Source: Bacteroidota bacterium
Lineage (GTDB): Bacteria > Bacteroidota > Rhodothermia > Rhodothermales > JANQRZ01
Direction of reading: 5' to 3'
NCBI GenBank assembly: GCA_038746285.1
Contig: JBCDKT010000001.1
Location: 123,757-187,756, forward strand
DNA: 64,000 bases
Part shown: piece after piece, positions 1-64,000 of the stretch
How the letters are laid out: each line of letters begins with the position of its first letter
Position numbering within the stretch: position 1 is the first letter of the stretch
Notes under the pieces: model-generated
What the model was told of the DNA's origin: nothing
What the model saw: only the letters and a program-made list of their open reading frames with translations
Databases searched by the model: none
Made by a program: the position numbers and the translations under genes

Positions 1-2
1 AA

Positions 3-731
3 GACGTGGCGATGCTACGCTCGCTCGGCGGCCAGCTCGCCCTGGCCGTCGAGCGGCTCGCCCTCGTCGAGCGCGAGAAGGCGCTCGTGCGGCAGAGCGC
101 CGAAGCGCAGCTCGCCGCGCTCCGGGCGCAGATCAACCCGCACTTTCTCTTCAACACGCTCAACACCATTGCCGCGCTGATCGACCAGGACCCGCGCGAG
201 GCCGAGGGCACCGTCGAACGCTTGGCCAGCATCTTCCGCACCATCCTCCAGACCGGTAGCCGCCCCTTCGTTCCGCTGGCCGACGAGGCGCGGCTCGTCG
301 AGGACTACCTCGCCATCGAGCAGGCGCGCTTCGGCCCGGCCCTCCGCATCGAGCGCGCGTGGGACCCGGCGCTCCGCGACCTGCCCGTGCCCGCCTTCGC
401 AGTCCAGACGCTCGTCGAGAACGCCGTCAAGCACGGCATCGAGCGCAAGCGCGGCGGCGGCACGCTGACCCTCGCCAGCCGGCACCGCGGCGACTGCGCC
501 GAGGTCTGCGTGACCGACACCGGCCTGGGCATCCCCGCTCTCTTCTCCGGCGGCGACGGCGTTGCGGACGTGGCGCACCCGGCGTCGTTCTTCGGCATCG
601 GGCTGCGCAACGTGGCCGCCCGGATGGAGCAGCTCTACGGGCGCACCGACCTCCTCCGCTTCGCCAGCGCGCCGGACACCGGGACCGAGGTGAAGCTGCT
701 GATTCCGCTCGCCGAGACCAGGCCGGTGTGA
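3..731 (+). CDS. Sensor histidine kinase, LytS/YehU type (C-terminal part; 5' end outside window)
   Basis: ORF is open to the window edge. H-box 'LRAQINPHFLFNTLNTI' is typical of LytS-family kinases. HATPase motifs 'VENAVKHG', 'TDTGLGI', 'GIGLRN' follow. No N-terminal membrane domain is present, so the gene is truncated by the window. Confidence 0.85.
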   Translation, partial: DVAMLRSLGGQLALAVERLALVEREKALVRQSAEAQLAALRAQINPHFLFNTLNTIAALIDQDPREAEGTVERLASIFRTILQTGSRPFVPLADEARLVEDYLAIEQARFGPALRIERAWDPALRDLPVPAFAVQTLVENAVKHGIERKRGGGTLTLASRHRGDCAEVCVTDTGLGIPALFSGGDGVADVAHPASFFGIGLRNVAARMEQLYGRTDLLRFASAPDTGTEVKLLIPLAETRPV

Positions 732-761
732 CGAAGACTCTGCACGCGGCAGCGTCCTGGA

Positions 762-786
762 GCGCATCTCTGGGCGAAGAGAGCGC
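762..786 (+). terminator. Candidate stem-loop downstream of the kinase gene
   Basis: 'GCGCATCTCT-GGGCGA-AGAGAGCGC' is an imperfect 9-10 bp stem with one bulge, 30 nt after the stop codon. No clear U-tract. Confidence 0.3.
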
Positions 787-887
787 CCCAGGGTTTAGAG
801 TCTGTTCAGCCCCGCCGAACCTAATGCCAGCGCCGCCCTGCGCTTTCCGCCGAGAACCCTGCCCTACCTCTGTCGTCTGTCCAGATC

Positions 888-1769
888 ATGCCTGCAGGTC
901 CCGCCCGGTCTCCCTTCTCCGGTGCTTCCTCGTCCCTCGTCTGGGGGAGGAAGGACGGGCGCGTCATCTACCAGTGCCCGGACACCGGAGCCACGTTCTA
1001 CGACCGGACCGAGGTGTCGGGACGGCTCGAAGAAGACTATCCCTACCTGAAGGGGTTCGACGCCGAGCGGTTCGAGTGGGAGGTCCGCATCCGCCGTCCG
1101 AAGTTCCAGCGGCAACTCGAACGGATGCGGCGCTACGTCGACGGCGAGCGACCACACCTGCTCGATGTCGGGGCAGGCCCCGGCTACCTCGTCTACGTCG
1201 CAAACGAAGAGGGATGGAGTGCCGTCGGTGCCGAGGTGTCGGCCGACGCCGTCCGGTACGGGGCGCAGCAGTACGGGGCGCGCTACGTCGAACTGGACGA
1301 GGTCGAGCGCGAGAGCGTGGACGCGCTGACGTGCCACCACGTCCTGGACCATGTCGACGAGCCGGTCTCGTTTCTGGAGACCTTGCACGCCAAGCTGAGG
1401 CCGGGCGGACTCCTCGTGCTCCACGTATCGCACCAGCAGCCGCTTACCTTCGCGCTGCGCGACACGCTGCGCCGGCTGACCTCGGGCGGTGCGGCCGAGA
1501 CGGTCTGCAAGCTCTACGAGGGCCTCCACGTTTCGGGCTTCACCGCAGCCTCGCTGCGGGCGGTCGCCGAGCGCGGCGGCTTCGAGACGCACTTCACCAA
1601 GACGCCGGGGATGTGGTCGCGGTACTATGACCCGTTCTTCTTCCGTAGTCTTGCGCGGGAAGGACGCTGGGGGACGATCGCCCGTAAGGCCCTTCGCCAC
1701 GCGGCGGAGAACCTCGGCCGGCCCTTCGGGCTGGGCGACTGGGTGGTGGGGTATTTTCGCAAGGCGTAG
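888..1769 (+). CDS. Class I SAM-dependent methyltransferase
   Basis: 293-aa ORF with ATG start. SAM-binding motif I 'LLDVGAGPGYL' and downstream 'LRPGGLLVL' (post-II/III) fit a Methyltransf_11/23-like layout. Confidence 0.75.
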   Translation: MPAGPARSPFSGASSSLVWGRKDGRVIYQCPDTGATFYDRTEVSGRLEEDYPYLKGFDAERFEWEVRIRRPKFQRQLERMRRYVDGERPHLLDVGAGPGYLVYVANEEGWSAVGAEVSADAVRYGAQQYGARYVELDEVERESVDALTCHHVLDHVDEPVSFLETLHAKLRPGGLLVLHVSHQQPLTFALRDTLRRLTSGGAAETVCKLYEGLHVSGFTAASLRAVAERGGFETHFTKTPGMWSRYYDPFFFRSLAREGRWGTIARKALRHAAENLGRPFGLGDWVVGYFRKA

Positions 1770-1854
1770 CCTCTGCGCCTGGTCCTGCAATCGTTTGACT
1801 CTGCTCCCCTGAGCGAAGCGCCGCCGTGAGGAAGAGAAAGGGCGTGGAGAGCAA

Positions 1855-1919
1855 GGAGGGAACGGAGGGTAGATTGAGGGGCAGGGGACGTGAGTCCCTC
1901 CTCGCCCTCCGTTCCCTCC
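1855..1919. repeat. Perfect 15-bp inverted repeat (GGAGGGAACGGAGGG / CCCTCCGTTCCCTCC) with 35-nt spacer, inside a polypurine/polypyrimidine tract
   Basis: Left arm 1855-1869, right arm 1905-1919, read directly. The flanks are purine-rich (about 1828-1870) then pyrimidine-rich (about 1897-1965). Lies between the methyltransferase stop and the LytTR regulator start. Confidence 0.8.
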
Positions 1920-1980
1920 ACGCAGGGAACGCCCCATTCCTCCCTCTCCTCCCATTCCGCGCCGCAGGCGCACCCCCGCC

Positions 1981-2817
1981 ATGCTCAAAACCCTGATCGT
2001 AGACGACGAAGCGCCGGCCCGCAGCCGGCTGGCCCGCCTGCTCGAACCCTTTGCGGAGGAAGAGCGGATTGAGGTTGTGGGAGAGGCCGTTGACGGAGTC
2101 GAGGCGCTGGAGAAGCTGGCGGCGGGCGGCGTGGACCTCGTCCTGCTCGACATCCAGATGCCCGGGCTGGACGGCTTCGACGTGCTCGACCGACTGCCGC
2201 CCGAGAACCGGCCCGTCGTCGTCTTCACGACTGCGCACGACGAGCACGCCCTCCGCGCCTTCGAGGCGAGCGCCGTGGACTACCTCCTCAAGCCCATCCA
2301 GCAGGACCGCCTCGCCCTCGCCCTCGCCCGCGCCGAGAGGCTGGCCGGTGGGGACGGAGCCCGGCGCGACGGCGAGGACCGCCTCGCCGACCTGCTCGAA
2401 TACCTCGACGGGCACGCCGGGACGGCCCTGGCCGGGCAAGACGGCGACCACCTCAAGCAGCTTTCCATCCCCGGCTCCGACCGGCTCGTGATCGTCTCGG
2501 TCGAGCAGGTGCTCTCGGCGGAGGTGGAGGACGGGATCACCCGGCTCTACGTCCTCCAGGACGACGAGGCGCGTCCGCCGGGCCGGCCCCGGCAGGCAAG
2601 CCGCCACATCGTCTCCCACACGCTCGACGCGCTCGAAGGCCGCCTTGACCCGGCGCAGTTCATGCGCGTGCACCGCTCGGCCATCGTGCAGCTCCGGCAC
2701 ATCCGCGAGATGGTCCAGTGGTTCAGCGGGCGCTACAAGCTCGTGCTGGCCGGCGGGCACGAGGTCATCGCCAGCCGGAGCCGCTCCCGCGAGCTCCGCG
2801 ACCGGCTGAGCCTGTAG
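1981..2817 (+). CDS. LytTR-family two-component response regulator (REC + LytTR DNA-binding domain)
   Basis: N-terminal receiver 'MLKTLIVDDEAPARSRLARLL...DLVLLDIQMPGLDGFDVL...VVFTTAHDEHALRAFEASAVDYLLKP'. C-terminal LytTR-like 'FMRVHRSAIVQLRHIREM...YKLVLAGGHEVIASRSRSRELRDRL'. Confidence 0.9.
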   Translation: MLKTLIVDDEAPARSRLARLLEPFAEEERIEVVGEAVDGVEALEKLAAGGVDLVLLDIQMPGLDGFDVLDRLPPENRPVVVFTTAHDEHALRAFEASAVDYLLKPIQQDRLALALARAERLAGGDGARRDGEDRLADLLEYLDGHAGTALAGQDGDHLKQLSIPGSDRLVIVSVEQVLSAEVEDGITRLYVLQDDEARPPGRPRQASRHIVSHTLDALEGRLDPAQFMRVHRSAIVQLRHIREMVQWFSGRYKLVLAGGHEVIASRSRSRELRDRLSL

Positions 2818-2859
2818 CGGCTCGGGGCTTCCCTGGGACGTATCGTAGGGTAATTCCTA

Positions 2860-2894
2860 GGAGTTAGGCTTTTTAGATAGCGCCGGAGTTACGG
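2860..2894 (+). promoter_or_regulatory. Candidate LytTR-type operator: direct repeats GGAGTTAGG / GGAGTTACG, 25 nt start-to-start
   Basis: Repeats at 2860-2868 and 2885-2893 lie in an AT-richer stretch between the LytTR gene stop (2817) and the SusC start (2975). The core AGTTA resembles the AgrA/LytTR half-site consensus, but the spacer is longer than the canonical 12-13 nt. Confidence 0.3.
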
Positions 2895-2974
2895 AATCAT
2901 TACCTTCTGGTTTGGCTCCCGGAAGGCCTTGCGGAGCCGCCCGTAGCTCATCCCACCAAAAAAGAGGCCCATTC

Positions 2975-5893
2975 ATGCGCCAGCGCTACAGCGTGAGGGC
3001 GACCTGTGCCGTCGCCCTATTCCTGCTCGGAACGCTCTCTGCATCCGCTCAGTCCGTCAACGGAACCGTCACCGACGCCGACACCGGCGAGCCCCTGCCG
3101 GGCGTCAACATCCTCGTTCAGGGGACGACCGTCGGGACCACGACCGACCTCAACGGTCGCTACGACCTCGAGCTGCCGTCTGGCAACCGAGGCCTGCTGT
3201 TTTCGTTTGTCGGTTACCGCGACTTCGAGGTCGTACTGCCACCCGGCGTGACGGCCTTCGACGTGGAAATGGAGGAGGACCCACTTGGTCTCGACGAAGT
3301 GGTGGTGACAGGCCTGGCCACGTCGGTCAAGCGCTCGAACCTCGCCAACTCGGTCGGGACGGTCTCGGCTGAGGAACTCGTGCCCGCCCCGGCGCAGACG
3401 CTGGAGCGCGCACTCAGCGGCAAGATCGCCGGCATCTCGATCAGCCAGAACACCGGCGCGCCCGGCGGCGGTATCAACGTCAACCTCCGCGGCACCTCGA
3501 CGATCACTGGCGACACGCAGCCGCTCTACGTGATCGATGGCGTTATCATTGACAACTCGGCCATCGAGCCGGGTCTCGACATTGTAACGGCCGCGACCGG
3601 TGCAGGCAGTGCCCGGCCACAGGGCCAGCCCACCAATCGCATCGCCGACCTCAACCCGAACGACATCGAGAGCATCGAAGTCCTGAAGGGCGCGAGCGCC
3701 GCTGCCATCTACGGCGCGAAGGCGACCAACGGCGTGGTCCTCATCACGACTAAGCGCGGCCGTCCCGGTGAGACCCGGATCAGCCTCTCGCAGCAGGTCG
3801 GCTTCACCTCGATCCTCAACAAGATCGGGACGCGGCAGTTCACGGCTGAGACGGCTGAAGCGCTCGTCGAGGGGGGGGGCGATCTCCTCGCGCAGAACGG
3901 ACAACTCGACTACGAGGATCTTATCTACGGCGAGACCGGCCTGCTGAGCGAAACCAACATCGGCATCTCCGGCGGTGACCAGAACACGCGGTTCTTCGTC
4001 AGCGGTCTTGCGCTCAACGAAGACGGCATCGTCGACAACACGGGCTACGACAAGTACAGCGCCCGCGTCAACGTCGAGCAGCGCTTCAGCGACCGCATCC
4101 GGTTCAACGTCAACACCTCTATCTCGCGCTCGACCTCGGACCGGAGCATCACCGGCAACGAGAACCAGGGCAGCACGACGCTCGGCTTTGCGCAGGTGTT
4201 CACCCCGCCGTTCATCGACCTCCGGGAGACCGACGGCGTCTTCCCGAGCGGCCCCGCCGGAGCCAACCCGCTCCAGACGGTCGCTCTGCTCCAGAACGAG
4301 GAGACCTCCAACCGAGGCATCGGGTCGGTCTTTCTCGGCCTCAACCTGCTCCGTGTGCAGAACCAGACGCTCGACTTCAACGTGCAGGGCGGTGCGGACT
4401 ACTACACCCTGGAGAACGATATCCTGTCGCCGCCCGAGCTTCAGTTCGAGCAGGCGAAAGACCTGCCAGGTCTCTCGGTTAAGGGCCGTACGACGAGTCT
4501 GAACACGAACCTCGGCCTCAGCCTCGTCCACTTCTACAGCACGCCGTCGCAGATCACGTTCAACACGTCGGCGGGCTACCAGTACGAGACGCGCGACCTG
4601 AACAACATTTTGAGCCAGGCGCAAGGCATCGTCGAGACCCAAAGCAACCTCGACCAGTCGGCGACGGTCTCGATTCTGGAGAACCGCCTGATCCAGCGGG
4701 AGCGCGGGTTCTTCCTCCAGGAAGAGGTCAACTTTCGTGACCAAGTGATCCTGACGGGTGGCTTCCGGGCCGACGCCAGCAGCCGGAACGGCGACACCGA
4801 GCAGTTCTTCTTCTACCCGAAGATCTCGGCAGCCCTTCGGCTCTCGCAGTTTGACTTCTGGCAGCCGCTGGGCGGCCTCGCCAACGACTTCAAGCTCCGC
4901 GCTGCATTTGGACGCACGGGCAACCTTCCGCTGGCGCGGGCCAAGTTCACATCGCTGATTCCCGAGAACGTCGCCGGCACCGGTGGTGTCCTCTCCCCGA
5001 CGCGTCGCGGCAATCCGGACATCGAGCCGGAGCAGGCGCAGGAGTTCGAGGTAGGTGCCGACGCTACGTTGTTCGATGACCGCGCCTCGGTCGAGTTCTC
5101 GTACTACACCCAGAATATCACCGACCTCATCCTGCAGAACGCGCTGCCCCCGTCCTCCGGATTCACCTCGGAGTTCATCAACGCCGGTGACATGACCACA
5201 CAGGGCATCGAAGCAGCGCTGACGGCTACGCCGGTGGACGGGGCCGTGACGTGGAGCACGCGCTTCAACTTCTTCACGTCTTCGTCCGAGATCACGAGCC
5301 TCGACGTGGACCCGTTTGAGATCGGCGGTTTCGCCCTCTCGCTTGGCCAGTTCCGCATCGAAGAGGGTGTCTCGCCGAACGAGATCACCGGACTCGACGA
5401 GGACGGCAACCAGGTATTTCTGGGGAACGAGAACCCGGACTTCCAGCTTGCCTGGAACAACGACATCTCGTTTAACCGCTTCAGCCTCGGCTTCCTGTGG
5501 GACTGGAAGCAGGGCGGCGACGTTATCAACCTCGGCAAGTTCCTCTCGGACCTCGGCGGAACGACCGAAGACCTCGACACGCAGGAGGGGCAGGACCGCC
5601 TTGCCGGCGTGGGTGGCACCGGCCGCTACGTCGAGGACGGGACGTACCTCAAGCTCCGGGAAGCGAGCCTCACCTACGACGTCGACCCGGATGTCGTGGC
5701 GCGCTGGACGAGCGGGCAGGCCCGGAGCCTCACCTTCGGCATCTCCGGCCGTAACCTCCTGATGTTCACGGGCTACGACGGGTATGACCCCGAGGTAAGC
5801 CAGTTCGGGAATGTCGCCATCGGGCGATCCGTGGACGTGCTCCCGTTCCCCTCCGCTCGCAGCTTCTATTTCAAGGTCGCCGTGGGCCTCTAG
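2975..5893 (+). CDS. SusC/RagA-family TonB-dependent outer-membrane receptor
   Basis: Internal ATG at 2975 gives signal peptide 'MRQRYSVRATCAVALFLLGTLSASAQ'. CarboxypepD_reg-like N-domain 'VNGTVTDADTGEPLPGVNILVQGTTVGTTTDLNGRY'. Plug 'IESIEVLKGASAAAIYGAKATNGVVLITTKRG'. Long beta-barrel ending '...SFYFKVAVGL'. A SusD-like gene follows. Confidence 0.93.
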   Translation: MRQRYSVRATCAVALFLLGTLSASAQSVNGTVTDADTGEPLPGVNILVQGTTVGTTTDLNGRYDLELPSGNRGLLFSFVGYRDFEVVLPPGVTAFDVEMEEDPLGLDEVVVTGLATSVKRSNLANSVGTVSAEELVPAPAQTLERALSGKIAGISISQNTGAPGGGINVNLRGTSTITGDTQPLYVIDGVIIDNSAIEPGLDIVTAATGAGSARPQGQPTNRIADLNPNDIESIEVLKGASAAAIYGAKATNGVVLITTKRGRPGETRISLSQQVGFTSILNKIGTRQFTAETAEALVEGGGDLLAQNGQLDYEDLIYGETGLLSETNIGISGGDQNTRFFVSGLALNEDGIVDNTGYDKYSARVNVEQRFSDRIRFNVNTSISRSTSDRSITGNENQGSTTLGFAQVFTPPFIDLRETDGVFPSGPAGANPLQTVALLQNEETSNRGIGSVFLGLNLLRVQNQTLDFNVQGGADYYTLENDILSPPELQFEQAKDLPGLSVKGRTTSLNTNLGLSLVHFYSTPSQITFNTSAGYQYETRDLNNILSQAQGIVETQSNLDQSATVSILENRLIQRERGFFLQEEVNFRDQVILTGGFRADASSRNGDTEQFFFYPKISAALRLSQFDFWQPLGGLANDFKLRAAFGRTGNLPLARAKFTSLIPENVAGTGGVLSPTRRGNPDIEPEQAQEFEVGADATLFDDRASVEFSYYTQNITDLILQNALPPSSGFTSEFINAGDMTTQGIEAALTATPVDGAVTWSTRFNFFTSSSEITSLDVDPFEIGGFALSLGQFRIEEGVSPNEITGLDEDGNQVFLGNENPDFQLAWNNDISFNRFSLGFLWDWKQGGDVINLGKFLSDLGGTTEDLDTQEGQDRLAGVGGTGRYVEDGTYLKLREASLTYDVDPDVVARWTSGQARSLTFGISGRNLLMFTGYDGYDPEVSQFGNVAIGRSVDVLPFPSARSFYFKVAVGL

Positions 5894-5936
5894 GCACGCC
5901 ACGCTCTCCGACTTGCTGACACCAGCCGACAGATCT

Positions 5937-7268
5937 ATGACTTCCCTACGCTTGTTCCAACGCCGCTTCACCCGGCTCTGCGCCGCAGCCCTCGTAGGCG
6001 GCTTCGCGCTGTTCTCCTTTTCAGGATGTGACAGCCTTGACGTTGCCAACCCCAACGCTCCCGAACCCGAGGTAGTGAGCATCCAGGCGCTCGCTACGGG
6101 CCTCGAAGGCGGCCTTCGTGCCGGCATGGGCGTTTACTGGCGCGTCAACGGCATCTTCGCTCGCGACCTGTACTACTTCGAGCCGGCCGATCCCCGCTAC
6201 ACGGGCGAGCTTTACACGGGGCCGCTTGATCCAGGTGGTTTCCTACTCCTCACGCCCTGGTCGGGCCGCTACCGGGCCATCGGCCAGGCACGAATCCTGA
6301 TCGAGCAGGCTGAGGCCCGAGGTTTGGGCGAGGCCGAGCAGGCAGGCATCCGAGGCTACGCCAACACGCTCATTGCGCACCAGCTCCTGCTTGCCCTCAA
6401 CTATCTCGGTGAGAACGGAATCAAGATTGAATTCTCCGACCAGGTCGATGTCCCGTTCGTGACCCAGGAGGAGGGCTACGCCGAAATCAACCGGTACCTG
6501 GACGAGGCGCTGACGGACCTGCAGAGTGCCGGCGATGCGTTCCCCTTCTCGCTCTCGGGCGGCTTCGCAGGGTTCGACACGCCGGCCGGCTTCGCCCAGT
6601 TCAACCGGGCCATCCGGGCACGCGTCGCCATCTACCAGGGCGATGCTGGGGCAGCCCTCTCGGCGCTCGAAGGGTCGTTCATCAGCGACGGCGACCTCAA
6701 CGGCGGCGTGTACCACACCTTCGGCGCGGGCAGCGGTGACCGTCTCAACCCGATGTTCGAGGTGCCGACGGCTGACTTCGTGAAGCTCCGGGCGACGCCA
6801 GAGTTCGTGGCAGACGCCGAGGCGGGCGATCAGCGCGTCGCCAGTAAGGTGCTGGATCGGGGCGAGGAGCTTCCGGCCAGCCCCGGTTCGGCAAACGGAC
6901 TGGCCAGCTCGGTCGTCGTGACGACCGCGTCGAGTTCGTCAGGCTCGTACCCGGTCATTCGGAATGAGGAACTGCTCCTCATCCGGGCGGAGGCTAACAT
7001 CCTCAACGGCGATCTTGACGCGGCCGAGACCGACATCAATGCCGTCCGCAGCGCAGCCGGTCTCGGCAACGTTGAGCTAGACGACGAGAATGCCCTCGAT
7101 CAGCTCCTCTTTGAGCGGCGCTACTCGCTCTTCGCTGAGGGACACCGCTGGGTAGACCTCCGGCGGTACGACCGGCTCGGCACCCTCCCGACTCCCGAGG
7201 TCGGCGAGGGGATCACGTCGCAGATCTTCGAGCAGTGGCCGCGTCCCAACTCCGAGGTTCCAGGCTGA
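5937..7268 (+). CDS. SusD/RagB-family nutrient-binding outer-membrane lipoprotein
   Basis: Internal ATG at 5937 gives lipoprotein signal '...GGFALFSFSGCDS'. Lies immediately downstream of SusC. The C-terminal region 'LLFERRYSLFAEGHRWVDLRRY' is typical of SusD-like proteins. Confidence 0.85.
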   Translation: MTSLRLFQRRFTRLCAAALVGGFALFSFSGCDSLDVANPNAPEPEVVSIQALATGLEGGLRAGMGVYWRVNGIFARDLYYFEPADPRYTGELYTGPLDPGGFLLLTPWSGRYRAIGQARILIEQAEARGLGEAEQAGIRGYANTLIAHQLLLALNYLGENGIKIEFSDQVDVPFVTQEEGYAEINRYLDEALTDLQSAGDAFPFSLSGGFAGFDTPAGFAQFNRAIRARVAIYQGDAGAALSALEGSFISDGDLNGGVYHTFGAGSGDRLNPMFEVPTADFVKLRATPEFVADAEAGDQRVASKVLDRGEELPASPGSANGLASSVVVTTASSSSGSYPVIRNEELLLIRAEANILNGDLDAAETDINAVRSAAGLGNVELDDENALDQLLFERRYSLFAEGHRWVDLRRYDRLGTLPTPEVGEGITSQIFEQWPRPNSEVPG

Positions 7269-7294
7269 CAGACCAGCCATCCGACGGTATCAGC

Positions 7295-7322
7295 GCGAGG
7301 CCGAGTGCATGCTCGGCCTCGC
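7295..7322 (+). terminator. Stem-loop terminator candidate after the SusC/SusD pair
   Basis: Perfect 11-bp stem GCGAGGCCGAG / CTCGGCCTCGC with loop TGCATG, 27 nt after the susD-like stop, followed by 'GTCTCGTTGATG'. Confidence 0.6.
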
Positions 7323-7462
7323 GTCTCGTTGATGCCAGGGGCTGCATCTTCTCCGGGAGGTAGAGCCCTTTGTGCTTGTCGTGGCCTCGCCGTGCCGGAT
7401 GCCAGTCTCGCGCCGGGTGCTATCTTTGGGGCGTATATGTGAACCGCCTCTCTTGCCTCTCG

Positions 7463-9085
7463 ATGCCTCTCCTCGCGCTCCTCCTCCTCCTTCTCGCCGC
7501 CCCGGCCTCGGCGCAGCCGGCGGACAGCACGGGGGCGACGGGTTTTGAGGAAGGGGTGGTGTGGAGGCAGCCGGACGACCTCCAGGCGGCGCTGCGCGAC
7601 CTCCGAGCGATGCGCGAAGCGGGCGTCGAGGCGGTGCGGACGGGTCTCGTCACGCGCACACCGGTGCTGCGGACGGCTGACCTGCTCGGGCTGGCGCTCT
7701 ACCAGGACCTGCCGGTGTCGGACCTGCCGGCGGCGCGGCTCGCGGACACGCTCGCCTTCGCCACGCGCGAACTGGACGCGGCCCTCGCCCTCGCCGCACA
7801 GCATCCCTCGGCCCGCGCGTTCGGCCTGACGCGCTTCTCGGACACGAGCGACCTGGCGGCCTGCGCCTACGTCGAAGCCCTCGCCGCCCGCGTCCGCGGT
7901 GCTGGGCTAGCGGGCGCAAAGACGTACTACCTCTCGCACTTCGTCGAGGACGACGCGTGCGCTGGCCAAGTGGACCTCGTGCTGCTCGACGCGCGAGGCC
8001 ACGATCCACTAGACCTGGTCCGGCGGTGGCGCTCGGCGCACGAGACGCCGGTCGGCCTCGGCAGCTTCGGGGCACCCGTGGACGACGGCGTCGAGGGCGG
8101 CTACCGGACGCCCCGGTCGCCGACAGCCCAGGCGCGGTTTCTCGAAGCAGGCCTGGCGGAGTTGGGCGACCTCGACCCGCCGCTCGCGGCTCTGTTCGTC
8201 TTCGCCTGGCGCGACGGCGTCGAGGCCCCGTACGGGCTGATCCAGACCGACGACCGGACGCGCCCGGCGTTCAGTGTGCTGCGCGGCTTCTACACCGGCG
8301 AGCAGCGGGTCTTCGCGTTCGACGCGGGGCCGGAGCCGGTGGCGCGGGTCAACACGCCCACGTTCGTGCTCGTCGCCTGGCTGCTGGCGATAGGGTGTGC
8401 CGTGATGATGGGGTTCGCTCCGCGCTTCCGGCAGCTCGTCCCGCGCTACTTCGCCCGCCACGCTTACTACCGCGAAGCGCTGCAGCGAGGGCGGGCCGCA
8501 GAGGATTGGACCGGCGTTGCCCTCGCCGTCGTGCTGGCCCTCGCGGCCGGTGTGATCGGCGCGGTCGTGCTTCACGCTGCGACCCGGACCGACGTGCTGG
8601 AGGCCCTCGTAGGCGGACTGGAGCCCAAAGCCGAGGCCCGCGTGCTCGGCCTGATCGGCGCACCGCTCGCCGTTGTGCTCCTCACCGGGATCGTCTACGG
8701 GGTCTGGCTGCTGCTGAACATGCTGTGGCTGCTCGCGCTCACGGGGCGGAGCTCCCACCGCGTCCGGCCGGGGCAGGCGCTCACGCTCGCCGTCTGGAGC
8801 CGGTGGCCGGTGCTGGTCCTGATGGTCGGGGCGGTGCTGGTGGCCGTGCAGCCGGCCCCGATCCGGTGGGTCCCGCTGCTGCTCGCGCTGTGGGTGGTTG
8901 CCGAAGCCGTGGCCGCCGTGCGAATGCTCTTCGACTTCAGCCGCGTCACGCGCGTCCCGATGCCGCGGGCGCTCTTGCTCGGCCTCGGCGTCCCGCTCGG
9001 GGTTCTCGCCGCGCTCTGGGTGTTCGCCTTCGTCGCGGTCCGGCCGGAGCTAGGCTTCCTGTGGCACCTCGCCACGCGGCAGTGA
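7463..9085 (+). CDS. Hypothetical membrane protein: exported N-terminal domain (possibly glycosidase/TIM-barrel-like) plus about 6 C-terminal TM helices
   Basis: ATG at 7463 gives signal peptide 'MPLLALLLLLLAAPASAQ'. The C-terminal half has hydrophobic segments, e.g. 'FVLVAWLLAIGCAVMMGF', 'VALAVVLALAAGVIGAVVL', 'LAVVLLTGIVYGVWLLLNMLWLLAL', 'WVPLLLALWVVAEAVAAV'. Function was not recognised with certainty. Confidence 0.6.
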   Translation: MPLLALLLLLLAAPASAQPADSTGATGFEEGVVWRQPDDLQAALRDLRAMREAGVEAVRTGLVTRTPVLRTADLLGLALYQDLPVSDLPAARLADTLAFATRELDAALALAAQHPSARAFGLTRFSDTSDLAACAYVEALAARVRGAGLAGAKTYYLSHFVEDDACAGQVDLVLLDARGHDPLDLVRRWRSAHETPVGLGSFGAPVDDGVEGGYRTPRSPTAQARFLEAGLAELGDLDPPLAALFVFAWRDGVEAPYGLIQTDDRTRPAFSVLRGFYTGEQRVFAFDAGPEPVARVNTPTFVLVAWLLAIGCAVMMGFAPRFRQLVPRYFARHAYYREALQRGRAAEDWTGVALAVVLALAAGVIGAVVLHAATRTDVLEALVGGLEPKAEARVLGLIGAPLAVVLLTGIVYGVWLLLNMLWLLALTGRSSHRVRPGQALTLAVWSRWPVLVLMVGAVLVAVQPAPIRWVPLLLALWVVAEAVAAVRMLFDFSRVTRVPMPRALLLGLGVPLGVLAALWVFAFVAVRPELGFLWHLATRQ

Positions 9086-9091
9086 GCGCCG

Positions 9092-9685
9092 TCAGCCGCG
9101 GGCGAGGCGCTTGCGGAGGCTCGCCATCAGGGTCTCGAAGCCGTCCGCGACGCCCTTGCGCTTCATCACGCGCTGGAACGAGGTGGCGTAGCCCTCGACC
9201 GTGCTCACGTCGTCGATCACGATGTCGGTGACGGCCCACGCGTCGCCGGTGCGGGCGAGGGCGTAGACCACCTCGGCGTCCACGTCGCCCGAGCGGGCCG
9301 TCGTGAAGGCGGTCGCCGTCGCCCCGGTCACGGCCACGTCGCCGTAGCTGACGCGGGCGCGGTAGAGGTCGAGGTCGGCGAGGCTCTGGGCGCGGATGAC
9401 GCCGCCGAAGGCCTCGGCGAACTCGGCCTGCTGACCGGCCGAGAGGTCGCTCCAGAACGGGCCGAGGGCCTGCGCTGACATCGCCTCGAAGTCGATCACG
9501 TCGTTGACGACAGCGCGGAGTTCGTCGCGCTGCGCGGCGGTCGGGGTGCCCTCGCCGAGGATCGTCTTGATCTCGGCGTCGCGCTGCCGGAGCATCTCCT
9601 CGATGCCGTCGGACTGCGCCGCCGCGGGGGCGACGAGGACGAGGGTGAGGAGGACGAGCGTAATGCTGTTCAGGATAGTGGTCAT
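9092..9685 (-). CDS. MlaC/Ttg2D-like phospholipid-binding periplasmic protein
   Basis: ATG at 9685 gives signal peptide 'MTTILNSITLVLLTLVLVAPAAAQ'. Core 'VIDFEAMSAQALGPFWSDLSAGQQAEFAEAFGGVIRAQ...' and 'WAVTDIVIDDVSTVEGYATSFQRVM' match the MlaC (toluene-tolerance Ttg2D) pattern. Confidence 0.7.
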   Translation of the reverse strand: MTTILNSITLVLLTLVLVAPAAAQSDGIEEMLRQRDAEIKTILGEGTPTAAQRDELRAVVNDVIDFEAMSAQALGPFWSDLSAGQQAEFAEAFGGVIRAQSLADLDLYRARVSYGDVAVTGATATAFTTARSGDVDAEVVYALARTGDAWAVTDIVIDDVSTVEGYATSFQRVMKRKGVADGFETLMASLRKRLARG

Positions 9686-9740
9686 GGTGGACGTCAGAGA
9701 GGTAGAAATCGATGGGCTGGGAGGCGGGAGGCGAGGGGAG

Positions 9741-11132
9741 CTAGCCGCCGGAGGATGGTCCAAACCCTGTGCCGCGCTCAGCGCGCTCGGCGAGCGTGCC
9801 GGTGGCGTGGAGGAGGCGCAGCACGGCGACGTTGTAGGTCTGGACGGCCTCTAGGCGCGCCGCCCGGCTCTCGAGGTCGGCGCGGACGGCGGCGATGAGG
9901 TCGTCCACGTCGCCGAGGGCGAGGTCGAAGTTGATCTGCTCAGTGCGCAGCCACTCGCCGGCGATGCGGACGGCCTCGCGGCGGGCGCGGAGCGCGGCCT
10001 CGGCGATCACGAGGCGGCGGTAGGCCTCCTCGACCTCGAACAGGACGAGCTGCTCGGCGGCGGTCTGCTGGAAGCGCACCTCGGCGCGCTCGGCCTCGGC
10101 CTGCTGGACCTTCGCCCGCGTCTGGAAGAACGTCAGGTTCTGCCGCACGCCGACGCCGAAGCGGAGGCCCGCGCCGAGGAAGGAGTCGCTGATGAACGGG
10201 TTGCCCTGCTGCGTGCGGCCCTCGGCGTAGCGCCCGCTAGCCCGCCCGCCGATGAACAGCTTAGGGTAGTAGTCCGACTTCGCCACGCGGACGAGCGCGT
10301 CGCGCGCCCGGAGCCCCGCCTCGGCCTGCCGAAGCTCGGCGCGGTGGGCGAGGCCGAGCCGCTGGTAGACACCGAGCGAATCGCGCTCGAACGCGATTGG
10401 TTCGAGGGGCCGGGTGCGCACCGCTGCGCCGGGCCGCAGCACCTGCCGTCCGAGCGCCGACGCCGCAAGCGCTCGCTGCTCGCCGACCTCGGCCCGCTGC
10501 CGGAGGTACTCCTGCTCGAAGAGCCGGAGCTGGAACAGGTCGGCGTCGCTCACCGAGGCGTCGCCCTCGTCGAGAAGGCCTTGCAGTTCGCCTCGGGCCG
10601 TGCCGAGCGCCTCGCCGGTCTCGACGGCAATCGCGGACAGGGTCTCGGCGAGGAGGAGGCCGTAGTAGAGCTCGCCGGTGCGGAGCGCGACCTCGCTCGC
10701 CTTTGCTGCCGCCTGCGCCTCTTCCAGCGTGACGGCGGCGTCGGCGGCGCGGATCTGCCCGCTCAGTTCGCCCCAGGTCCAGAGCGGCTGAATGGCCTCG
10801 GCGGTGAACTCGTTGTAGGGACGCGCGTCGTCCCAGTCGTTGCGGACGCCGGGGTCGAGGTAGAGCTGGTCGGCGGGGAGCGTGGAGCCGTTGCGGTCGA
10901 GGCCGGGAGCGACGGCGTGGCCCGTCGTGAGGCTGAACTCGGTCAGGAAGCGCGCCGCCCGCGCCTGCCGCGCCCGCGCCGCCGCAAAGTCCCGCCCGGC
11001 GCGCTCGATCTCGACCTCCGGGCTTCCGTCGAGCGCCAGCCGCATCGCCCCGAGCACGTCCACGTCGAGCGTGTCGGGCTGGGCGAGGGCCGCCGGCGCG
11101 AGGGCGGCGAGGAGCGCGAGCAGTCGGAGCAT
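9741..11132 (-). CDS. TolC-family outer-membrane efflux protein
   Basis: 463-aa ORF with signal peptide 'MLRLLALLAALAPAALAQ'. Two-repeat coiled-coil OEP architecture with typical segments ('SDYYPKLFIGGRASGRY', 'LDLALGDVDDLIAAVRADLESRAARLEAVQTYNVAVLRL'). Confidence 0.8.
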   Translation of the reverse strand: MLRLLALLAALAPAALAQPDTLDVDVLGAMRLALDGSPEVEIERAGRDFAAARARQARAARFLTEFSLTTGHAVAPGLDRNGSTLPADQLYLDPGVRNDWDDARPYNEFTAEAIQPLWTWGELSGQIRAADAAVTLEEAQAAAKASEVALRTGELYYGLLLAETLSAIAVETGEALGTARGELQGLLDEGDASVSDADLFQLRLFEQEYLRQRAEVGEQRALAASALGRQVLRPGAAVRTRPLEPIAFERDSLGVYQRLGLAHRAELRQAEAGLRARDALVRVAKSDYYPKLFIGGRASGRYAEGRTQQGNPFISDSFLGAGLRFGVGVRQNLTFFQTRAKVQQAEAERAEVRFQQTAAEQLVLFEVEEAYRRLVIAEAALRARREAVRIAGEWLRTEQINFDLALGDVDDLIAAVRADLESRAARLEAVQTYNVAVLRLLHATGTLAERAERGTGFGPSSGG

Positions 11133-11390
11133 GGAGGCGGTAGGGAACGAGACGAAAGATAGCCGTGCCGCCCATTTCAGCCGAGGCGAACGCAGTGGAG
11201 GTAACGCGAAGAGGGACGCGTGCAGTGTGAAGGACCGCTAGCCAGGGCGAGACGCGTGATCGAGAGCAGATCGGTGAAGTACCTTCGGTCTACCCCCACG
11301 GTCCCAACCGCTGCAGAGGCGTAGCATGAAATCGAAGAGATAGGGTTGCATCCTCCGCTCTTCCCTTCCTCCGCTCGTCCGCTCCTATCC

Positions 11391-11684
11391 ATGCCCTACC
11401 ACAACACGCCGCAGCCGCTCGGGGCCGTGCTCCGCGAGGTGATCGACAAGGCCGGCTACCGCGAGAAGATCGACGCGGTGCGGGCCGTGGAGGCATGGGC
11501 GACGCTCGCCGGACCGCAGATCAACGGGGTGACGGAAAAGGCGTGGGTGAAGGGCGGGGCCTTGTTCGTCAAGATCCGCTCTGCCCCGTGGCGGCACCAA
11601 CTCCACCTCCAGCGCCGCCCCTGGTGCGAGCGCCTCAACGCCGAACTCGGCAGCGAAGTCATTCGCGAGATCGTGTTCCGCTGA
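11391..11684 (+). CDS. DUF721 domain-containing protein
   Basis: ATG at 11391. 'LGAVLREVIDKAGYREKIDAVRAVEAWATLAGPQI...ALFVKIRSAPWRHQLHLQRRPWCERLNAELG' fits the DUF721 pattern (small proteins often near recF/gyrB in other genomes). Confidence 0.7.
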   Translation: MPYHNTPQPLGAVLREVIDKAGYREKIDAVRAVEAWATLAGPQINGVTEKAWVKGGALFVKIRSAPWRHQLHLQRRPWCERLNAELGSEVIREIVFR

Positions 11685-11691
11685 GGGTGCC

Positions 11692-14553
11692 CTAGCTTCT
11701 GGTGAGCGTGTTTAGCTCGGCCAGCGCGGTGCGAGCGCGGCGCGTGAGGCGGTGGTCGTCGCCGCGCCGGGCGCGGAGGGTGACGTAGCCGGTGTCGAGG
11801 AGGACGCGCGCAGCCTCAGTCTGCCCGAGGTGCATCAGGCAGGTGCCGAGCGCTACGCGGGCCTCGGCCGTGCGCACATGATCGGTGCCGAAGGCGGCCT
11901 CGCGCAGCCGCAGCGTCTCGCGGAGGGGGGCCTCGGCCTCGCGCGCTGCGCCCTGCGCGTCCAGCATCCGGCCCTGGCCGAGCAGGGCGGTGGCGAGCGC
12001 CTCCGGGGCTTCCGGCCCGGCCCGTAGCGTGGCCACGGCCTGCTCATAGAGCGGAGCGGCCCCGTCGTAGTCGCCCCGGTCGCGCAGTACGTCGGCGACC
12101 GCCGCGTAGCCAATGCCGACGTCCGGGTGATCGTCGCCGTGGATGCGGCGGTAGAGGGCGAGCGACTCGCGGCTGAGGCGCTCCGCCTCGTCGTAGTCGC
12201 CCTGGGCGCGGGTGACGAAGGCGAGGTTGTGCTTGACGAGGGCGACGTACCGGTGCTCCGGCCCAAGCTCTTCGAGGTCGAAGGCGAGCACCTTCCGGTA
12301 GAGCGGCTCGGCCTCGTCGTAGCGCCCCCGGTCGCGCAGCACGTTCGCGAGGTTGTTCGTGACCGTAGCCGTGTTGATGTGGTCCTCGCCGAGGCGTTCG
12401 AGGTCGAAGGCGAGCACCTGCTGGAAGAGCGGCTCGGCCTCGTCGAGCCGGTCGCGGCGGCGGAGGATGACGGCGAGGTTGTTCATCGAGGTCATCGTTT
12501 CGACGTGGTCCTCGCCGAGCACGGCCCTGCGGATGGCGAGGGCTTCGCGGGCGAGCCCCTCGGCCTCCTCGTGGGCCCCCTGCCGGCGGCGCACGATGGC
12601 GAAGTTGGTGAGCACGGCGGCGACCTGCTCGTCCTCGTCGCCGAGCGTGGCGCGGGTGATGGCGAGGGCGTCGGCGAAGAGGCGGGACGACGCGTCGTAG
12701 TCGCCCTTGCGGTGGAGCGCCTGCGCGAGCACGGCCATGCTCGCCGCCGTCGCTGGGTCGCGGTCGCCGAGTTCGGCGCGGCGAATGGCGAGCGAGCGCT
12801 GAGCGAGGGTCTCCGCTTCGTCGTAGTCGCTTGCTGAGAGGGCGAGTTCGCTGAGCGCGTGGGTGCTGGCTGCGACGAGAACGTGGTTGGGCCCGTAGAC
12901 CGTCTCGCGCAGGACGAGCGAGGCTTCGTACAACTGCTGGGCCTGGTCGTAGCTCCCGAGCTTGGCGTGGATGTCGCCGAGCACGCCCATGAACTCCGCC
13001 TGGAGGTCCGGCTCCTGCGCCAGCGACCGGTCGATCAGCCGCTCTCCCCGGTCCATGATGTCGCGGGCCGTCACGCTGTCGATGGCTGTCGTATTGGGGT
13101 CGGCGACCTCGAAGATGTCCAGGAAGAAGCCCATGACGGCTTCCGTGCGGGCGGCCTCGCGCTTGAGGGCCTGGGCCTGGGAGAGCGTCACGGCGAAGCC
13201 GGCCGTCAGCAGGACGAGGGCGACCGTAGCCGTCGCGACGCCGACGCGGTGGCGCTGGACGAACTTCCGCGCCCGGTAGCCGGGGGAGTCCTTGCGCGCC
13301 GCCACCGGACGCCCCTCGAGGTGCGCGCACACGTCGTCGATGAACGCCTCGACGCTGGCGTAGCGGCGGTGCGGCTCCTTGCGGAGCGCCTTGAGGAGGA
13401 CTGTGTCGAGGTCGCCCGCGAGGTGGCGGCGGAGCACGGTGAGGGGCGCGCGGCGCGCCGCGGCCACCTCGTCCGGCCGGATCGTCTCGACGGTCCCGCT
13501 GGAGCGGCGCACCTCCTCGGTCTGGCCGACGATCGTGCTCGGGCGCGGCGGCTCGGTCTCGCAGATCACCCGCTCCATCTCGCTCGCCGACCGCCGCTCG
13601 AAGGCGTAGGGCCGGTGCCCGGTGAGGAGCTCGTAGAGCACCACGCCGAGCGCGTAGATGTCGGTCGAGGTCGTGACGGCGTCGCCCCGGGCCTGCTCGG
13701 GAGCGGCGTACTCCGGCGTCATCACGCGGAGCCCCATCTGAGTCTCGATGAGGGTTTCCTCGGCGTCGTCCTTGTGGAGGAGCTTGGCGATCCCGAAGTC
13801 GAGGAGTTTGACGCGCGGGGTGCCGTCGCCGAGCGTGCCGGCCCCGGCCTCGGCGATGAGGATGTTCGACGGTTTGAGGTCGCGGTGGATGACGAGGTTG
13901 CGGTGGGCGTAGGCGACCGCCTCGGCGACGGACAGAAACAGCCGGATCCGGTCCTCGACCGTGAGGCGGTGCCGGTCGCAGTAGGTCGTGATCGGCTGGC
14001 CCTCGACGAACTCCATCGCGAAGTAGGGCTGCCCCTGGCCCTGGCCGGGCTCGGGCTCGGTCACGCCCCCGTCGAGGAGGCGGGCGATGTTGGGGTGCTG
14101 GAGGCGGGCGAGGATCTGGCGCTCCTGGAGGAAGCGGCGGATGATCTCGCGCCGGTCCATGCCGGGCCGGATCAGCTTGAGCGCGACGCGCTGCTCGAAC
14201 TGCCCGTCGGCCCGCTCGGCGAGGTAGACCGTCCCCATGCCGCCCTGCCCGAGCGCCTCGACGATGCGGTACGGCCCGATGAGGGCTCCGAACTCGGGCT
14301 GCGGCCCGGCCGTGGCCCGTTCGAGGTCCTCGAGGAGGGTCGCGGCGAAGCCCGCCGCCGAGTCGTCGAGGAAGCCGCCCGCCTCCTCGTCGGCCGCGAC
14401 GAGCGCCTCGATCTCGGCGCGGAGGTCTGGGTCGTCCGAGCAGGCCGTGTCGAGAAACGCGTCTCGCGCCTCGGGCGCTAGGTCGAGCGCGTCGTCCAGG
14501 AGCGACGCGAGGCGCTGCCAGCGCTCGGGACTCATCGTGGGCATGGGGACCAA
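11692..14553 (-). CDS. Ser/Thr protein kinase with transmembrane helix and C-terminal TPR array (partner of the upstream ECF sigma)
   Basis: Hanks kinase motifs 'GQGGMGTVYLA', 'VALKLI', 'HRDLKPSNIL', 'DFGIAK', 'TPEYAAPEQ'. TM segment 'VATATVALVLLTAGFAVTL'. About 450 aa of TPR-like repeats with recurring 'YDEAE.L' units. Start is ambiguous among Met codons at 14553/14544/14535. The sigma stop is 22 nt upstream. Confidence 0.9.
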   Translation of the reverse strand: MVPMPTMSPERWQRLASLLDDALDLAPEARDAFLDTACSDDPDLRAEIEALVAADEEAGGFLDDSAAGFAATLLEDLERATAGPQPEFGALIGPYRIVEALGQGGMGTVYLAERADGQFEQRVALKLIRPGMDRREIIRRFLQERQILARLQHPNIARLLDGGVTEPEPGQGQGQPYFAMEFVEGQPITTYCDRHRLTVEDRIRLFLSVAEAVAYAHRNLVIHRDLKPSNILIAEAGAGTLGDGTPRVKLLDFGIAKLLHKDDAEETLIETQMGLRVMTPEYAAPEQARGDAVTTSTDIYALGVVLYELLTGHRPYAFERRSASEMERVICETEPPRPSTIVGQTEEVRRSSGTVETIRPDEVAAARRAPLTVLRRHLAGDLDTVLLKALRKEPHRRYASVEAFIDDVCAHLEGRPVAARKDSPGYRARKFVQRHRVGVATATVALVLLTAGFAVTLSQAQALKREAARTEAVMGFFLDIFEVADPNTTAIDSVTARDIMDRGERLIDRSLAQEPDLQAEFMGVLGDIHAKLGSYDQAQQLYEASLVLRETVYGPNHVLVAASTHALSELALSASDYDEAETLAQRSLAIRRAELGDRDPATAASMAVLAQALHRKGDYDASSRLFADALAITRATLGDEDEQVAAVLTNFAIVRRRQGAHEEAEGLAREALAIRRAVLGEDHVETMTSMNNLAVILRRRDRLDEAEPLFQQVLAFDLERLGEDHINTATVTNNLANVLRDRGRYDEAEPLYRKVLAFDLEELGPEHRYVALVKHNLAFVTRAQGDYDEAERLSRESLALYRRIHGDDHPDVGIGYAAVADVLRDRGDYDGAAPLYEQAVATLRAGPEAPEALATALLGQGRMLDAQGAAREAEAPLRETLRLREAAFGTDHVRTAEARVALGTCLMHLGQTEAARVLLDTGYVTLRARRGDDHRLTRRARTALAELNTLTRS

Positions 14554-14574
14554 AAGGGTGAGCCGGAGGGCGGC

Positions 14575-15147
14575 TTAGGCCACGTTCTCCTCGCTGATCA
14601 TCTGGTAGAGAAAGGCCCGGGCCTTGCGCCAGTCGCGCTTGACGGTCCGCGCCGAGAGGTCGAGCACCTCGGCGACCTCCTCGATCGAGAGGCCCGCGAA
14701 GAAGCGCAGCTCGACGGTGCGCGCCAGCCGCTCGTCGAGGGCGCTGAGGTGGACGAGGGCCTCGTCGAGCGCGAGGATTTCGTCGGCCTTGTCTTCGACC
14801 GCGACGCGCTCCTCGTCGAGGAGGGTCGGGCGGGCGTTGCCGCCGCGCTTGAGCGCCCGGCGGTGGCGGGCGTAGTCCACGATGATGTGCCGCATCGCCG
14901 TGGCGGCGACGGCGAAGAAGTGCTGCCGGTCCTGCCACCGGCCCTCGGACTGCCCGACGAGCTTGAGGTACGCCTCGTGGACGAGGGCGGTCGAGTTCAT
15001 CGTCTGGCCGGGGCGGCGGTGCCCGAGCTGGCGGTGCGCGAGGGCGTGCAGCTCCCGGTACACCAGCGGGAACAGCTCGTCGATGGCGCCGCGGTCTCCG
15101 TTGCGCAGCGTCTCGAGCAGCCGGGTGACTTCACCATCAGGTCCCAT
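14575..15147 (-). CDS. ECF-type RNA polymerase sigma factor (kinase-associated, ECF43/TIGR02999-like)
   Basis: 'VTRLLETLRNGDRGAIDELFPLVYRELHALAHRQL...TALVHEAYLKL' plus region 4 'LDERLARTVELRFFAGLSIEEVAEVLDLSARTVKRDWRKARAFL'. Co-directional with, and immediately upstream of, a Ser/Thr kinase. Confidence 0.88.
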   Translation of the reverse strand: MGPDGEVTRLLETLRNGDRGAIDELFPLVYRELHALAHRQLGHRRPGQTMNSTALVHEAYLKLVGQSEGRWQDRQHFFAVAATAMRHIIVDYARHRRALKRGGNARPTLLDEERVAVEDKADEILALDEALVHLSALDERLARTVELRFFAGLSIEEVAEVLDLSARTVKRDWRKARAFLYQMISEENVA

Positions 15148-15341
15148 GCGACGTATCCTTCCCTAGCGGCAGTGCCAGAAGACGGGGCGTGTTGACTACA
15201 AAATATAAGGTACCCACGTTACGGCACTTCCGGCCGGAACACAAGGGGCGCGAGGTTAAGACACGGGTTCGGTCGCAGCGCCTCGGAACGGCGCGGCGGG
15301 CGGCGGGTTGTGCCGGCGGCCTCATCACATATACCCTACCT

Positions 15342-18182
15342 ATGCTTCTTCGACTGCTTCTATGCACCGGCCTGCTCGCGGCGCTCTGCGCCCCGGCGGC
15401 GGCCCAGTACGTCCCGCGCGGCGAACGCGGCGAGCGCGACGCCGAGCGCAAGACGCTCATCGACGCCAACCGCGTCGCCATCACGCACTTCAACTACGGC
15501 CTCGGCGGCGGCGTGGGCGAGGTCCGGGGCAACTGGCCCAAAGGCTCCGACGACTTCTACCTCGGCGACTTCCAACTCATCGTCGGCGCGGAGGTGACGG
15601 ACGAGAACGGGATGACGGTGCAGAACGTCGTGACCTCGCGCTCGCCGCGTGCCGGACAGGACGGGCCGCCGGGACAGAGCAGCGTCTTCTGGGGGTTCGA
15701 GGCGGTGCCATCCTACCAGAACCCGGAGAGCGAGACCTGGGCGCGCAGCGACGACCCGGCGTCGTGGCCGGACGTGTGGCCGGACCGGCTCGGCGACGCG
15801 GACGACCCCGGCTGGCCCGGCGCGTGGAACGGCCTCCTCGGCAAAGACGCCTTCATCGACGGCGTCGAGCTCTACAGCCACTACGCCGACAACCCCGACG
15901 AGGAGTTCGACTACGTCCCCGACCCCGCCAACCCCGAGCGCGGCGGCCTCGGCCTCGTCGTCGCCCAGCGCGTCCTCGCGTGGCGCGACCCCCTCCTCGA
16001 AGACGCCGTGGTCTACGTCTACGACGTCTACAACGCCAGCCCGAAGCCGCTCGACACCGCCGCGCTCGGTTTTGTCCTCGGCACGCTCGCCGGCGGCGAC
16101 GGCGACTCGGTCGACGACCTCATCGAGTACGACTTCGACCGCGACGTGGGCTACTGGCTCGACTTCGACAACAGCGGCAACCAGGGCCAGCCCGTGGGCG
16201 TGGCGGGCCTCGCGCTGCTCCAGACCCCGACCGTTGGCGGAGTGGAGATCGGAATGACGGGGGTGTTCGGATTCGATCCGCCCGGCGCGGTCCGGATGGA
16301 CGACGACGACCGGCTCTTCGAGATTCTCACCCGCGACGGGGCCAACGATGAGGATATCGAACGCTGCGCGTTGAGCGGCGGATGCGACGGCGACCTGATC
16401 GTTTCGGCCGGGCCGTTCGCGCTTCCAGCGCTCTCGTCGCAGCGGGTCGTCGCCGCGCTCGTCTTCGGCGAGGACCGGGCCGAGGCGGAGGGGCGGATCG
16501 ACGTGCTGCGCGGGTTCGTCCGCAACGGGTATGTGCTCAGCGGCGGCACCGCAGTGGCGATTACGTCGCCAGGAGACGGTGACGTGGTGAAGGACGGGAC
16601 GGTCGAGGTCGCGTGGACGGCCGAGGGCGAGGACCTCCGCGTAGCGCTCGACTACTCCGACGACTTCGGGCAGACGTGGACGCCGCTGGCCAGGGACGAG
16701 CCCAACGACGGCGGCTACATCTGGAACGCGTCGTCGTTTCCCGCGGGCGTCTACCAGGTCCGTGTCACGGCCTACGGTCCCGGCGGTCTCGGCTCGGCCG
16801 CGTCCGGCCGGTTCCGCCTCGACTCGGCCGGCAACGCCGCGCCGCAGGTCGTCCTCGGCGAGCCGCAGCCCGGCACGGTGTCCGGCGTCTATCCCGTGAC
16901 CTGGACCGCCGCCGACGCCGACGGGGACGACCCCGTCGTGGCGCTTTCGTACCGCACGGCTGGCGGGCCGTGGCTGCCGCTCGCGGGCGACCTCCCGGCC
17001 GAGGGCACGTTCGCGTGGGACACCGCGCCGCTGCCCAACGCGCCGGACTACCAGCTCCGCGCCGAGGCGGACGACGGTGCCGCCGTCGGCACTGACATCA
17101 CGGCTCCCTTCGCCGTCGAGAACGAGCGCGACGGGATTGCCCTGCCGCCGACGTTCGAGGGGCTGGGGACCGGGACGCTCGCCGTCCGCGTCGTGGACGC
17201 AGCCGCGCTCACCGAGCACACCTACCGCGTCGCGTTCAAGGCGGAGCCGACCGGGACCGCCTACGACGTGACGAACCTGACAACGGGCGCCCTCGTGCTC
17301 AGCGATGTCCCCGTCGCCAGCGACGGGTCGGAGGGGCCGCTCTTCGATGGGCTGCGGCTGGTGGTGCTGGAGGACGAAGCCGCTGTCGATCCGGCCCGAA
17401 CGGCCTGGGCCGATCCGGAGGGCTTGATCGAGGTCTTCGCCGACCGGATCAACATCGACATTCCCTTCCCGCGCGAGTGGGTCTTCCAGGGCACCGCCGC
17501 GCCGTACGACTACGAGGTCCGGTTCGACGACGACCTCGTCGGGCAGTCCTTCGGCGGGTTCACGCTCGGCTCCGGCAGCAGCGCCCCGATGGCCGTAGCG
17601 ACCGAGACCAACTTCACGGTCCAGAACACGACGCTCGACCGGCCGGCTCCTTTCGTATTTCTGGAGTCGAGAGAGGAGAGCGCCAACGGCCGGCTCGACG
17701 ACTACGAGTTCGTCTTTGTCTACGAAGACCTCGACGGTGACCCTGGCACCGACTCGGAGCCGACGTACATCGTTCGGCCTGCGCGTACCGACCCTGAGGG
17801 TTCGTTCCCGGCCGAGGGCGACGTGCTCGCGCTGCGGACCTTCAAGCCGTTCGCCACGGGCGACGCGTTCCAGTTCGTGGCGAGCCAGACGGTCGATGCG
17901 GAGGAGGCCGCGACGCCCGCGGGCGTACGCTTCGGTGGCGTCTTCCCGAACCCCGTGCGACGCTCGGCGACGCTCGTCTTCGAGACGGGCCGCGCCGGCG
18001 CGGTGCGGCTCGCGGTCTACGACGTGCTCGGGCGTAAGGTGGCCGTCCTCGCCAGCGGCGAGCGGCCTTCGGGCGTGCACGAGGTCCGGCTCGACGCGCG
18101 CGGCCTGGCCAGCGGCATTTACATCATCCGGCTCGACGCGGCAGGGCAGACCCACACCCGGCGACTGACCGTGCTGGACTGA
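15342..18182 (+). CDS. Secreted protein of unknown function with T9SS (Por) C-terminal sorting domain
   Basis: ATG at 15342 gives signal peptide 'MLLRLLLCTGLLAALCAPAAAQ'. C-terminus 'VFPNPVRRSATLVFETGRAGAVRLAVYDVLGRKVAVLASG...GIYIIRLDAAGQTHTRRLTVLD' is a type A CTD. Confidence 0.85.
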   Translation: MLLRLLLCTGLLAALCAPAAAQYVPRGERGERDAERKTLIDANRVAITHFNYGLGGGVGEVRGNWPKGSDDFYLGDFQLIVGAEVTDENGMTVQNVVTSRSPRAGQDGPPGQSSVFWGFEAVPSYQNPESETWARSDDPASWPDVWPDRLGDADDPGWPGAWNGLLGKDAFIDGVELYSHYADNPDEEFDYVPDPANPERGGLGLVVAQRVLAWRDPLLEDAVVYVYDVYNASPKPLDTAALGFVLGTLAGGDGDSVDDLIEYDFDRDVGYWLDFDNSGNQGQPVGVAGLALLQTPTVGGVEIGMTGVFGFDPPGAVRMDDDDRLFEILTRDGANDEDIERCALSGGCDGDLIVSAGPFALPALSSQRVVAALVFGEDRAEAEGRIDVLRGFVRNGYVLSGGTAVAITSPGDGDVVKDGTVEVAWTAEGEDLRVALDYSDDFGQTWTPLARDEPNDGGYIWNASSFPAGVYQVRVTAYGPGGLGSAASGRFRLDSAGNAAPQVVLGEPQPGTVSGVYPVTWTAADADGDDPVVALSYRTAGGPWLPLAGDLPAEGTFAWDTAPLPNAPDYQLRAEADDGAAVGTDITAPFAVENERDGIALPPTFEGLGTGTLAVRVVDAAALTEHTYRVAFKAEPTGTAYDVTNLTTGALVLSDVPVASDGSEGPLFDGLRLVVLEDEAAVDPARTAWADPEGLIEVFADRINIDIPFPREWVFQGTAAPYDYEVRFDDDLVGQSFGGFTLGSGSSAPMAVATETNFTVQNTTLDRPAPFVFLESREESANGRLDDYEFVFVYEDLDGDPGTDSEPTYIVRPARTDPEGSFPAEGDVLALRTFKPFATGDAFQFVASQTVDAEEAATPAGVRFGGVFPNPVRRSATLVFETGRAGAVRLAVYDVLGRKVAVLASGERPSGVHEVRLDARGLASGIYIIRLDAAGQTHTRRLTVLD

Positions 18183-18195
18183 CGCCTGACGCACC

Positions 18196-18227
18196 GCACC
18201 CCGGCCTGCCGAGGCAAGCCGGGGTGC
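18196..18227. terminator. Bidirectional stem-loop between convergent genes
   Basis: 'GCACCCCGGC...GCCGGGGTGC' is a perfect 10-bp outer stem with extra inner pairs, followed by 'AGGGTTTGG'. Lies between the stop at 18182 (+) and the csbD-like stop at 18251 (-). Confidence 0.6.
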
Positions 18228-18250
18228 AGGGTTTGGTGGCGCAGCGCCGA

Positions 18251-18496
18251 TCAGTCGATCATGTCCTCGGCGCGGTCGGCGGCCTCGGAGCGGAGGTTGC
18301 CGGCCTCGCGCTGCACCTTGCCCTGGGCCTCTTCCATCCGGCCTTCGGCTTCCATGCTCTCGTTGCCGACGAGGTCGCCGACGTTCTTCTTGACCTTGCC
18401 CTTCATCTCGCCGAGGGCACCGGCTGCCTGGTCCTTGCGGCCTTCGGCCTGCTCGTGGTCGAGGCGGTCTTCGAGACGATCTTTCGTGTGGTCCAT
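18251..18496 (-). CDS. CsbD-family general stress protein
   Basis: 81-aa ORF 'AEGRKDQAAGALGEMKGKVKKNVGDLVGNESMEAEGRMEEAQGKVQREAG'. This is the typical CsbD repeat pattern (G.KGK.K...G....D......G). Confidence 0.85.
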   Translation of the reverse strand: MDHTKDRLEDRLDHEQAEGRKDQAAGALGEMKGKVKKNVGDLVGNESMEAEGRMEEAQGKVQREAGNLRSEAADRAEDMID

Positions 18497-18528
18497 GCTA
18501 GTGTGGTGTGAGATGAGAAGTGCTGAAG

Positions 18529-18560
18529 TTCACCCGCACTGGGTGAATGTGCATATTATA
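18529..18560 (-). promoter_or_regulatory. Candidate csbD-like promoter: TATAAT box plus adjacent 7-bp inverted repeat
   Basis: On the minus strand, TATAAT lies at 18560-18555, followed by TTCACCC-N5-GGGTGAA (18547-18529), about 35-60 nt upstream of the ATG at 18496. The -35 region is weak. Confidence 0.3.
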
Positions 18561-18616
18561 TGATGCAGGAGCACCTTTGTGCCCGGGGACCTACGCAATT
18601 CACGAGGGCATGTGGC

Positions 18617-19324
18617 TCAGGAGCCTGTAGCGCGCGCCTCCAGGAAGTCTTCGCGCAGCGCCTGCGTCACGCGGTCGGCGGCGAAGGCGGCGAGGCGGGC
18701 CAGGCCGCGCTCCATCTCCTCGGCCGAGAGCCCAGCGAGCGCCCGCGCCGTGACGACGTTGCCCGCCGCCGGGGGCAGCCCGAAGAGGGCGTTCGTGAGT
18801 ACCTCGCGCTCGCGGAGTTCGTCGTCCCAGACGACGGCCCGCGTCTGCCCGTCGAGCAGCACAATGTCGGCTTCGAGCGCGAAGTAGGTCGCGCCCTCGA
18901 ACGAGTCGGCGACGAGGCCGATCTCGTAGACCCGCAGGTCGAGCACGAAGTCGGCGGCGGCGGGGTCGTCGACGGGGCGAAGGCCGAGGATGGGGGCGCT
19001 CCCGGTGAGCGCCCGGCGAGCCAGGATCTCGGCCACGTCCACGTTCGCCGCCGCCGAGTCGAGCCGGGCCTGGGCCTTGCGCGCCTGCTCCCACTTCGCC
19101 GAGGCGGTGCCGATGCGGACGGCCGTCCCGATGGGATCAAAGGGATCCACGAACGCGTCGCTCCACGAGCCGCTCATCACGCGGGGCCCCGGCGGGATGG
19201 CCGCGATGACGGCGGCGCTGCGGTCGCTGAAGGTGTAGTCGGCCAGCCGATGGGACGGCCCGCAGCCGGCGGTGAGCAGCAGCGCGAGCAACGGTAGGCA
19301 GCATGATAATCGCAGAAAACGCAT
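18617..19324 (-). CDS. Hypothetical lipoprotein
   Basis: ATG at 19324 gives lipobox signal '[21 protein letters not shown]'. No recognisable domain. Confidence 0.65.
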
Positions 19325-19442
19325 CGGAATCGCAGTTGTCGGGGACAGTGACGGAGGATCAGGACCGGGGCGGCGGGCGTACCTTCTGGCCTTCAGGCAC
19401 AAGGCCGCTCTGCCCGCACTGCGGGTAACACTTCCCATTCTC

Positions 19443-19805
19443 ATGCCGTACGTCGTTGCTCAGCCCTGCATCAATTGCAAGTACACCGACTGCGTCGAAG
19501 TCTGCCCGGTGGACTGCTTCTACGAGGGGCCCAACTTCCTGGCGATCCACCCGGACGAGTGCATCGACTGCAACGCCTGCGTCCCGACGTGTCCCATCGA
19601 GGCGATCTATGCCGACGACGAACTGCCCGGCGAGTGGGAGCACTACGCCGAGTGGAACGCCTACCTCGCCGACCAGTGGCAGCAACTCGGCTACAACATC
19701 ACCGAGAAGAAGGACGAGCTGGAGACGGCCGACGAGTACGCGGCCGAGCCGCAGTGGAGCAGCAAGTCCGAGGAAGACATCCTGACGTGGGAAGGCGCGG
19801 AGTAG
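19443..19805 (+). CDS. fdxA: 7Fe (3Fe-4S + 4Fe-4S) ferredoxin, FdxA type
   Basis: ATG at 19443. '[56 protein letters not shown]' carries the CxxxxxxCxxxCP and CxxCxxCxxxCP cysteine patterns of Azotobacter-type ferredoxins. Confidence 0.9.
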
Positions 19806-19887
19806 CCCTCGCCCGAGACCGCTGTTACGGTCGTGTTCAGTGCGACTACCGACCACGGCTGCGGGCGCACGCTGGAACAGCACCGGG

Positions 19888-22158
19888 TCACCGCACGAGT
19901 GTGATCCGCTGCGTCTGCGCTTGCCCGCCCGCCACGAGCCGGACGACGTAGACCCCGCTCGGCAAACTGCCCGCGCCGAACTGAGCCGCGTGCGCGCCCG
20001 CTTCTCGGGTCTCGTCGATCAGCACCGCCACGCGGCGGCCGAGGGCGTCGTAGACCGTCAGGCGCACCGGCCCGCGCTCGGCGAGGCGGTAGGGGATCTC
20101 CGTCCGGGCGCGGAACGGGTTGGGGAAGCTCGGCAGCAGGCCAACGTCTTCTACAGTGCGCGCTGCCTCGGGCGCGCGGAGGTCGTGGACGGTGCCCGGC
20201 GCGAGGCGCTGGCCGTCGGCACCGAAGGCTAGCCACGCGTCGTCGGTGCCGAGTGCACCGCCGGTGACGGCCGCGCCGAAGCTGTCGCTGGCGAGCGTGG
20301 TCCCGCCCGGTCCGGCGTTCATCGTGTAGACGTAGTCGCCGAGCGGGGCCGCGTTCGGGACGCGCTGGCTGAACGAGAGCGTGACCGTCTCGGGCGGCGT
20401 GATGAGTACCGTGTTCGGACCCAGCAGCGGGCCCCGCACCGATCCGTTCGGCAGCGTCGCCTCGGTCCAATACTCGAACGACGCCGGCCCGCCCGCCCCG
20501 ACCGCGAACGTGGCGTCGAAAAACACCCGCTCGCCGCGCGCGAGAACGACCGGCACCGGAGCCGTCGGCGTGAGCGTGACGGCGAAGTCGGGGAGGGCGG
20601 TCTCGGTGACGGTCAGGAGGTAGGGCTGGCGCCAGTCGCTCGGCCCGGTGCCGTCGTGGCGGACGCGGACGAAGTACGTCCCCGCCGGAAGCACCACGTC
20701 GGGGATGGCGAGGCTCGCCGTGCCCGGCGCGAAGTCCACGCCGAGGGATGCGTCCCCCGTCGCGTACGAGCCAGGGGCGATGTCATAAAAGTCCAGCCGC
20801 CCGCCGAGCCCGGCGCTCGGCTCCAGCGTCACCGTCGCCGCGCCGCCCGTCGTCTGGACGCGGTACCAGTCGGGGTCGGTCGTCCGCACGCCGTCCGGGA
20901 CCTGCACCGAGCGGACGGTCGCGGTCCCGGCGTAGGTCGTGCCCGGCGCGATGTCGTAGGCAAAGGCCGGATAGTCGCCCTCGTCGAGGCCGCGGATCAC
21001 GGTGTCCGTGTCTTCCTGGAGGTCGAGGTGGAAGCGGTCGGTGAGGAGGGTGTCGGTCATCCGGTAGGGGGTGCCGTCGGAGGGGACGGGTACGGAGCCG
21101 CTGTAGAGCCACTGCCGCTGGAGGTCCACCACGAGGTCGCCCGAGGTGCCGACGTCGCTCGTGATCCAGGTGTAGCGCACGTCGGTCGGGAGCGGCATCG
21201 CGGGGTTATCGGTCGTCCCGTCCCAGGCGTCGCCGAAGCCCTGGCTCTGGCCCCGGATGTTGATGCCGGTGATGACATCGTTGTCGTCGCCGTCGCCGTT
21301 GATGTCGTCCGTGTGCCAGCCGAAGCCGTTGCCCTCGTCGCCGCCGAAGAGGTAGGGGCCGGGGGACGAGCAGAAGAAGCAGAAGTAGTTGTACCGGAGG
21401 TCGCGCGTGGCCGACGAGTTGATGTCCGGCGTGTCGTCGCGCTGCACGGTGGAATCCGCCGCAGTCGAGTCGGCGAAGGGGAAGGGGTTGCCGAAGAGGT
21501 TGCTCCCCCGGTGCGGCGTGGCGACGGTGACGAGCTTGGCGACGCGGTGGCCCCCAGCCTCGCCCGGCTCGACCCACCACCGGGGCACGCCGCCTTCGCG
21601 CCGCTGCAAATACTCCCGCCCCACGAGCCCGCCCATCGAGTGCCCGACGAGGACGACCTTCTCCTTGCCCGGGTTCGCCGCGAGCACACGCCCGATCATC
21701 CGCCCGAGCGTGTACCCCTGCTTAAAGCCCGACTCCTCGTTCGAGTCCGACTCCGAGGCGAAGAAGCCGCCCGGCGAGTCGCCGCTGTTGATCTCGATGA
21801 GTGGGTTTGAGGGGTTCTCGTTCCAGAAGTTCTCGAAGTTCGAGGCGTAGAGGCACCCCGGCGCGAGCGCGTTATCCTCGTTCGCAAACTGGACCAGCAC
21901 GTCGTCGTCGGGGGTGTCCAGCACGCCGTCCGGCCCGGCGATGCGCTCCTCGTTCTCGTAGGCGTTGAGGACCGCGTGGAACACGCCGGCGCGCGGCCCC
22001 CAGATCGCGTTCACGGTGGGCTCGTTCGTGAACGGCACCCAGCTTTCCTGGCTGCCGGTGTAGCCGTGGAGGAAGAGGACGGGGTAGGGGCAGTCGCCCG
22101 CCGGCTGGGCGAGCGCGGGCGCGGCGGCGAGCAGGAGGGCGAGGACGGCGTAGCGCAT
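19888..22158 (-). CDS. Secreted alpha/beta-hydrolase (lipase/esterase-like) with T9SS C-terminal sorting domain
   Basis: ATG at 22158 gives signal 'MRYAVLALLLAAAPALAQ'. Nucleophile elbow 'VVLVGHSMGGLVG' (GxSxG). C-terminus 'SFPNPFRARTEIPYRL...LTVYDALGRRVAVL...GVYVVRLVAGGQAQTQRITLVR'. Confidence 0.8.
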   Translation of the reverse strand: MRYAVLALLLAAAPALAQPAGDCPYPVLFLHGYTGSQESWVPFTNEPTVNAIWGPRAGVFHAVLNAYENEERIAGPDGVLDTPDDDVLVQFANEDNALAPGCLYASNFENFWNENPSNPLIEINSGDSPGGFFASESDSNEESGFKQGYTLGRMIGRVLAANPGKEKVVLVGHSMGGLVGREYLQRREGGVPRWWVEPGEAGGHRVAKLVTVATPHRGSNLFGNPFPFADSTAADSTVQRDDTPDINSSATRDLRYNYFCFFCSSPGPYLFGGDEGNGFGWHTDDINGDGDDNDVITGINIRGQSQGFGDAWDGTTDNPAMPLPTDVRYTWITSDVGTSGDLVVDLQRQWLYSGSVPVPSDGTPYRMTDTLLTDRFHLDLQEDTDTVIRGLDEGDYPAFAYDIAPGTTYAGTATVRSVQVPDGVRTTDPDWYRVQTTGGAATVTLEPSAGLGGRLDFYDIAPGSYATGDASLGVDFAPGTASLAIPDVVLPAGTYFVRVRHDGTGPSDWRQPYLLTVTETALPDFAVTLTPTAPVPVVLARGERVFFDATFAVGAGGPASFEYWTEATLPNGSVRGPLLGPNTVLITPPETVTLSFSQRVPNAAPLGDYVYTMNAGPGGTTLASDSFGAAVTGGALGTDDAWLAFGADGQRLAPGTVHDLRAPEAARTVEDVGLLPSFPNPFRARTEIPYRLAERGPVRLTVYDALGRRVAVLIDETREAGAHAAQFGAGSLPSGVYVVRLVAGGQAQTQRITLVR

Positions 22159-22209
22159 CGGTACGGGGCGTTGAACAGGGCGGCAAGATACACGGGGCCG
22201 CCTACGCAC

Positions 22210-22241
22210 GCCGGCCGCCCCGCCGAAGCGGAGCGGCCGGC
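22210..22241 (-). terminator. GC-rich stem-loop after the PbH1 gene
   Basis: 14-bp stem around a 4-nt loop, read on the plus strand as 'GCCGGCCGCCCCGC-CGAA-GCGGAGCGGCCGGC' (one G.U/mismatch). Lies 23 nt downstream of the stop at 22264. No U-tract. Confidence 0.5.
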
Positions 22242-22263
22242 CGTTCGGTCCCGAAGGCTAGGC

Positions 22264-25200
22264 TCAGCGCACGAGCGTGACCTGCTCGGTCCGCACGTCC
22301 GCGCCCGCGACCAGCCGGACGAGGTAGACCCCGCTCGGCAGCGCTGCTCCGTCGAGCACCGCCTCGTGCCGACCCGCTTCCAGTTCGCCGTCGGCGAGCC
22401 GCGCCACCTCGCGCCCGAGCACGTCGTAGACCGCCAGCCGCGCGTGCTGCGCCTCGGGCAGCGCGAACGCCACGGTCGCCGCCCGGCCGAACGGGTTCGG
22501 ATACGCCCCGGCCAGCTCGACCGTCTCGGGCACCGCTGCGCCCGACGCGGCCTCGACTGCATCGGCCTCCGGTGCAGCGGCCTCGTCAGCCTCTTTGGCT
22601 CCCGCCATCGGCTCCGGCACCCACGGCCCGACCTCCAGCGCCGCCCACGCCTCGGCACCGCTCGCCGCCCGTGCCGGCGTCACCACGATCTCGAAGCAGT
22701 CCTCGTCGATCACCACGTTCGGGAACAGCCCCACGCGCAGGCAGAAGTCGTACGTCGCCACCGGCGCGTTGCCCGGCACCTGCTGCACGTACGGGACCGT
22801 CACCTGCTGCCCCGAGGGCAGCGTCCCGTTGGTGATCACCCCCTCGGCCAGCGTCGGCCCGTTCTGGAGCGCCGCCGAGAACCACGACTGGCCCGTGGCC
22901 GGGTTGGCCGTGCCGTTGGCGACGACGTAGGTGAACGACACCTGCCCGCCGCGCGGGACGGTCAGCGGACTCGTCGGCGTGGCGTCGATCGTGATCTCGC
23001 CCGAGAGGCCCGCGTCCTCGACCTCGACCGAGGCGGCGAACTCGCTCGTCTTGCGGTAGCCCTGCGGCAGGGTCCCTGCGACCTCGGTCGCGTTGGCCGT
23101 CACGAACGAGCCGGCCGGATACGCGCTCGCGCCGAGCGTCTGGGTGCCACTCGCGTTGCCGCTCCCGTTGGTCGTGGTCGTGGCGAGCGCGTTCGGGGTC
23201 TCGCACTCGCCGAAGCCCGAGGCGTCGGGCGCGGCGTTGCGGCAGAAGAGCAGCTCGTAGGTGGTGTTGGCCTCGGCGTTGAGGGTCCAGGCGATGACGG
23301 AGTTCGAGCCGTCGTTCTCGGCCGAGGTGATGACGGGGAAGTTGAGGCGGTCGTTGGCCCCGCTGTCGCCGTCGCCCGCGTCGTTCGGGTTCGGCCCGTC
23401 CGGGGCGAGGTCGACCGCGAGCTGGCCGTTGGAGTCGATGACGTTGCCGACGATGGCGATGTCGGAGCACCCACCGCTGAGGAAGATGCCGTCGCGCTCG
23501 TTGAAGCGGATCGTGTTGGGCTGGAAGTTCTGGCCGATGCGGACGCCGGAGGCGCTCTGGCAGAAGATGCCCGCGAGGCCGTCCTCACCGGGGATGCCGT
23601 TGCCGAGGTCGTCGCCCGCGGCATTCGTGCCGATGAAGTTGTTTTCGAGCACGACGCCCGAGACGCCGCCGAAGAGAAAGACGCCGGTGTCGGTGTTGCC
23701 GGAGATCGTGTTGCCGGAGACGGTAGCGAGGCTGGCGCTGTTGCCGAGCACGAGGCCGGACTCGACGTTGGGGCGGGCGGCGGAGCCGTCGGCGGTGGTG
23801 CCGATGCGGTTGTCCGACACGACGAAGGCAGCGCTGGAGCGAGCAGCGGTCGTCCCACCGGCATCGCCCCGGAGGGGGCCGGCGAAACGGATACCGGAGC
23901 CGTTGTTGCCGCTCACGGTGTTGCCTCGGATCACAGGGTCGAAGCTGTCGAAGACGTCGATGCCGCTATTTTGGAGGTTGTCTCCGACTTGGCCGTTGGG
24001 GCGGACCGCCCCCGCGGCGTTGAGGCCGATGGTGTTCCCCTCAACGTGGGTGCTGATGCCGCCACCGAGAAAGACGCCACTCAAGACGTTGCCGGAGATG
24101 ACGTTCCCCTCGCCCGCCGCGAGCCCCCCGATCCGTGTACCGAGCGGGTCGTCACCATCGACTAAGACGCCGGAGCCGTTGGGTGCGGCGTTCCCGTTCA
24201 GGGCCAGCCCGACGGTGTTGTTTCGGATGCGGGTGTCCGACACGCCCGATCCGATGACGGAGATGCCGAATGTGTTGTTGCCGACGAAGTTGCCGTTGCC
24301 CGCGCCCGGTAGCCCGATGTCGTTGTCCACCAAGTCCTCGAAGGTATCGTCGTCTTCGACGAGGATACCATCGAACGCGCCCATGCCGCCGGGGCCGACC
24401 CCGCGGTTCTTGGTCAGCCCGACCGTGTTGTTGGTCAGCACGACGCCCGAGGGCACCGCCCCGTGCTCGCCCGGATCGAGGCCAAGGAAGATGCCCTCTA
24501 AGACGTTAGCTGAGGCGAGGTTCGTGTTGATGTCGGCGTTGTCGCCCGAGACCCAGATTCCGGTGGAACCGTTGCCGAGAGGCTGGTTGCCGTCGGCGTC
24601 ACTCCCGACGAGGTTGCGCTGGACTATCATCCCACTCTCGAACGGATAGGGGATGATGCCGATGTTGCCGTTGCCCGAGACGAGGTTGTTCTGCGTCGTG
24701 CCGTTGACCTCGATGCCGTCGAAGTTGCCGGCGGCCGCCTCGCCGGTGAAGTCGGTGCCGACGTAGTTGCACTCAGCGAGAGAGTTCTCCCTGAACGCTC
24801 GGATGCCCATCCCGGGGAAGTTCTGGATGACGAGGCCGCGCACCGTCATCCCCGGCTCGTTGAAGTTGCTCAGGCCATCCCCGAACGAGAGCAGGCTGCC
24901 GTCGAGGACGACGCGGAGGTCGTGCTTCGGTCCCGAGACGAGGTCGCCGCAGGAGGCCCCCGGCTGGGTCAGCCCGTCGATGGTCACGTCGGACGTTTCG
25001 ATTCTCGGGAGCGGGTCGGGACCCATACTCGAGACGAATTCGACTTGGATCTGCCACACGCCGGGGGCGATCTCGGAGCCTGTGGGGCCGTCGTCGATGG
25101 CAAACTCGATGGTGATGGGGCCAGTCGCGGCATTAGCCTCGTCAATCGCTGCGCGTAGCTGGCACTCGTCGGGGAAGCTGATGGTCTCGCAAACGCCGTC

Positions 25201-25572
25201 CCCCGGATTCGCGTCCCCTCCGCCGTCGTCAAAGGCCGCATCGACGGTGAGAACGAGAGAAGATCCTCGGTAGACCGGCACCGGCGGCACACGAGCCGAA
25301 CGGTCTGCGGCGCGGCGCGGCGCACGCGGAGCCACGGCCGGGAGGTCGGCCCGGAAGGCAGCAGACGCCGCGCGGCCCGCCTCGTTCAGCACGAGGCCGC
25401 CGAGGGCTTCGTCGTAGCGGTAGTAGACCGGGCGCTCCGTAGCCGGGCGGGCGGTCGGACGGGCCTCGAGCGCGGCCTCGGCATCGAGGGCGGGGGTGGA
25501 GCGCTGCTGGGCGTGGGAGGCCGGGGCGGCGAGCAGGGCCGCGAAGCAGAGGAGCGTGAGGAGTCGGCGCAT
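22264..25572 (-). CDS. Right-handed parallel beta-helix (PbH1) repeat protein with CSLREA-like N-domain and T9SS C-terminal sorting domain
   Basis: ATG at 25572 gives signal 'MRRLLTLLCFAALLAAPASHAQ'. 'CQLRAAIDEANA' is a CSLREA-like motif. Many 'N.VSGN...GI' turns ('NNLVSGNGNIGI', 'NTVSGNNGSGIRF', 'NTISGNTDTGVFL'). CTD 'AYPNPFGRAATVAFAL...LAVYDVLGREVARL...GVYLVRLVAGADVRTEQVTLVR'. Confidence 0.85.
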   Translation of the reverse strand: MRRLLTLLCFAALLAAPASHAQQRSTPALDAEAALEARPTARPATERPVYYRYDEALGGLVLNEAGRAASAAFRADLPAVAPRAPRRAADRSARVPPVPVYRGSSLVLTVDAAFDDGGGDANPGDGVCETISFPDECQLRAAIDEANAATGPITIEFAIDDGPTGSEIAPGVWQIQVEFVSSMGPDPLPRIETSDVTIDGLTQPGASCGDLVSGPKHDLRVVLDGSLLSFGDGLSNFNEPGMTVRGLVIQNFPGMGIRAFRENSLAECNYVGTDFTGEAAAGNFDGIEVNGTTQNNLVSGNGNIGIIPYPFESGMIVQRNLVGSDADGNQPLGNGSTGIWVSGDNADINTNLASANVLEGIFLGLDPGEHGAVPSGVVLTNNTVGLTKNRGVGPGGMGAFDGILVEDDDTFEDLVDNDIGLPGAGNGNFVGNNTFGISVIGSGVSDTRIRNNTVGLALNGNAAPNGSGVLVDGDDPLGTRIGGLAAGEGNVISGNVLSGVFLGGGISTHVEGNTIGLNAAGAVRPNGQVGDNLQNSGIDVFDSFDPVIRGNTVSGNNGSGIRFAGPLRGDAGGTTAARSSAAFVVSDNRIGTTADGSAARPNVESGLVLGNSASLATVSGNTISGNTDTGVFLFGGVSGVVLENNFIGTNAAGDDLGNGIPGEDGLAGIFCQSASGVRIGQNFQPNTIRFNERDGIFLSGGCSDIAIVGNVIDSNGQLAVDLAPDGPNPNDAGDGDSGANDRLNFPVITSAENDGSNSVIAWTLNAEANTTYELLFCRNAAPDASGFGECETPNALATTTTNGSGNASGTQTLGASAYPAGSFVTANATEVAGTLPQGYRKTSEFAASVEVEDAGLSGEITIDATPTSPLTVPRGGQVSFTYVVANGTANPATGQSWFSAALQNGPTLAEGVITNGTLPSGQQVTVPYVQQVPGNAPVATYDFCLRVGLFPNVVIDEDCFEIVVTPARAASGAEAWAALEVGPWVPEPMAGAKEADEAAAPEADAVEAASGAAVPETVELAGAYPNPFGRAATVAFALPEAQHARLAVYDVLGREVARLADGELEAGRHEAVLDGAALPSGVYLVRLVAGADVRTEQVTLVR

Positions 25573-25822
25573 GGGTTGGCTCGGGGGGTAGGGAAAGAAG
25601 GCCCGAGGCCGAAGCACCGGGACGAGTAGCGAAGAATAAGTCACCAGGCGTTAAAAAACTTAGCTTTGTCATACGCTTCCGGCGCAAACCCGTAGCGCCT
25701 TTGACTCCCAAACCATAGATCACACATTGGCGTTCGGGCCTAGTCAACGCTTGGCTCACGCAGAGCAGGCCAAGCACTCGGTGGAGCCTGCCCTGCTTTC
25801 GCTGACCGGGAGAAGCTCCGGT

Positions 25823-25936
25823 CTACTGCGCGAGCGTCACGCGCTCGGTGTGCACCGCGCCGCCGGTAGCGAGCCGGACGAGGCCGACCCCGCTCGGCAG
25901 CACCGCTCCGTCGAGGGTTGTCTCGTGGCGGCCCCG
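25823..25936 (-). pseudogene. Orphan relic of a T9SS C-terminal sorting domain (3' fragment of a lost cargo gene)
   Basis: Encodes only '...GRHETTLDGAVLPSGVGLVRLATGGAVHTERVTLAQ*'. Its DNA aligns by eye with the 3' end of the neighbouring gene (22264-22380: '...GRHEAVLDGAALPSGVYLVRLVAGADVRTEQVTLVR*'). No cargo body lies upstream. An SDR gene on the opposite strand occupies that space. Confidence 0.6.
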
Positions 25937-26028
25937 CCTCGGCCTCACCGCCGGCGACCCGCTCGTGCCGAAACCCCGCGCCACGCCCGCCGGTTGGCCC
26001 CGTCCCTTCTCACCCAACCCTATCCTCC

Positions 26029-26772
26029 ATGTCTCAGCTCTCCGACCACACCGTCATCGTCACCGGCGCCTCGTCCGGCATCGGCGAAGCCACGGCCCGT
26101 CTCCTTGCCTCCGAAGGGGCCGCCGTCGCCCTCGCCGCCCGCCGCACCGACCGCCTCGAAGCGCTCAAGTCCGAGATCGAAGACGCCGGCGGCCGCGCCC
26201 TCGTCGTCGAGACCGACGTCACCGACCGCGCCGCCTGCCAGAACCTGATCGACCAGACCCTCGACGCCTTCGGGCGGCTCGACGTGCTCATCAACAACGC
26301 GGGCGTGATGCCGCTCTCGTTCGTCAAGAACGTCCGCGTGGAGGAGTGGGAGCAGATGGTGGACGTGAACATCAACGGGGTGCTCTACTGCACCGCCGCC
26401 GCGCTCCCACACTTCACCGAGCAGAAGAGCGGCCACATCGTCAACGTGTCGTCGGTCGCCGGGCGGCGGCTCTTCACCGGCGGCGCGGTCTACTGCGCGA
26501 CCAAGCACGCCGTCACGGCCTTCTCCGAGGGGCTGCGCCGCGAGCTAGGCCCCGCCTTTGGCATCCGCGTCACTTCCATCGAGCCGGGTGCCGTAGCGAC
26601 CGAGCTCCCCGAGGCGATTGCCGACCCCGAGTTCCAGGAGGCGATGGCCAGCTTCGAGGTGACCCCGCTCGAAAGCGAGGACATCGCCGAGTCGATCCGC
26701 TACGCCCTCGCTGCCCCGCCGCGCGCAACGGTCCACGAGGTCCTCGTCATGCCCACCGACCAGGCGATGTAG
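26029..26772 (+). CDS. Short-chain dehydrogenase/reductase (SDR) family oxidoreductase
   Basis: ATG at 26029. 'VIVTGASSGIGEA' (TGxxxGxG), 'LINNAGV' (NNAG), 'NVSSVAG' and 'YCATKHAV' (YxxxK). Confidence 0.92.
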   Translation: MSQLSDHTVIVTGASSGIGEATARLLASEGAAVALAARRTDRLEALKSEIEDAGGRALVVETDVTDRAACQNLIDQTLDAFGRLDVLINNAGVMPLSFVKNVRVEEWEQMVDVNINGVLYCTAAALPHFTEQKSGHIVNVSSVAGRRLFTGGAVYCATKHAVTAFSEGLRRELGPAFGIRVTSIEPGAVATELPEAIADPEFQEAMASFEVTPLESEDIAESIRYALAAPPRATVHEVLVMPTDQAM

Positions 26773-26840
26773 CGTTGCCCCGTCGTCGGGCGGGCACTCG
26801 CTCTCGGTAAACGCGTACCTACGCCATCCCGAGATACCGA

Positions 26841-27095
26841 ATGACGATGGACACGCTGAACGTTTCTCTTCCGCCAGGTCTCGACCCTGCAACGGCGCGA
26901 CTCGCACTCGCGCTTGGGCTGTTCCAAGAAGAAGAGGTCTCGGTCGGTAAGGCTGCTGAGATCGCGGGCCTCTCGTACCGCGCCTTCCTCGACGCCCTCC
27001 ACGCGCGCGGCATCTCGGCCTACACCTACACGGACGAGATGCTCGACGAGGACCTCGCCTTCGTCCGCCGTTTCAGAGAGGACCGGCGGCTGTGA
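26841..27095 (+). CDS. UPF0175-family antitoxin
   Basis: 84-aa ORF. 'ARLALALGLFQEEEVSVGKAAEIAGLSYRAFLDALHARGI' is the UPF0175 HTH-like pattern. Its stop overlaps the start of the downstream PIN-like gene (GTGA, 27092-27095). Confidence 0.8.
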   Translation: MTMDTLNVSLPPGLDPATARLALALGLFQEEEVSVGKAAEIAGLSYRAFLDALHARGISAYTYTDEMLDEDLAFVRRFREDRRL

Positions 27096-27544
27096 CCGAC
27101 CTCGTCGTCACCGACACGTCGTGCCTGATCGCCCTCGACCGGATCGGGCAGATCAACCTCTTGCCTGCGCTCTTCACGGTTCATGCGCCACCGGCTGTTG
27201 TCGAAGAGTTCGGGAGCCGTCCACCCTGGCTACTCGTCGAAGAGGCCGACGCGGCCCGCGTCGAGGTTCTGATGCAGCACGTCGACCGCGGCGAAGCCGA
27301 GGCGATTGCGCTGGCCGAGTCTTACGACGATGTACAGCTTCTCATCGATGAGAAAAAAGGTCGGCGGGTGGCACGAGAGCTTGGCCTTTCGGTGACGGGG
27401 ACCGCCGGCCTCCTGCTCGCGGCGAAAGCCGCCGGGCGGATCGCGGAGGTCCGACCCCTTCTCGACGCGCTCATCCGCGCGCACGGATTCCGGCTGAGCA
27501 AACGGCACTACGAGCAGGTGCTCCACGCGGCTGGCGAGGCGTAG
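27092..27544 (+). CDS. DUF3368-family PIN-like toxin
   Basis: 150-aa ORF. '[21 protein letters not shown]', '[12 protein letters not shown]', '[35 protein letters not shown]' fit the typical DUF3368 (PIN-like) motif order. Known partner family of UPF0175. Confidence 0.8.
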
Positions 27545-27630
27545 CAGCGCGGCGAATCGGAAGGCAAGATCGGGAGATCGCCGCTCCGTGCGCGCCGTTA
27601 TCTTCCGCTCCCACCTTCGCTCCTCGGCTC

Positions 27631-29259
27631 ATGTCCCCTCCGTCTACCGGTCCCGCGCTCGGCTTCGAGTCTGTGCTCTGGGACGCCGCTGACCTACTCC
27701 GCTCCAACCTCGACCCCGCCGAGTACAAGCACGTCGTCCTCGGGCTCCTCTTCCTGAAGTACGTCTCCGACGCGTTCACCGAGCGCCGCGACGAACTGGC
27801 CGCCGCCGTGGCCGACCCCCACTCGGAATATTTCGTCCCCGAGGCGGAGCGCGAGGCGGAGCTAGAGATGGTGCTCGAAGACCGCGACGAGTACACCGCC
27901 GAGAACGTCTTCTGGGTGCCTCTCGAGGCGCGGTGGGAGCACCTCAAGGCGCACGCCTTCCGCCCCGAGATCGGGACGCTCGTGGACGATGCGATGGTGG
28001 CGATCGAGGACGCCAACCCGCAACTCCGGGGGGCGCTGCCGAAGATCTTCGCCCGGCCCGCGCTCGACAAGGAGAACCTCGGCAAGCTCATCGTTCGGTT
28101 CTCGGAGTTGGGCCTGGGCAGCCGTGAGCACCGCGACACCGACGTGCTCGGGCGCGTCTACGAATACTTCCTCGGGCGCTTCGCCTCGGCCGAGGGCAAG
28201 GGCGGCGGCGAGTTCTACACGCCCCGCTCCGTCGTGCGCCTGCTCGTCGAGATGCTCGAACCCTACGAGGGCCGCGTCTACGACCCGTGCTGCGGCTCCG
28301 GCGGCCTGTTCGTGCAGTCCCTCGCCTTCATCGAGGCGCACGACGGGCGGCGCGACCAGGTCTCGGTCTACGGCCAGGAGTCCAACCCGACGACGTGGCG
28401 GCTGGCGCGCATGAACCTCGCCATCCGCGGCATCGAGGCCCACCTCGGGCACAAGCACGCCGACACCTTCCGCGAAGACCTCCACCCCGACCTCCGCGCC
28501 GACGTCGTCCTCGCCAACCCGCCGTTCAACATCAGCCAGTGGCACGGCGAGAAGCTCCGCGACGACGTGCGCTGGCGCTTCGGCGCGCCGCCGGTGGGTA
28601 ACGCCAACTACGCCTGGATGCAGCACATCCTGCACCACCTCACCGCCACCGGCACGGCGGGCTTCGTGATGGCGAACGGCTCGCTCTCGACCTCGACCGG
28701 AGGCGAGGGGGCCATCCGCCGGAAGATGGTCGAGGCCGATGTCGTGGACTGCATCGTGGCGCTGCCGCCGCAGCTTTTTTACCAGACGCAGATCCCCGTC
28801 TCCCTCTGGTTCCTCACCAAGCACAAAGGACGGCTGGAGCGGACCGGCCGCCCCGCGCTCCGCGACCGCACCGGCGAGGTGCTCTTCATCGACGCCCGCG
28901 AGATGGGGACGATGGAGACGCGCGTCCACCGCATCCTGACCGGCGAGGACGACGCCCGACCGGGGCCGGAGACCGACATCGGGCGGATCGCGGCGACCTA
29001 CCACGCCTGGCGCAACGCCGACGGCGACTACGCCGACGTGCCCGGCTTCTGCAAGAGCGCGGGGCGAGACGAGATCGAGCGCAACCGGTTCGTGCTCACG
29101 CCGGGGCGCTACGTGGGCGTGGCGACGGTGGAGCGGGAGGGCGAACCGGTGGGCGAGGCGATCCAGCGGCTGATCGGCGAGGTCCGCGAGCAACTAGCCG
29201 AAGCGCGAGAGATGGACCCGACAATCGAGAACGTACTTAGCCTGCTTGAGGATGCCTGA
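27631..29259 (+). CDS. hsdM: Type I restriction-modification system, DNA methyltransferase subunit M
   Basis: HsdM_N '[34 protein letters not shown]'. SAM motif '[12 protein letters not shown]'. Catalytic '[12 protein letters not shown]' (NPPF). Confidence 0.95.
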
Positions 29260-30433
29260 TCTTCCCGAAGGCTGGTCAGAGTCCGCCCTCGGCGATGTCG
29301 TTACGCTGAAGCGTGGATACGATCTCCCCAAGCGCTCCCGTCGCGAGGGACCGGTCCCTGTAATTTCGTCTTCGGGGTATTCGGGAAATCACAACGAGGC
29401 GAAGGTCGATGCCCCCGGGGTCGTTACTGGGCGATATGGTACAATCGGCGAGGTCTACTACATCGAAGAGAATTTCTGGCCCCTCAACACGGCGCTCTAT
29501 GTCCGATCCTTTCATGGAAACGATCCGCTGTTCATTTCCTACTTTTTGCGGACTCTGAACTTTGAAGCGTACACGGACAAGGCGGCAGTTCCCGGCATCA
29601 ACCGAAATCACTTGCACCAGGAGCGCGTCGTTATTCCTGAGCCGGAGGAGCAGCAACGGATCGCCTCTGTGCTCCGGCTGCTCGACGACCGGATTGCGCT
29701 GAACCGGCGGATGAACCGGACGCTGGAGGCGCTCGCAGCTTCGCTCTTCCGCCAGCGCTTCGTGGCCTTCGAGGGGCAGGGGCCGCTCGTGGACTCCGGC
29801 ACGCCGCTCAGAGCCATCCCGGAGGGGTGGGTGGTCCGGCCCATCGGGGACGTACTCAAAACGGTCGGCGGCTCCACGCCGAGTACCAAGGTGGCTGAGT
29901 TCTGGGATGGAGGTTCCGTTCACTGGACCACACCCAAAGACCTCTCTTCGCTGGATACTCCGGTCTTGCTCGACACCGCTCGCCAGATCACCGAGGCAGG
30001 GCTTGCCAAGATCAGTTCTGGCTTACTTCCAGCGGGAACGGTGTTGATGTCCTCCCGCGCTCCCGTCGGCTACCTCGCCATCGCAGAGATTCCTGTTGCC
30101 GTCAACCAGGGCTATATCGCCTTCCCGCCATCCGACGAGTTCAGCAACCTTTTCATTCTCTTCTGGCTCCGCGCCAACATGGACCGGATCGTCGGGCGCG
30201 CAGGCGGAACTACGTTCAAGGAAATCAGCAAGCGAGGCTTTCGTCCTATGCTCATGGCCGTCCCACCGGCTGAGCTACGTGCTGAGTTTGAAACCGTGGC
30301 TCGCCCGCTCTACGACCGAATCGTAGCGAATGAGAAGCAGAGCCGGACACTGGCGGCGCTGCGGGACGAGCTGCTGCCGGAGCTGATCTCGGGTCGCCTC
30401 CGCGTACCCGAGACACTGGACGACCTCATTTGA
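29252..30433 (+). CDS. hsdS: Type I restriction-modification system, specificity subunit S (two TRDs)
   Basis: ATG at 29252 overlaps the hsdM stop by 8 nt. '[23 protein letters not shown]' and '[24 protein letters not shown]' open the two target-recognition domains. Conserved spacers '[23 protein letters not shown]' and '[23 protein letters not shown]'. Confidence 0.92.
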
Positions 30434-30454
30434 TCTCGAAACACGGCCTCATCG

Positions 30455-31540
30455 ATGCCTACTCAGAAAACCCACGTCCGCATTTTCGCGGCCTCTCCCG
30501 GCGATGTCACCGCCGAGCGCGATGCCCTCGATGAGGTCGCCGCCGACCTCAGCCACAGCCTCGACGGCGTCCATGTCGAGGTACTCCGGTGGGAGCGCGA
30601 TACCTACCCCGCGATGGGCCGCGCGCAGGGCCTCGTCTTCGACCAGATGGGCGAAGACTTTGACATCCTCGTCGGCATCATGTGGAAGCGATTCGGGAGT
30701 CCCACCGGCGAGGCCGAGTCCGGTACCGAGGAGGAGTTCGACCGCGCCTACGCACGGTGGCAGCAGACGGGCCAACCGCCGATCTTGTTCTACTTCTGCG
30801 AGCGTCCCTTCTTCCCGCGCACCGACCGCGAGGTAGAGCAGTTCCAGAAGGTGCAGGCCTTCCGCCAGCGGCTCGAAGGCTCCGGCCTCATCGGCACGTA
30901 CGAGGCTGTAGACGACTTCAAGAGGAAGGTCCGCCGCGCGCTCGACGCCACGATCCGCCGCGATGTGCTCGGCAAAGTTCCGGCGCAAAGCACGGACGCT
31001 TCCGCAGAGCAGACAGCCCCTACTCTGCCGGACGCCGACACCCACGAGCCTGTACCGTCTCGTTTCGGTGACATCCCGATGCCGCGCCGCCGGGCACGCG
31101 CCACCGACCTCGACAAGCACCGCTTCGTCCGCGACGGCTTCAGCACCATCGTCTCCTATTTCGAGGATGCCGGCGACCGCCTACGTCAGTCTGACCCGGC
31201 ACTCGACGTAGACCTTGAGACCGAGTCCTCGCGCGCCTTCCGTGCGACCGTATTCGAGAACGGCCAGGCACGCAGCCGCTGCCGCATCTGGATTTCCGAC
31301 TCGATGGGAGCAGAACAAATCGCCTATCTCGAAGGCGGGCGGGGCGGGGGATTTTCCAACAACTCGATGAATGACTACGTCAACGTGGCGGAGACCGATG
31401 GCGGCCTTGCGTTCGCGCTGTCCGGGATGGACTTCTCGACGCAGCCTGGACAGGTCGTGGATGCAGAGGGCGCAGCCCGGCATTTCTGGACCCGATTCAC
31501 CCGGCCGCTCGACGACGCTTCGCGTTCGCCGTGGGGATGA
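30455..31540 (+). CDS. Two-domain protein embedded in the type I R-M operon: N-terminal DUF4062-like domain plus uncharacterised C-terminal domain
   Basis: 361-aa ORF starting 21 nt after the hsdS stop. Residues about 8-130 follow the DUF4062 strand-helix pattern: 'VRIFAASPGDVTAERDAL...VEVLRWE...DILVGIMWKRFGSPTG...ESGTEEEFDRAY...PPILFYF'. A low-complexity linker covers about 175-215. I could not assign the C-terminal about 145 aa ('FVRDGFSTIVSYFED...CRIWISDSMG...LAFALSGMDF'). Confidence 0.6.
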   Translation: MPTQKTHVRIFAASPGDVTAERDALDEVAADLSHSLDGVHVEVLRWERDTYPAMGRAQGLVFDQMGEDFDILVGIMWKRFGSPTGEAESGTEEEFDRAYARWQQTGQPPILFYFCERPFFPRTDREVEQFQKVQAFRQRLEGSGLIGTYEAVDDFKRKVRRALDATIRRDVLGKVPAQSTDASAEQTAPTLPDADTHEPVPSRFGDIPMPRRRARATDLDKHRFVRDGFSTIVSYFEDAGDRLRQSDPALDVDLETESSRAFRATVFENGQARSRCRIWISDSMGAEQIAYLEGGRGGGFSNNSMNDYVNVAETDGGLAFALSGMDFSTQPGQVVDAEGAARHFWTRFTRPLDDASRSPWG

Positions 31541-31577
31541 TCTTTCGATTCTTCGATGCTGTGTGCCGACGCGCTGT

Positions 31578-31677
31578 GTCGGAGTAAACCTTGCCCTGCG
31601 CACCCATAAGGCAGCATTACAAGTTTCCGGTCGTTACTCCGACATTTCCGGGTCGGAGTAAAATGTCGGAGTAAACC
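31578..31677 (+). promoter_or_regulatory. Cluster of GTCGGAGTAA(A) repeats (3 direct + 1 inverted) upstream of hsdR
   Basis: Direct copies at 31578-31590 (GTCGGAGTAAACC), 31652-31661 and 31665-31677 (GTCGGAGTAAACC). Inverted copy TTACTCCGAC at 31634-31643 forms a 10-bp stem with the 31652 copy. The hsdR ATG at 31686 follows 9 nt after the last copy. Confidence 0.5.
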
Positions 31678-31685
31678 GCCTATCC

Positions 31686-34600
31686 ATGAGCCAACGTGTT
31701 ACCGAGAACACGGTCGAAGAGGCCGCCATCGCCTACTTCGCCGGGGAAACGAAGGCCGCCGGGCAGACGCTCGAAGGACTCGGCTACGCCTACCAGCCCG
31801 GCCTCGCCGTCGAGGACGAGCGCGGCGGGCCGGCGGGCGTTGTCCTCGAACGCCGCTTCCGCGCGGCGCTGCAACGCCTCAACCCCGACCTCTCGTCCGA
31901 CACCCTCGACCTCGCCGCGCGCGAAGTCCTCCAGCCGCAGTCGGCCGCGCTCGACGAGGCCAACCGCCGGTTCACGCGCCAGCTCCAGCGCGGCGTCGAG
32001 GTCGAGGTCCGCACCGAGCACGGTACGCGCGGGGCCCGCGTCCGCCTCGTGGACTACGACAACGCAGAGGCCAACGACTGGCTCGTCGTCAACCAGCTCA
32101 CGGTCGAGGAGCAGACGGCCAACCGCAACGTCCGCCGCCCGGACCTCGTGGTCTACCTCAACGGCCTGCCCGTGGCCGTGGCCGAACTCAAGAACGTCGC
32201 CGGGAGCAAGACCGAGCTGGCCGACGCGTGGCAGCAGTTCGAGACCTACAAAGACCAGATCCCGAGCCTGTTCGTCTACAACGTCGCGCTCGTGCTCTCG
32301 GACGGGCGGCAGGCGCACGTCGGCAGCCTGACCGCGCCGCTGCGCCGGTTCGGGCCGTGGCGCACGATGCCCGACGGGAGCGTCGCCCCCGAGGCTGCGC
32401 CCGCGCTCCGCACGCTCGTCGAGGGCTTCTTCGCGCCCGCCGCGTTCCTCGACGTAGCTCGCCACTTCCAGGTCTGGGAGACCGACCCCGACTCGGGCCG
32501 CCTCGTCAAAAAGCTCGCCGCCGACCACCAGCGCCGCGCCGTCAACCGGGCGCTCGGGGAGATCAAGACCGCCATCGCCGAAGACTCCGCCCGCGGCGGC
32601 GTGGTGTGGCACACGCAAGGCTCCGGCAAGAGCGTCTCGATGGCCTTCCTCGCCGCCAAAGCCCTCGTCACCCCATCGCTCAAGACGCCCACCGTCCTCG
32701 TCCTCACCGACCGGACGGCGCTCGACGACCAGCTCTTCGGGCAGTTCGCCGCCGTGCGCGACCTCCTCCCGGCCCCCGAGCAGGCCGAGACCCGCGAGCA
32801 CCTCCGCGACTTGCTCGCCACCCGCGCCGGCGGCATCGTCTTCTCGACGCTGCAGAAGTTCGGCACCCGCAAGGACGAGGCGATGCCCGTGCTCACCGAG
32901 CGCCGCAACGTCATCGTCCTCGCCGACGAGGCCCACCGCAGCCACTACGACTTCACCGACGGCCTCGCCCGAAACCTCCGCGACGCCCTGCCCCACGCCA
33001 CGTTCGTCGGCTTCACCGGCACGCCCCTCGAACTCAGCGACCGCTCCACCTCGAACGTCTTCGGCGACTACGTGGACACCTACACGATCTCCGAGGCCAT
33101 CGCCGACGACGTGATCGTACCGCTCTCGTACGAGAACCGCCTCGCCACGCTCGACCTCCCCGAGGAGGCTGAGTCGTTCCTTGACGAGGGCTTCGAGGAG
33201 GTGACCGAAGACCAGGAAATCTTCGACGTGGCGCGCATCCAGCGCAAGTGGAAGCAGCTCGAAGCGGTGGTCGGGCTGCCCGCTCGGCTCCGCGTCGTGG
33301 CGAAGGACATCGTCGCGCACTACGAGCGGCGGATCGAGACGCTCGAAGGCAAGGCGATGGTCGTCGGGATGAGCCGCCGCATCTGCGCCGAGCTGTACCG
33401 CGAGATCGTCAAGCTCCGCCCGGAATGGCACTCGGACAAGGACGAGGAGGGGCAGATCAAAGTCGTCATCACCGGCTCGGCCAGCGACGAGGCGCTCATC
33501 GCGCAGCACGTCCGCTCAAAGGCGCGGCGGGCGGTCATCGAGAAGCGGTTCAAGGAACCCATCGGCGAGGTCGAGCGCCGCAACGCCGAGGCCCGGCAGC
33601 AGGCAGAAGAACTGGGTCAGCCCCCGCCCGCCCCCGAGGTCCCGCTGCGTCTCGTGATCGTGCGCGACATGTGGCTGACCGGCTTCGACGTGCCGAGCGC
33701 CCACACGCTCTACGTCGACAAGCCGATGCAGGGTCACTCGCTGATGCAGGCCATCGCCCGCGTCAACCGCGTCTTCGCCGACAAGCCCGGCGGTCTCATC
33801 GTGGACTACATCGGGCTGGCCGACCCGCTCCGCAAAGCCGTCGAGACCTACAGCCGCTACAACGACCAGCCCACCCTCCCCATCGACGAGGCGCTCGGCG
33901 CGCTCCGCACCGCCGTCGGGCGCGTGCGCGACCTCTTCCACGGGTTCGACCTCCGCGACCGCTACGTTGAAGGCGGCCAGACCGAGCGCGTCGAGGTCTA
34001 CAACGAAGCCCTCGACCACCTCTTCGGGCTCGGTACCGCCACCGACGAGCGGGGACGCGAGCGCACCGGCCCCGAGCGGTACCACGACGCGATGGCGAGC
34101 CTCCGCAAGGCCGCCGGACTAGCCCTTCACCTCGAAGCCGCCCGCGACCTCCGCGACGAGATCGCCCTCTACGAGCAGCTCCAGCAGAGCGTCCGCAAGC
34201 AGAAGAAAACGGGCGGCGCAGGGGCTTCGGACAAGCGCGCTGTCGACTTCGCGCTGCGCCGCCTCGTCTCGGCCTCCGTCCACACCGACGAGGTCGTCGA
34301 CCTGTTCGAGATGGCCGGGCTCGAACATCCCGACCTCTCTATTCTGTCGGATGCGTTTCTGGAGCGGGTCCGCGCCGTCCCGCACGAGAACTTGCAGCGG
34401 GAGTTGTTGGAGCGAATCGTACGCGACCAGATCCGCAGCCAGCGCCGCCAGAACGTGGTCCAGGCCGACCGGTTCTCGGAGGCCCTCAAGGCCACGCTCA
34501 ACCGCTACCACAACCGCTCGCTGGAGACGGCGCAGGTCATCGCCGAGTTGATCGAGCTAGCCAAGACGATCCGCGCACTCCCCGACCGGGCGGCTGAACT

Positions 34601-34892
34601 GGGCCTCACGAACGACGAGCTTGCCTTCTACGACGCCCTCGCGGCTCAGGACGGCGTCACCGATGTGATGGACGACGATGCGCTCGGTGCTATCGCAAAA
34701 AGCCTCGCCGACACCATCCGCCGCTCCGCCACGATTGACTGGACCAAGAAAGAGGCCGTGCGCGCCCGGATGCGCGCTCGCGTCAAGCGCCTCCTCCGCC
34801 GCCACGGCTACCCCCCCGAAAAGCAGGAAAGCGCCGTCGAGACCGTCATCCACCAGGCCGAGGTGCTCGCCTCGACCACGGCTGCGTCATAG
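31686..34892 (+). CDS. hsdR: Type I restriction-modification system, endonuclease/translocase subunit R
   Basis: 1068-aa ORF. N-terminal nuclease region. SF2 helicase motifs '[10 protein letters not shown]' (Walker A) and 'VLADEAHRS' (DEAH). C-terminal '[19 protein letters not shown]' and an HsdR_C helical domain. Confidence 0.95.
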
Positions 34893-34918
34893 TAGTAGCC
34901 AAACGAGAGACCTATCGG

Positions 34919-36004
34919 ATGGCAACCCCTTCACGCAACCCCGACTTCGACACGACTCTTTCTGCCCAAGTAGATCCTGGCGGGAAGCCTATTCATATCG
35001 CAGGTGTCTCGTTCGACCCCGCCGACGTGCTGTCTACGATGGATCCGGTAGCCTACGAGGCTGCCCTCACCGAGTGGACGAGAGTCAGTGAGCCGCTGGA
35101 GGACGTGCTGGCCCGTGCGCGTTCAGTCTTGACGCTCAGCGCTTCCAATCGTGAGCGGTTCGAAAGGCTGTCCGAGGTGGTCCAGCGCAACCAGGCAATC
35201 CCGTTCGTGGGAGCGGGACTGTCTCATCCATGTGGCAACCCACTGTGGAGAGAGTTTCTTCTTCGTCTCGCTGGAGAGTCAGGCATGGATGTCCCCAACA
35301 TCGCAGCACGCCTGAATGCTGGGGGGTACGAGCAAGTCGCAGAGGAGATCGTCGCTGCCCGACCGGCGAACTGGTTTAACGAGCGGTTGACGACCACCTA
35401 CAAGCGCGACATGGAACTGGCAGGGGCCGTTCTCCGCCTCCCACGCCTGTTTCAAGGGTGTCTCATCACGACTAACTTCGACGCTGTTCTAGAAACGGTC
35501 TATAAACAGGCTGCATGTGCTTTCGATCACCGGGTCATCGGGGGTAATGAAGGTGGATTCACGTACGCCCTTTCTCAAGGTGAACACCACCTCCTGAAGC
35601 TGCACGGGGACTTGGAATATCCTACGCACCGCGTCCTAACCTATTCGGAGTATGTCGCGGCCTACGGCGATACCGCCTTCGACTTCAGCTTGCCACTGCC
35701 GAAGGCAATCAAGGGAGTCTATGAGAACTACTTCCTTGTTTTCCTCGGGTGCAGCCTCGGAGCCGACCGGACGATGGACCTATGGGACTACCTCATCACA
35801 GCCGCTGGCTCCGATGCCATCCCTCGACATATCGCCATTATCGAAAGCCCAGAGGTGGACCGACTTCCGCCAGATCGCGAAGATGAGCTAGTCATCCGAA
35901 ACATCTTTCCCATCTGGTATCCCAAGGATCAGCATCAAGCCGTAGATGACCTGCTCGCTCTCCTCGATGCGGTTGTCAACGAGGGCGAGTCTATCGACAG
36001 GTAG
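34919..36004 (+). CDS. Stand-alone SIR2-like (SIR2_2 family) protein, predicted NAD-utilising effector
   Basis: 361-aa ORF starting 26 nt after the hsdR stop. SIR2_2 motif series 'IPFVGAGLSHPCGNPLWREFL', 'ITTNFDAVLE', 'LLKLHGDLEYPTHRVLTYSEYVAAY', 'FLVFLGCSLGADRTMDLW'. The Asn (TTNFD) and His (KLHGD) are intact. Locally much lower GC than the flanks. Confidence 0.75.
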   Translation: MATPSRNPDFDTTLSAQVDPGGKPIHIAGVSFDPADVLSTMDPVAYEAALTEWTRVSEPLEDVLARARSVLTLSASNRERFERLSEVVQRNQAIPFVGAGLSHPCGNPLWREFLLRLAGESGMDVPNIAARLNAGGYEQVAEEIVAARPANWFNERLTTTYKRDMELAGAVLRLPRLFQGCLITTNFDAVLETVYKQAACAFDHRVIGGNEGGFTYALSQGEHHLLKLHGDLEYPTHRVLTYSEYVAAYGDTAFDFSLPLPKAIKGVYENYFLVFLGCSLGADRTMDLWDYLITAAGSDAIPRHIAIIESPEVDRLPPDREDELVIRNIFPIWYPKDQHQAVDDLLALLDAVVNEGESIDR

Positions 36005-36012
36005 AGTGCAAG

Positions 36013-39000
36013 CTAGCGTGTCAGTACGACCCGCCGCGAGGCGCTGAACGGTCCGGCCTCCATGCGGACGAGGTAGACGCCGCTCGGGAGGCGCGCCCCG
36101 TCGAGGCGGACCGTGTGCCGGCCGGCGGGCATCGCCCCGTCGGCGAGCACGGCGATGCGGCGGCCGAGGAGGTCGAAGAGCGTCAGCCGCACCGTGCCCG
36201 GCTCCGGGAGGGTGAACCGGACGGTCGTCGCGGTGCGGAAGGGGTTGGGGTAGGCCGCGTCGAGGGCGTAGGCGGTCGGCAGGCCGGGCGCGCCGTCCTC
36301 GGCGTCGACGGCGAAGAGGGTCCACGCCGGGTCGTCGCTGCCGAAGGCGTCGCTCGCGCCGAGCGTGCCGGGGTCGGCGTTGCCGGTGGCGTCGCTGACG
36401 GCCTGCCCGGCCCCTTCGTCGAAGCGCCAGTAGCCGACCAGGCCCTCGCTCGCCGGATCGACCGTCTCCTGGCTCGCGGCGATCTGCTCGGGCGTGCGGG
36501 CGACGTTCCAGACGCGCACCTCGTCGATCCCGCCGGGGAAGGTGCGCTCGGGGCTGTTCTCGGAACTTCCGACGCGGAGCGCGAAGTCGTTGGCCGTGAT
36601 GCTGTGGCTGAGGCTCCGCGCGGCGACCTCTGCGCCGTCGACGTAGATCCGCATCGTCGCGCCGTCGTAGGTCGCGGCGACGTGTTGCCACACGTTGAGG
36701 GCGAGCGTCCCGTTCGGCGTCGTCAGCTCCTGCCACGAGCCGTTGCCGAGCAGCAGGTTGGCCCGCCCGTTGCCGCCGACGCGGAGCGCGTAGCCCTCGT
36801 CGTTCCCGGCCCCGCCGGCCTGCTCCTTGTTGAGGACGCTGCCCTGGAACGGCTGGTCGCGCCACGCGGTCGGGTTGATGCGGGCTTCGAGGGTGATCTG
36901 GGTGCCGGTCACGCTGAGGGCGGCGCCGCTGCCGAGGTCCACGAAGTCGTCCTCGCCGTCGAACAGGAGCGCGGCCCCGGCGCTCGCGCCCGTGCCGGTC
37001 GTGAAGCTCCACACCGGGCCTTCGGTCGTGCCCGCCGGGTTCACCTCGTCGGCGCGCCAGAAGTAGGTCGTCTCCGGGTCGAGCGGGCCGGGGTCGTAGA
37101 GCGGGTCGTCGGTCTCGGCAACTTGGGGCGGCGTGCTCGTGGTGCCGAAGTAGACGACATGGCTCACGGCTCCGCCGCCGGGCGTCCACGCGAGGCGGGT
37201 GTTGGTCGGTACGTTCGCCGCGCCGTCGGCCGGGTTGGGGGCCGAGGCGACGCCGGGCAGGTCGAAGCTGTTGACGGTGAGCGTTGCCGGTGCCGAGCGC
37301 GCGCCGGTCGGGCTGACAGCGACGACCTCGACCGGAATCTCGGCCTGCCCGTCGACGCGCCGCAGCGACGGGACGAAGTAGGCCGTCCCGGCAGCCCCGC
37401 CGATGAACTCCGGCTCGCCGCCCGGCAAGCGGCGGAGGACCTCGTAGTGGTGGACCGCGTCGGCGTCGGGCGAGGCCGTCCAGCGGAGCCGGAGCGTGAT
37501 CTCGTCGGCCGTCTCGTCGACCCGGCGCTCGACGGTCACGCCCGAGGGCGGGGCCGGGGCCGGGTCCGCGTCGTAGACGGCCAGCTTGCCGACGTGGACC
37601 TCGAAGCCGCTCCCGGCCGAGGCGGGGACGACGAGGCTCAGCCCGGCGAGCGAGCGCCCGCCGAAGCCCGACAGGTCGAGCGTCTCCACGTTCCAGCCCG
37701 CCGATGCGGCCGGGCCGAGCGCGAGCGTCGCCACGCCCCCGAGGTCGTCGGCAAAGGTCAGTCCGGCGGCGAGGGCCACCGGTCCCGCGGCGTCCACGCG
37801 GTAGGCGACCTCGAGGGTGCTGCTGCCGGTCAGGTCGAGATCGGTCTGAAAGAGGCGGACCGTCTGCTCGGCCGCCACGTCGCCCGCGAGCCGGAGCGAC
37901 GAGCCGCCCTGGTAGGCCGTGTCGAAGTCGTACCGGACCGTGACCGGCGTGCCCGCCGTCTCGACCCACCACCGCCACGTCGGGGCGAGGTCTTGGAGCG
38001 CGAGGTTGTTCCAGCCGTCGGCCTGCCACGCCGGGGCCGCGATGTCCTCGCCGCCCAGGAAATATCCCAGCCCCTGCCCGACGTTGAAGTGCGTCCCGAA
38101 CGGGAGCGCGTCGATGCTCGTCGCGGCGGGGATGTAGTGCGCGATGCCCTTCCAGTTGCCGGCGTCCTCGCGGCTCGGGTCGCCGTCGGCCCCGACCCAG
38201 AGGGCGCGCTCGGCTTCGTAGAAGTTGTCGAGGTTCGGGACGAGGGTTTCGTCCGGGCGGAAGATGCCGAGCGAGGTCCGGTGGGCTTCGCCGTCGGGGA
38301 AGATGCGCGGCATCGAGGAGGCGATCCCGAGGCCGCGCGCGCCGTAGTCGACCCCGGCGAACAGTTCGTAGGGGTCGCGCCCGAGCGAGGTCGCGTAGGC
38401 GTTGCTCGAGGCCAGGTCGTTCGCCGTCCAGCCGAAGTCGAGGAACATGTAATCGGACACGCGGACCTCGCCCTGCTGGAAGAAGGCGTCGTTCTGCGCG
38501 TTGAGCTGCTCCTGCCAGAAGATCGACCCCGACTCGGTCATCGCGTCGTACCACTCGATCTGCAGGTCGGAGTTGTCCTGGAGGTAGATCATGAGGTCCT
38601 GCAGGTCGGTGGCGAGCGCTGCGTTGCCGCCGGCCGTCTCCTGGTTGATGAACCACCCGTCGAAGCCGTAGTACGCGGCGGCCTCGATCAGCTTGTCGGC
38701 GACGGGGAACGCGTCGCCGTCGCGCTGCACGAAGTCGCGGACCCACTGGATCTGCCCGCCGAAGACGGTAGGCGGGAAGAAGACCGTCCCGAGGACCGGG
38801 ATGCCGTGGCGGTGCGCGGTGTCAGTGACGCCGGGGTTGGGCGCGAGGATCAGCCCCTCGCTCGCCGAGCCGCCCCAGAAGATGAGCACCTCCACGTAGG
38901 GCCAGTAGCTGAAGGCGTAGTAGCTCGCGTCGAGGCTCCCCTGCGAGGGGTTGCCGCTCGTCGGGGCGAAGACGGAGAGCGGGTTGATGCCGGCCTCACC

Positions 39001-39255
39001 GAGCCGGGCGTTGCCGTTCGCCTGGAGGCCGGGGACCGCGAAGCGCGAGGCCAGCGGGACCGCCGACCGGTTGTACGGCGCGTCGGGGTCCGTCTCCGGG
39101 CTCCAGTCGAGGATCGTGTTCGGGAACCACGCCGAGGCGAAGGGCTGGTCCGAGGGCACGCTCCGCGCGAGCGGCGGGGTGGCCGGGGTCATCTGGGCGT
39201 GGGCCGCCGGCAGCAGCGCGGCGAGGACGGCGAGGAGGAGCGTGAGGCGAGGCAT
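36013..39255 (-). CDS. Secreted GH85 endo-beta-N-acetylglucosaminidase-like enzyme with LamG domain and T9SS C-terminal sorting domain
   Basis: ATG at 39255 gives signal 'MPRLTLLLAVLAALLPAAHAQ'. GH85-like 'LIFWGGSASEGLILAPNPGVTDTAHRHGIPVLGTVFFP' and 'YYGFDGWFINQET' (N-x-E catalytic pattern). LamG 'ALLFDGEDDFVDLG...WQHVAATYDGATMRIYVDG...IDEVRVWNVARTPEQI'. CTD 'AYPNPFRTATTVRFTL...LTLFDLLGRRIAVL...GVYLVRMEAG'. Confidence 0.8.
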   Translation of the reverse strand: MPRLTLLLAVLAALLPAAHAQMTPATPPLARSVPSDQPFASAWFPNTILDWSPETDPDAPYNRSAVPLASRFAVPGLQANGNARLGEAGINPLSVFAPTSGNPSQGSLDASYYAFSYWPYVEVLIFWGGSASEGLILAPNPGVTDTAHRHGIPVLGTVFFPPTVFGGQIQWVRDFVQRDGDAFPVADKLIEAAAYYGFDGWFINQETAGGNAALATDLQDLMIYLQDNSDLQIEWYDAMTESGSIFWQEQLNAQNDAFFQQGEVRVSDYMFLDFGWTANDLASSNAYATSLGRDPYELFAGVDYGARGLGIASSMPRIFPDGEAHRTSLGIFRPDETLVPNLDNFYEAERALWVGADGDPSREDAGNWKGIAHYIPAATSIDALPFGTHFNVGQGLGYFLGGEDIAAPAWQADGWNNLALQDLAPTWRWWVETAGTPVTVRYDFDTAYQGGSSLRLAGDVAAEQTVRLFQTDLDLTGSSTLEVAYRVDAAGPVALAAGLTFADDLGGVATLALGPAASAGWNVETLDLSGFGGRSLAGLSLVVPASAGSGFEVHVGKLAVYDADPAPAPPSGVTVERRVDETADEITLRLRWTASPDADAVHHYEVLRRLPGGEPEFIGGAAGTAYFVPSLRRVDGQAEIPVEVVAVSPTGARSAPATLTVNSFDLPGVASAPNPADGAANVPTNTRLAWTPGGGAVSHVVYFGTTSTPPQVAETDDPLYDPGPLDPETTYFWRADEVNPAGTTEGPVWSFTTGTGASAGAALLFDGEDDFVDLGSGAALSVTGTQITLEARINPTAWRDQPFQGSVLNKEQAGGAGNDEGYALRVGGNGRANLLLGNGSWQELTTPNGTLALNVWQHVAATYDGATMRIYVDGAEVAARSLSHSITANDFALRVGSSENSPERTFPGGIDEVRVWNVARTPEQIAASQETVDPASEGLVGYWRFDEGAGQAVSDATGNADPGTLGASDAFGSDDPAWTLFAVDAEDGAPGLPTAYALDAAYPNPFRTATTVRFTLPEPGTVRLTLFDLLGRRIAVLADGAMPAGRHTVRLDGARLPSGVYLVRMEAGPFSASRRVVLTR

Positions 39256-39322
39256 CGGGGCAGGGGGATGAAGACCGGCGGAGGATACGAACACGCCCTG
39301 CCGGCCTCAAGCGCTGCTCTGG

Positions 39323-40606
39323 CTACCAGCCCGTGCGGAGGTCGGGCGGCGGGCGCGGCGGGACCGCCGCCGGGCGAACGGGGATCGGGGCGAGCAGCGC
39401 GGTGCGCCCCGTCGCGGCCGGGGCCTCGGTGTAGAGCGGCGCAGCCACCTCGGGCGTGCGCTGCGTGACGCGCGTCTCGGCGAAGTAGAACGCGAGGATG
39501 TCGCGGTATCCGTAGCCCTGCCGCGCCTGCTCGCGCGCGCCGTACTGGCTCATCCCGACCCCGTGCCCGAAGCCGCGCCCCTCGAACACGTAGCGGTCGC
39601 CCTCGCGCCGCGCCGAGAAGAACGCGCTCCGCAAGAGCCGCGACCCGAAGGCGTTGTTGAGGGTGATGCGGAAGTCGTTGGCCTGGACCGTCTGCGGGCG
39701 CGGCCCGAGCAGGCGCACCGAGCGCGCCCGCCCCTCGCGGCTGCGCTCGCCGATCTCGACCCCTGTCACCGACCCGCCGTAGCGCGCCGACAGCGTGCGG
39801 AGCAGCCGGGTCCGGTCCACGCTCGTCGTCCAGCGGTGGTTGGGCGAGGCGCGGTCGAAGGGGTCGGGCCGGCCGCGGAGGTAGGGGAGCGGGCGGCCGC
39901 TCCAGACGGCGTCGTTGTCGGCCGTGTGCCCGCCGGACGAGGACGAGTAGACGGCCTCGACGAGGCTCCCGCGCCAGGTCAGCACCTCGCCGCGCGTCGC
40001 CTCGGCCGCCCGCCGCGCCGTCGCCGTCTCGGTCCCGATCCCCCGGTAGACCTGCGAGCGGACGTCGTCCACGAGGTCGTAGGCCCCGTACTTGCCCTTC
40101 GACCGGAGCGCGTAGGTCCGGGCGAGGATGGCCTGCGCCTTGACGCCCTCGGCCTCCCGGAACGGATACTCCGACGCGACCACGCTTGCCACGTAGTCTT
40201 CGAGCCGCACCGCGTTGATGAGCCGGAGCGGAGCCCGCCCGCCGGAGCCGTCGGCTGAGGCCGAGAGGGTACCGTGGTAGGTCCGGTCCACCGACCCGGC
40301 GCGGAGCCGGAGGTGCGCCCCCCGGTGCGGCACGAACCGGACGCGCTCGGCCGCCTCGCGCTCGCCGAAGGCGCGGAGGGCGAGCGCCCCGCCCTCGGTC
40401 TCCACAACGGCCGCCTCGCCCGGCCGGAGGGTCCCGAGGAGGGCCGCCCCGACGCGGACCTGCACCGGCCCGCCGACCGCCCCGACGGTCGCCGAGCGCG
40501 GAGCCGTGCGTTCGAGCAGGCGCACGCGGACGACCTCGTCGGGCAGGTCGGCCGGGTACGCCTGAGCGCCGAGGGCGAGCAGCAGGAGAGCGAGAAGGCA
40601 GGGCAT
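39323..40606 (-). CDS. SpoIID/LytB domain-containing protein
   Basis: ATG at 40606 gives signal 'MPCLLALLLLALGAQA'. 'AQAILARTYAL', 'VYSSSSGGHTADNDAVWSG.PLPYLRGRPDPFD', 'GRGFGHGVGMSQYGAREQARQGYGYRDILAFYF' are SpoIID hallmarks. Confidence 0.88.
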   Translation of the reverse strand: MPCLLALLLLALGAQAYPADLPDEVVRVRLLERTAPRSATVGAVGGPVQVRVGAALLGTLRPGEAAVVETEGGALALRAFGEREAAERVRFVPHRGAHLRLRAGSVDRTYHGTLSASADGSGGRAPLRLINAVRLEDYVASVVASEYPFREAEGVKAQAILARTYALRSKGKYGAYDLVDDVRSQVYRGIGTETATARRAAEATRGEVLTWRGSLVEAVYSSSSGGHTADNDAVWSGRPLPYLRGRPDPFDRASPNHRWTTSVDRTRLLRTLSARYGGSVTGVEIGERSREGRARSVRLLGPRPQTVQANDFRITLNNAFGSRLLRSAFFSARREGDRYVFEGRGFGHGVGMSQYGAREQARQGYGYRDILAFYFAETRVTQRTPEVAAPLYTEAPAATGRTALLAPIPVRPAAVPPRPPPDLRTGW

Positions 40607-40721
40607 GGGCGGGCAGCGTGGGGACCGAAAGCTACGGCGCAGCCGGACCGCAGGTAAAGCGGTGACGAGGGACGCCACCGCGCCGGGTATCTTCCGCCTC
40701 CTCAAGCCTCAAAACCTGCCT

Positions 40722-41474
40722 ATGCGCATCTCGTTGCTAGCCGGCGTCTGCCTCGTGCTCGCAGTCGCCTGCCCGGCTCAACCGACGTTCGACCGCCCTG
40801 CGCTTGGGCCGACGTTCTCGCTCACGATTCCGATCAACCGGGCGAGTGGGGCACCGCCGCTCTCGGCGCGCGCGTGGCTGGAGATGGGGGCCGTTGCGCT
40901 GACCGGCGCCGGGCACCTCGTATTCTCGGCCAACGACGCCTCGGGCGTTTTCATCCCGCTCGCTGCGGGCGGCTGGGCCGGCTACGTCGGGGTCCGGGCG
41001 GCGACGGAGCCGGGGTTCCTCGGCGCCCTCGGGCTGACCCGGCAGAACCTCGGCCCGGCGTTCCGCGACGCCTCGATTCTGGCGGGCGTGTCGCTGGCGG
41101 GAATGGCGGCGGTCGGCGCGGCACAGGGGACCCTGAATCTCGACGCCGATTTCCTGCCGCTGTTCGTGCTCTACCCGGCGTGGGGCGTCGTGCAGCAGAC
41201 CCTCGTCCAGGGCTTCTTCACCCGCCACCTCGACCGGACGGGTCTCTCGCCGTGGATTATCGCGCCGGCCTCGGCGGTGGCGTTTGGCTCGGTTCACATC
41301 CCCAACTGGGAGCTGACGGCCGCGACGACGGCGCTCGGTGCGGCCTATGCGGCGCTCTATCTTCGGCACCGGAATCTCTGGCCGCTCGGGTTTTACCACG
41401 GCGTGCTCGGCGCGTTCTTCTACCGCTGGGTGCTCGACCGCAACCCGTGGCAAGAGCTCGTCGACGAGTTGTGA
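40722..41474 (+). CDS. CPBP (CAAX protease/Abi)-like membrane protein with non-canonical motif 1
   Basis: ATG at 40722. Multi-pass membrane protein. 'AFGSVHIPN' (FxxxH) and 'FYHGVLGAFFY' resemble CPBP motifs 2/3. The position of the catalytic 'EExxxR' reads 'VQQTLVQGFFTR'. Confidence 0.45.
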   Translation: MRISLLAGVCLVLAVACPAQPTFDRPALGPTFSLTIPINRASGAPPLSARAWLEMGAVALTGAGHLVFSANDASGVFIPLAAGGWAGYVGVRAATEPGFLGALGLTRQNLGPAFRDASILAGVSLAGMAAVGAAQGTLNLDADFLPLFVLYPAWGVVQQTLVQGFFTRHLDRTGLSPWIIAPASAVAFGSVHIPNWELTAATTALGAAYAALYLRHRNLWPLGFYHGVLGAFFYRWVLDRNPWQELVDEL

Positions 41475-41565
41475 GCGCTGCTGGCAGGCTCGCGCTCACC
41501 AGCGGAGACCCCTGTGCGCCGTGAAGCGCAGCCAGCGTTCGCGGGCTTGGCACAGGGGTGTGCTT

Positions 41566-41654
41566 GTCGGTTCGGTGATACGGCGGGGCGGTGTTTTACG
41601 AAAGGAGAGAACCCCCCTCTTTTCCAACCCCGAACCGTCATGCGCACCGTCTAC
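41566..41654 (+). repeat. 89-nt conserved leader/5' end, copy 1 (includes promoter-like motif and first 5 codons)
   Basis: Differs from 42717-42805 at only 3 of 89 positions by hand alignment. Contains TGATAC-N17-CGAAAGGAGAGA (41576-41610) and 'ATGCGCACCGTCTAC'. Confidence 0.9.
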
Positions 41655-42650
41655 CTCGCACTTCTTTCCATGCTTGCACTCCCAGCGGCGGCCCAGTCGC
41701 CCGCGTTCTCCGTGGACACGAGCACCGTCGCCCTCTACACCTTCGACGGGGCCAACCCCGACACGACCTTCGACCTATCCGGCAACGACCTCCACGCCTT
41801 CAACGACGGCACCACCTCTGTACCCGGTCGCTACGGTAGCGCTCGCGAATTTGACGGCGTAGACGACCGGATCGACATGGATGCCGTTCGCGTAGCGCTC
41901 CAAGGCTCAAGTGCGTGGACGCTGGAATACATCGCCGCAGCGACGACGGACGTCTGGATCCCGGTCCTGCTCACGCACACCTGCGGCAACGGATGGTGGC
42001 TCTATGCCGGAGGGACGAGCGCCCGCTACGCGGCGAAAACCACGGCCTCCGGCGGTTGCAACTGGAGCCCCGACCAGACCCTCACGATCCCCGACATCGG
42101 CACGGACTGGCACTACTTCGCGCTCGCTTTCGGAGGCGGGCTGTTGAGCTTCTACATCGATGGTCACCCGGTGGAGAGTCTGCCGGCCTCAGGAGTCTTC
42201 CAGGGCGGCGGCGGGCAGCGGGCATGGATCGGGCACAGCGACTCTGGCGACGGGTTCTATTACTCCGGCTTGGCCGACGAGCTGCGCGTCTCGGACGTGG
42301 CACGGTCCGCAGGCGAGATCTGCATGACGGCGAACGATCTCGGCTGGCCGTGTGCCGTCACGGCGGATGAGCCGGGCGCGGAGCGTGAGGCGGGCACCCT
42401 CTATCCCGCCACCCCCAACCCGTTCGCCGACCGGACAACGCTGGCGTTCGCGCTGCCCGAGGCGGGCCGGGTGACGGTGGCGGTCTACGACGTGCTGGGC
42501 CGCGCGGTGGCGGTGCTGGCCGACGGCGAGCGAGCAGCAGGGCGCTACGAGGTGGCGCTCGACGGTCGAGGCCTGCCGAGCGGGGTCTACCTCGTGCGGA
42601 TGACGGCGGAGGGTTTCGCCGAGACGCGCCGCGTCACGCTCCTGCGGTGA
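41640..42650 (+). CDS. LamG (concanavalin A-like lectin) domain protein with T9SS C-terminal sorting domain
   Basis: ATG at 41640 gives signal 'MRTVYLALLSMLALPAAAQ'. LamG_3 pattern 'ALYTFDG...GSAREFDGVDDRIDM...WHYFALAFGGGLLSFYIDG...ADELRVSDVARSAGEI'. CTD 'PNPFADRTTLAFALPEAGRVTVAVYDVLGRAVAVL...GVYLVRMTAEGFAETRRVTLLR'. Confidence 0.85.
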   Translation: MRTVYLALLSMLALPAAAQSPAFSVDTSTVALYTFDGANPDTTFDLSGNDLHAFNDGTTSVPGRYGSAREFDGVDDRIDMDAVRVALQGSSAWTLEYIAAATTDVWIPVLLTHTCGNGWWLYAGGTSARYAAKTTASGGCNWSPDQTLTIPDIGTDWHYFALAFGGGLLSFYIDGHPVESLPASGVFQGGGGQRAWIGHSDSGDGFYYSGLADELRVSDVARSAGEICMTANDLGWPCAVTADEPGAEREAGTLYPATPNPFADRTTLAFALPEAGRVTVAVYDVLGRAVAVLADGERAAGRYEVALDGRGLPSGVYLVRMTAEGFAETRRVTLLR

Positions 42651-42716
42651 GCGTGCGGTCGGGTGCGGGGGAAGAGGCCGCTCCTCCGTGTCCCGGCTTC
42701 GCGCCAGGGTCTGCTC

Positions 42717-42805
42717 GTCGGTTCGGTGATACGACGGGACGGTGTTTTACGAAAGGAGAGAAACCCCCTCTTTTCCAACCCCGAACCGTCATGCGCACCG
42801 TCTAC
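42717..42805 (+). repeat. 89-nt conserved leader/5' end, copy 2
   Basis: Near-identical to 41566-41654. Contains TGATAC-N17-CGAAAGGAGAGA (42727-42761) and 'ATGCGCACCGTCTAC'. Confidence 0.9.
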
Positions 42806-44845
42806 ATTCTGCTCACGCTCCTTCTGCTCACCGCCGCCACGGCCGACGCCCAGACTCGCTACGAGTGGGCCGGCGGGGCTCAAGGCGACTGGACCGAGCC
42901 CACCAACTGGTCCCCCAACGGCGTCCCCGCCGCCACCGACATCGCCGTCGTGACCGCTGTCGTGGCCGGCAACCCCGTGACGGCGACCCTCACCGAAGCC
43001 ACGACCGTCGCGGGGCTGGAGATCACCGGCAACAGCGCCGTCGGAGGCGACTTCGACCTGAGGATCACCGACCGCCTCCTCTGGTCGAGCCGCGGCGTCG
43101 ACTCGGAGACGTTTCGCGGGACGGGGACGGTCACCCTCGCCACCGGCGCGACCGGCCACATGGCCGAAGGCCCGCCTCGCTTCCAGCTGAGCGCCGGGCG
43201 CACGCTCGTCAACGACGGCAGCATCTTGTGGGACGGCTCCGGGTTCTGGGCAGGCTCGGGCCGCCTCGTCAACAACGGCGAGCTACTCCTCGCGATGGGC
43301 GAGACGACCATCACCTTCTCCTTCATCGCCGACGCCATCACCAACAGCGCGACGGGCACGATCCGCCGGACGGCGGACGGCGAGGCGACCATCGTCTCGA
43401 GCCTCGTCAACGACGGCCTCGTCCGCATCGAGACCGGCTCGCTCAGCCTGAGCGGCATCGTCACCGGCGACGGGGCCCTCGAAGTGGCGGGGGCGGGGCT
43501 GCTGCGGATCACCCGGGCGGTATCTCAGCGCAGCGTCACCGGCACCGCCGTCACCATCTCCACGGGACAGCTGAGCGTGTCGGACACGTACGACGTTGCC
43601 ACGACCCGTCTCGAAACAGAAGAAAGCTCTCTCACCCTCGATATCGACGCCACACTCCCCACGCTCGTAATCGAGGACGGGACGCTGGACGGTAGCGGCA
43701 CGGTCACCGTCACCGACTCGCTGGCGTGGACCGACGGCCAGATGGGAGGCAGCGGCACGACCGTCCTCGGTCCCGCGTTTCTGCCTACCATCGGCGGCAC
43801 CGCCGTCATCCGGCTCGCGGACACGCGCACGCTCCGCACCGAGGGGCCGGTGACCTGGACCGGCGACGCCGACCTCGCGGGGGGCTTCGACAATACGTTC
43901 GAGAACACGGGCACGCTCACCTCCTCGGGGCCGGGTACGCGGCTCCTCAGCTTCCTCCGCTTCCGCAACGTCGGCACGCTCGTCCACGACGGCGGCACGC
44001 TGCGGTTCAGCAACAGCCAGCCGGAGAACCTGGGGACGATCCGCATCGAGGACGGAACCGTCGAGACCATCGCGAACGTGACCGACATGGGCCGCACCGA
44101 GATCGCCGAGACGGGGCGGCTGGCGCACACCTCGGGGACCTACACGTTCACCGAGACGGCCGAGGTCGTCGGCACGGGCGCGGTGTCGTTCACCGCCCCC
44201 GTCGCTAACCGTGCGACGTGGCGGCCCGGCGGCGAGGCCCCCGGCACGCTCACGGTCGACTCCGACCTGCCCGCGCCCGAGCCGGAGGCGGTCTTCGACT
44301 TCGGGATCGGCGGCCCGACGCCCGGCACCGACTTCGACCAGATGCCCGTCACCGGCACCGCGAATCTCGGCGGCACGCTCCGCATCACCCTCACGGACGG
44401 CTTCGAACCCGAAGACGGCGACCGCTTCCTGCTTCTCCCCGCCGCCGCCGTCGAGGGCCGCTTCGACGCGCTCGACCTGCCCGACGGCCTGGAGGCGTTC
44501 GTCGACCGCACCGACGCCGGGGCCGAGCTGGTGATCGGCCAGCCCGTCTCCAGCGAGGACGAGGCGGGCGAGGCCCTCCCGACGGCGTTCGCCCTGGGGC
44601 GGGCCTACCCCAACCCCTTTGCCGAGCGGGCGACGCTGCGCCTCGACGTGCCGACGGCGAGCCGGGTGACGGTCGCGGTCTTCGACGTGCTCGGCCGCGC
44701 GGTGGCGGTGCTGGCCGACGGCGAGCGAGCGCCGGGGCGCTACGAGGTCGCGCTCGACGGCCGGGGCTTGCCGAGCGGGGTGTACGTGGTGCGGATGACG
44801 GCGGCGGGCTTCGCTGAGACGCGCCGCGTGACCCTCCTGCACTGA
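42791..44845 (+). CDS. Beta-helical, autotransporter-passenger-like repeat protein with T9SS C-terminal sorting domain
   Basis: ATG at 42791 gives signal 'MRTVYILLTLLLLTAATADAQ'. Repetitive G/T/L-rich beta-strand units ('GTGTVTLATGATG', 'GTLDGSGTVTVTDSLAWTDG', 'GTLRITLTDGF'). CTD 'YPNPFAERATLRLDVPTASRVTVAVFDVLGRAVAVL...GVYVVRMTAAGFAETRRVTLLH'. Confidence 0.8.
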   Translation: MRTVYILLTLLLLTAATADAQTRYEWAGGAQGDWTEPTNWSPNGVPAATDIAVVTAVVAGNPVTATLTEATTVAGLEITGNSAVGGDFDLRITDRLLWSSRGVDSETFRGTGTVTLATGATGHMAEGPPRFQLSAGRTLVNDGSILWDGSGFWAGSGRLVNNGELLLAMGETTITFSFIADAITNSATGTIRRTADGEATIVSSLVNDGLVRIETGSLSLSGIVTGDGALEVAGAGLLRITRAVSQRSVTGTAVTISTGQLSVSDTYDVATTRLETEESSLTLDIDATLPTLVIEDGTLDGSGTVTVTDSLAWTDGQMGGSGTTVLGPAFLPTIGGTAVIRLADTRTLRTEGPVTWTGDADLAGGFDNTFENTGTLTSSGPGTRLLSFLRFRNVGTLVHDGGTLRFSNSQPENLGTIRIEDGTVETIANVTDMGRTEIAETGRLAHTSGTYTFTETAEVVGTGAVSFTAPVANRATWRPGGEAPGTLTVDSDLPAPEPEAVFDFGIGGPTPGTDFDQMPVTGTANLGGTLRITLTDGFEPEDGDRFLLLPAAAVEGRFDALDLPDGLEAFVDRTDAGAELVIGQPVSSEDEAGEALPTAFALGRAYPNPFAERATLRLDVPTASRVTVAVFDVLGRAVAVLADGERAPGRYEVALDGRGLPSGVYVVRMTAAGFAETRRVTLLH

Positions 44846-44895
44846 GCTCCAAAACCTCCTACCCGTACGCTTCTACCCTCTAGACTCCCGAACCC

Positions 44896-47742
44896 ATGCG
44901 TGTACTTTCTTTTCTTCTCGTTCTCGTTCTGGCGACTCCGCTTCTTCGCGCCCAGCCCTTCCAGGGCCTCGGCGACCTGCCGGGCGGGATCTTCCAAAGC
45001 CAAGCCTTCGCCGTCTCGGCCGACGGCTCCGTCGTCGGCGGGAATAGCGTGAGCGGCGACTTCAACGAGGCGTTCCGGTGGACGGCGAGTGGCGGCATGG
45101 AGGGCATCGGCTGGCTGCCGGAATTCGAGGCGGGTAGCTCGGTGGTGGGCGCGTCGGCCGACGGGGATGTGCTCGTCGGTTGGAGCTATGCAGGCTTTTT
45201 TGACGGCTTCCGCTGGACCGCCGATGGCGGGATGCAGGACCTGTTCGGTTCCTCTGTCAGCAGCGCCGACGGGGTCTCGTCTGACGGGAGCGTTGTCGTC
45301 GGCTCCGTCCTATCAAACGACAATGTAGGCGAGGCCTTCCGCTGGACGGCGGGCGGCGTGACGTACCTCGGCACCCTGGGTGGCGAGTCCCCTTACTCCC
45401 AAGCCCACGGCGTCTCGGCCGACGGCACCGTCGTCGTCGGGGTCTCAACAAACGCCGACGAAAACATCGAGGCCTTCCGCTGGACGGCGAGCGGAGGCAT
45501 GGTCGGGCTTGGGGTAGGTGATTTCCCGGACGGTGCCAACAGGAGCCAAGCGGTTGCCGTCTCGGCCGACGGCACCGTCGTCGTGGGGGGCACCGGGGTG
45601 TCCACCATCCAAGAAGCCTTCCGCTGGACAGCGAGCGAGGGAATCGTCGGGCTGGGCGATCTTCCAGGAGGAAACTTCTTCAGCATCGCGTATGCGGTGT
45701 CGGCCGACGGTACCGTCGTCGTTGGCTATGGCACCACCGGGTCAGGCTTCACTGGCCGCGAGGCCTTCATCTGGACGGAGGCGGACGGCATGCGCTTGCT
45801 GCAGACGGTGCTCGAAGAGCAGGACGTCGACCTCAGCGGCTGGACGCTCAGGGAGGCCACCGGCATCTCGGCCGATGGCACCGTCATCGTCGGCTACGGC
45901 GTCAACCCCAATGGAAACCTCGAGGCCTGGCGCGCCGACCTGAGCCCCACGGCGCGGTGGGTCGCGCCGGCCGCCGGCTTCTTCAACGAGCCTGCGCGGT
46001 GGTCCATCGAGGACATCCCGGACGAGAAGCACGCCCTCATCTTCGAGGCCTACGCCGCCTCGCCCTACACCGTCACCTTCGTCCAGAACCAGACGGCTCG
46101 CGCGCTGACGGTCGATTCCACCTCGGTCCGCTTCGACCTCGGCAGCGCCACGCTGAGGCTCGGTGAGACGACCGGGCGTCCCCTCCGCGTCGGCGTCGAG
46201 GCCGATAGCCCCAGCGCCCTCGCGCTGGAGGGGGGCACGCTGGCCGCCGAGACGGGGAGCATCGGCGTGGCCTCGGGCAGCGACGGCGTCCTGACGCTGG
46301 GGGCGTCCGGAGACGCGGCCTCCCTGAGCCTCGATGGGAGCCTTGGCGTGGGCGACGAAGGTCGGGGCCGCGTCGAGGTGTTGAATGGCAGCACCGTCAC
46401 CATCCGGAATAGCTTGGGGATCGGCTTGTCCGACGGGAGCACCGGCACCCTCACGGTCGGCGACGCCGGACAGCTCCAGGTCACGGACAATCCCTCGGCC
46501 GCATGGATCGGGCTGGGGGGCACGGGCACTCTGGTGGTCAACGGCAGCGCCTCGTTCCTCGGAACGGTCGACGTCGGGCGCGGAGCCCTGAGCGACGGCA
46601 CGTGGACGCTTTCGTCCGCCTCGGGCGAGGCGTCGGCCATCACCCACGACCTGCTGCAGGTCGGCGTCTCCGGTACCGGCGGCCTCGAGGTCCTGGACGG
46701 GGCCACCCTCGTCAGTACGCGGGTGGCGCTCGGGGTCAACCAGGGCAGCCTCGGTACGGCCCTCATCCGCGGGCCGGGAGCGCGGTGGGACGTCTCCGTC
46801 TCGACTCGGATCGGGGTGGACGGCGCGGCGCTCCTCCAGGTCCAGGACGGAGCTACGGTGTGCATCGAAACCGCCGGCTTTGACATCGGCGAGCAGGGGC
46901 GGGTCGAGACGGACGGTACGGTTCGGCTCACCGAGTCCGGCTGCTCGTTCGCCGCCACATCCGGGGGGAGCGCGCGGTCCGGCGGCGCCGTGCTCGCCGC
47001 CCCCGGCCTCACGCTCGCCGAAGGGGCTGAGCTGCAGGCCGACGCGGTGATCCTCGGCGAGGGCGGCGTCCTCGGCGGCAGCGGCACGCTCGCCCTGCCG
47101 ATCACGAATGCGGGCACGCTCGCGCCCGGCGGCACCGACTCGACCGGCGTCTTCACGCTCTCGAACGACTACGTGCAGGCCGCCGAGGGAGCGCTCGCCA
47201 TCGAGTTCGGCGGCACCACGGCCGGAAGCGGCTACGACCGACTCGCCGTGACGGGCGAGGCGGCGCTCGGCGGCACGCTGAGGCTGGTGCGCCTCGTCGG
47301 CTACACCCCGATGGTCGGGGAGGCGTACACGCTGCTGACGGCGGCCGCCCTCACCGGCACGTTCGACGCGGTCGAGGGCCCCCCCGATGTCGAGCTCGAC
47401 GTGCGCTACACCGCGACGGCGGTGACGGCGACGGTGACGGCGGTGACGGTGTCGAATGAACCCGACGCGGCGCGCCCCGACGGCTTCGCCCTCCACGCCG
47501 CCTACCCCAACCCCTTCGACGCCGAAACGGTCGTGTCGTTCGACGTGCCGGAGGCGAGTCGGGTGACGGTGGCGGTCTTCGACGTGCTCGGGCGCGAGGC
47601 CGCGCGGCTCGTGGACGGCGAGGTCGCGGCGGGTCGCTACGAGGTGGCGCTCGACGGGCGGGACTTGCCGAGCGGGGTGTACGTGGTGCGGATGACGGCG
47701 GCGGGCTTCGCCCGGGCGCGCCGCGTGACCCTCCTGCACTGA
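44896..47742 (+). CDS. HAF-family extracellular repeat + beta-helical repeat protein with T9SS C-terminal sorting domain
   Basis: Signal 'MRVLSFLLVLVLATPLLRAQ'. About 7 HAF-type repeats ('SQAFAVSADGSVVGG...EAFRWTASGGMEGIG'). Then passenger-like 'GTLTV/GTLVVNGSA/GTLAPGG' units. CTD 'YPNPFDAETVVSFDVPEASRVTVAVFDVLGREAARL...GVYVVRMTAAGFARARRVTLLH'. Confidence 0.85.
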   Translation: MRVLSFLLVLVLATPLLRAQPFQGLGDLPGGIFQSQAFAVSADGSVVGGNSVSGDFNEAFRWTASGGMEGIGWLPEFEAGSSVVGASADGDVLVGWSYAGFFDGFRWTADGGMQDLFGSSVSSADGVSSDGSVVVGSVLSNDNVGEAFRWTAGGVTYLGTLGGESPYSQAHGVSADGTVVVGVSTNADENIEAFRWTASGGMVGLGVGDFPDGANRSQAVAVSADGTVVVGGTGVSTIQEAFRWTASEGIVGLGDLPGGNFFSIAYAVSADGTVVVGYGTTGSGFTGREAFIWTEADGMRLLQTVLEEQDVDLSGWTLREATGISADGTVIVGYGVNPNGNLEAWRADLSPTARWVAPAAGFFNEPARWSIEDIPDEKHALIFEAYAASPYTVTFVQNQTARALTVDSTSVRFDLGSATLRLGETTGRPLRVGVEADSPSALALEGGTLAAETGSIGVASGSDGVLTLGASGDAASLSLDGSLGVGDEGRGRVEVLNGSTVTIRNSLGIGLSDGSTGTLTVGDAGQLQVTDNPSAAWIGLGGTGTLVVNGSASFLGTVDVGRGALSDGTWTLSSASGEASAITHDLLQVGVSGTGGLEVLDGATLVSTRVALGVNQGSLGTALIRGPGARWDVSVSTRIGVDGAALLQVQDGATVCIETAGFDIGEQGRVETDGTVRLTESGCSFAATSGGSARSGGAVLAAPGLTLAEGAELQADAVILGEGGVLGGSGTLALPITNAGTLAPGGTDSTGVFTLSNDYVQAAEGALAIEFGGTTAGSGYDRLAVTGEAALGGTLRLVRLVGYTPMVGEAYTLLTAAALTGTFDAVEGPPDVELDVRYTATAVTATVTAVTVSNEPDAARPDGFALHAAYPNPFDAETVVSFDVPEASRVTVAVFDVLGREAARLVDGEVAAGRYEVALDGRDLPSGVYVVRMTAAGFARARRVTLLH
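47503..47742 (+). repeat. CTD-coding module, near-identical at DNA level to 44606-44845 and closely related to 42411-42650
   Basis: By hand alignment, the last 108 nt of the genes ending at 44845 and 47742 differ at 7 positions. The other CTDs in the window are much more divergent. Confidence 0.85.
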
Positions 47743-47750
47743 CCGTCATT

Positions 47751-47787
47751 GCGGGGTCTGAGCCAGCGTGCTTCGCTCAGGCCCCGC
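47751..47787. terminator. Bidirectional stem-loop between convergent genes (overlaps the kinase stop codon)
   Basis: GCGGGGTCTGAGC / GCTCAGGCCCCGC, a 13-bp stem with one G.U/mismatch and an 11-nt loop. Lies between the stop at 47742 (+) and the stop at 47777-47779 (-). Confidence 0.5.
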
Positions 47788-50425
47788 CCGCGGTGCGCCG
47801 CAGCGCCTCGGACACGGCGTCGAGCCGGGCCTGCGCGTCCTGCGTCGCTTCGGCGTCCGCCCCCCGACTGGCCGTGAGGACCTCGACGCTGAACCGGAGA
47901 TGGCCCCCGGCCTCGTCGTAGCGCCCCTGCGCGGCGAGGGCCGCGCCGAGGTTGCGCCGGGCCACCGCCACCCGCCAGTGGCCGGCCCCGAGTTCGGCGC
48001 TGAGCCGGTCCATGGCCGGGCGGAGGAGGCGCTCCGCCTCTCGGGCCCGGCCGGCATCGGCGAGGCTGAGGCCGAGGCTGGAGGCGAAGATGAGCGTGTA
48101 GATGTGCTCCGCGCCGAGCGTCTCGAGCGCGGCCGCGTGGGCGGACGCGAGCCGGCCGGCGGCGGCCTCGTACGCCTCCACCTCGTGGAGCATCAGCCCG
48201 TAGTTGTGGACGGTGATCGCCACATTCGGGTGCAGCGGGCCCAGCCGGAGGCTGTCGGCGCGGATCACCCGCCGGTAGAGCGAGTCCGCGACGGCGTGCT
48301 GGTCCCACTCGTCGTAGAGGGTGGCGAGGTTGTTCAGGACGAGGCTCACGCTGGGGTGGTCCTTGCCGTACGCGCCCCGGTTGATGGCGAGGGCCTCGGC
48401 AAAAAGCGGCTCGGCCTCGGCGAGCCGGCCGCCGTACTGCAGCACCGACCCGAGACTGTTCAGGCTCGACGCGAGGTGCGGGTGGCGGTCCCCGCGAAGC
48501 GTGCGCAGGAGGTCGATAGACTCGCGGAGGAGGGCCTCGGCCTCGTCCAGGTCGTCGGACTCGAAGACGAGGACGGCGAGGCTGCCGAGGGTTTCGGCCA
48601 GCCGGGCGTCGGCGGTGCCCGGCCCGGCCCGGTACGCGGCGATGGCCTCGCGGAAGTGCGCGTCGGCCGCGCCCAGGTCGCCCTGCTTGTGCTGCGAGAT
48701 GGCGAGGTCGTTGAGGGCCTGGGCGAGGGCCGGGTCGGCCTCGGCGTGGAGCCGCCGGCGCAGGGCCACCGCCTCCCGGTGCAGCGCCACGGCGCGGTCG
48801 GGCTCGCCCCGGTCGCGCGCGAGCCGGCCCCGCAGCTCCAGCGTGCTCACCACGTCGGCGTGGAGGCTGTCGGGGTAGCGGGCCTGCCGCAGTTCGAACG
48901 CTTCGGCCAGGAGGTGCCCGGCGCGGTCGTGCTCGGCCATGTTGAGGTAGACGTGCCCGAGCGCGTGGAGGAGGTGGGCGCGGACGTCGGGCGCGTAGCC
49001 GGAGGCGTCGCCGAGGCGCTCCTCGGCCCGGCCCAGCACCTCGTACACGTTCAGCGTGTCGCCCTGCGCCAGCATCGGGTCGGCCTCGCCGAGTAGTTCG
49101 GTCAGGAGGACGACGACCTCCTGCTTCTGGGCCAGCTCGCGCGCGGCCCGGTCGCGCTCGCGCGCCGTGGCCCGCTGCTGGAGCGAGACCGCGACGAGCG
49201 CGCCGACGAGCAGCGCGACGAACGCCGCCGCCGCCGCCACCCCGACCCGGTGCCGCCGCACGAACGAGCGCGCCCGGTAGGCCACGCTCTCCGGCCGCGC
49301 CTGCACCGGCAGGCCCCGGCGGTGGCGGCGCACGTCGTCGAGGAAGGCCTCGACGGACGGGTAGCGCCGGTCGGGGTCGTCGCGCAGCGCCTTGAGCGCG
49401 ATCAGGTCGAGGTCGCCGCGCAGGCGGCGGCGCAGCCGGTCGGCTGTCGTACCGTGCGCCTCGGCTGCCGCGTCGGTCACGCGCTCGCTCGGGGGCGCGA
49501 GCCGGTCCCGCTCGGCGCGGTCGCCCGTCAGCAGCTCGAAGAGGAGCACCCCGAGGGCGTACACGTCGGTCGCGGTCGTGACGGGCTCCCCGCGTCGCTG
49601 CTCCGGCGCGGCGTAGGCCGGCGTCAGCAGGCGCAGCCCGGTCTGGGTTTGCAAGCCGTCGCCGTCCGTCTCCGGGTCGAGGAGCTTGGCGATCCCGAAG
49701 TCGAGCAGCTTGACCCGCGGCTCCCCGCGGTCGTTCTCGGCCGCGAGGACGTTCGACGGCTTGAGGTCGCGGTGGACGACGAGCCGGCGGTGGGCGTGCT
49801 GCACCGCCTCGCCGGTCTGCGCGAAGAGCGCGAGCCGGGCCTCGACCCCGAGCCGGGTGCGGTCGGCGTAGGCCGTCACCGGCTCGCCCTCGACGTACTC
49901 CATCACGAGGTACGGGCGGCCGTCCTCGGTCGCGCCGCCGTCGAGCAGGCGAGCGATGCCGGGGTGGTCGAGGCTGGCCAGCACCTGGCGCTCGCGGCGG
50001 AAGCGGGCGAGGACGTCGTCCGTGTCCAGCCCGCGCCGGACCACCTTGAGGGCGACGGTCTTATCGAAGGTGCCGTCGGCGCGCTCGGCGCGGTAGACGG
50101 TCCCCATCCCGCCGCGCCCGAGCACGCCGGAGATGCGGTAGGGGCCGAGCGCAGCGCCCGGCGCGAGGTCGCCCGCAGCCTCTGCTGCCGCGAGGGCGTT
50201 GCGCAGCCCCGGCAGCAGCGGCGCCGCGTAGTGCGTGGCCGACTCGCCGAGCGTGTCCTCGGCCGCCGCCGCCGCGTCGAGGAGGGCGACGACCTCGGCG
50301 TAGAGCGCCCGGTCGCCTCCGCAGCGGGCACGGAGGAAAGCCGTGCGCTCGTCGGGCGGCCGGTCCAGCGCCTCGGCGAGGAGAGCGTCGAGGCGCTGCC
50401 AGCGTTCGAGTGGAGGCAGGTTCAT
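47777..50425 (-). CDS. Ser/Thr protein kinase with transmembrane helix and C-terminal TPR array (second copy)
   Basis: ATG at 50425 ('MNLPPLERWQRLDALLAEAL'). Kinase motifs 'GRGGMGTVYRA', 'VALKVV', 'HRDLKPSNVL', 'DFGIAK', 'TPAYAAPEQ'. TM 'VGVAAAAAFVALLVGALVAV'. TPR array. Same architecture as 11692-14553. Confidence 0.9.
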   Translation of the reverse strand: MNLPPLERWQRLDALLAEALDRPPDERTAFLRARCGGDRALYAEVVALLDAAAAAEDTLGESATHYAAPLLPGLRNALAAAEAAGDLAPGAALGPYRISGVLGRGGMGTVYRAERADGTFDKTVALKVVRRGLDTDDVLARFRRERQVLASLDHPGIARLLDGGATEDGRPYLVMEYVEGEPVTAYADRTRLGVEARLALFAQTGEAVQHAHRRLVVHRDLKPSNVLAAENDRGEPRVKLLDFGIAKLLDPETDGDGLQTQTGLRLLTPAYAAPEQRRGEPVTTATDVYALGVLLFELLTGDRAERDRLAPPSERVTDAAAEAHGTTADRLRRRLRGDLDLIALKALRDDPDRRYPSVEAFLDDVRRHRRGLPVQARPESVAYRARSFVRRHRVGVAAAAAFVALLVGALVAVSLQQRATARERDRAARELAQKQEVVVLLTELLGEADPMLAQGDTLNVYEVLGRAEERLGDASGYAPDVRAHLLHALGHVYLNMAEHDRAGHLLAEAFELRQARYPDSLHADVVSTLELRGRLARDRGEPDRAVALHREAVALRRRLHAEADPALAQALNDLAISQHKQGDLGAADAHFREAIAAYRAGPGTADARLAETLGSLAVLVFESDDLDEAEALLRESIDLLRTLRGDRHPHLASSLNSLGSVLQYGGRLAEAEPLFAEALAINRGAYGKDHPSVSLVLNNLATLYDEWDQHAVADSLYRRVIRADSLRLGPLHPNVAITVHNYGLMLHEVEAYEAAAGRLASAHAAALETLGAEHIYTLIFASSLGLSLADAGRAREAERLLRPAMDRLSAELGAGHWRVAVARRNLGAALAAQGRYDEAGGHLRFSVEVLTASRGADAEATQDAQARLDAVSEALRRTAGGA

Positions 50426-50440
50426 AGCAGCGGCGGTGTG

Positions 50441-50475
50441 TCTCTCCTTTCGTAAAAACGACGCCCGGCGTATCA
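50441..50475 (-). promoter_or_regulatory. ECF-type promoter-like motif TGATAC-N17-CGAAAGGAGAGA upstream of the kinase gene
   Basis: The minus strand reads TGATAC GCCGGGCGTCGTTTTTA CGAAAGGAGAGA. The TGA of TGATAC is the sigma-factor stop codon (50473-50475). The kinase ATG lies 15 nt after the motif. Confidence 0.45.
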
Positions 50476-51060
50476 GCCGCCCGCGTCGGCGTCCTGCATC
50501 GCGTGGTAGAGCCAGGTCCGGGCGCGCTGCCAGTCGCGCTTGGCCGTCGCCACCGAGCACCCGGCCACCTCGGCGATCTCGTCGTAGGTCAGCCCGCCGA
50601 AGAACCGGTACTCGACGAAGCGGGCGAGGCGCTCGTCGTAGCCCGCGAGACTGTCGAGCGCCCGGTCGAGCGTGAGCAGGTCGGCCGCGCGCTCGGCCGT
50701 AGCGGTGCCGTCGGCGACCTCGAGGCCGTCGAGGCGGAGGTCGGCCTGCGCGCCGCCGCGCTTCTGGGCGGTGCGCGCGCGGGCATAGTCGACGAGGATG
50801 AAGCGCATCGTGCGGGCGGCGAGGGCGAAGAAGTGCGCCCGCCCCTCCCAGCCGGCGCGCTCGCCGTCGACGAGGCGGAGGTAGGCTTCGTGGACGAGCG
50901 CGGTCGTGTTGAGCGTGTCGCCGGGGCGGTGCCCGAGCAGGCGGCCGCGGGCGATCTGCCGAAGCTCGCCGTAGACGTGCGGCCAGAGCGCGTCCAGCGC
51001 CGCACCGTCACCGGCGCGGGCGTCGAGCAAGAGCTGGGTCGTGTCGGGGGACGGTGGCAT
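50473..51060 (-). CDS. ECF-type RNA polymerase sigma factor (kinase-associated, second copy)
   Basis: 'TTQLLLDARAGDGAALDALWPHVYGELRQIARGRL...TALVHEAYLRL' and 'YDERLARFVEYRFFGGLTYDEIAEVAGCSVATAKRDWQRARTWL'. Paralogue of 14575-15147. Confidence 0.88.
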   Translation of the reverse strand: MPPSPDTTQLLLDARAGDGAALDALWPHVYGELRQIARGRLLGHRPGDTLNTTALVHEAYLRLVDGERAGWEGRAHFFALAARTMRFILVDYARARTAQKRGGAQADLRLDGLEVADGTATAERAADLLTLDRALDSLAGYDERLARFVEYRFFGGLTYDEIAEVAGCSVATAKRDWQRARTWLYHAMQDADAGG

Positions 51061-51198
51061 AGGGCAGCCCGGCGTGGACGGTCAAGGTATTGAAAAAAGT
51101 GCAGTGAGATAAAGGAGTACCTAGCAGCGGTTTCTCGGCGATCAGACAGCCCTGTCCGGCCTTCGGAACAGACCGTCTGGGCCCCACTGCTGGGTCGA

Positions 51199-51228
51199 TG
51201 ATCCTCGGCGACGGTTTTTAACGATAAG
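51199..51228 (+). promoter_or_regulatory. Diverged copy of the ECF-type promoter-like motif (TGATCC-N17-CGATAAG) upstream of the lipoprotein gene
   Basis: TGATCC TCGGCGACGGTTTTTAA CGATAAG has the same 17-nt spacing and T-run as the other three copies. It lies 30 nt before the ATG at 51258. The following 'CCAACCCCTCAAGCCCATG' resembles 'CCAACCCCGAACCGTCATG' of the 41.6/42.7 kb leaders. Confidence 0.4.
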
Positions 51229-51257
51229 CAGGCACAGACACCCAACCCCTCAAGCCC

Positions 51258-52604
51258 ATGCCCTGCCTTCGCCAGCTTCGCTCGCCCGTCCTGCTGCTCG
51301 TTGCCGCACTCTGCTTCACAGCCTGCGACGAGGATGCCCCCACGGTCACCGTCGCCGACGTGGACTTCAACTGTGGACGCCCCGAAGTCACGTTCGCCAT
51401 CGACCGAGATGATGAGGAGATTACGAACCTTATCGTCAACTGGGGCCGCAACCACATAGCCATGAACCCGCCCAGCCTCTACGCCAGCGACCCCGTCGGC
51501 CCGGCGTTCGGTGATAGCGAAGATTGGTCCATTCGTGACACCGGTGGGGCGGACGCAAGCCTTCCAGCAGACGAAGACCTGGACGTGTTTCTTCGCTTCG
51601 GCTTTGCCAATGCCCTCCAGAGCATGGAGCAGTTGACGCTGAACCTCCAGGTGCAGTACCGGCGGGCCGGGGAAAGCGTGCAGTCCGTCTTCAGCCAGCG
51701 CGTCGCGATACCGTTCGACGCTGCAGCGGACGCAGCGTGCAACGCTGGCGGGAATGACGACGGAGGCGGTGGTGTCGGCGATCCGCCTATCGTGGATACC
51801 AACCCGGCGACGTGCCCGGACGACGCGGCTTCCGGCGGCGGCCTCGCTGCGCCGGTCTTGGACCCGCTCATGCTGGACGGCCCGCTGGACGGCGAGACCT
51901 GCGCCGGCATCGTGGCCGGTAATGTCGCCATTCCGAACTTCATGTGGCGGCCGGTCGAGGGAGTTGCCGCTACCAGCAAAGCCTACCAGGTAGAGATCCG
52001 CCGTGCTGGCCAGCCCTCGTGCCTCGGCGACTGGTCGGCCGAGACGAGCGCCCACTGGTCGGGCAGTAACGAGAGCTGCATCGTCTTCGACTTCAACACG
52101 GACTCTGCCTCCCAGTCGCTGCTACAAAGCGGGGCCTACGAGTGGCGCGTGCGGGCAAGCTGCACCCGCGAGGACGGTTCTCTTGCCAGTGGGCCGTTCA
52201 CGCCGTTCATGGCCTTCGAAACGGCAGGGCGGCCGGAGAAATTGACCCTGCGAACCCCTGCCGACGGGGCCACCATTTCTACGCTGTCCGGCAATACTTC
52301 CGCCGTGAGCGTGGCCTTCGAATGGCTCCCCGCGGCCTGCGGCCCGGCCACCTACCGCGTGCGCGTCGTGGAATCGTTCGAGGCCCCGGAGGACAGCACA
52401 GAGACCTTCGACTTCCCCAGCACGGCGACCGCAGACGGGCCGGGGCAGCTGGTGACGGTGGACGGTGAGGAGCGGGTTCGCATTACCTCGCTGCCGCTCG
52501 AAGTCGGGCGCGACTTCGTGTGGTGGGTCTACGCCGACACCCCGAACGGACGTACCCCGGTGCTGGGCGCACAGGACCTACGGACGTTCTCCATCGAGGA
52601 CTGA
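51258..52604 (+). CDS. Hypothetical lipoprotein (divergent from the second ECF sigma gene)
   Basis: Lipobox signal 'LLLVAALCFTACDED'. 448 aa, no domain recognised. Cys-containing and beta-rich. Confidence 0.7.
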   Translation: MPCLRQLRSPVLLLVAALCFTACDEDAPTVTVADVDFNCGRPEVTFAIDRDDEEITNLIVNWGRNHIAMNPPSLYASDPVGPAFGDSEDWSIRDTGGADASLPADEDLDVFLRFGFANALQSMEQLTLNLQVQYRRAGESVQSVFSQRVAIPFDAAADAACNAGGNDDGGGGVGDPPIVDTNPATCPDDAASGGGLAAPVLDPLMLDGPLDGETCAGIVAGNVAIPNFMWRPVEGVAATSKAYQVEIRRAGQPSCLGDWSAETSAHWSGSNESCIVFDFNTDSASQSLLQSGAYEWRVRASCTREDGSLASGPFTPFMAFETAGRPEKLTLRTPADGATISTLSGNTSAVSVAFEWLPAACGPATYRVRVVESFEAPEDSTETFDFPSTATADGPGQLVTVDGEERVRITSLPLEVGRDFVWWVYADTPNGRTPVLGAQDLRTFSIED

Positions 52605-52620
52605 ATCCGTCGAGGACTGA

Positions 52621-52781
52621 GAGACTGTTTGGCAAGACGACTTTCGGGCTGCGAGCGGCTGCGCAGGCACGTCGGCGGCGTCGCCTTGCATCGCCGATGC
52701 GGGCGCATCGTCTGCTTCAGGCTCCTGGCCGCCGTCCTGCTCGCTCGCTCTCGCCTTCGGACCTGCTCACCAAACAGTCTC
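52621..52781. repeat. Perfect 12-bp inverted repeat (GAGACTGTTTGG / CCAAACAGTCTC) bracketing about 137 nt of non-coding DNA
   Basis: Arms at 52621-52632 and 52770-52781, read directly. The interior contains a further palindrome, GCATCG-C-CGATGC. Lies in the 280-nt intergenic region 52605-52884. Confidence 0.75.
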
Positions 52782-52801
52782 GGAGCCGTGAGAAACGAAG
52801 C

Positions 52802-52858
52802 GGCGGGGCTGAACCGTTGGGAGCCTGAGCCGTTCGGTTCCCCTCGCTCAGCCCCGCC
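52802..52858. repeat. Perfect 11-bp stem (GGCGGGGCTGA / TCAGCCCCGCC) with nested GAACCG/CGGTTC stem
   Basis: Arms at 52802-52812 and 52848-52858, inner pair at 52811-52816 / 52835-52840. The arm sequences resemble the hairpin at 47751-47787. Confidence 0.75.
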
Positions 52859-52884
52859 CGCGTTCCCCAGGCACTGCCGCCCCG

Positions 52885-54999
52885 ATGGCCTTTCTCAACC
52901 CGCTCGTCCTGCTCGGCCTCGCGGCGGCGGCGATCCCGATCCTCGTCCACCTCTTCAACTTCCGCAAGCCGAAGCGGGTGGACTTCTCCTCGCTGGCGTT
53001 CCTGCACGAGCTGCAGAAGAGCACGATGCGGCGCGTCCGCATCAAGCAGTGGCTGCTGCTGGTCCTCCGTACGCTCGCGATTGCCTGCCTCGTCCTCGCC
53101 TTCGCGCGCCCGACCGTCCAGAGCGGCTGGGCGACGGTCTTCGGCGGGCAAGTCCAGACCTCGACGGCGCTCGTGCTCGACCACTCGCTCTCGATGACGG
53201 TCCGCGACGCGCAGGGCGACCTGCTGACTCAGGCTCAGGAACTGGCCTCCGCTGTCGTCGAGACGAGTGAGACGGGCGACGAGGTGTTCGTCGTCGGGAC
53301 GGCGGCGACCTCGGCCGAGACGTTCCGCAACGCGGGACCCGCGCTCGACGCGATTGCCGAACTCGAACCCGAGGCCGGAGCGGGCACCGCCGGGAGCGCC
53401 CTCGGCCGGGCCTTCGCGCTCCTCGAAGGCGCGACGAACCTGAACCGCGAAGTCCTCGTCGTCTCCGACCTCCAGGCCTCCACGTTCCTCGACTCGGCCC
53501 GCGTCCCGGTACCCGAAGGCGTCCGGGTCACGCTCCTGCCGGTCGGCGAGCGGCGGCACGCGAACGTGGCCGTCACCGAGGCCCGCGTCGTGAGCCGGAT
53601 CGTCGAGGCCGGGCAGCCGGTCGAGGTCGAGGCGACGCTCGTCCACTACGGGGCCGAGCCGCTGGAGGGCTACGCGGCGAGCCTCTACCTCGGCGGCGAG
53701 CGCGTGGCGCAGGCCACGGCCGACCTCGCGCCGGGCGTCCCGGCGACGGTCACGTTCACCGCCACCCCGCAGGCCCGCGGCTGGCTCCCGGCCGAGGTCC
53801 GCACCGAGGAAGACGCCTTCGCGTGGGACAACACGCGCTACCTCACGCTCCACGTCCCCGAGACCTGCCGCGTGCTCCTCGTTCGGGGCGAGGGGCAGCG
53901 GGCCGACCTCGTCGACCTCGCCCTCTCGCTCGGCGGCGAGCAGACGCGCTTCGCCGTGACGACGGTCCCCGAGACCGCGCTCGCCGCCCAGGACCTCGCC
54001 ACGTTCGACGTGGCCGTGCTCGTCGGGCCGGAGAGCCTGGCGAGCGGGGAGGTGGCGGCGCTCGCGCAGTTCGTGCAGCAGGGCGGCGGGCTGATGGTCT
54101 TCCCGAGCGACCGCGCGCGCCCCCCCGACTACGACGCGCTCTTCGCGGCCCTCGGTGGCGGGCGGCTCGGTGCGGTCGTCGGGCAGCTCGGCGGGGCGCA
54201 GCCGGTGGCGCAGTTCGGCCGGGTCGACCTGGAGCACCCGCTCTTCGACGGGGTCTTCGACGGGAGCGCCGGGCAAGCCCGGCTGGAGAGCCCGGCTATT
54301 GCGCTCGCGCGGCCCTACCGACCCGGCGTCGGGGACGAGAACACGCTGATCGCTCTCTCCACCGGCGCGCCGTTCCTGCAAGAGCTCCGGAGCGGGCAGG
54401 GGACCGCGTTCGTGTTCGCCGTCGCCCCGGACCCGCGCTGGAGCGATTTCCCGGTGCGCGGCCTCTTCGTGCCGCTCCTCTACCGGGCCGTCTACACCCT
54501 CGCCGCCGCCGCCGACACGGGCAAGGCGCTGACCGTCCGGCAGGCGGGCGCGCTGCGCGTCTCCGGGACGCGTCCCTCGGGCGGCGCCGACGGGCTGCGG
54601 CTGGTCGGGCCGGACGGGACCGAGTTCGCGCCCGAGCAGCGGAGCGTCCCCGGCGGCGTCCTCCTGGAGATCGACGACACCGTGCGCGAGCCGGGCGTTT
54701 ACGAGGTGATGCAGGGCGAGCGCCTCGTCCGCCGCGTCGCCTTCAACCCCGACGCCCGCGAGTCCGACCTCACCCCGCTTGCCCCCGACGAGGCCCGCCG
54801 CCGCCTGATCGCCGCGACCGGGGCCGACGTCCAACTCCTCGATGCGTCGGGCGGGCAGGGCCTCGCCGCCGCCGAGCGCATCGCCGAGGAGCGAACCGGC
54901 GTCGAACTCTGGAACGTCTTCCTGACGGCGGCGCTGCTGTTTCTCCTCGCCGAGATGCTGGTTGCGATGCAGTGGCGCCCTGAGCCGGTCGCAGCGTGA
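52885..54999 (+). CDS. BatA-domain (aerotolerance regulator N-terminal) / vWA-like membrane protein
   Basis: 'MAFLNPLVLLGLAAAAIPILVHLFNFRKPKRVDFSSLAFL...WLLLVLRTLAIACLVLAFARP' is the N-terminal double-TM BatA_N signature. A C-terminal TM follows ('LWNVFLTAALLFLLAEMLVA'). Confidence 0.8.
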   Translation: MAFLNPLVLLGLAAAAIPILVHLFNFRKPKRVDFSSLAFLHELQKSTMRRVRIKQWLLLVLRTLAIACLVLAFARPTVQSGWATVFGGQVQTSTALVLDHSLSMTVRDAQGDLLTQAQELASAVVETSETGDEVFVVGTAATSAETFRNAGPALDAIAELEPEAGAGTAGSALGRAFALLEGATNLNREVLVVSDLQASTFLDSARVPVPEGVRVTLLPVGERRHANVAVTEARVVSRIVEAGQPVEVEATLVHYGAEPLEGYAASLYLGGERVAQATADLAPGVPATVTFTATPQARGWLPAEVRTEEDAFAWDNTRYLTLHVPETCRVLLVRGEGQRADLVDLALSLGGEQTRFAVTTVPETALAAQDLATFDVAVLVGPESLASGEVAALAQFVQQGGGLMVFPSDRARPPDYDALFAALGGGRLGAVVGQLGGAQPVAQFGRVDLEHPLFDGVFDGSAGQARLESPAIALARPYRPGVGDENTLIALSTGAPFLQELRSGQGTAFVFAVAPDPRWSDFPVRGLFVPLLYRAVYTLAAAADTGKALTVRQAGALRVSGTRPSGGADGLRLVGPDGTEFAPEQRSVPGGVLLEIDDTVREPGVYEVMQGERLVRRVAFNPDARESDLTPLAPDEARRRLIAATGADVQLLDASGGQGLAAAERIAEERTGVELWNVFLTAALLFLLAEMLVAMQWRPEPVAA

Positions 55000-55121
55000 G
55001 GGGTTCGGACGCGCTGCGCGAGGCTCTGTCTTCGGGCGTGGAGGAATGGAAGGAGTGGAGGGAGAGGGGAACGCTCCGTTTCGTCGCCCCGTAGTTTCCG
55101 GGCATATCGCCTCGAGAGACT

Positions 55122-55709
55122 ATGTCTTCTACCCTTGCTCCTCCTCATCCGCTGCTCGACGTGTTTCGCCGAGCCGAGCCGCTCTCGGGCGACGAACTGG
55201 CCCGCATGCCGGACCTCGGACGGTGCGAACTGGTCGAGGGCCGCCTGCTGCTTATGAGTCCCACAAGTTGGTTTCACGGTCGCTACGTCGTGCGTATCAC
55301 CGCTGCGCTCGAAGACTTCGTCGCCGACCGCGATCTCGGCGAGGTGTATTCCGGCGAGGTCGGGATTTACACCGGACGCGACCCAGACACGGTGCGCGGT
55401 GCGGACGTGCTTTTCATCTCGCACGCGCGCCTTGCACGCGTCACAAGCCGCAGCTTCCTCGATGTGACTCCAGAAGTAGTGGTCGAGGCGATCTCGCCGG
55501 GAAACACAGCGGACGAGATGGAGACCAAGACGCGGGAGTACCTCGGCGCAGGCGCCGAGCAGGTGTGGATCATTGAGCCGGAGCGGAAGCGGGTGCGTGT
55601 CGAGCGGGCGGAGGGCGCGCCGCTCGTACTCGGACCGGGCGACGTGCTGCGCGGCGAGGGGCTACTCGACCGGTTCACGCTCGACCTCGACGTGCTCTTC
55701 CGGGCGTGA
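55122..55709 (+). CDS. Uma2-family (DUF820) putative endonuclease
   Basis: 'CELVEGRLLLMSPTSWFHG', 'GADVLFISHARL', 'PEVVVEAISPGNTADEMETKTREYLGAGAEQVWIIEP' give the PD-(D/E)xK-like Uma2 pattern. Confidence 0.8.
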   Translation: MSSTLAPPHPLLDVFRRAEPLSGDELARMPDLGRCELVEGRLLLMSPTSWFHGRYVVRITAALEDFVADRDLGEVYSGEVGIYTGRDPDTVRGADVLFISHARLARVTSRSFLDVTPEVVVEAISPGNTADEMETKTREYLGAGAEQVWIIEPERKRVRVERAEGAPLVLGPGDVLRGEGLLDRFTLDLDVLFRA

Positions 55710-55840
55710 TTCGTCGGGCACTCCCAGGCACTGCGTGCCTCCTGTAAAGAAACTATCAGGCCCGCAACCCACAGCGCTCCCACACATACAAACCGGCCTT
55801 ACAACGGGCGTATCCTTTTCCCCAACCAAGCCGCCTACTT

Positions 55841-57208
55841 TTGTCCTTCGCCGCGCCTCCCCAGACTGACCGCCCCCGCGAGAACGCCGTCATCGTCGGC
55901 GTCCTCACCCCCGACACGACCCGGGCCAACCTCGACGACGCGCTCGACGAACTCGAGCAGCTCGCCGACACTGCCGGGGCCACCGTCACCGACCGCGTGA
56001 CGCAGGCGCTCCCACAGATTCACGGGGCGACGTTCATTGGCAAGGGCAAAGTGGAGGAGCTCAAGAAGCTCGTCGAGAGGCGCAAGACGGACCTCGTGGT
56101 CTTCGACGACGACCTCTCGCCGGTCCAGCTTCGCAACCTGGAAAAAGCGCTCGGCTGCAAGCTCGTCGACCGCTCCGGGCTGATCCTCGACATCTTCGCC
56201 CGCCGCGCCAAGACAGCCACGGCCAAGACGCAGGTCGAGCTCGCCCAGCTCGACTACCTCAAAACGCGGCTCACGCGGCAGTGGACGCACCTCTCGCGCC
56301 AGAAGGGTGGCATCGGGATGCGCGGGCCGGGCGAGACGCAGATCGAGACCGACCGCCGCCTGATCGGTCGCCGCATGGCGGTGCTCTCCGACCAACTCGA
56401 CCGGATCGACAAGCAGCGGCGCACGCAGCGCAAGGGGCGCGGCGACCAAACCCGCGTCGCGCTCGTCGGCTACACGAACGCCGGCAAGAGCACGCTGATG
56501 AACGCGCTCTCCGACGCCACCGTCTTCGCCGAGGACCGCCTCTTCGCCACGCTCGACGCGACGACGCGGCAGGTCTACCTCGACTCCAACAAGTCGGTCC
56601 TCCTCTCGGACACCGTCGGGTTCATCCGCAAGCTGCCGCACAAGCTCATCGAGAGCTTCAAGAGCACACTCGACGAGACGCGCGAGTCCGACGTGCTCCT
56701 CCACGTCGTCGACGCGAGCCACCCGAACTTCGAGGAGCACATCCGCGTGGTCAACACCACGCTGAAGGAGCTCGGCGCGCGCGAGAAGCCGACGCTGATG
56801 GTCTTCAACAAGATGGACGTGCTGGAGGAGCGCGGCATGATCCAGGCGCTCCGCGCCGAGCACGAGCACGCGGTGTTCGTCTCCGCCCTGCGCGGCATTG
56901 GCCTGGACAGCCTGAAGGAAGCCCTGCTCGGGGTGATCGAATCGGACTACGTCGAGCGGACGGCGCTCCTCCCGGTGACCGAGCCCAAGAGCCGGGCCCA
57001 CATCCACCGCGTCGCCGAAGTCCTCGAAGAAGACACCGTGCTGGCGCAGGAGTACGACGACGCGCCGCAGCCGGCCCTGCGCCTCCGCTTCCGCACCTCG
57101 AAGAAAAACGCGCCCGAGCTCGACCGGATGCTCGCCCGATTCGAGCAGTTCACCCTCGCCCCGGGCGGCGACGGTGCCCTCGGCAGCGGCGCGATGCTCA
57201 CCGAGTGA
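55841..57208 (+). CDS. hflX: GTPase HflX
   Basis: HflX N-domain 'AVIVGV...ELEQLADTAGA'. 'FDDDLSPVQLRNLEKAL..KLVDRSGLILDIFARRA'. G-domain 'LVGYTNAGKSTLMNALS' (G1), 'DTVGFI' (G3), 'NKMD' (G4). The start (TTG at 55841) is uncertain. Confidence 0.9.
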   Translation: MSFAAPPQTDRPRENAVIVGVLTPDTTRANLDDALDELEQLADTAGATVTDRVTQALPQIHGATFIGKGKVEELKKLVERRKTDLVVFDDDLSPVQLRNLEKALGCKLVDRSGLILDIFARRAKTATAKTQVELAQLDYLKTRLTRQWTHLSRQKGGIGMRGPGETQIETDRRLIGRRMAVLSDQLDRIDKQRRTQRKGRGDQTRVALVGYTNAGKSTLMNALSDATVFAEDRLFATLDATTRQVYLDSNKSVLLSDTVGFIRKLPHKLIESFKSTLDETRESDVLLHVVDASHPNFEEHIRVVNTTLKELGAREKPTLMVFNKMDVLEERGMIQALRAEHEHAVFVSALRGIGLDSLKEALLGVIESDYVERTALLPVTEPKSRAHIHRVAEVLEEDTVLAQEYDDAPQPALRLRFRTSKKNAPELDRMLARFEQFTLAPGGDGALGSGAMLTE

Positions 57209-57492
57209 CGCGGCCCCGAGTGACGCGGACGACCGTTCCGGCGGCCCTCTCCGCAAAGACGTACCCTTGTTCTTTAGCAGTGTGACGCCTCGCGCCGTGA
57301 CCTTTCGTCTCATGCGGGCCACGGTTCGAGTCTTTATTCCGGCAGCCCGGCAGAAACGCCACCGCGACGCCCTCGGGCGCATCGTAGACTCGCGCAGGCT
57401 GTGCGTCACGCGCTGCACCCGCCCATGCCCGCAGATGGCATAGGGTTTGCACTCCCAGGAAACGGTGCTCCGGCACCGTGCTCTCTGCCGCT

Positions 57493-58161
57493 ATGACCGT
57501 TCAACAACTCATCAGCCCCGATATCGAGCCGCTCGCGCCGACGGACACCGCCGGGCACGCGATCTACCGGCTGGCGGAACTCGACGTGGAGCACCTGCCC
57601 GTCGTGAGCGGCGAGGGGCAGCTGCTGGCGCTCGTCTCGGAGAACGAGATGCTGGAGACGGGCGACCTCGGGACGGAACTGGGCGCACTCGTCGGACTCG
57701 GCGTGCTGAGCGTGACGCCGGAGGTCCATCTATTCGAGGCGGCGAGCTTGCTCTCGGTGCACCACCTCAGCGTGCTGCCTGTAGCGGAGGAAGACGGCGA
57801 ATACGCCGGAGCCGTGCGCCGCCGCGTCCTGTTCGAGGAACTCGCCGGCATGCTCTCGACCGGCACGCCGGGCACGATCCTGATCCTCGAAGTGTCGCTC
57901 CGGGACTACTCGCTGAGCGTCCTCAGCCGCCTCATCGAGCAGAGCGACGCCAAAGTGCTCTCGCTCGCTACCCAGGGCGAAGGGGCGCTCGAAGGCGGCC
58001 TGATCCGGGTCACGATCAAGCTCAACGTGACCGACACGGCGCGCGTCCGCCACGTCCTGGAACACCACGGCTACCGCGTGGCGGCCGTCTTCAACGAGCA
58101 GGACGGCGACGACGAACTGTCGCTCCGGGCGCAGGAGTTCATGCGCTACCTGGAGGTGTGA
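57493..58161 (+). CDS. CBS domain-containing protein
   Basis: ATG at 57493. Two CBS-like units ('LAELDVEHLPVVSGEGQLLALVSENEML', 'LSVHHLSVLPVAEEDGEYAGAV') plus a C-terminal ACT-like region. Confidence 0.7.
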   Translation: MTVQQLISPDIEPLAPTDTAGHAIYRLAELDVEHLPVVSGEGQLLALVSENEMLETGDLGTELGALVGLGVLSVTPEVHLFEAASLLSVHHLSVLPVAEEDGEYAGAVRRRVLFEELAGMLSTGTPGTILILEVSLRDYSLSVLSRLIEQSDAKVLSLATQGEGALEGGLIRVTIKLNVTDTARVRHVLEHHGYRVAAVFNEQDGDDELSLRAQEFMRYLEV

Positions 58162-58183
58162 CCGTGCCTCCTATCCGTTTTCC

Positions 58184-58211
58184 GTAGGGGCTTGATTAAT
58201 CAAGCCCCTAC
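58184..58211 (+). terminator. Perfect 28-nt palindrome GTAGGGGCTTGATTAATCAAGCCCCTAC (terminator or operator)
   Basis: Lies 23 nt after the CBS gene stop and is followed by 'GTTGTTTAC'. The AT-rich centre is unusual in this GC-rich DNA. The next gene starts at 58224. Confidence 0.55.
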
Positions 58212-58223
58212 GTTGTTTACACC

Positions 58224-58712
58224 ATGTCTGATCTCCCCGACAACAGGCAGCTTCACGCGCTCGTGCTGGTCTCGACGCTCCGCACGGCGGCTGAGGTGCA
58301 GCGCGCGCTCGCCGAGCGCCGCGCCGGGCGCGACCCGTCGGAGCAGGAGGCGGCGCAGCCCGTGCGGGCCTACCTGCGCACCGCCGTGCCGGAGCTACGC
58401 GGCCTCGTGGCGCGCCTGCGCGTCAGCCTCGTCGTGGCGCGCGAGGAGCAGGCCGCGCTCGTGCAGGCGTTCGAGGACCGGCTGACACTGAGCCGGCTCG
58501 CCCGCGAACTGCACATCGTCCACCAGCGCCTGCTGAGCCTCTACCCGGCTGTGCCCGACGCGCTCGTCGAGGCGGCGCGGCTGCGGCAGCAGGAGGCCGA
58601 GCGCCTCGCTGTCGCCTCAGGAGACGGGTTCGAGGCCCTGCTGATCCTGTGGCTAGACCGCACAGCGGACTTCTTCGAAGGACTGGAAAAGGCGCTCGCC
58701 GAAGCGAACTAA
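58224..58712 (+). CDS. Hypothetical protein (helical, 162 aa)
   Basis: ATG-initiated ORF in the coding-like frame between the CBS gene and gyrB. No motif recognised. Confidence 0.55.
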   Translation: MSDLPDNRQLHALVLVSTLRTAAEVQRALAERRAGRDPSEQEAAQPVRAYLRTAVPELRGLVARLRVSLVVAREEQAALVQAFEDRLTLSRLARELHIVHQRLLSLYPAVPDALVEAARLRQQEAERLAVASGDGFEALLILWLDRTADFFEGLEKALAEAN

Positions 58713-60800
<2,088 letters not shown>

Positions 60801-60823
60801 GGATGGAGAAGAGAGGATAGACG

Positions 60824-61327
60824 ATGGCTCACCCTACGCTATCATTCGACGAGCCAGTGGAGTGGCAGGACCTCATCGACCACCCGGCGCTGGAAGACGT
60901 ACCGTTCAAGATCGAGCTAGATGAGCGGGGCTGCATCGTGCTGGCGAGTCCGTTCAGTGTTCAGCGCGGTCGGATGAAAGCTCGCCTAGCCCGAGCGCTC
61001 GACGCGGCGTGCGGAGACGTGGTGACCTTCGACGCAGCAGTACCGATGGGTCGAGGAGTCTGTGTGGCGGACGTGGCGTGGACGGAACCGTCGTTTTTCT
61101 CCGAGCACGAGGACGGCATCTTGTTCCCGACCGCGCCCCCGATCTGCGCTGAGATCAAGTCACCCTCGAACACGGAGGCGGAGATGGAGGAGAAGGTGAC
61201 GCTCTACCTCGCCAAAGGCGCGACCGAGGTGTGGATCTGCGACCTCGAAGGGCGCGTCACGTTCTTCGGGCACGAGGGTGAGCGCGGGCGGTCCACCCTC
61301 GCCCCGGACTTCCCGAGCCAGATCTAG
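60824..61327 (+). CDS. Uma2-family (DUF820) putative endonuclease (second copy)
   Basis: 'FKIELDERGCIVLASP', 'VCVADVAW', 'PPICAEIKSPSNTEAEMEEKVTLYLAKGATEVWICD' give the same motif order as 55122-55709. Confidence 0.75.
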   Translation: MAHPTLSFDEPVEWQDLIDHPALEDVPFKIELDERGCIVLASPFSVQRGRMKARLARALDAACGDVVTFDAAVPMGRGVCVADVAWTEPSFFSEHEDGILFPTAPPICAEIKSPSNTEAEMEEKVTLYLAKGATEVWICDLEGRVTFFGHEGERGRSTLAPDFPSQI

Positions 61328-61337
61328 GCAGGGAGCG

Positions 61338-61904
61338 ATGCTGCGCGTCCTCTGCCTGCTGTTGCTCTGCGCACCGGTGGCGGCGCAGCCGTTCGAGACA
61401 ATCGAGGTGGGGCTGAGCGGCGTGGGGACCGTCGCCGACGCGCCGTTCACGGACTTCTGGGACCCCGGCCCCGGAATCGAGGTGTGGGCCGCGACGCCGT
61501 TCTACCTCGGCGACTTCCGGCTCGGGCTGGCGGCGGCGTGGCACACGGCGAGCGGTGCGGCGGCAGACCCTGCGGTGCCGGACTTCGTCTCGTTCTACAC
61601 CTCCGCCGGGTGGAGTGTCGGAATCGGACTCCCCGGCGGGGTGCAGCTTGCGCCGGGCGTGCGCGTCGGCCTCTTCAACATGCGCTTCGACACCGACGAC
61701 CCGGCGGCCGTCCGCAGCGAGGCCGAACTGACGGCCGGCTTCGACCTCCGCGCGAGCGTGCCCATTGCCTCGGGGTGGCGGCTGACGGCAGGCGGCTCGG
61801 CGGTGCGGATGTTTACGGCCGAGCGGATCGACCTCGGGTTTGTGCAGGTCGGCGTGAGCCGGGCGTTTCGCACGCCGGAGTGGCTGCGGGAGGCGCTGCG
61901 ATGA
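61338..61904 (+). CDS. Hypothetical exported protein (small outer-membrane beta-barrel-like)
   Basis: ATG at 61338 gives signal 'MLRVLCLLLLCAPVAAQ'. Alternating beta-strand-like pattern. The stop overlaps the next start (ATGA at 61901-61904). Confidence 0.6.
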   Translation: MLRVLCLLLLCAPVAAQPFETIEVGLSGVGTVADAPFTDFWDPGPGIEVWAATPFYLGDFRLGLAAAWHTASGAAADPAVPDFVSFYTSAGWSVGIGLPGGVQLAPGVRVGLFNMRFDTDDPAAVRSEAELTAGFDLRASVPIASGWRLTAGGSAVRMFTAERIDLGFVQVGVSRAFRTPEWLREALR

Positions 61905-63817
61905 CGCTGGCCGTGCTCGCCCTCGTGGCCTCGCTCAGCGCGGCCGACACGACGCAGCGCGCCCTGCCCGACCCGGGGCGGCAGGTCGTCACGCGGGCCG
62001 AGATCGAGGCGGCCGGGCTCTACCGGCTGCCGGACCTCTTCCGGCTCATCGACGGCATGCGGACAGCGACCGTGGACGGGTTCACCTGGCGCACCAGCTT
62101 TGGCGGCGCGGAGCCGTTCGGAGCCGAGACCTGGACGCTGCTCGTCGACGGTGAGCGGATCGAGATGGGCCTGTTCGGCGAGCAGAACCTGTCGCTCGTG
62201 CCGGTGGCCGTCACGCAGGTCGACTCGGTCGAGGTGTGGACGCAGCCGCGCCTCGTGGCGGGCACGCTCGCGCACGGCGGCGTCCTCCACATCCACACCA
62301 CCCGGACCGAGCGGGGCGGCGCAGCGCGAGGCGGCGTCGCCATCGGCAACGAGATCGGCGACCCCGGCCCGTTCCGCTACGTGCCGGAGCTGGCGAGCCG
62401 GAACGTGGACAAGTTCGGGGCCGACTATGAGGCGCGCGCGGGCTACGGCGCGCCGCTGTGGCGGGCGCAGGCGCGGTTCAAGCTCCTCCGGTTCTACGCC
62501 ACCGACTTTGCCGCCTTCGACCGCAACCTCGACGCGCTCGGCGCGAACCCGGCGCTCCGGCTCTTGGCCCCAGCGCTCCGGGTGGAAGCCGACGCGCTCG
62601 GCGGGACGCACGCCCTCAGCCTCCTCGGCGGCGGGGCCAACGACCTGTGGTTCTTCCAGCCGCTCGGGCGCGAGATCCCGGTGCGGCGGCTGTGGGGGCA
62701 GGCCGGGCTCCACGGGCGCGTCCCCATCGCGGCGCGGACCACGCTCGGCTACCGGCTCGCCCTCGCCGAGGACCGCCTCGACGCGTGGGACGGCGCGGCG
62801 CTCGGCCTCGACCCGAACTGGCAGCGGCGGACGCTCCGCGCCGGACTCGACGGGCAGCGGCGGTTCGGGGGCTACACGGCGACGCTCGGCGGCGAGGTCC
62901 GGCGCGTGACCTCGGACGCGGTGGAGGGCTTCACGCTCGGGACGGTCACCGGGCAGGTCGTGCGCACGGTGGCAGGTCAGCGGCAGCATCTCGACGCAGC
63001 GCTGGCGGTGGCAGGCGGCGAGGTCGGGGCGAGCGCCGTGCTCGGGACGCGGCACGCGGTCGGGCAGTGGACGCTCGGCGCGGCGGCGGCCCTCACGCAG
63101 CGGCTCCCCGAGGAGCAGCCCCGGTTCAGCTTCTGGCAGGTGCGCGGGTTCGACGCGTTCGACGCGACCGTCGACGTGCGGCAGCCGGCTGGGCTGGAGA
63201 GAACAACGGAGCTATCGCTGCACCTCGACGCGATCGCTCGCCCGGTACCATCCCTTACGCTAGAGACGCACGCTGTGGTGCGGAGCGTCCACGGCCTCAC
63301 GGTCGAGGCCCAACCGACGGCCCCTGACCCGGACGCGTTCGACAGCCCTCGGCTGCTTCTAGTCGCACCGGACGAGACCGGTCTGACTGCGGGCGGGCGC
63401 GTCGCCGTGCGCTGGGAGCGTAGTGGGCGGCGGGTCCGCCTGCACTGGGACGGGCAGGGGCCGGTGGGCGGCGATGCGTTCTTTCAGCGTGCGTGGGAGG
63501 CCGTGCCCGCGCACCGGTTCGGGGCAGACGCTGCACTCACCGTGGAGAGCTTCACGGTCGCCGGGGCCCTGATCCATCGCACCTCGGCGCGCTGGCCCGC
63601 CTATGCGCCGCCGTTCGTCAACGCAGGCAGCGGGCTGTACGACGCCACCGTGCCAGCGGCGTGGCTCCTCGACGCCTCGCTCGAGAAGTGGCTCTGGCAG
63701 CGGCGGCTCCGCGGGAGCCTACTCTTCCGCAACCTCCTCAACCAGGAGGAGCGCTACCACCCCGTCGGCGCGGCCCTCGACCTGCGGTTCTACCTCCGAC
63801 TCGAAGTAAATCTCTAG
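61901..63817 (+). CDS. TonB-dependent receptor-like outer-membrane protein (plug + barrel)
   Basis: ATG at 61901 ('MTLAVLALVASLSAADT'). Plug-like 'VVTRAEIEAAGLYRLPDLFRLIDGM...VDGERIE...LVPVAVTQVDSVEVWTQP'. Long beta-rich C-terminal region ending 'FYLRLEVNL'. Confidence 0.7.
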   Translation: MTLAVLALVASLSAADTTQRALPDPGRQVVTRAEIEAAGLYRLPDLFRLIDGMRTATVDGFTWRTSFGGAEPFGAETWTLLVDGERIEMGLFGEQNLSLVPVAVTQVDSVEVWTQPRLVAGTLAHGGVLHIHTTRTERGGAARGGVAIGNEIGDPGPFRYVPELASRNVDKFGADYEARAGYGAPLWRAQARFKLLRFYATDFAAFDRNLDALGANPALRLLAPALRVEADALGGTHALSLLGGGANDLWFFQPLGREIPVRRLWGQAGLHGRVPIAARTTLGYRLALAEDRLDAWDGAALGLDPNWQRRTLRAGLDGQRRFGGYTATLGGEVRRVTSDAVEGFTLGTVTGQVVRTVAGQRQHLDAALAVAGGEVGASAVLGTRHAVGQWTLGAAAALTQRLPEEQPRFSFWQVRGFDAFDATVDVRQPAGLERTTELSLHLDAIARPVPSLTLETHAVVRSVHGLTVEAQPTAPDPDAFDSPRLLLVAPDETGLTAGGRVAVRWERSGRRVRLHWDGQGPVGGDAFFQRAWEAVPAHRFGADAALTVESFTVAGALIHRTSARWPAYAPPFVNAGSGLYDATVPAAWLLDASLEKWLWQRRLRGSLLFRNLLNQEERYHPVGAALDLRFYLRLEVNL

Positions 63818-63906
63818 CTCCGACCCTCCACCCCGAATCGCCCCCACGAACGCGGTGGTCCGTAGCTTCGACTCCCGACCCGCGACATCCTGACTCCCGA
63901 CCCTCC

Positions 63907-64000
63907 ATGTCCGATTCGCTCCGCGTTGGCGTCCTCACGGGCGGCGGCGACTGCCCCGGCCTCAACGCCGTCATCCGCGCCGTCACCAAGAGCCTCATCC
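63907..64000 (+). CDS. 6-phosphofructokinase, N-terminal fragment (runs off the window)
   Basis: ATG at 63907. 'MSDSLRVGVLTGGGDCPGLNAVIRAVTKSL' matches the PFK N-terminal nucleotide-binding motif GGGDxPGxNAxIR. Confidence 0.8.
   Translation, partial: MSDSLRVGVLTGGGDCPGLNAVIRAVTKSLI

Follow-up and report, generated by a model that had tools for sequence, protein, structure and literature searches.

The stretch of Bacteroidota DNA analysed here, 64,000 nucleotides in length and referred to as the window, contains a type I restriction-modification (R-M) operon in which all genes lie on the forward strand in the order hsdM-hsdS-(DUF4062)-hsdR-SIR2. A UPF0175/DUF3368 (PIN-like) toxin-antitoxin pair is found on the 5′ side of the operon, and the SIR2 gene is followed on its 3′ side by a convergent GH85 gene, whose product carries a T9SS sorting domain. 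An SDR gene is also among the neighbours. The gene neighbourhood thus corresponds to that described in the original prediction, which had placed hsdM, hsdS, the DUF4062 open reading frame (ORF) and hsdR upstream of the SIR2 gene and the convergent GH85 gene downstream. The features of the locus are as follows.

27631–29259, forward strand: hsdM, methyltransferase subunit of the type I R-M system, 542 aa, with NPPF at residue 296 (Pfam N6_Mtase 8.6e-104, HsdM_N 7.6e-26; GC3 0.928)
29246–30433, forward strand: hsdS, specificity subunit, 395 aa, with two Methylase_S stretches (Pfam 2e-36) and a 14-nt overlap with hsdM (GC3 0.727)
30455–31540, forward strand: DUF4062 accessory ORF, 361 aa, after a 21-nt gap behind hsdS (Pfam DUF4062 9.7e-4, below the cut-off; PADLOC PDC-S60 and PDLC00420)
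31578–31675, no strand assigned: GTCGGAGTAAA repeats, of which three are direct and one is inverted (one mismatch), within the 145 nt that separate the DUF4062 ORF from hsdR
31686–34892, forward strand: hsdR, restriction/translocase subunit, 1068 aa (Pfam HSDR_N, SWI2_SNF2, T1R_D3-like and T1RH-like_C 3e-106; GC3 0.920)
34919–36004, forward strand: gene for a predicted NADase of the SIR2_2 family, 361 aa, ATG start, 26 nt past the hsdR stop codon and convergent with the GH85 gene (stop at 36013)
34919–35158, forward strand: N-terminal module of the SIR2 protein, residues 1–80 (helix, beta-hairpin, three helices), diagnostic of R-M-linked forms and a candidate docking or regulatory module
35474–35476, forward strand: codon of the catalytic Asn186 (TTNFD), aligned to the ThsA Asn that is Ala in chain 8bto
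35603–35605, forward strand: codon of the catalytic His229 (KLHGD), aligned to the His of ThsA KMHGD

When aligned to HsdR of EcoR124, the window HsdR displays the nuclease motif D153...E167.K169, and GSGKS312 and DEAH414 are likewise kept. As the catalytic motifs of both HsdR and HsdM are intact, the R-M genes look like those of a functional system and apparently do not form a decoy of the Ronin type. The gap before hsdR contains four matches to GTCGGAGTAAA against 0.42 expected, a number that was reached in none of 100 shuffles; the element occurs nowhere else in the window and was not found in the closest relative of the locus, L081 (see below). It is possible that these repeats are an operator or promoter element for hsdR and the SIR2 gene. 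A scan for promoters and terminators across the operon gave nothing above shuffled expectation.

The last gene of the operon encodes a protein with a match to Pfam SIR2_2 (PF13289) at residues 182–331 (E=4.8e-21; 75.8 bits, the gathering cut-off being 24.5 bits) and with no match to the classical SIR2 family. The four SIR2_2 motif blocks that had been read from the sequence, including the Asn of TTNFD and the His of KLHGD, are all present in the 361-aa protein, as FVGAGLS (residues 96–102), ITTNFD (183–188, containing Asn186), KLHGD (227–231, containing His229) and FLGCSL..DRT (275–285). In a phmmer alignment Asn186 and His229 fall on the catalytic pair of ThsA, the Ala at the position aligned with Asn186 in ThsA chain 8bto being an inactivating mutation, and both residues are invariant in 81/81 family members. 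A motif scan finds four isolated cysteines and no CxxC pair, and hence no Cys4 zinc ribbon. Pfam identifies no domain on the protein other than SIR2_2, and specifically no SLOG, Macro, HerA, pAgo or STAND part, which bears out the earlier view that it lacks a known sensor or partner domain in cis. The N-terminal extension of unassigned kind that had been pointed out is also real, spanning approximately 80 residues with no match to any Pfam family even at E≤10. NCBIfam models do not match the protein, and PADLOC returns partial matches to the SIR2 domain (ThsA1, LmuA, Dsr1 and PDC-S25; 5e-14 for the ThsA SIR2 models) with no full-length model. An identical protein is on record from a metagenome-assembled genome labelled ‘Bacteroidota bacterium’, and family members are named in public records simply as ‘SIR2 family protein’.

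An AlphaFold2 model of the protein based on a 25-sequence alignment (pLDDT 88.8, pTM 0.82) predicts an N-terminal module, comprising approximately residues 1–80, that precedes a Rossmann-type SIR2 core. The module, within which D42 and Y46 are conserved, is modelled at a pLDDT of 66–85. When the model was compared with the PDB using Foldseek, the best 50 matches were all to ThsA (8btp, 1.5e-12), DSR2 or KomC, with zero classical sirtuins, and the best sequence match of the SIR2 core in the PDB is again ThsA (6lhx, 5e-6). These results support the conclusion that the ORF at 34919–36004 encodes a defence-type SIR2 protein with intact catalytic residues and without a sensor domain in cis. From its sequence, the protein is predicted to have NADase activity.

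The SIR2 protein differs from each of the characterised defence systems that use a related domain. ThsA, the SIR2-SLOG NADase of type I Thoeris, shares the catalytic Asn and His and is the best match to the SIR2 core, but it carries a C-terminal SLOG domain, whereas the window protein ends with the SIR2 core, has the N-terminal module instead, and lacks a conserved TIR/ThsB partner. KomC of the Kongming system (264 aa and among the top structural matches), SIR2-HerA, and the SIR2-APAZ/pAgo system SPARSA are similar in having a small SIR2 protein with the sensor encoded by neighbouring genes. However, a Pfam search of the neighbouring genes found no HerA ATPase, short pAgo/APAZ or KomA/KomB at the window locus, where HsdM, HsdS and HsdR are encoded in their place. 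DSR1 and DSR2 are proteins of approximately 1000 aa with a large helical sensor, whereas the window protein has 361 aa and its match to the PADLOC Dsr1 model is confined to the SIR2 part. Finally, the members of an Avs5/SIR2-STAND-like sister clade join this SIR2 core to NB-ARC/STAND-TPR or WD40 domains, whereas the window protein has neither an ATPase nor repeats.

The relatives of the window protein form a family of roughly 340–380-aa proteins, with 906 matches in a search of 90%-identity clusters; a family profile collects 1,249 clusters at 50% identity (E≤1e-30, fusion forms counted in). Genomic context was analysed for the best 80 of 381 genome matches, taken from species-representative genomes, and these loci were searched with the Hsd proteins of the window together with the Hsd proteins of a second R-M type. 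Among these best 80, type I R-M genes lie adjacent to the SIR2 gene and on the same strand at 72 loci, drawn from many phyla. Five further, independent R-M-embedded examples come from two plasmids (PGAP-annotated), a Leptospira genome and two metagenome contigs, one each from JGI and Logan; the Leptospira SIR2 gene shares 4 nt with hsdS on one side and 4 nt with hsdR on the other. The gene, which had initially been described as stand-alone, is therefore a co-oriented component of complete type I R-M operons in many taxa (72/80 of these best-matching loci, plus the five examples).

The commonest arrangement in the best 80 of the 381 matches is hsdM-hsdS-SIR2-hsdR (27 complete cases, with partial ones on short contigs), which is found in hosts that include Paenibacillus, Polaromonas, Hymenobacter, Kangiella and Nitrospira. 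A second subfamily (22 cases in the same set) has the order hsdR-hsdM-hsdS-SIR2, and here HsdR is of the EcoEI type with an EcoEI_R_C domain, indicating that these loci belong to a different type I family. The order SIR2-hsdM-hsdS-hsdR is seen in Bdellovibrio-like organisms, and hsdM-hsdS-hsdR-SIR2 in Nannocystis (L001). The closest relative among the loci examined (L081–L083, 51% identity) has the layout of the window, hsdS and hsdR being separated by three DUF4062-like genes. The operons on Ketogulonicigenium p3 and in Leptospira are simpler relatives of that in the window. Collectively these loci suggest that the SIR2 family resides almost exclusively in type I R-M operons, belonging to at least two unrelated R-M families.

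In a rough neighbour-joining tree the SIR2 proteins group by R-M family and by gene order. Pairwise SIR2 distances correlate with those of HsdR (0.63) and HsdM (0.54) less closely than HsdM and HsdR correlate with each other (0.88; all three correlations are rough), and the SIR2 proteins evolve faster, with a mean pairwise distance of 0.60 against 0.36–0.38 for HsdM/HsdR. The faster divergence and the weaker correlation imply that some shuffling occurs.

The N-terminal module follows the same division. A hidden Markov model of the module matches 70/73 R-M-linked proteins and none of the six proteins from R-M-less loci with adequate flanks (the R-M-less loci number eight, two of which lie at contig edges). 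Those six proteins are longer (405–1465 aa) and form a clade of their own, with the same SIR2 core but without the module. Three of them have extra domains that can be recognised by inspection of their sequences, L056 being a SIR2-STAND/TPR protein, L080 an NB-ARC-WD40-SIR2 protein and L072 a SIR2 protein with an FGE-sulfatase-like domain. Pfam likewise places NB-ARC, AAA and TPR domains on similar long family representatives, and STAND-type or repeat fusions occur in the sister-clade proteins L056, L080, P0329 and P0351. The minimal form and the N-terminal module thus go with R-M, and extension in cis goes with its absence. Such a division would be expected of a family in which the R-M complex does the sensing in trans and the N-terminal module serves as an adaptor. 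A search for Rosetta-stone fusions between Hsd subunits and SIR2 found none among 10 long family members, and so gave no direct support for physical SIR2-Hsd contact.

The base composition of the SIR2 gene sets it apart from its surroundings. Hand counts of G+C made earlier (28/60 for 35461–35520 and 46/60 for 36061–36120) are exact, and the sharply lower GC that they implied is also seen when computed over the whole gene, whose GC of 0.578 is the lowest of any gene-length stretch in the 64 kb (the window averages 0.696, sd 0.035 for windows of gene length). At third codon positions the gene (GC3 0.652) is not typical of the window either, in which 33 ORFs have a median of 0.90. Within the operon, hsdM and hsdR are native-like (GC3 0.93 and 0.92), whereas hsdS (0.73), the DUF4062 ORF (0.80) and the SIR2 gene (0.65) are not. 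The low value is, however, shared by the family: GC3 of the SIR2 gene is below that of hsdM/hsdR in 66/68 loci (mean difference −0.16; p=1e-12 by the Wilcoxon test), the 14 high-GC loci being without exception among them, and that of hsdS is likewise lower in 54/58 loci. Because the GC dip is family-wide and common to hsdS, it marks a mobile, exchangeable accessory module rather than recent transfer into the window genome. The dip from which horizontal acquisition had been argued is therefore real, but it is not specific to this genome, and recent transfer as its cause gives way to a compositional bias of the family. Alternatively, the dip could arise because a toxic gene is poorly codon-adapted. 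As a family trait, the GC dip is a warning against reading recent transfer from the composition of such genes.

On balance, the SIR2 protein seems somewhat likely to be a latent NADase effector of abortive infection that is coupled in trans to the type I R-M complex. The NAD+ hydrolase would be co-expressed with hsdR and held latent, tied to the HsdR/M/S complex, probably physically, via the N-terminal module of approximately 80 aa. The complex would act as the sensor in trans, such that its perturbation would release or activate the SIR2 protein, leading to depletion of NAD+ and an arrest of phage replication. The trigger might be phage anti-restriction proteins, by a guard logic like that of PrrC or Ronin, or the overwhelming of the complex by unmodified DNA. 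What the analysis shows is the SIR2 fold with its intact catalytic residues, the near-exclusive embedding, the correlation of the module with R-M, and R-M genes that appear functional; NADase activity, physical coupling, the trigger and abortive infection as the result are inferred. The more specific version, in which the type I complex itself senses infection, the N-terminal module docks the SIR2 protein on HsdM/S/R, and anti-restriction proteins or saturation with unmodified DNA release the NADase, is put forward more tentatively.

Such an arrangement would have precedents. PrrC, encoded in the order hsdM-hsdS-prrC-hsdR with EcoprrI of type IC, occupies the same slot between hsdS and hsdR as most SIR2 family members, and it is kept latent by EcoprrI (PMC3632139). 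PrrC is almost exclusively R-M-embedded (Payne et al., bioRxiv 10.1101/2024.01.29.577857), and in this the SIR2 family is alike. The two are also presumed to share a logic, in which a functioning type I R-M complex has a latent suicide effector linked to it (PMC3632139). PrrC is, however, an ABC-ATPase joined to a HEPN tRNA (anticodon) nuclease, whereas the window protein has a SIR2 NADase fold with no sequence relationship to it, and PrrC is encoded between hsdS and hsdR whereas the window SIR2 gene comes after hsdR. In Ronin, which consists of RonA and an HsdM/HsdS decoy, a toxic effector is likewise genetically tied to type I Hsd subunits; these are proposed to cage RonA until anti-restriction proteins release it (Silas et al., bioRxiv 10.1101/2023.04.06.535777), release of RonA from HsdMS being attributed to ArdA or Aop1 (bioRxiv 10.1101/2023.04.06.535777). 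Unlike the window system, in which the hsdR motifs are intact and the effector is a predicted enzyme, Ronin usually lacks hsdR and RonA is a 61-aa membrane peptide. The SIR2 gene may therefore work like PrrC or Ronin, yet it is a member of neither family.

The main rival to coupling is that the SIR2 gene is an autonomous single-gene defence, which senses phage on its own (for example via the N-terminal module) and sits in the R-M operon for co-regulation and co-transfer only. The region between hsdS and hsdR is a recombination hotspot for defence cargo, documented for DarTG2, located between hsdS and hsdR, and for other cargo (PMC12255303; bioRxiv 10.1101/2024.01.29.577857). Because autonomous defence genes in general tend to insert at this junction, embedding alone is no proof of functional dependence. 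The window SIR2 gene itself follows hsdR and lies outside the canonical slot. Diverse extra genes, judged from their sequences to be Abi-like, RhuM-like, Mrr-like or ATPase-like, adjoin the SIR2 gene and share its slot in eight loci, extra genes also share the slot in L085, and the compositional distinctness of SIR2 and hsdS from hsdM/hsdR (66/68 and 54/58 loci) is also what exchangeable cargo would display. Autonomy is harder to reconcile with the near-exclusive R-M embedding, which recurs in four gene orders and in two or three R-M lineages that are unrelated to one another, and with the coding overlaps that tie the SIR2 gene to both hsdS and hsdR in Leptospira. In addition, a module of approximately 80 aa is small for a sensor, and those relatives that lie outside R-M operons are extended in cis, in part by recognisable sensor domains. 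Taken with these observations, an autonomous SIR2 defence appears unlikely, although it deserves serious consideration.

A quite improbable alternative is that the SIR2 protein does not deplete NAD+ but modifies the R-M enzyme, by ADP-ribosylation or deacylation of Hsd subunits, or ADP-ribosylates a phage target. Some SIR2-family enzymes are ADP-ribosyltransferases, and the tight operon linkage would be in keeping with an Hsd substrate. Yet the closest structural and sequence relatives of the protein are NAD+-depleting defence effectors, it has neither a zinc ribbon nor an acyl-lysine sirtuin signature, and in sister clades this core serves as the effector part of STAND-type proteins.

The DUF4062 neighbour raises the question of whether the locus encodes a Thoeris-like pair, in which a TIR-like protein makes a nucleotide signal that activates the SIR2 protein. 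The DUF4062 protein has an N-terminal DUF4062 domain of flavodoxin/TIR-like fold, in which SGTEEEF is invariant; a disordered linker joins this to a C-terminal domain of the Y4lF type, assigned to PF27176 (Y4lF) in precomputed annotation. It matches PADLOC PDC-S60 (4e-43, residues 8–187) and the ThsB1 model PDLC00420 (2e-23, residues 150–353), which together with the ThsA matches of the SIR2 protein (5e-14) would suit such a pair, and the two genes are again found side by side in the same loci in L081–L083, the closest relatives, and in L002. Among the loci examined these are, with the window, the only cases of co-occurrence, and a DUF4062 gene is absent from 79/80 related loci (the best 80 of 381 genome matches). 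The SIR2 protein itself has no SLOG, Macro or other ligand-sensing domain that could receive a signal. An AlphaFold2 model of the DUF4062 protein (pLDDT 79.8) has two domains, and a fold search with it yields generic flavodoxin-like matches only. Elsewhere DUF4062-Y4lF homologues neighbour DISARM-like genes or BREX, stand by themselves, or form part of a large accessory cluster on the 5′ side of a different hsdR, and the SIR2 gene near one of them is of the pAgo-associated type, not ThsA. The DUF4062 ORF is thus probably an independent embedded defence-island gene rather than an obligate or conserved partner of the SIR2 gene, and a Thoeris-like pair is, if anything, a shade less credible than a modifying enzyme. 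The original prediction had looked for regulation in trans from either the R-M complex or the DUF4062 ORF; the former fits the comparative genomics, whereas the latter does not, since it is not a conserved partner. The idea that the protein is a housekeeping CobB-like sirtuin deacylase placed beside R-M by chance, for which the bare public annotation ‘SIR2 family protein’ leaves room, can be rejected as exceedingly improbable, the check for such kinship having revealed no Cys4 zinc ribbon, a SIR2_2 rather than a classical SIR2 match in Pfam, no NCBIfam match, a conserved operon context, and structural neighbours (all of the best 50 in the PDB) that are the defence proteins ThsA, DSR2 or KomC.

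Coupling of a latent SIR2 NADase to the type I complex is therefore the reading that we retain. No description of an R-M-embedded SIR2 was found in the literature searched, nor in PADLOC or NCBIfam, and the accessible parts of the supplements to the guilt-by-embedding preprint hold no SIR2 entry (bioRxiv 10.1101/2024.01.29.577857). The effector chemistry and the embedding logic are both already known; their combination is uncharacterised but widespread. The family is large, is distributed over many phyla and plasmids, and is not covered by PADLOC or NCBIfam, and its inclusion would improve the annotation of defence systems. For decades, work on suicide effectors linked to a functional type I R-M enzyme has dealt with almost none but PrrC, to which Ronin added a decoy version. 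If the coupling is true, the SIR2 family would be a second and far more widespread link of the PrrC type between restriction and suicide, using a different chemistry and serving at least two unrelated type I families. Switching from restriction to abortive infection would then be a common design rather than a curiosity, and the question of how an R-M complex reports its own inhibition would become tractable in this family, where the enzyme is small, NAD+ loss is a clear readout and the N-terminal module is defined.

The window's type I restriction-modification (R-M) operon, in which the SIR2 gene follows hsdM, hsdS, a DUF4062 gene and hsdR, is a compositional mosaic. The GC3 of hsdM (27631-29259) and hsdR (31686-34892) is 0.92-0.93, which is native-like, while the intervening segment at 29246-31540 has lower values (hsdS, 0.73; DUF4062, 0.80) and SIR2 is likewise low. 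Among the related loci, hsdS has a lower GC3 than hsdM and hsdR in 54 of 58. The operon and its surroundings contain the following features:

22264-25644, minus strand, gene for a beta-helix protein with a C-terminal Por_Secre_tail T9SS sorting domain
26841-27544, immediately 5' of hsdM, gene pair encoding UPF0175 (antitoxin-like, 84 aa) and a DUF3368/PIN-like protein (150 aa)
31578-31675, four copies of GTCGGAGTAAA, three in direct orientation and one inverted with a single mismatch, within the 145 nt that separate the DUF4062 gene from hsdR
36013-39294, minus strand, gene for a GH85 endo-hexosaminidase with a C-terminal Por_Secre_tail T9SS sorting domain

The two genes of the pair overlap by 4 nt and, together with the R-M operon, form a small defence island, with an SDR gene on one side and the GH85 gene on the other. 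The presence of T9SS sorting domains on both of the large flanking genes fits a Bacteroidota-type host, despite a GC content of ~70%.

The four matches to GTCGGAGTAAA in the gap before hsdR (at least four were reached in 0 of 100 shuffles) have no counterpart elsewhere in the 64-kb window, and the repeats are not conserved in L081, the closest related operon. They may constitute an operator or promoter element for hsdR-SIR2.

The HMM for the N-terminal module of R-M-linked SIR2 proteins found no match in three R-M-linked SIR2 genes (L012, L014 and L059). For two of them the called ORF is short (281 and 254 aa) and may reflect a truncation or frameshift; the L059 protein is 373 aa long, and its module may be a divergent one.

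Accessory cargo varies between related operons. L081 has three successive genes (3299-6592; 370, 307 and 389 aa) with a DUF4062/PDC-S60-like N-terminal domain in the hsdS-hsdR slot, whereas the window has a single DUF4062-type gene, which suggests that the array in this slot expands and contracts. In L085 (1-14012), accessory genes (Y4lF, GmrSD_N, SocA_Panacea, Fic, HSP70-like and TerB) are strung over 13 kb 5' of a different hsdR from the same family, illustrating how large the embedded cargo of this R-M family can grow.

Follow-up and report, generated by a model that had tools for sequence, protein, structure and literature searches.

Candidate target promoters of a kinase-linked ECF sigma factor upstream of kinase, lipoprotein and T9SS cargo genes

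Introduction

Kinase-activated ECF sigma factors are widespread, yet to our knowledge only EcfP of Vibrio and EcfK of Xanthomonas have been studied, and no description of their promoter logic was found in the literature searched. The locus analysed here raises the question of which promoters, and which genes, such a sigma factor may serve. In the 64-kb stretch of DNA under study (the window), an ECF sigma factor gene at 50473-51060 adjoins the gene of a Hanks-type Ser/Thr kinase, and the first-pass annotation had proposed that four copies of the motif TGATMC-N17-CGAWA define a regulon of this sigma factor. The motif was evaluated in the window and around related sigma genes in other genomes.

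Results

Four copies of the motif lie shortly upstream of genes

Both direct reading and a pattern search of the whole window gave exactly four matches to TGATMC-N17-CGAWA, at 41576-41603 (+), 42727-42754 (+), 50448-50475 (-) and 51199-51226 (+), in agreement with the first-pass annotation. When the window was shuffled, 0.02 matches were expected per shuffle and none of 100 shuffles reached four. Allowing up to two mismatches, the window pattern search returned 13 copies against 19 expected, which is chance level, so the window holds no additional degenerate copies. The four sites are all intergenic, point at a gene and lie 22-36 nt upstream of its start codon, and the 17-nt spacer with a T-run at its end, which had been annotated, was present in each of them. 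The sites, with their scores on the weight matrix described below, are as follows.

41576..41610, + strand: site a, TGATAC-N17-CGAAAG GAGAGA, with the ATG of the LamG/T9SS gene 36 nt downstream (25.7 bits)
42727..42761, + strand: site b, TGATAC-N17-CGAAAG GAGAGA, with the ATG of the beta-helix T9SS gene 36 nt downstream (30.7 bits)
50441..50475, - strand: site c, TGATAC-N17-CGAAAG GAGAGA, in the 47-nt gap between the sigma and kinase genes, with the kinase ATG 22 nt downstream (27.0 bits)
51199..51228, + strand: site d, TGATCC-N17-CGATAAG, divergent from the sigma gene, with the lipoprotein ATG 31 nt downstream (23.3 bits)

The placements that had been described for the individual copies were borne out. 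Sites a and b stand before the genes of the LamG and beta-helix T9SS cargo proteins, site c overlaps the end of the sigma gene ahead of the kinase gene, its TGA being the sigma stop codon, and site d, by position and orientation, faces the lipoprotein gene and points away from the sigma gene. All four instances are real, but sites a and b are not independent of each other, as they lie within a block of approximately 110 nt (putative promoter, 5' UTR and first five codons) that is near-identical between them, with diverged flanks. Judged by these sequences, sites a and b are paralogous copies from one duplication event, and the window thus holds three independent instances of the motif rather than four.

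The weight matrix refines the consensus

A weight matrix was built solely from the sites of other genomes, with the window sites left out. On the window, this matrix, whose input sites were picked with the window-derived regular expression and whose fixed positions are therefore circular, gave the four sites 23.3-30.7 bits and the next best position 7.8 bits; the maxima in 100 simulated sequences had a mean of 8.8 bits and did not exceed 20.8 bits. Two positions were conserved though not fixed by the expression, namely a T two bases before the -10 box (85-87% of sites) and a G after CGATA (approximately 70%). The refined consensus was TGATMC-N12-TTTT-N-CGATAG. The motif as first defined thereby changed in two respects: the family-wide -10 element is CGATAG, of which the CGAAAG of the window is a variant, and the T-run belongs to what is conserved across genomes. 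A purine-rich stretch was also observed downstream of the -10 box.

The commonest ECF promoter pattern is GGAAC at -35 and CGT at -10. The likeness to known ECF promoters noted in the first-pass annotation holds for the bipartite layout, the fixed 17-nt spacing, the -35 box ending in C and the -10 box starting with CG. However, AAC and CGT themselves are absent from TGATMC and CGATAG; as such boxes vary among ECF groups, this difference speaks neither for nor against membership.

The sigma factor is paired with a transmembrane kinase

50473..51060, - strand: ECF sigma factor, 195 aa (TIGR02999 / PF07638), with NTTA at residues 51-54
47777..50425, - strand: Hanks-type Ser/Thr kinase (PF00069 and PF13424; hydropathy)

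The sigma factor is a small protein of the sigma-70 family with sigma2 and sigma4 regions only, matching PF07638 at 175 bits (profile positions 3-184 of 185) and TIGR02999 at 200.2 bits (cut-off 126.15). By these two families it appears ECF43-like, an assignment that does not set it apart from the kinase-linked groups ECF59, 61, 62 and 217. An uncharged xTTA motif in sigma2.2 stands in place of the acidic DAED/DxxD (PMC13147305, PMC8999054). In the sigma factor of the window NTTA is followed by LVHEAY, and both threonines are kept in 83 of 85 sigma copies; a BLAST comparison with a typed E. coli RpoE sequence, performed to place NTTA on DAED, aligned only region 4. The kinase comprises a cytoplasmic kinase domain (PF00069, 135 bits), one transmembrane helix (aa ~394-414) and C-terminal TPR repeats, and its gene starts 47 nt downstream of the sigma gene on the same strand, a pairing that was also found in relatives. 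Searches with Pfam and NCBIfam found no anti-sigma domain in the neighbouring kinase and lipoprotein, which leaves room for an anti-sigma factor of a novel type.

The motif was not found upstream of the sigma gene itself, where the best same-strand score within 300 nt was -5.5 bits. Among the clade members described below, an autoregulatory copy at this position was present only in locus L010 (25.4 bits) and perhaps in L017 (11.2 bits). This result argued against classical ECF autoregulation, so that any feedback would act on the kinase. A sigma gene without its own motif upstream is unusual for ECF systems, which counts against the promoter assignment. At the first sigma/kinase pair of the window (11692-15162), no matching motif was found at the junction or upstream, and no obvious common box was seen among its relatives by eye.

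The motif is restricted to one sigma clade and occupies syntenic positions

The regular expression was applied unchanged to related loci. In 17 loci with the closest sigma relatives (231 kb) it gave 25 matches against 0.21 expected, whereas around more distant paralogues (62 loci, 872 kb) it gave none against 0.68 expected. Moreover, when 85 sigma copies were arranged in a neighbour-joining tree, the strong sites all belonged to one clade. A site at the sigma/kinase junction scored at least 18 bits in 13 of the 19 clade members and was absent in the other six; outside the clade the maximum was 6.6 bits, and none of the approximately 65 other copies had a site.

The sites of other genomes were of three classes, located ahead of the kinase gene at or on the sigma stop codon, upstream of the sigma gene in divergent orientation, or before genes for signal-peptide, T9SS-cargo or lipoprotein products. 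The spacer was 17 nt in all 25 exact sites, and the distance to the start codon was 6-71 nt, with one exception of 196 nt. In addition, a long ATG-started ORF lay 5-80 nt downstream in 18 of the 25 sites compared with 12.6% of random positions, and the enrichment upstream of genes that the first-pass annotation implied was thereby seen in the related loci.

The motif was kept both in AT-rich Balneolaceae loci (L013, L018) and in genomes of 70% GC. In Roseithermus sacchariphilus MEBiC09517 (CP030158), the site at the sigma/kinase junction reads TGATCC-N17-CGATAG (locus L001, position 10612). Loci L080, L082, L084 and L086, which represent closer relatives (68-79% identity), displayed the same architecture, including tandem duplicated copies of the putative promoter before T9SS genes. 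Furthermore, the lipoprotein orthologues in L012, L088 and L089 carry TGATAC-N17-CGA.., and the beta-helix orthologues in L008/L210, L012, L080 and L213 carry the motif, whereas in L211 and L212, two of the seven beta-helix orthologues that were inspected, the box upstream is another one. In a sister group (L008, L210 and the first copy of L012), the motif is similar but its -10 box reads CGAGWG/CGAATG. A pattern scan of metagenomes with TGATMC-N12-TTTT-N-CGATAG gave at least 120 matches, mostly in AT-rich unrelated contigs, and among the matches listed none lay near a related sigma gene; because chance matches dominate in a database of that size, the scan was uninformative. Taken together, the excess in clade loci, the lack of matches elsewhere, the syntenic sites and the conserved targets supported the proposed regulon of the sigma factor at 50473-51060.

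The predicted targets are secreted and surface proteins

41640..42650, + strand: LamG target, secreted, 336 aa (Laminin_G_3 PF13385; T9SS sorting domain PF18962, TIGR04183; signal peptide in translation)
42791..44845, + strand: beta-solenoid target, adhesin-like, 684 aa (T9SS sorting domain PF18962)
44896..47742, + strand: HAF-repeat T9SS cargo gene (PF18962, TIGR02913)
51258..52604, + strand: lipoprotein target, 448 aa, with lipobox FTAC and no known domain (no Pfam or NCBIfam match)

The LamG, beta-solenoid and HAF-repeat proteins all carry a C-terminal PF18962 / TIGR04183 domain and have signal peptides in their translations, in keeping with T9SS type A cargo. The AlphaFold2 model of the beta-solenoid protein had a pLDDT of 89.6, and its best Foldseek matches in the PDB were the autotransporter passenger domains of Ag43 (7koh) and Hap (3syj), with E about 1e-5. 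The gap between the beta-solenoid and HAF-repeat genes measures 50 nt and is without the motif; the HAF-repeat gene is probably co-transcribed with the gene behind site b. The lipoprotein has only six homologues in the database, a metagenome search with it gave no relatives, and its AlphaFold2 model was unusable (pLDDT 51). A sequence search of solved structures with the sigma factor, the lipoprotein and the beta-helix protein gave no matches.

Alternative readers and roles of the motif

The assignment of the motif to this particular sigma factor rests on comparing sequences, and several TIGR02999 paralogues occur per genome (two in the window and two each in L012, L032, L058 and L080); the similar motif of the sister group, with its different -10 box, makes cross-recognition between paralogues possible. 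The motif might thus be real but be read by a different sigma factor, or by a DNA-binding regulator encoded elsewhere, and be merely co-located with the sigma/kinase pair. We consider this unlikely, because the sigma and kinase genes are the only ones consistently beside the motif across approximately 20 genomes, and because the motif follows a single sigma clade and does not occur around 65 paralogous copies, of which many come from the same orders. Moreover, the bipartite structure, strict 17-nt spacing and single orientation at 20-70 nt before start codons are the signature of a sigma factor and not of a dimeric regulator. Adjacency and clade restriction therefore argue for the sigma factor at 50473-51060 as the reader, short of proof.

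The short distance from the window sites to their start codons (22-36 nt), the near-identity of a and b over the 5' UTR and as far as the fifth codon and the purine-rich stretch after the -10 box would also suit an element that acts as RNA, that is, not a promoter but a common 5' leader that folds into a structure or is bound by a translational regulator. However, the folding energies resembled those of shuffled sequences (z from -0.8 to +1.8), no Rfam match was obtained, and conservation across genomes is limited to the two boxes and the T-run, with free variation and no sign of pairing in the spacer and beyond about +15. An RNA element at site c would also include the sigma stop codon in many genomes, and the divergent sites have no upstream gene to transcribe them, unless a promoter lies further up in intergenic regions that are as short as 70-140 nt. 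A role as RNA was thus judged very improbable, and the promoter reading is preferred.

Functionless dispersed repeats from local duplication, a reading prompted by the common origin of a and b and by the 12 identical bases, CGAAAGGAGAGA, that a, b and c have in common, appear effectively refuted by cross-genome conservation, as the same motif occupies syntenic positions in genomes whose sigma factors are just 50-66% identical and whose GC contents lie approximately 30 points apart, while within the window c matches a and b at no more than about 10 of the 17 bases of the spacer, with different flanks, and d differs in both boxes.

A terminator, composed of a GC-rich spacer and the T-run, was also considered and rejected; terminator-like sites occurred at chance level, and the T-run is also present at divergent sites without an upstream gene. 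No sigma-70-type promoters were found in the region of the sites.

Discussion

The same motif occurs in the same places beside related sigma genes in approximately 20 genomes, so the four sites of the window are very probably target promoters of the ECF sigma factor at 50473-51060, with TGATMC as the -35 and CGA(T/A)AG as the -10 element. The observations comprise the motif with its positions and conservation, the confinement of the motif to one sigma clade, and the family traits of the sigma factor and kinase; from these we infer the following mechanism. The sigma factor would be made from another promoter, probably a housekeeping one, and would stay inactive until it is phosphorylated. The likely phospho-acceptor is a threonine of NTTA, T53 by analogy with EcfP, and the phosphorylating enzyme would be the adjacent membrane-spanning Hanks kinase, with its TPR domain facing outward. 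The active sigma factor would then bind the motif and take RNA polymerase to promoters a-d, where transcription would start. Promoter c, its -35 element fused to the sigma stop codon, would yield more kinase, a positive feedback that would act on the sensor instead of the sigma factor; promoter d would drive the divergent lipoprotein gene, and the duplicated promoters a and b would drive the LamG and adhesin-like beta-helix T9SS proteins, the HAF-repeat gene probably being expressed with the latter. As the proteins under its predicted control are surface or secreted proteins that are functionally uncharacterised, the module probably serves to reshape the cell surface when the TPR domain detects a signal from outside the cell.

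For the clade as a whole, which extends from Rhodothermales to Balneolales, we lean towards a general scheme in which the kinase-activated ECF sigma factor does not autoregulate itself, a promoter whose -35 element is often fused to the sigma stop codon amplifies only the receptor kinase, and promoters of this type also drive a small surface set of fast-evolving T9SS adhesin- or lectin-like proteins and lipoproteins. The regulon prediction is in itself solid but ordinary. Its value lies in a sharply defined consensus, TGATMC-N12-TTTT-N-CGATAG, for one sigma clade, from which the regulon of the clade can be predicted in any Rhodothermota genome, and in a conserved wiring that would place the sensor kinase, and not the sigma factor, under positive feedback. 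The model is testable in Roseithermus sacchariphilus, a cultured organism with a complete genome. If true, it would be the first time that a promoter consensus and a regulon have been defined for this sigma family in the Bacteroidota/Rhodothermota lineage, and would also exemplify sensor-only feedback in a sigma/kinase module. Such a result would be useful for annotation and for the design of orthogonal sigma/promoter pairs, leaving concepts unchanged.

The closest known counterparts are ECF43 sigma factors activated by Hanks-type Ser/Thr kinases, EcfP/PknT in Vibrio parahaemolyticus and EcfK/PknS in Xanthomonas citri (PMC13147305, PMC8999054). As in these systems, the sigma factor consists of sigma2 and sigma4 only, its gene adjoins that of a transmembrane Hanks kinase, and there is no recognisable anti-sigma factor gene. 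The xTTA motif with conserved threonines is NTTA here, STTA in EcfP and QTTA in the ECF43 consensus, and the output likewise concerns the envelope or secretion, being T6SS in Xanthomonas and polymyxin resistance in Vibrio (PMC13147305, PMC8999054). In contrast, the present module belongs to a different phylum (Rhodothermota/Bacteroidota), has a TPR-repeat kinase sensor and has T9SS cargo and a lipoprotein as predicted targets. No published ECF43 promoter consensus with which to compare the motif was found in the literature searched; nor did that literature yield a description of a stop-codon promoter internal to a sigma/kinase pair with feedback on the kinase only.

The Bacillus subtilis SigW/SigX/SigM promoters are of the type TGAAAC-N16/17-CGTA. 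They resemble the present motif in being bipartite, with a -35 ending in C, a 17-nt spacer and a -10 starting with CG, and both systems have a small envelope/secreted regulon that includes part of the sigma factor's own operon, as predicted here. Unlike these promoters, the present motif has GATMC instead of AAC as the -35 core, CGATAG as the -10 and a conserved T-run directly upstream of the -10; the sigma gene is not autoregulated, and a kinase is predicted in place of an anti-sigma factor.

In Porphyromonas gingivalis, SigP depends for its activation on the response regulator PorX (SigP / PorXY) and controls T9SS machinery genes. Both systems tie an ECF sigma factor of the Bacteroidota lineage to genes related to type IX secretion, but the one described here belongs to another sigma family, is paired with a Ser/Thr kinase rather than PorX, and has cargo rather than machinery as its predicted targets.

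Four promoter-like sites around the second sigma gene

The first-pass annotation had proposed four ECF-type promoters, TGATMC-N17-CGAWA, as a regulon of the second sigma. Direct reading and a pattern search confirmed all four as described, at 41576 (+), 42727 (+), 50475 (-) and 51199 (+) (sites a, b, c and d, respectively), against 0.02 matches expected in the 64-kb window; in 100 dinucleotide-preserving shuffles, a count of four was never attained. With two mismatches allowed, the window held 13 matches versus 19 expected, so that nothing above chance was added. Moreover, a matrix built without the window scored sites a-d at 23-31 bits, the next best window position reaching 7.8 bits. Genes were called by codon-position GC, and domain searches confirmed the layout, including the LamG and beta-helix T9SS genes that had been placed behind sites a and b.

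Genes and duplicated block around the sites
41543-41654 and 42694-42805: duplicated block of sites a and b, with 5' UTR ACCCCCCTCTTTTCCAACCCCGAACCGTC and first five codons MRTVY
41640-42650 (+): LamG T9SS gene
42791-44845 (+): beta-helix T9SS gene
44896-47742 (+): third T9SS gene (HAF-repeat), starting 50 nt after the beta-helix gene, no motif between
47777-50425 (-): kinase gene, Pkinase domain and TPR repeats
50473-51060 (-): second sigma gene, PF07638; TIGR02999 200 bits versus a cut-off of 126
51258-52604 (+): lipoprotein gene, no known domain

The window contains at least eight T9SS-cargo genes. Other genes encode a type I restriction R subunit (31662-34892 (+)), a secreted GH85 endo-beta-N-acetylglucosaminidase with LamG and T9SS domains (36013-39306 (-)) and a Uma2-family endonuclease (55122-55709 (+)).

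All four sites are intergenic and face a gene, ending 22-36 nt 5' of its ATG. Sites a and b lie within a nearly identical block of about 110 nt that spans promoter, 5' UTR and codons 1-5, and the divergence on either side includes the remainder of the signal peptides. Given this shared block with diverged flanks, sites a and b are to be counted as a single event. The pattern points to gene conversion or to a leader with a function. A similar tandem promoter duplication precedes T9SS genes in L084 (L numbers denote loci from other genomes, mostly around sigma relatives).

The motif accompanies one clade of sigma genes

The second sigma protein was scanned against one genome per species, yielding 79 loci; closer relatives were added by look-up, and the first-pass regular expression was carried over unchanged. 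All 26 exact matches in the scanned loci fell within L001-L018, which hold the most similar sigma genes. Without the window and duplicate loci, 25 sites remained in 17 loci (231 kb) versus 0.21 expected, with at least one exact site in 13 of these 17 loci with the closest sigma genes, while the remaining 62 loci (872 kb) had none versus 0.68 expected. In a neighbour-joining tree of 85 sigma copies, the strong-site loci all fell in one clade, which includes the second sigma of the window.

Positions left free by the pattern were also conserved. A T two bases 5' of the -10 box, within a T-rich run of four, occurred in 85-87% of sites, and a G followed CGATA in about 70%, with a purine-rich stretch next; the consensus of 59 non-redundant sites was TGATMC-N12-tttT-N-CGAtag. 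Base composition does not explain the motif, since AT-rich loci of Balneolaceae (L013, L018) retain it just as genomes of 70% GC do.

In a sister sigma group (L008, L210 and the first copy of L012, 10001-10579; 55-61% identity), the sigma gene overlaps the kinase gene, and a related motif differs in its -10 box (TGATCC/TGACAC-N17-CGAGWG or CGAATG); one copy is located within the 3' end of the sigma gene, another is divergent before a beta-helix orthologue. Among the matches listed, nine unrelated metagenome contigs (L105, L139, L172, L181, L186, L193, L199, L200 and L207) share a longer conserved sequence, TGATCCGMAGYCGTTTCATTTTYCGATAGAACCAGAC, that fits the pattern by coincidence. These contigs have no related sigma gene nearby, and the sequence, probably a coding or repeat element under conservation, would have no connection with the four sites.

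Sites recur at three positions

The first position is the end of the sigma gene, ahead of the kinase gene, where 13 of 19 clade members have a site of at least 18 bits, compared with 6.6 bits at most among about 65 non-clade copies. The sigma stop codon itself supplies the TGA of the -35 box in L080, L016, L005, the second sigma copy of L012 and the window, where this overlap at site c had been noted from the first reading. The L084 site lies inside the sigma 3' end because sigma and kinase genes overlap there. The second position is divergent upstream of the sigma gene, toward its neighbour (L002-L005, L009, L012, L013, L016, L018, L021, L080, L082, L084 and L086), and the third is more distant, before genes for exported proteins. 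Enrichment upstream of genes, a check named in the first-pass annotation, was found in the relatives' loci: 18/25 sites were followed, 5-80 nt downstream, by the ATG of an ORF no shorter than 200 aa, versus 12.6% of positions drawn at random from these loci (P about 1e-11). A signal peptide or lipobox opens almost every ORF downstream of sites.

The motif might instead be read by another regulator or a paralogous sigma, which we consider improbable, as only sigma and kinase consistently adjoin it and 65 paralogous sigma copies lack it. An RNA-level element is unlikely: folding of site RNA was not in excess, no Rfam family matched, and conservation was limited to two boxes and the T-run at fixed spacing. 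A terminator formed by GC-rich spacer and T-run was rejected, because divergent sites carry the T-run without an upstream gene and terminator-like matches did not exceed chance level, and the cross-genome data excluded a functionless repeat.

Conserved predicted targets

The window lipoprotein is rare, with six homologues among 5.8 billion proteins. Its orthologues in L012 (74% identity), L088 (60%) and L089 (58%) all have TGATAC-N17-CGA.. some 20-35 nt 5' of the start codon ATG. The beta-helix family comprises 28 proteins confined to Rhodothermales; orthologues in L008/L210, L012, L080 and L213, mostly divergent neighbours of the sigma gene, carry the motif, whereas those of L211 and L212 lack it and have a different upstream box, GCGTCATGCG, in common.

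Alternative box of the beta-helix orthologues
L211:3890-4000 and L212:650-756: (A)CGCGTCATGCG, located some 60-70 nt 5' of the ATG

This box may reflect a promoter swap to another paralogous sigma. Regulon membership therefore appears, from these upstream sequences, conserved yet not universal. In L212, a kinase gene directly follows the beta-helix orthologue. The AlphaFold2 model (pLDDT 89.6) bore out the "beta-helix" label, with a long beta-solenoid followed by a T9SS sorting domain; its best structural matches were autotransporter adhesin passengers, e.g. Ag43 and Hap, suggesting an adhesin-like role. Among the other predicted targets, most lack known domains.

Upstream of the sigma genes

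No motif was found upstream of the second sigma gene (best -5.5 bits), and a simple scan detected no sigma-70-type promoter there. The gene is presumably transcribed from a housekeeping promoter of Bacteroidota type. In both window sigma genes, an AT-rich element precedes the ATG by about 45-60 nt, in surroundings that are otherwise of 70% GC (51095-51125 (-), GGTACTCCTTTATCTCACTGCACTTTTTTCAATACC; 15195-15225 (-), GGTACCTTATATTTTGTAG), and L080 has CTACCTTTCG at the same place. The Bacteroidota -7 box is TAnnTTTG, and the element may be a related housekeeping promoter.

The first sigma/kinase pair (11692-15162 (-)) belongs to the same family (TIGR02999, 211 bits; Pkinase and TPR), its sigma being 49% identical to the second and likewise divergent beside a T9SS cargo gene (15342-18182 (+)). 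It has no TGATMC-N17-CGAWA at its junction or upstream, and no promoter motif for this sigma was found by eye among its relatives; one of these, L050, has a divergent TGATCC-N17-CGTTTC.

Proposed circuit and comparison with ECF43 systems

As a promoter of the second sigma, the motif would be used once the kinase had activated the sigma, and four units would then be transcribed. Site c would serve the kinase gene, so that positive feedback would act on the sensor alone, and sites d and a would serve the lipoprotein and LamG genes, respectively. Site b would serve the beta-helix gene, probably together with the HAF-repeat gene across the 50-nt, motif-free gap. We infer sigma binding, phosphorylation, transcription starts and feedback from conservation of the motif beside this sigma clade.

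Several features appear undescribed in the searchable literature: the consensus itself, the T-rich element just 5' of its -10 box, the connection with T9SS cargo and with lipoproteins in Rhodothermota, and the predicted sigma-dependent promoter on the sigma stop codon before the kinase gene, replacing sigma autoregulation. No published ECF43 promoter consensus was found there for comparison, and the motif may overlap known ones. As a computational prediction the regulon is strongly supported; conceptually, it is moderately surprising.

No recognisable anti-sigma factor gene lies beside the second sigma, and BLAST aligned only its region 4 with RpoE. In the kinase, the catalytic domain is N-terminal and is followed by a single transmembrane helix (about residues 394-414) and C-terminal TPR repeats, an architecture that makes it a receptor kinase, like PknS and PknT. 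The sigma-linked kinases (window 50140-50425 (-); L001-L018) all start with a conserved segment of about 90 aa before the catalytic domain, ..SPERWQxIDxLFxxALDRPPDERxAFLRxAC.., which has no Pfam match and to which the sigma may dock. The published hallmark of ECF43 sigmas is an uncharged (Q/S)TTA in place of DAED, the acidic motif in contact with the beta' subunit; when the adjacent Hanks kinase phosphorylates the threonine, the charge is regained and the sigma becomes active (PMC13147305, PMC8999054, PMC8103513). In the second sigma, residues 51-54 read NTTA, with LVHEAY next, and both threonines are conserved in 83/85 copies; by the placement in these reports, NTTA would occupy the DAED position. 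The motif is of the same uncharged type with conserved threonines, and the system is best read as a kinase-linked ECF sigma of ECF43 type with a typical bipartite ECF-style promoter.
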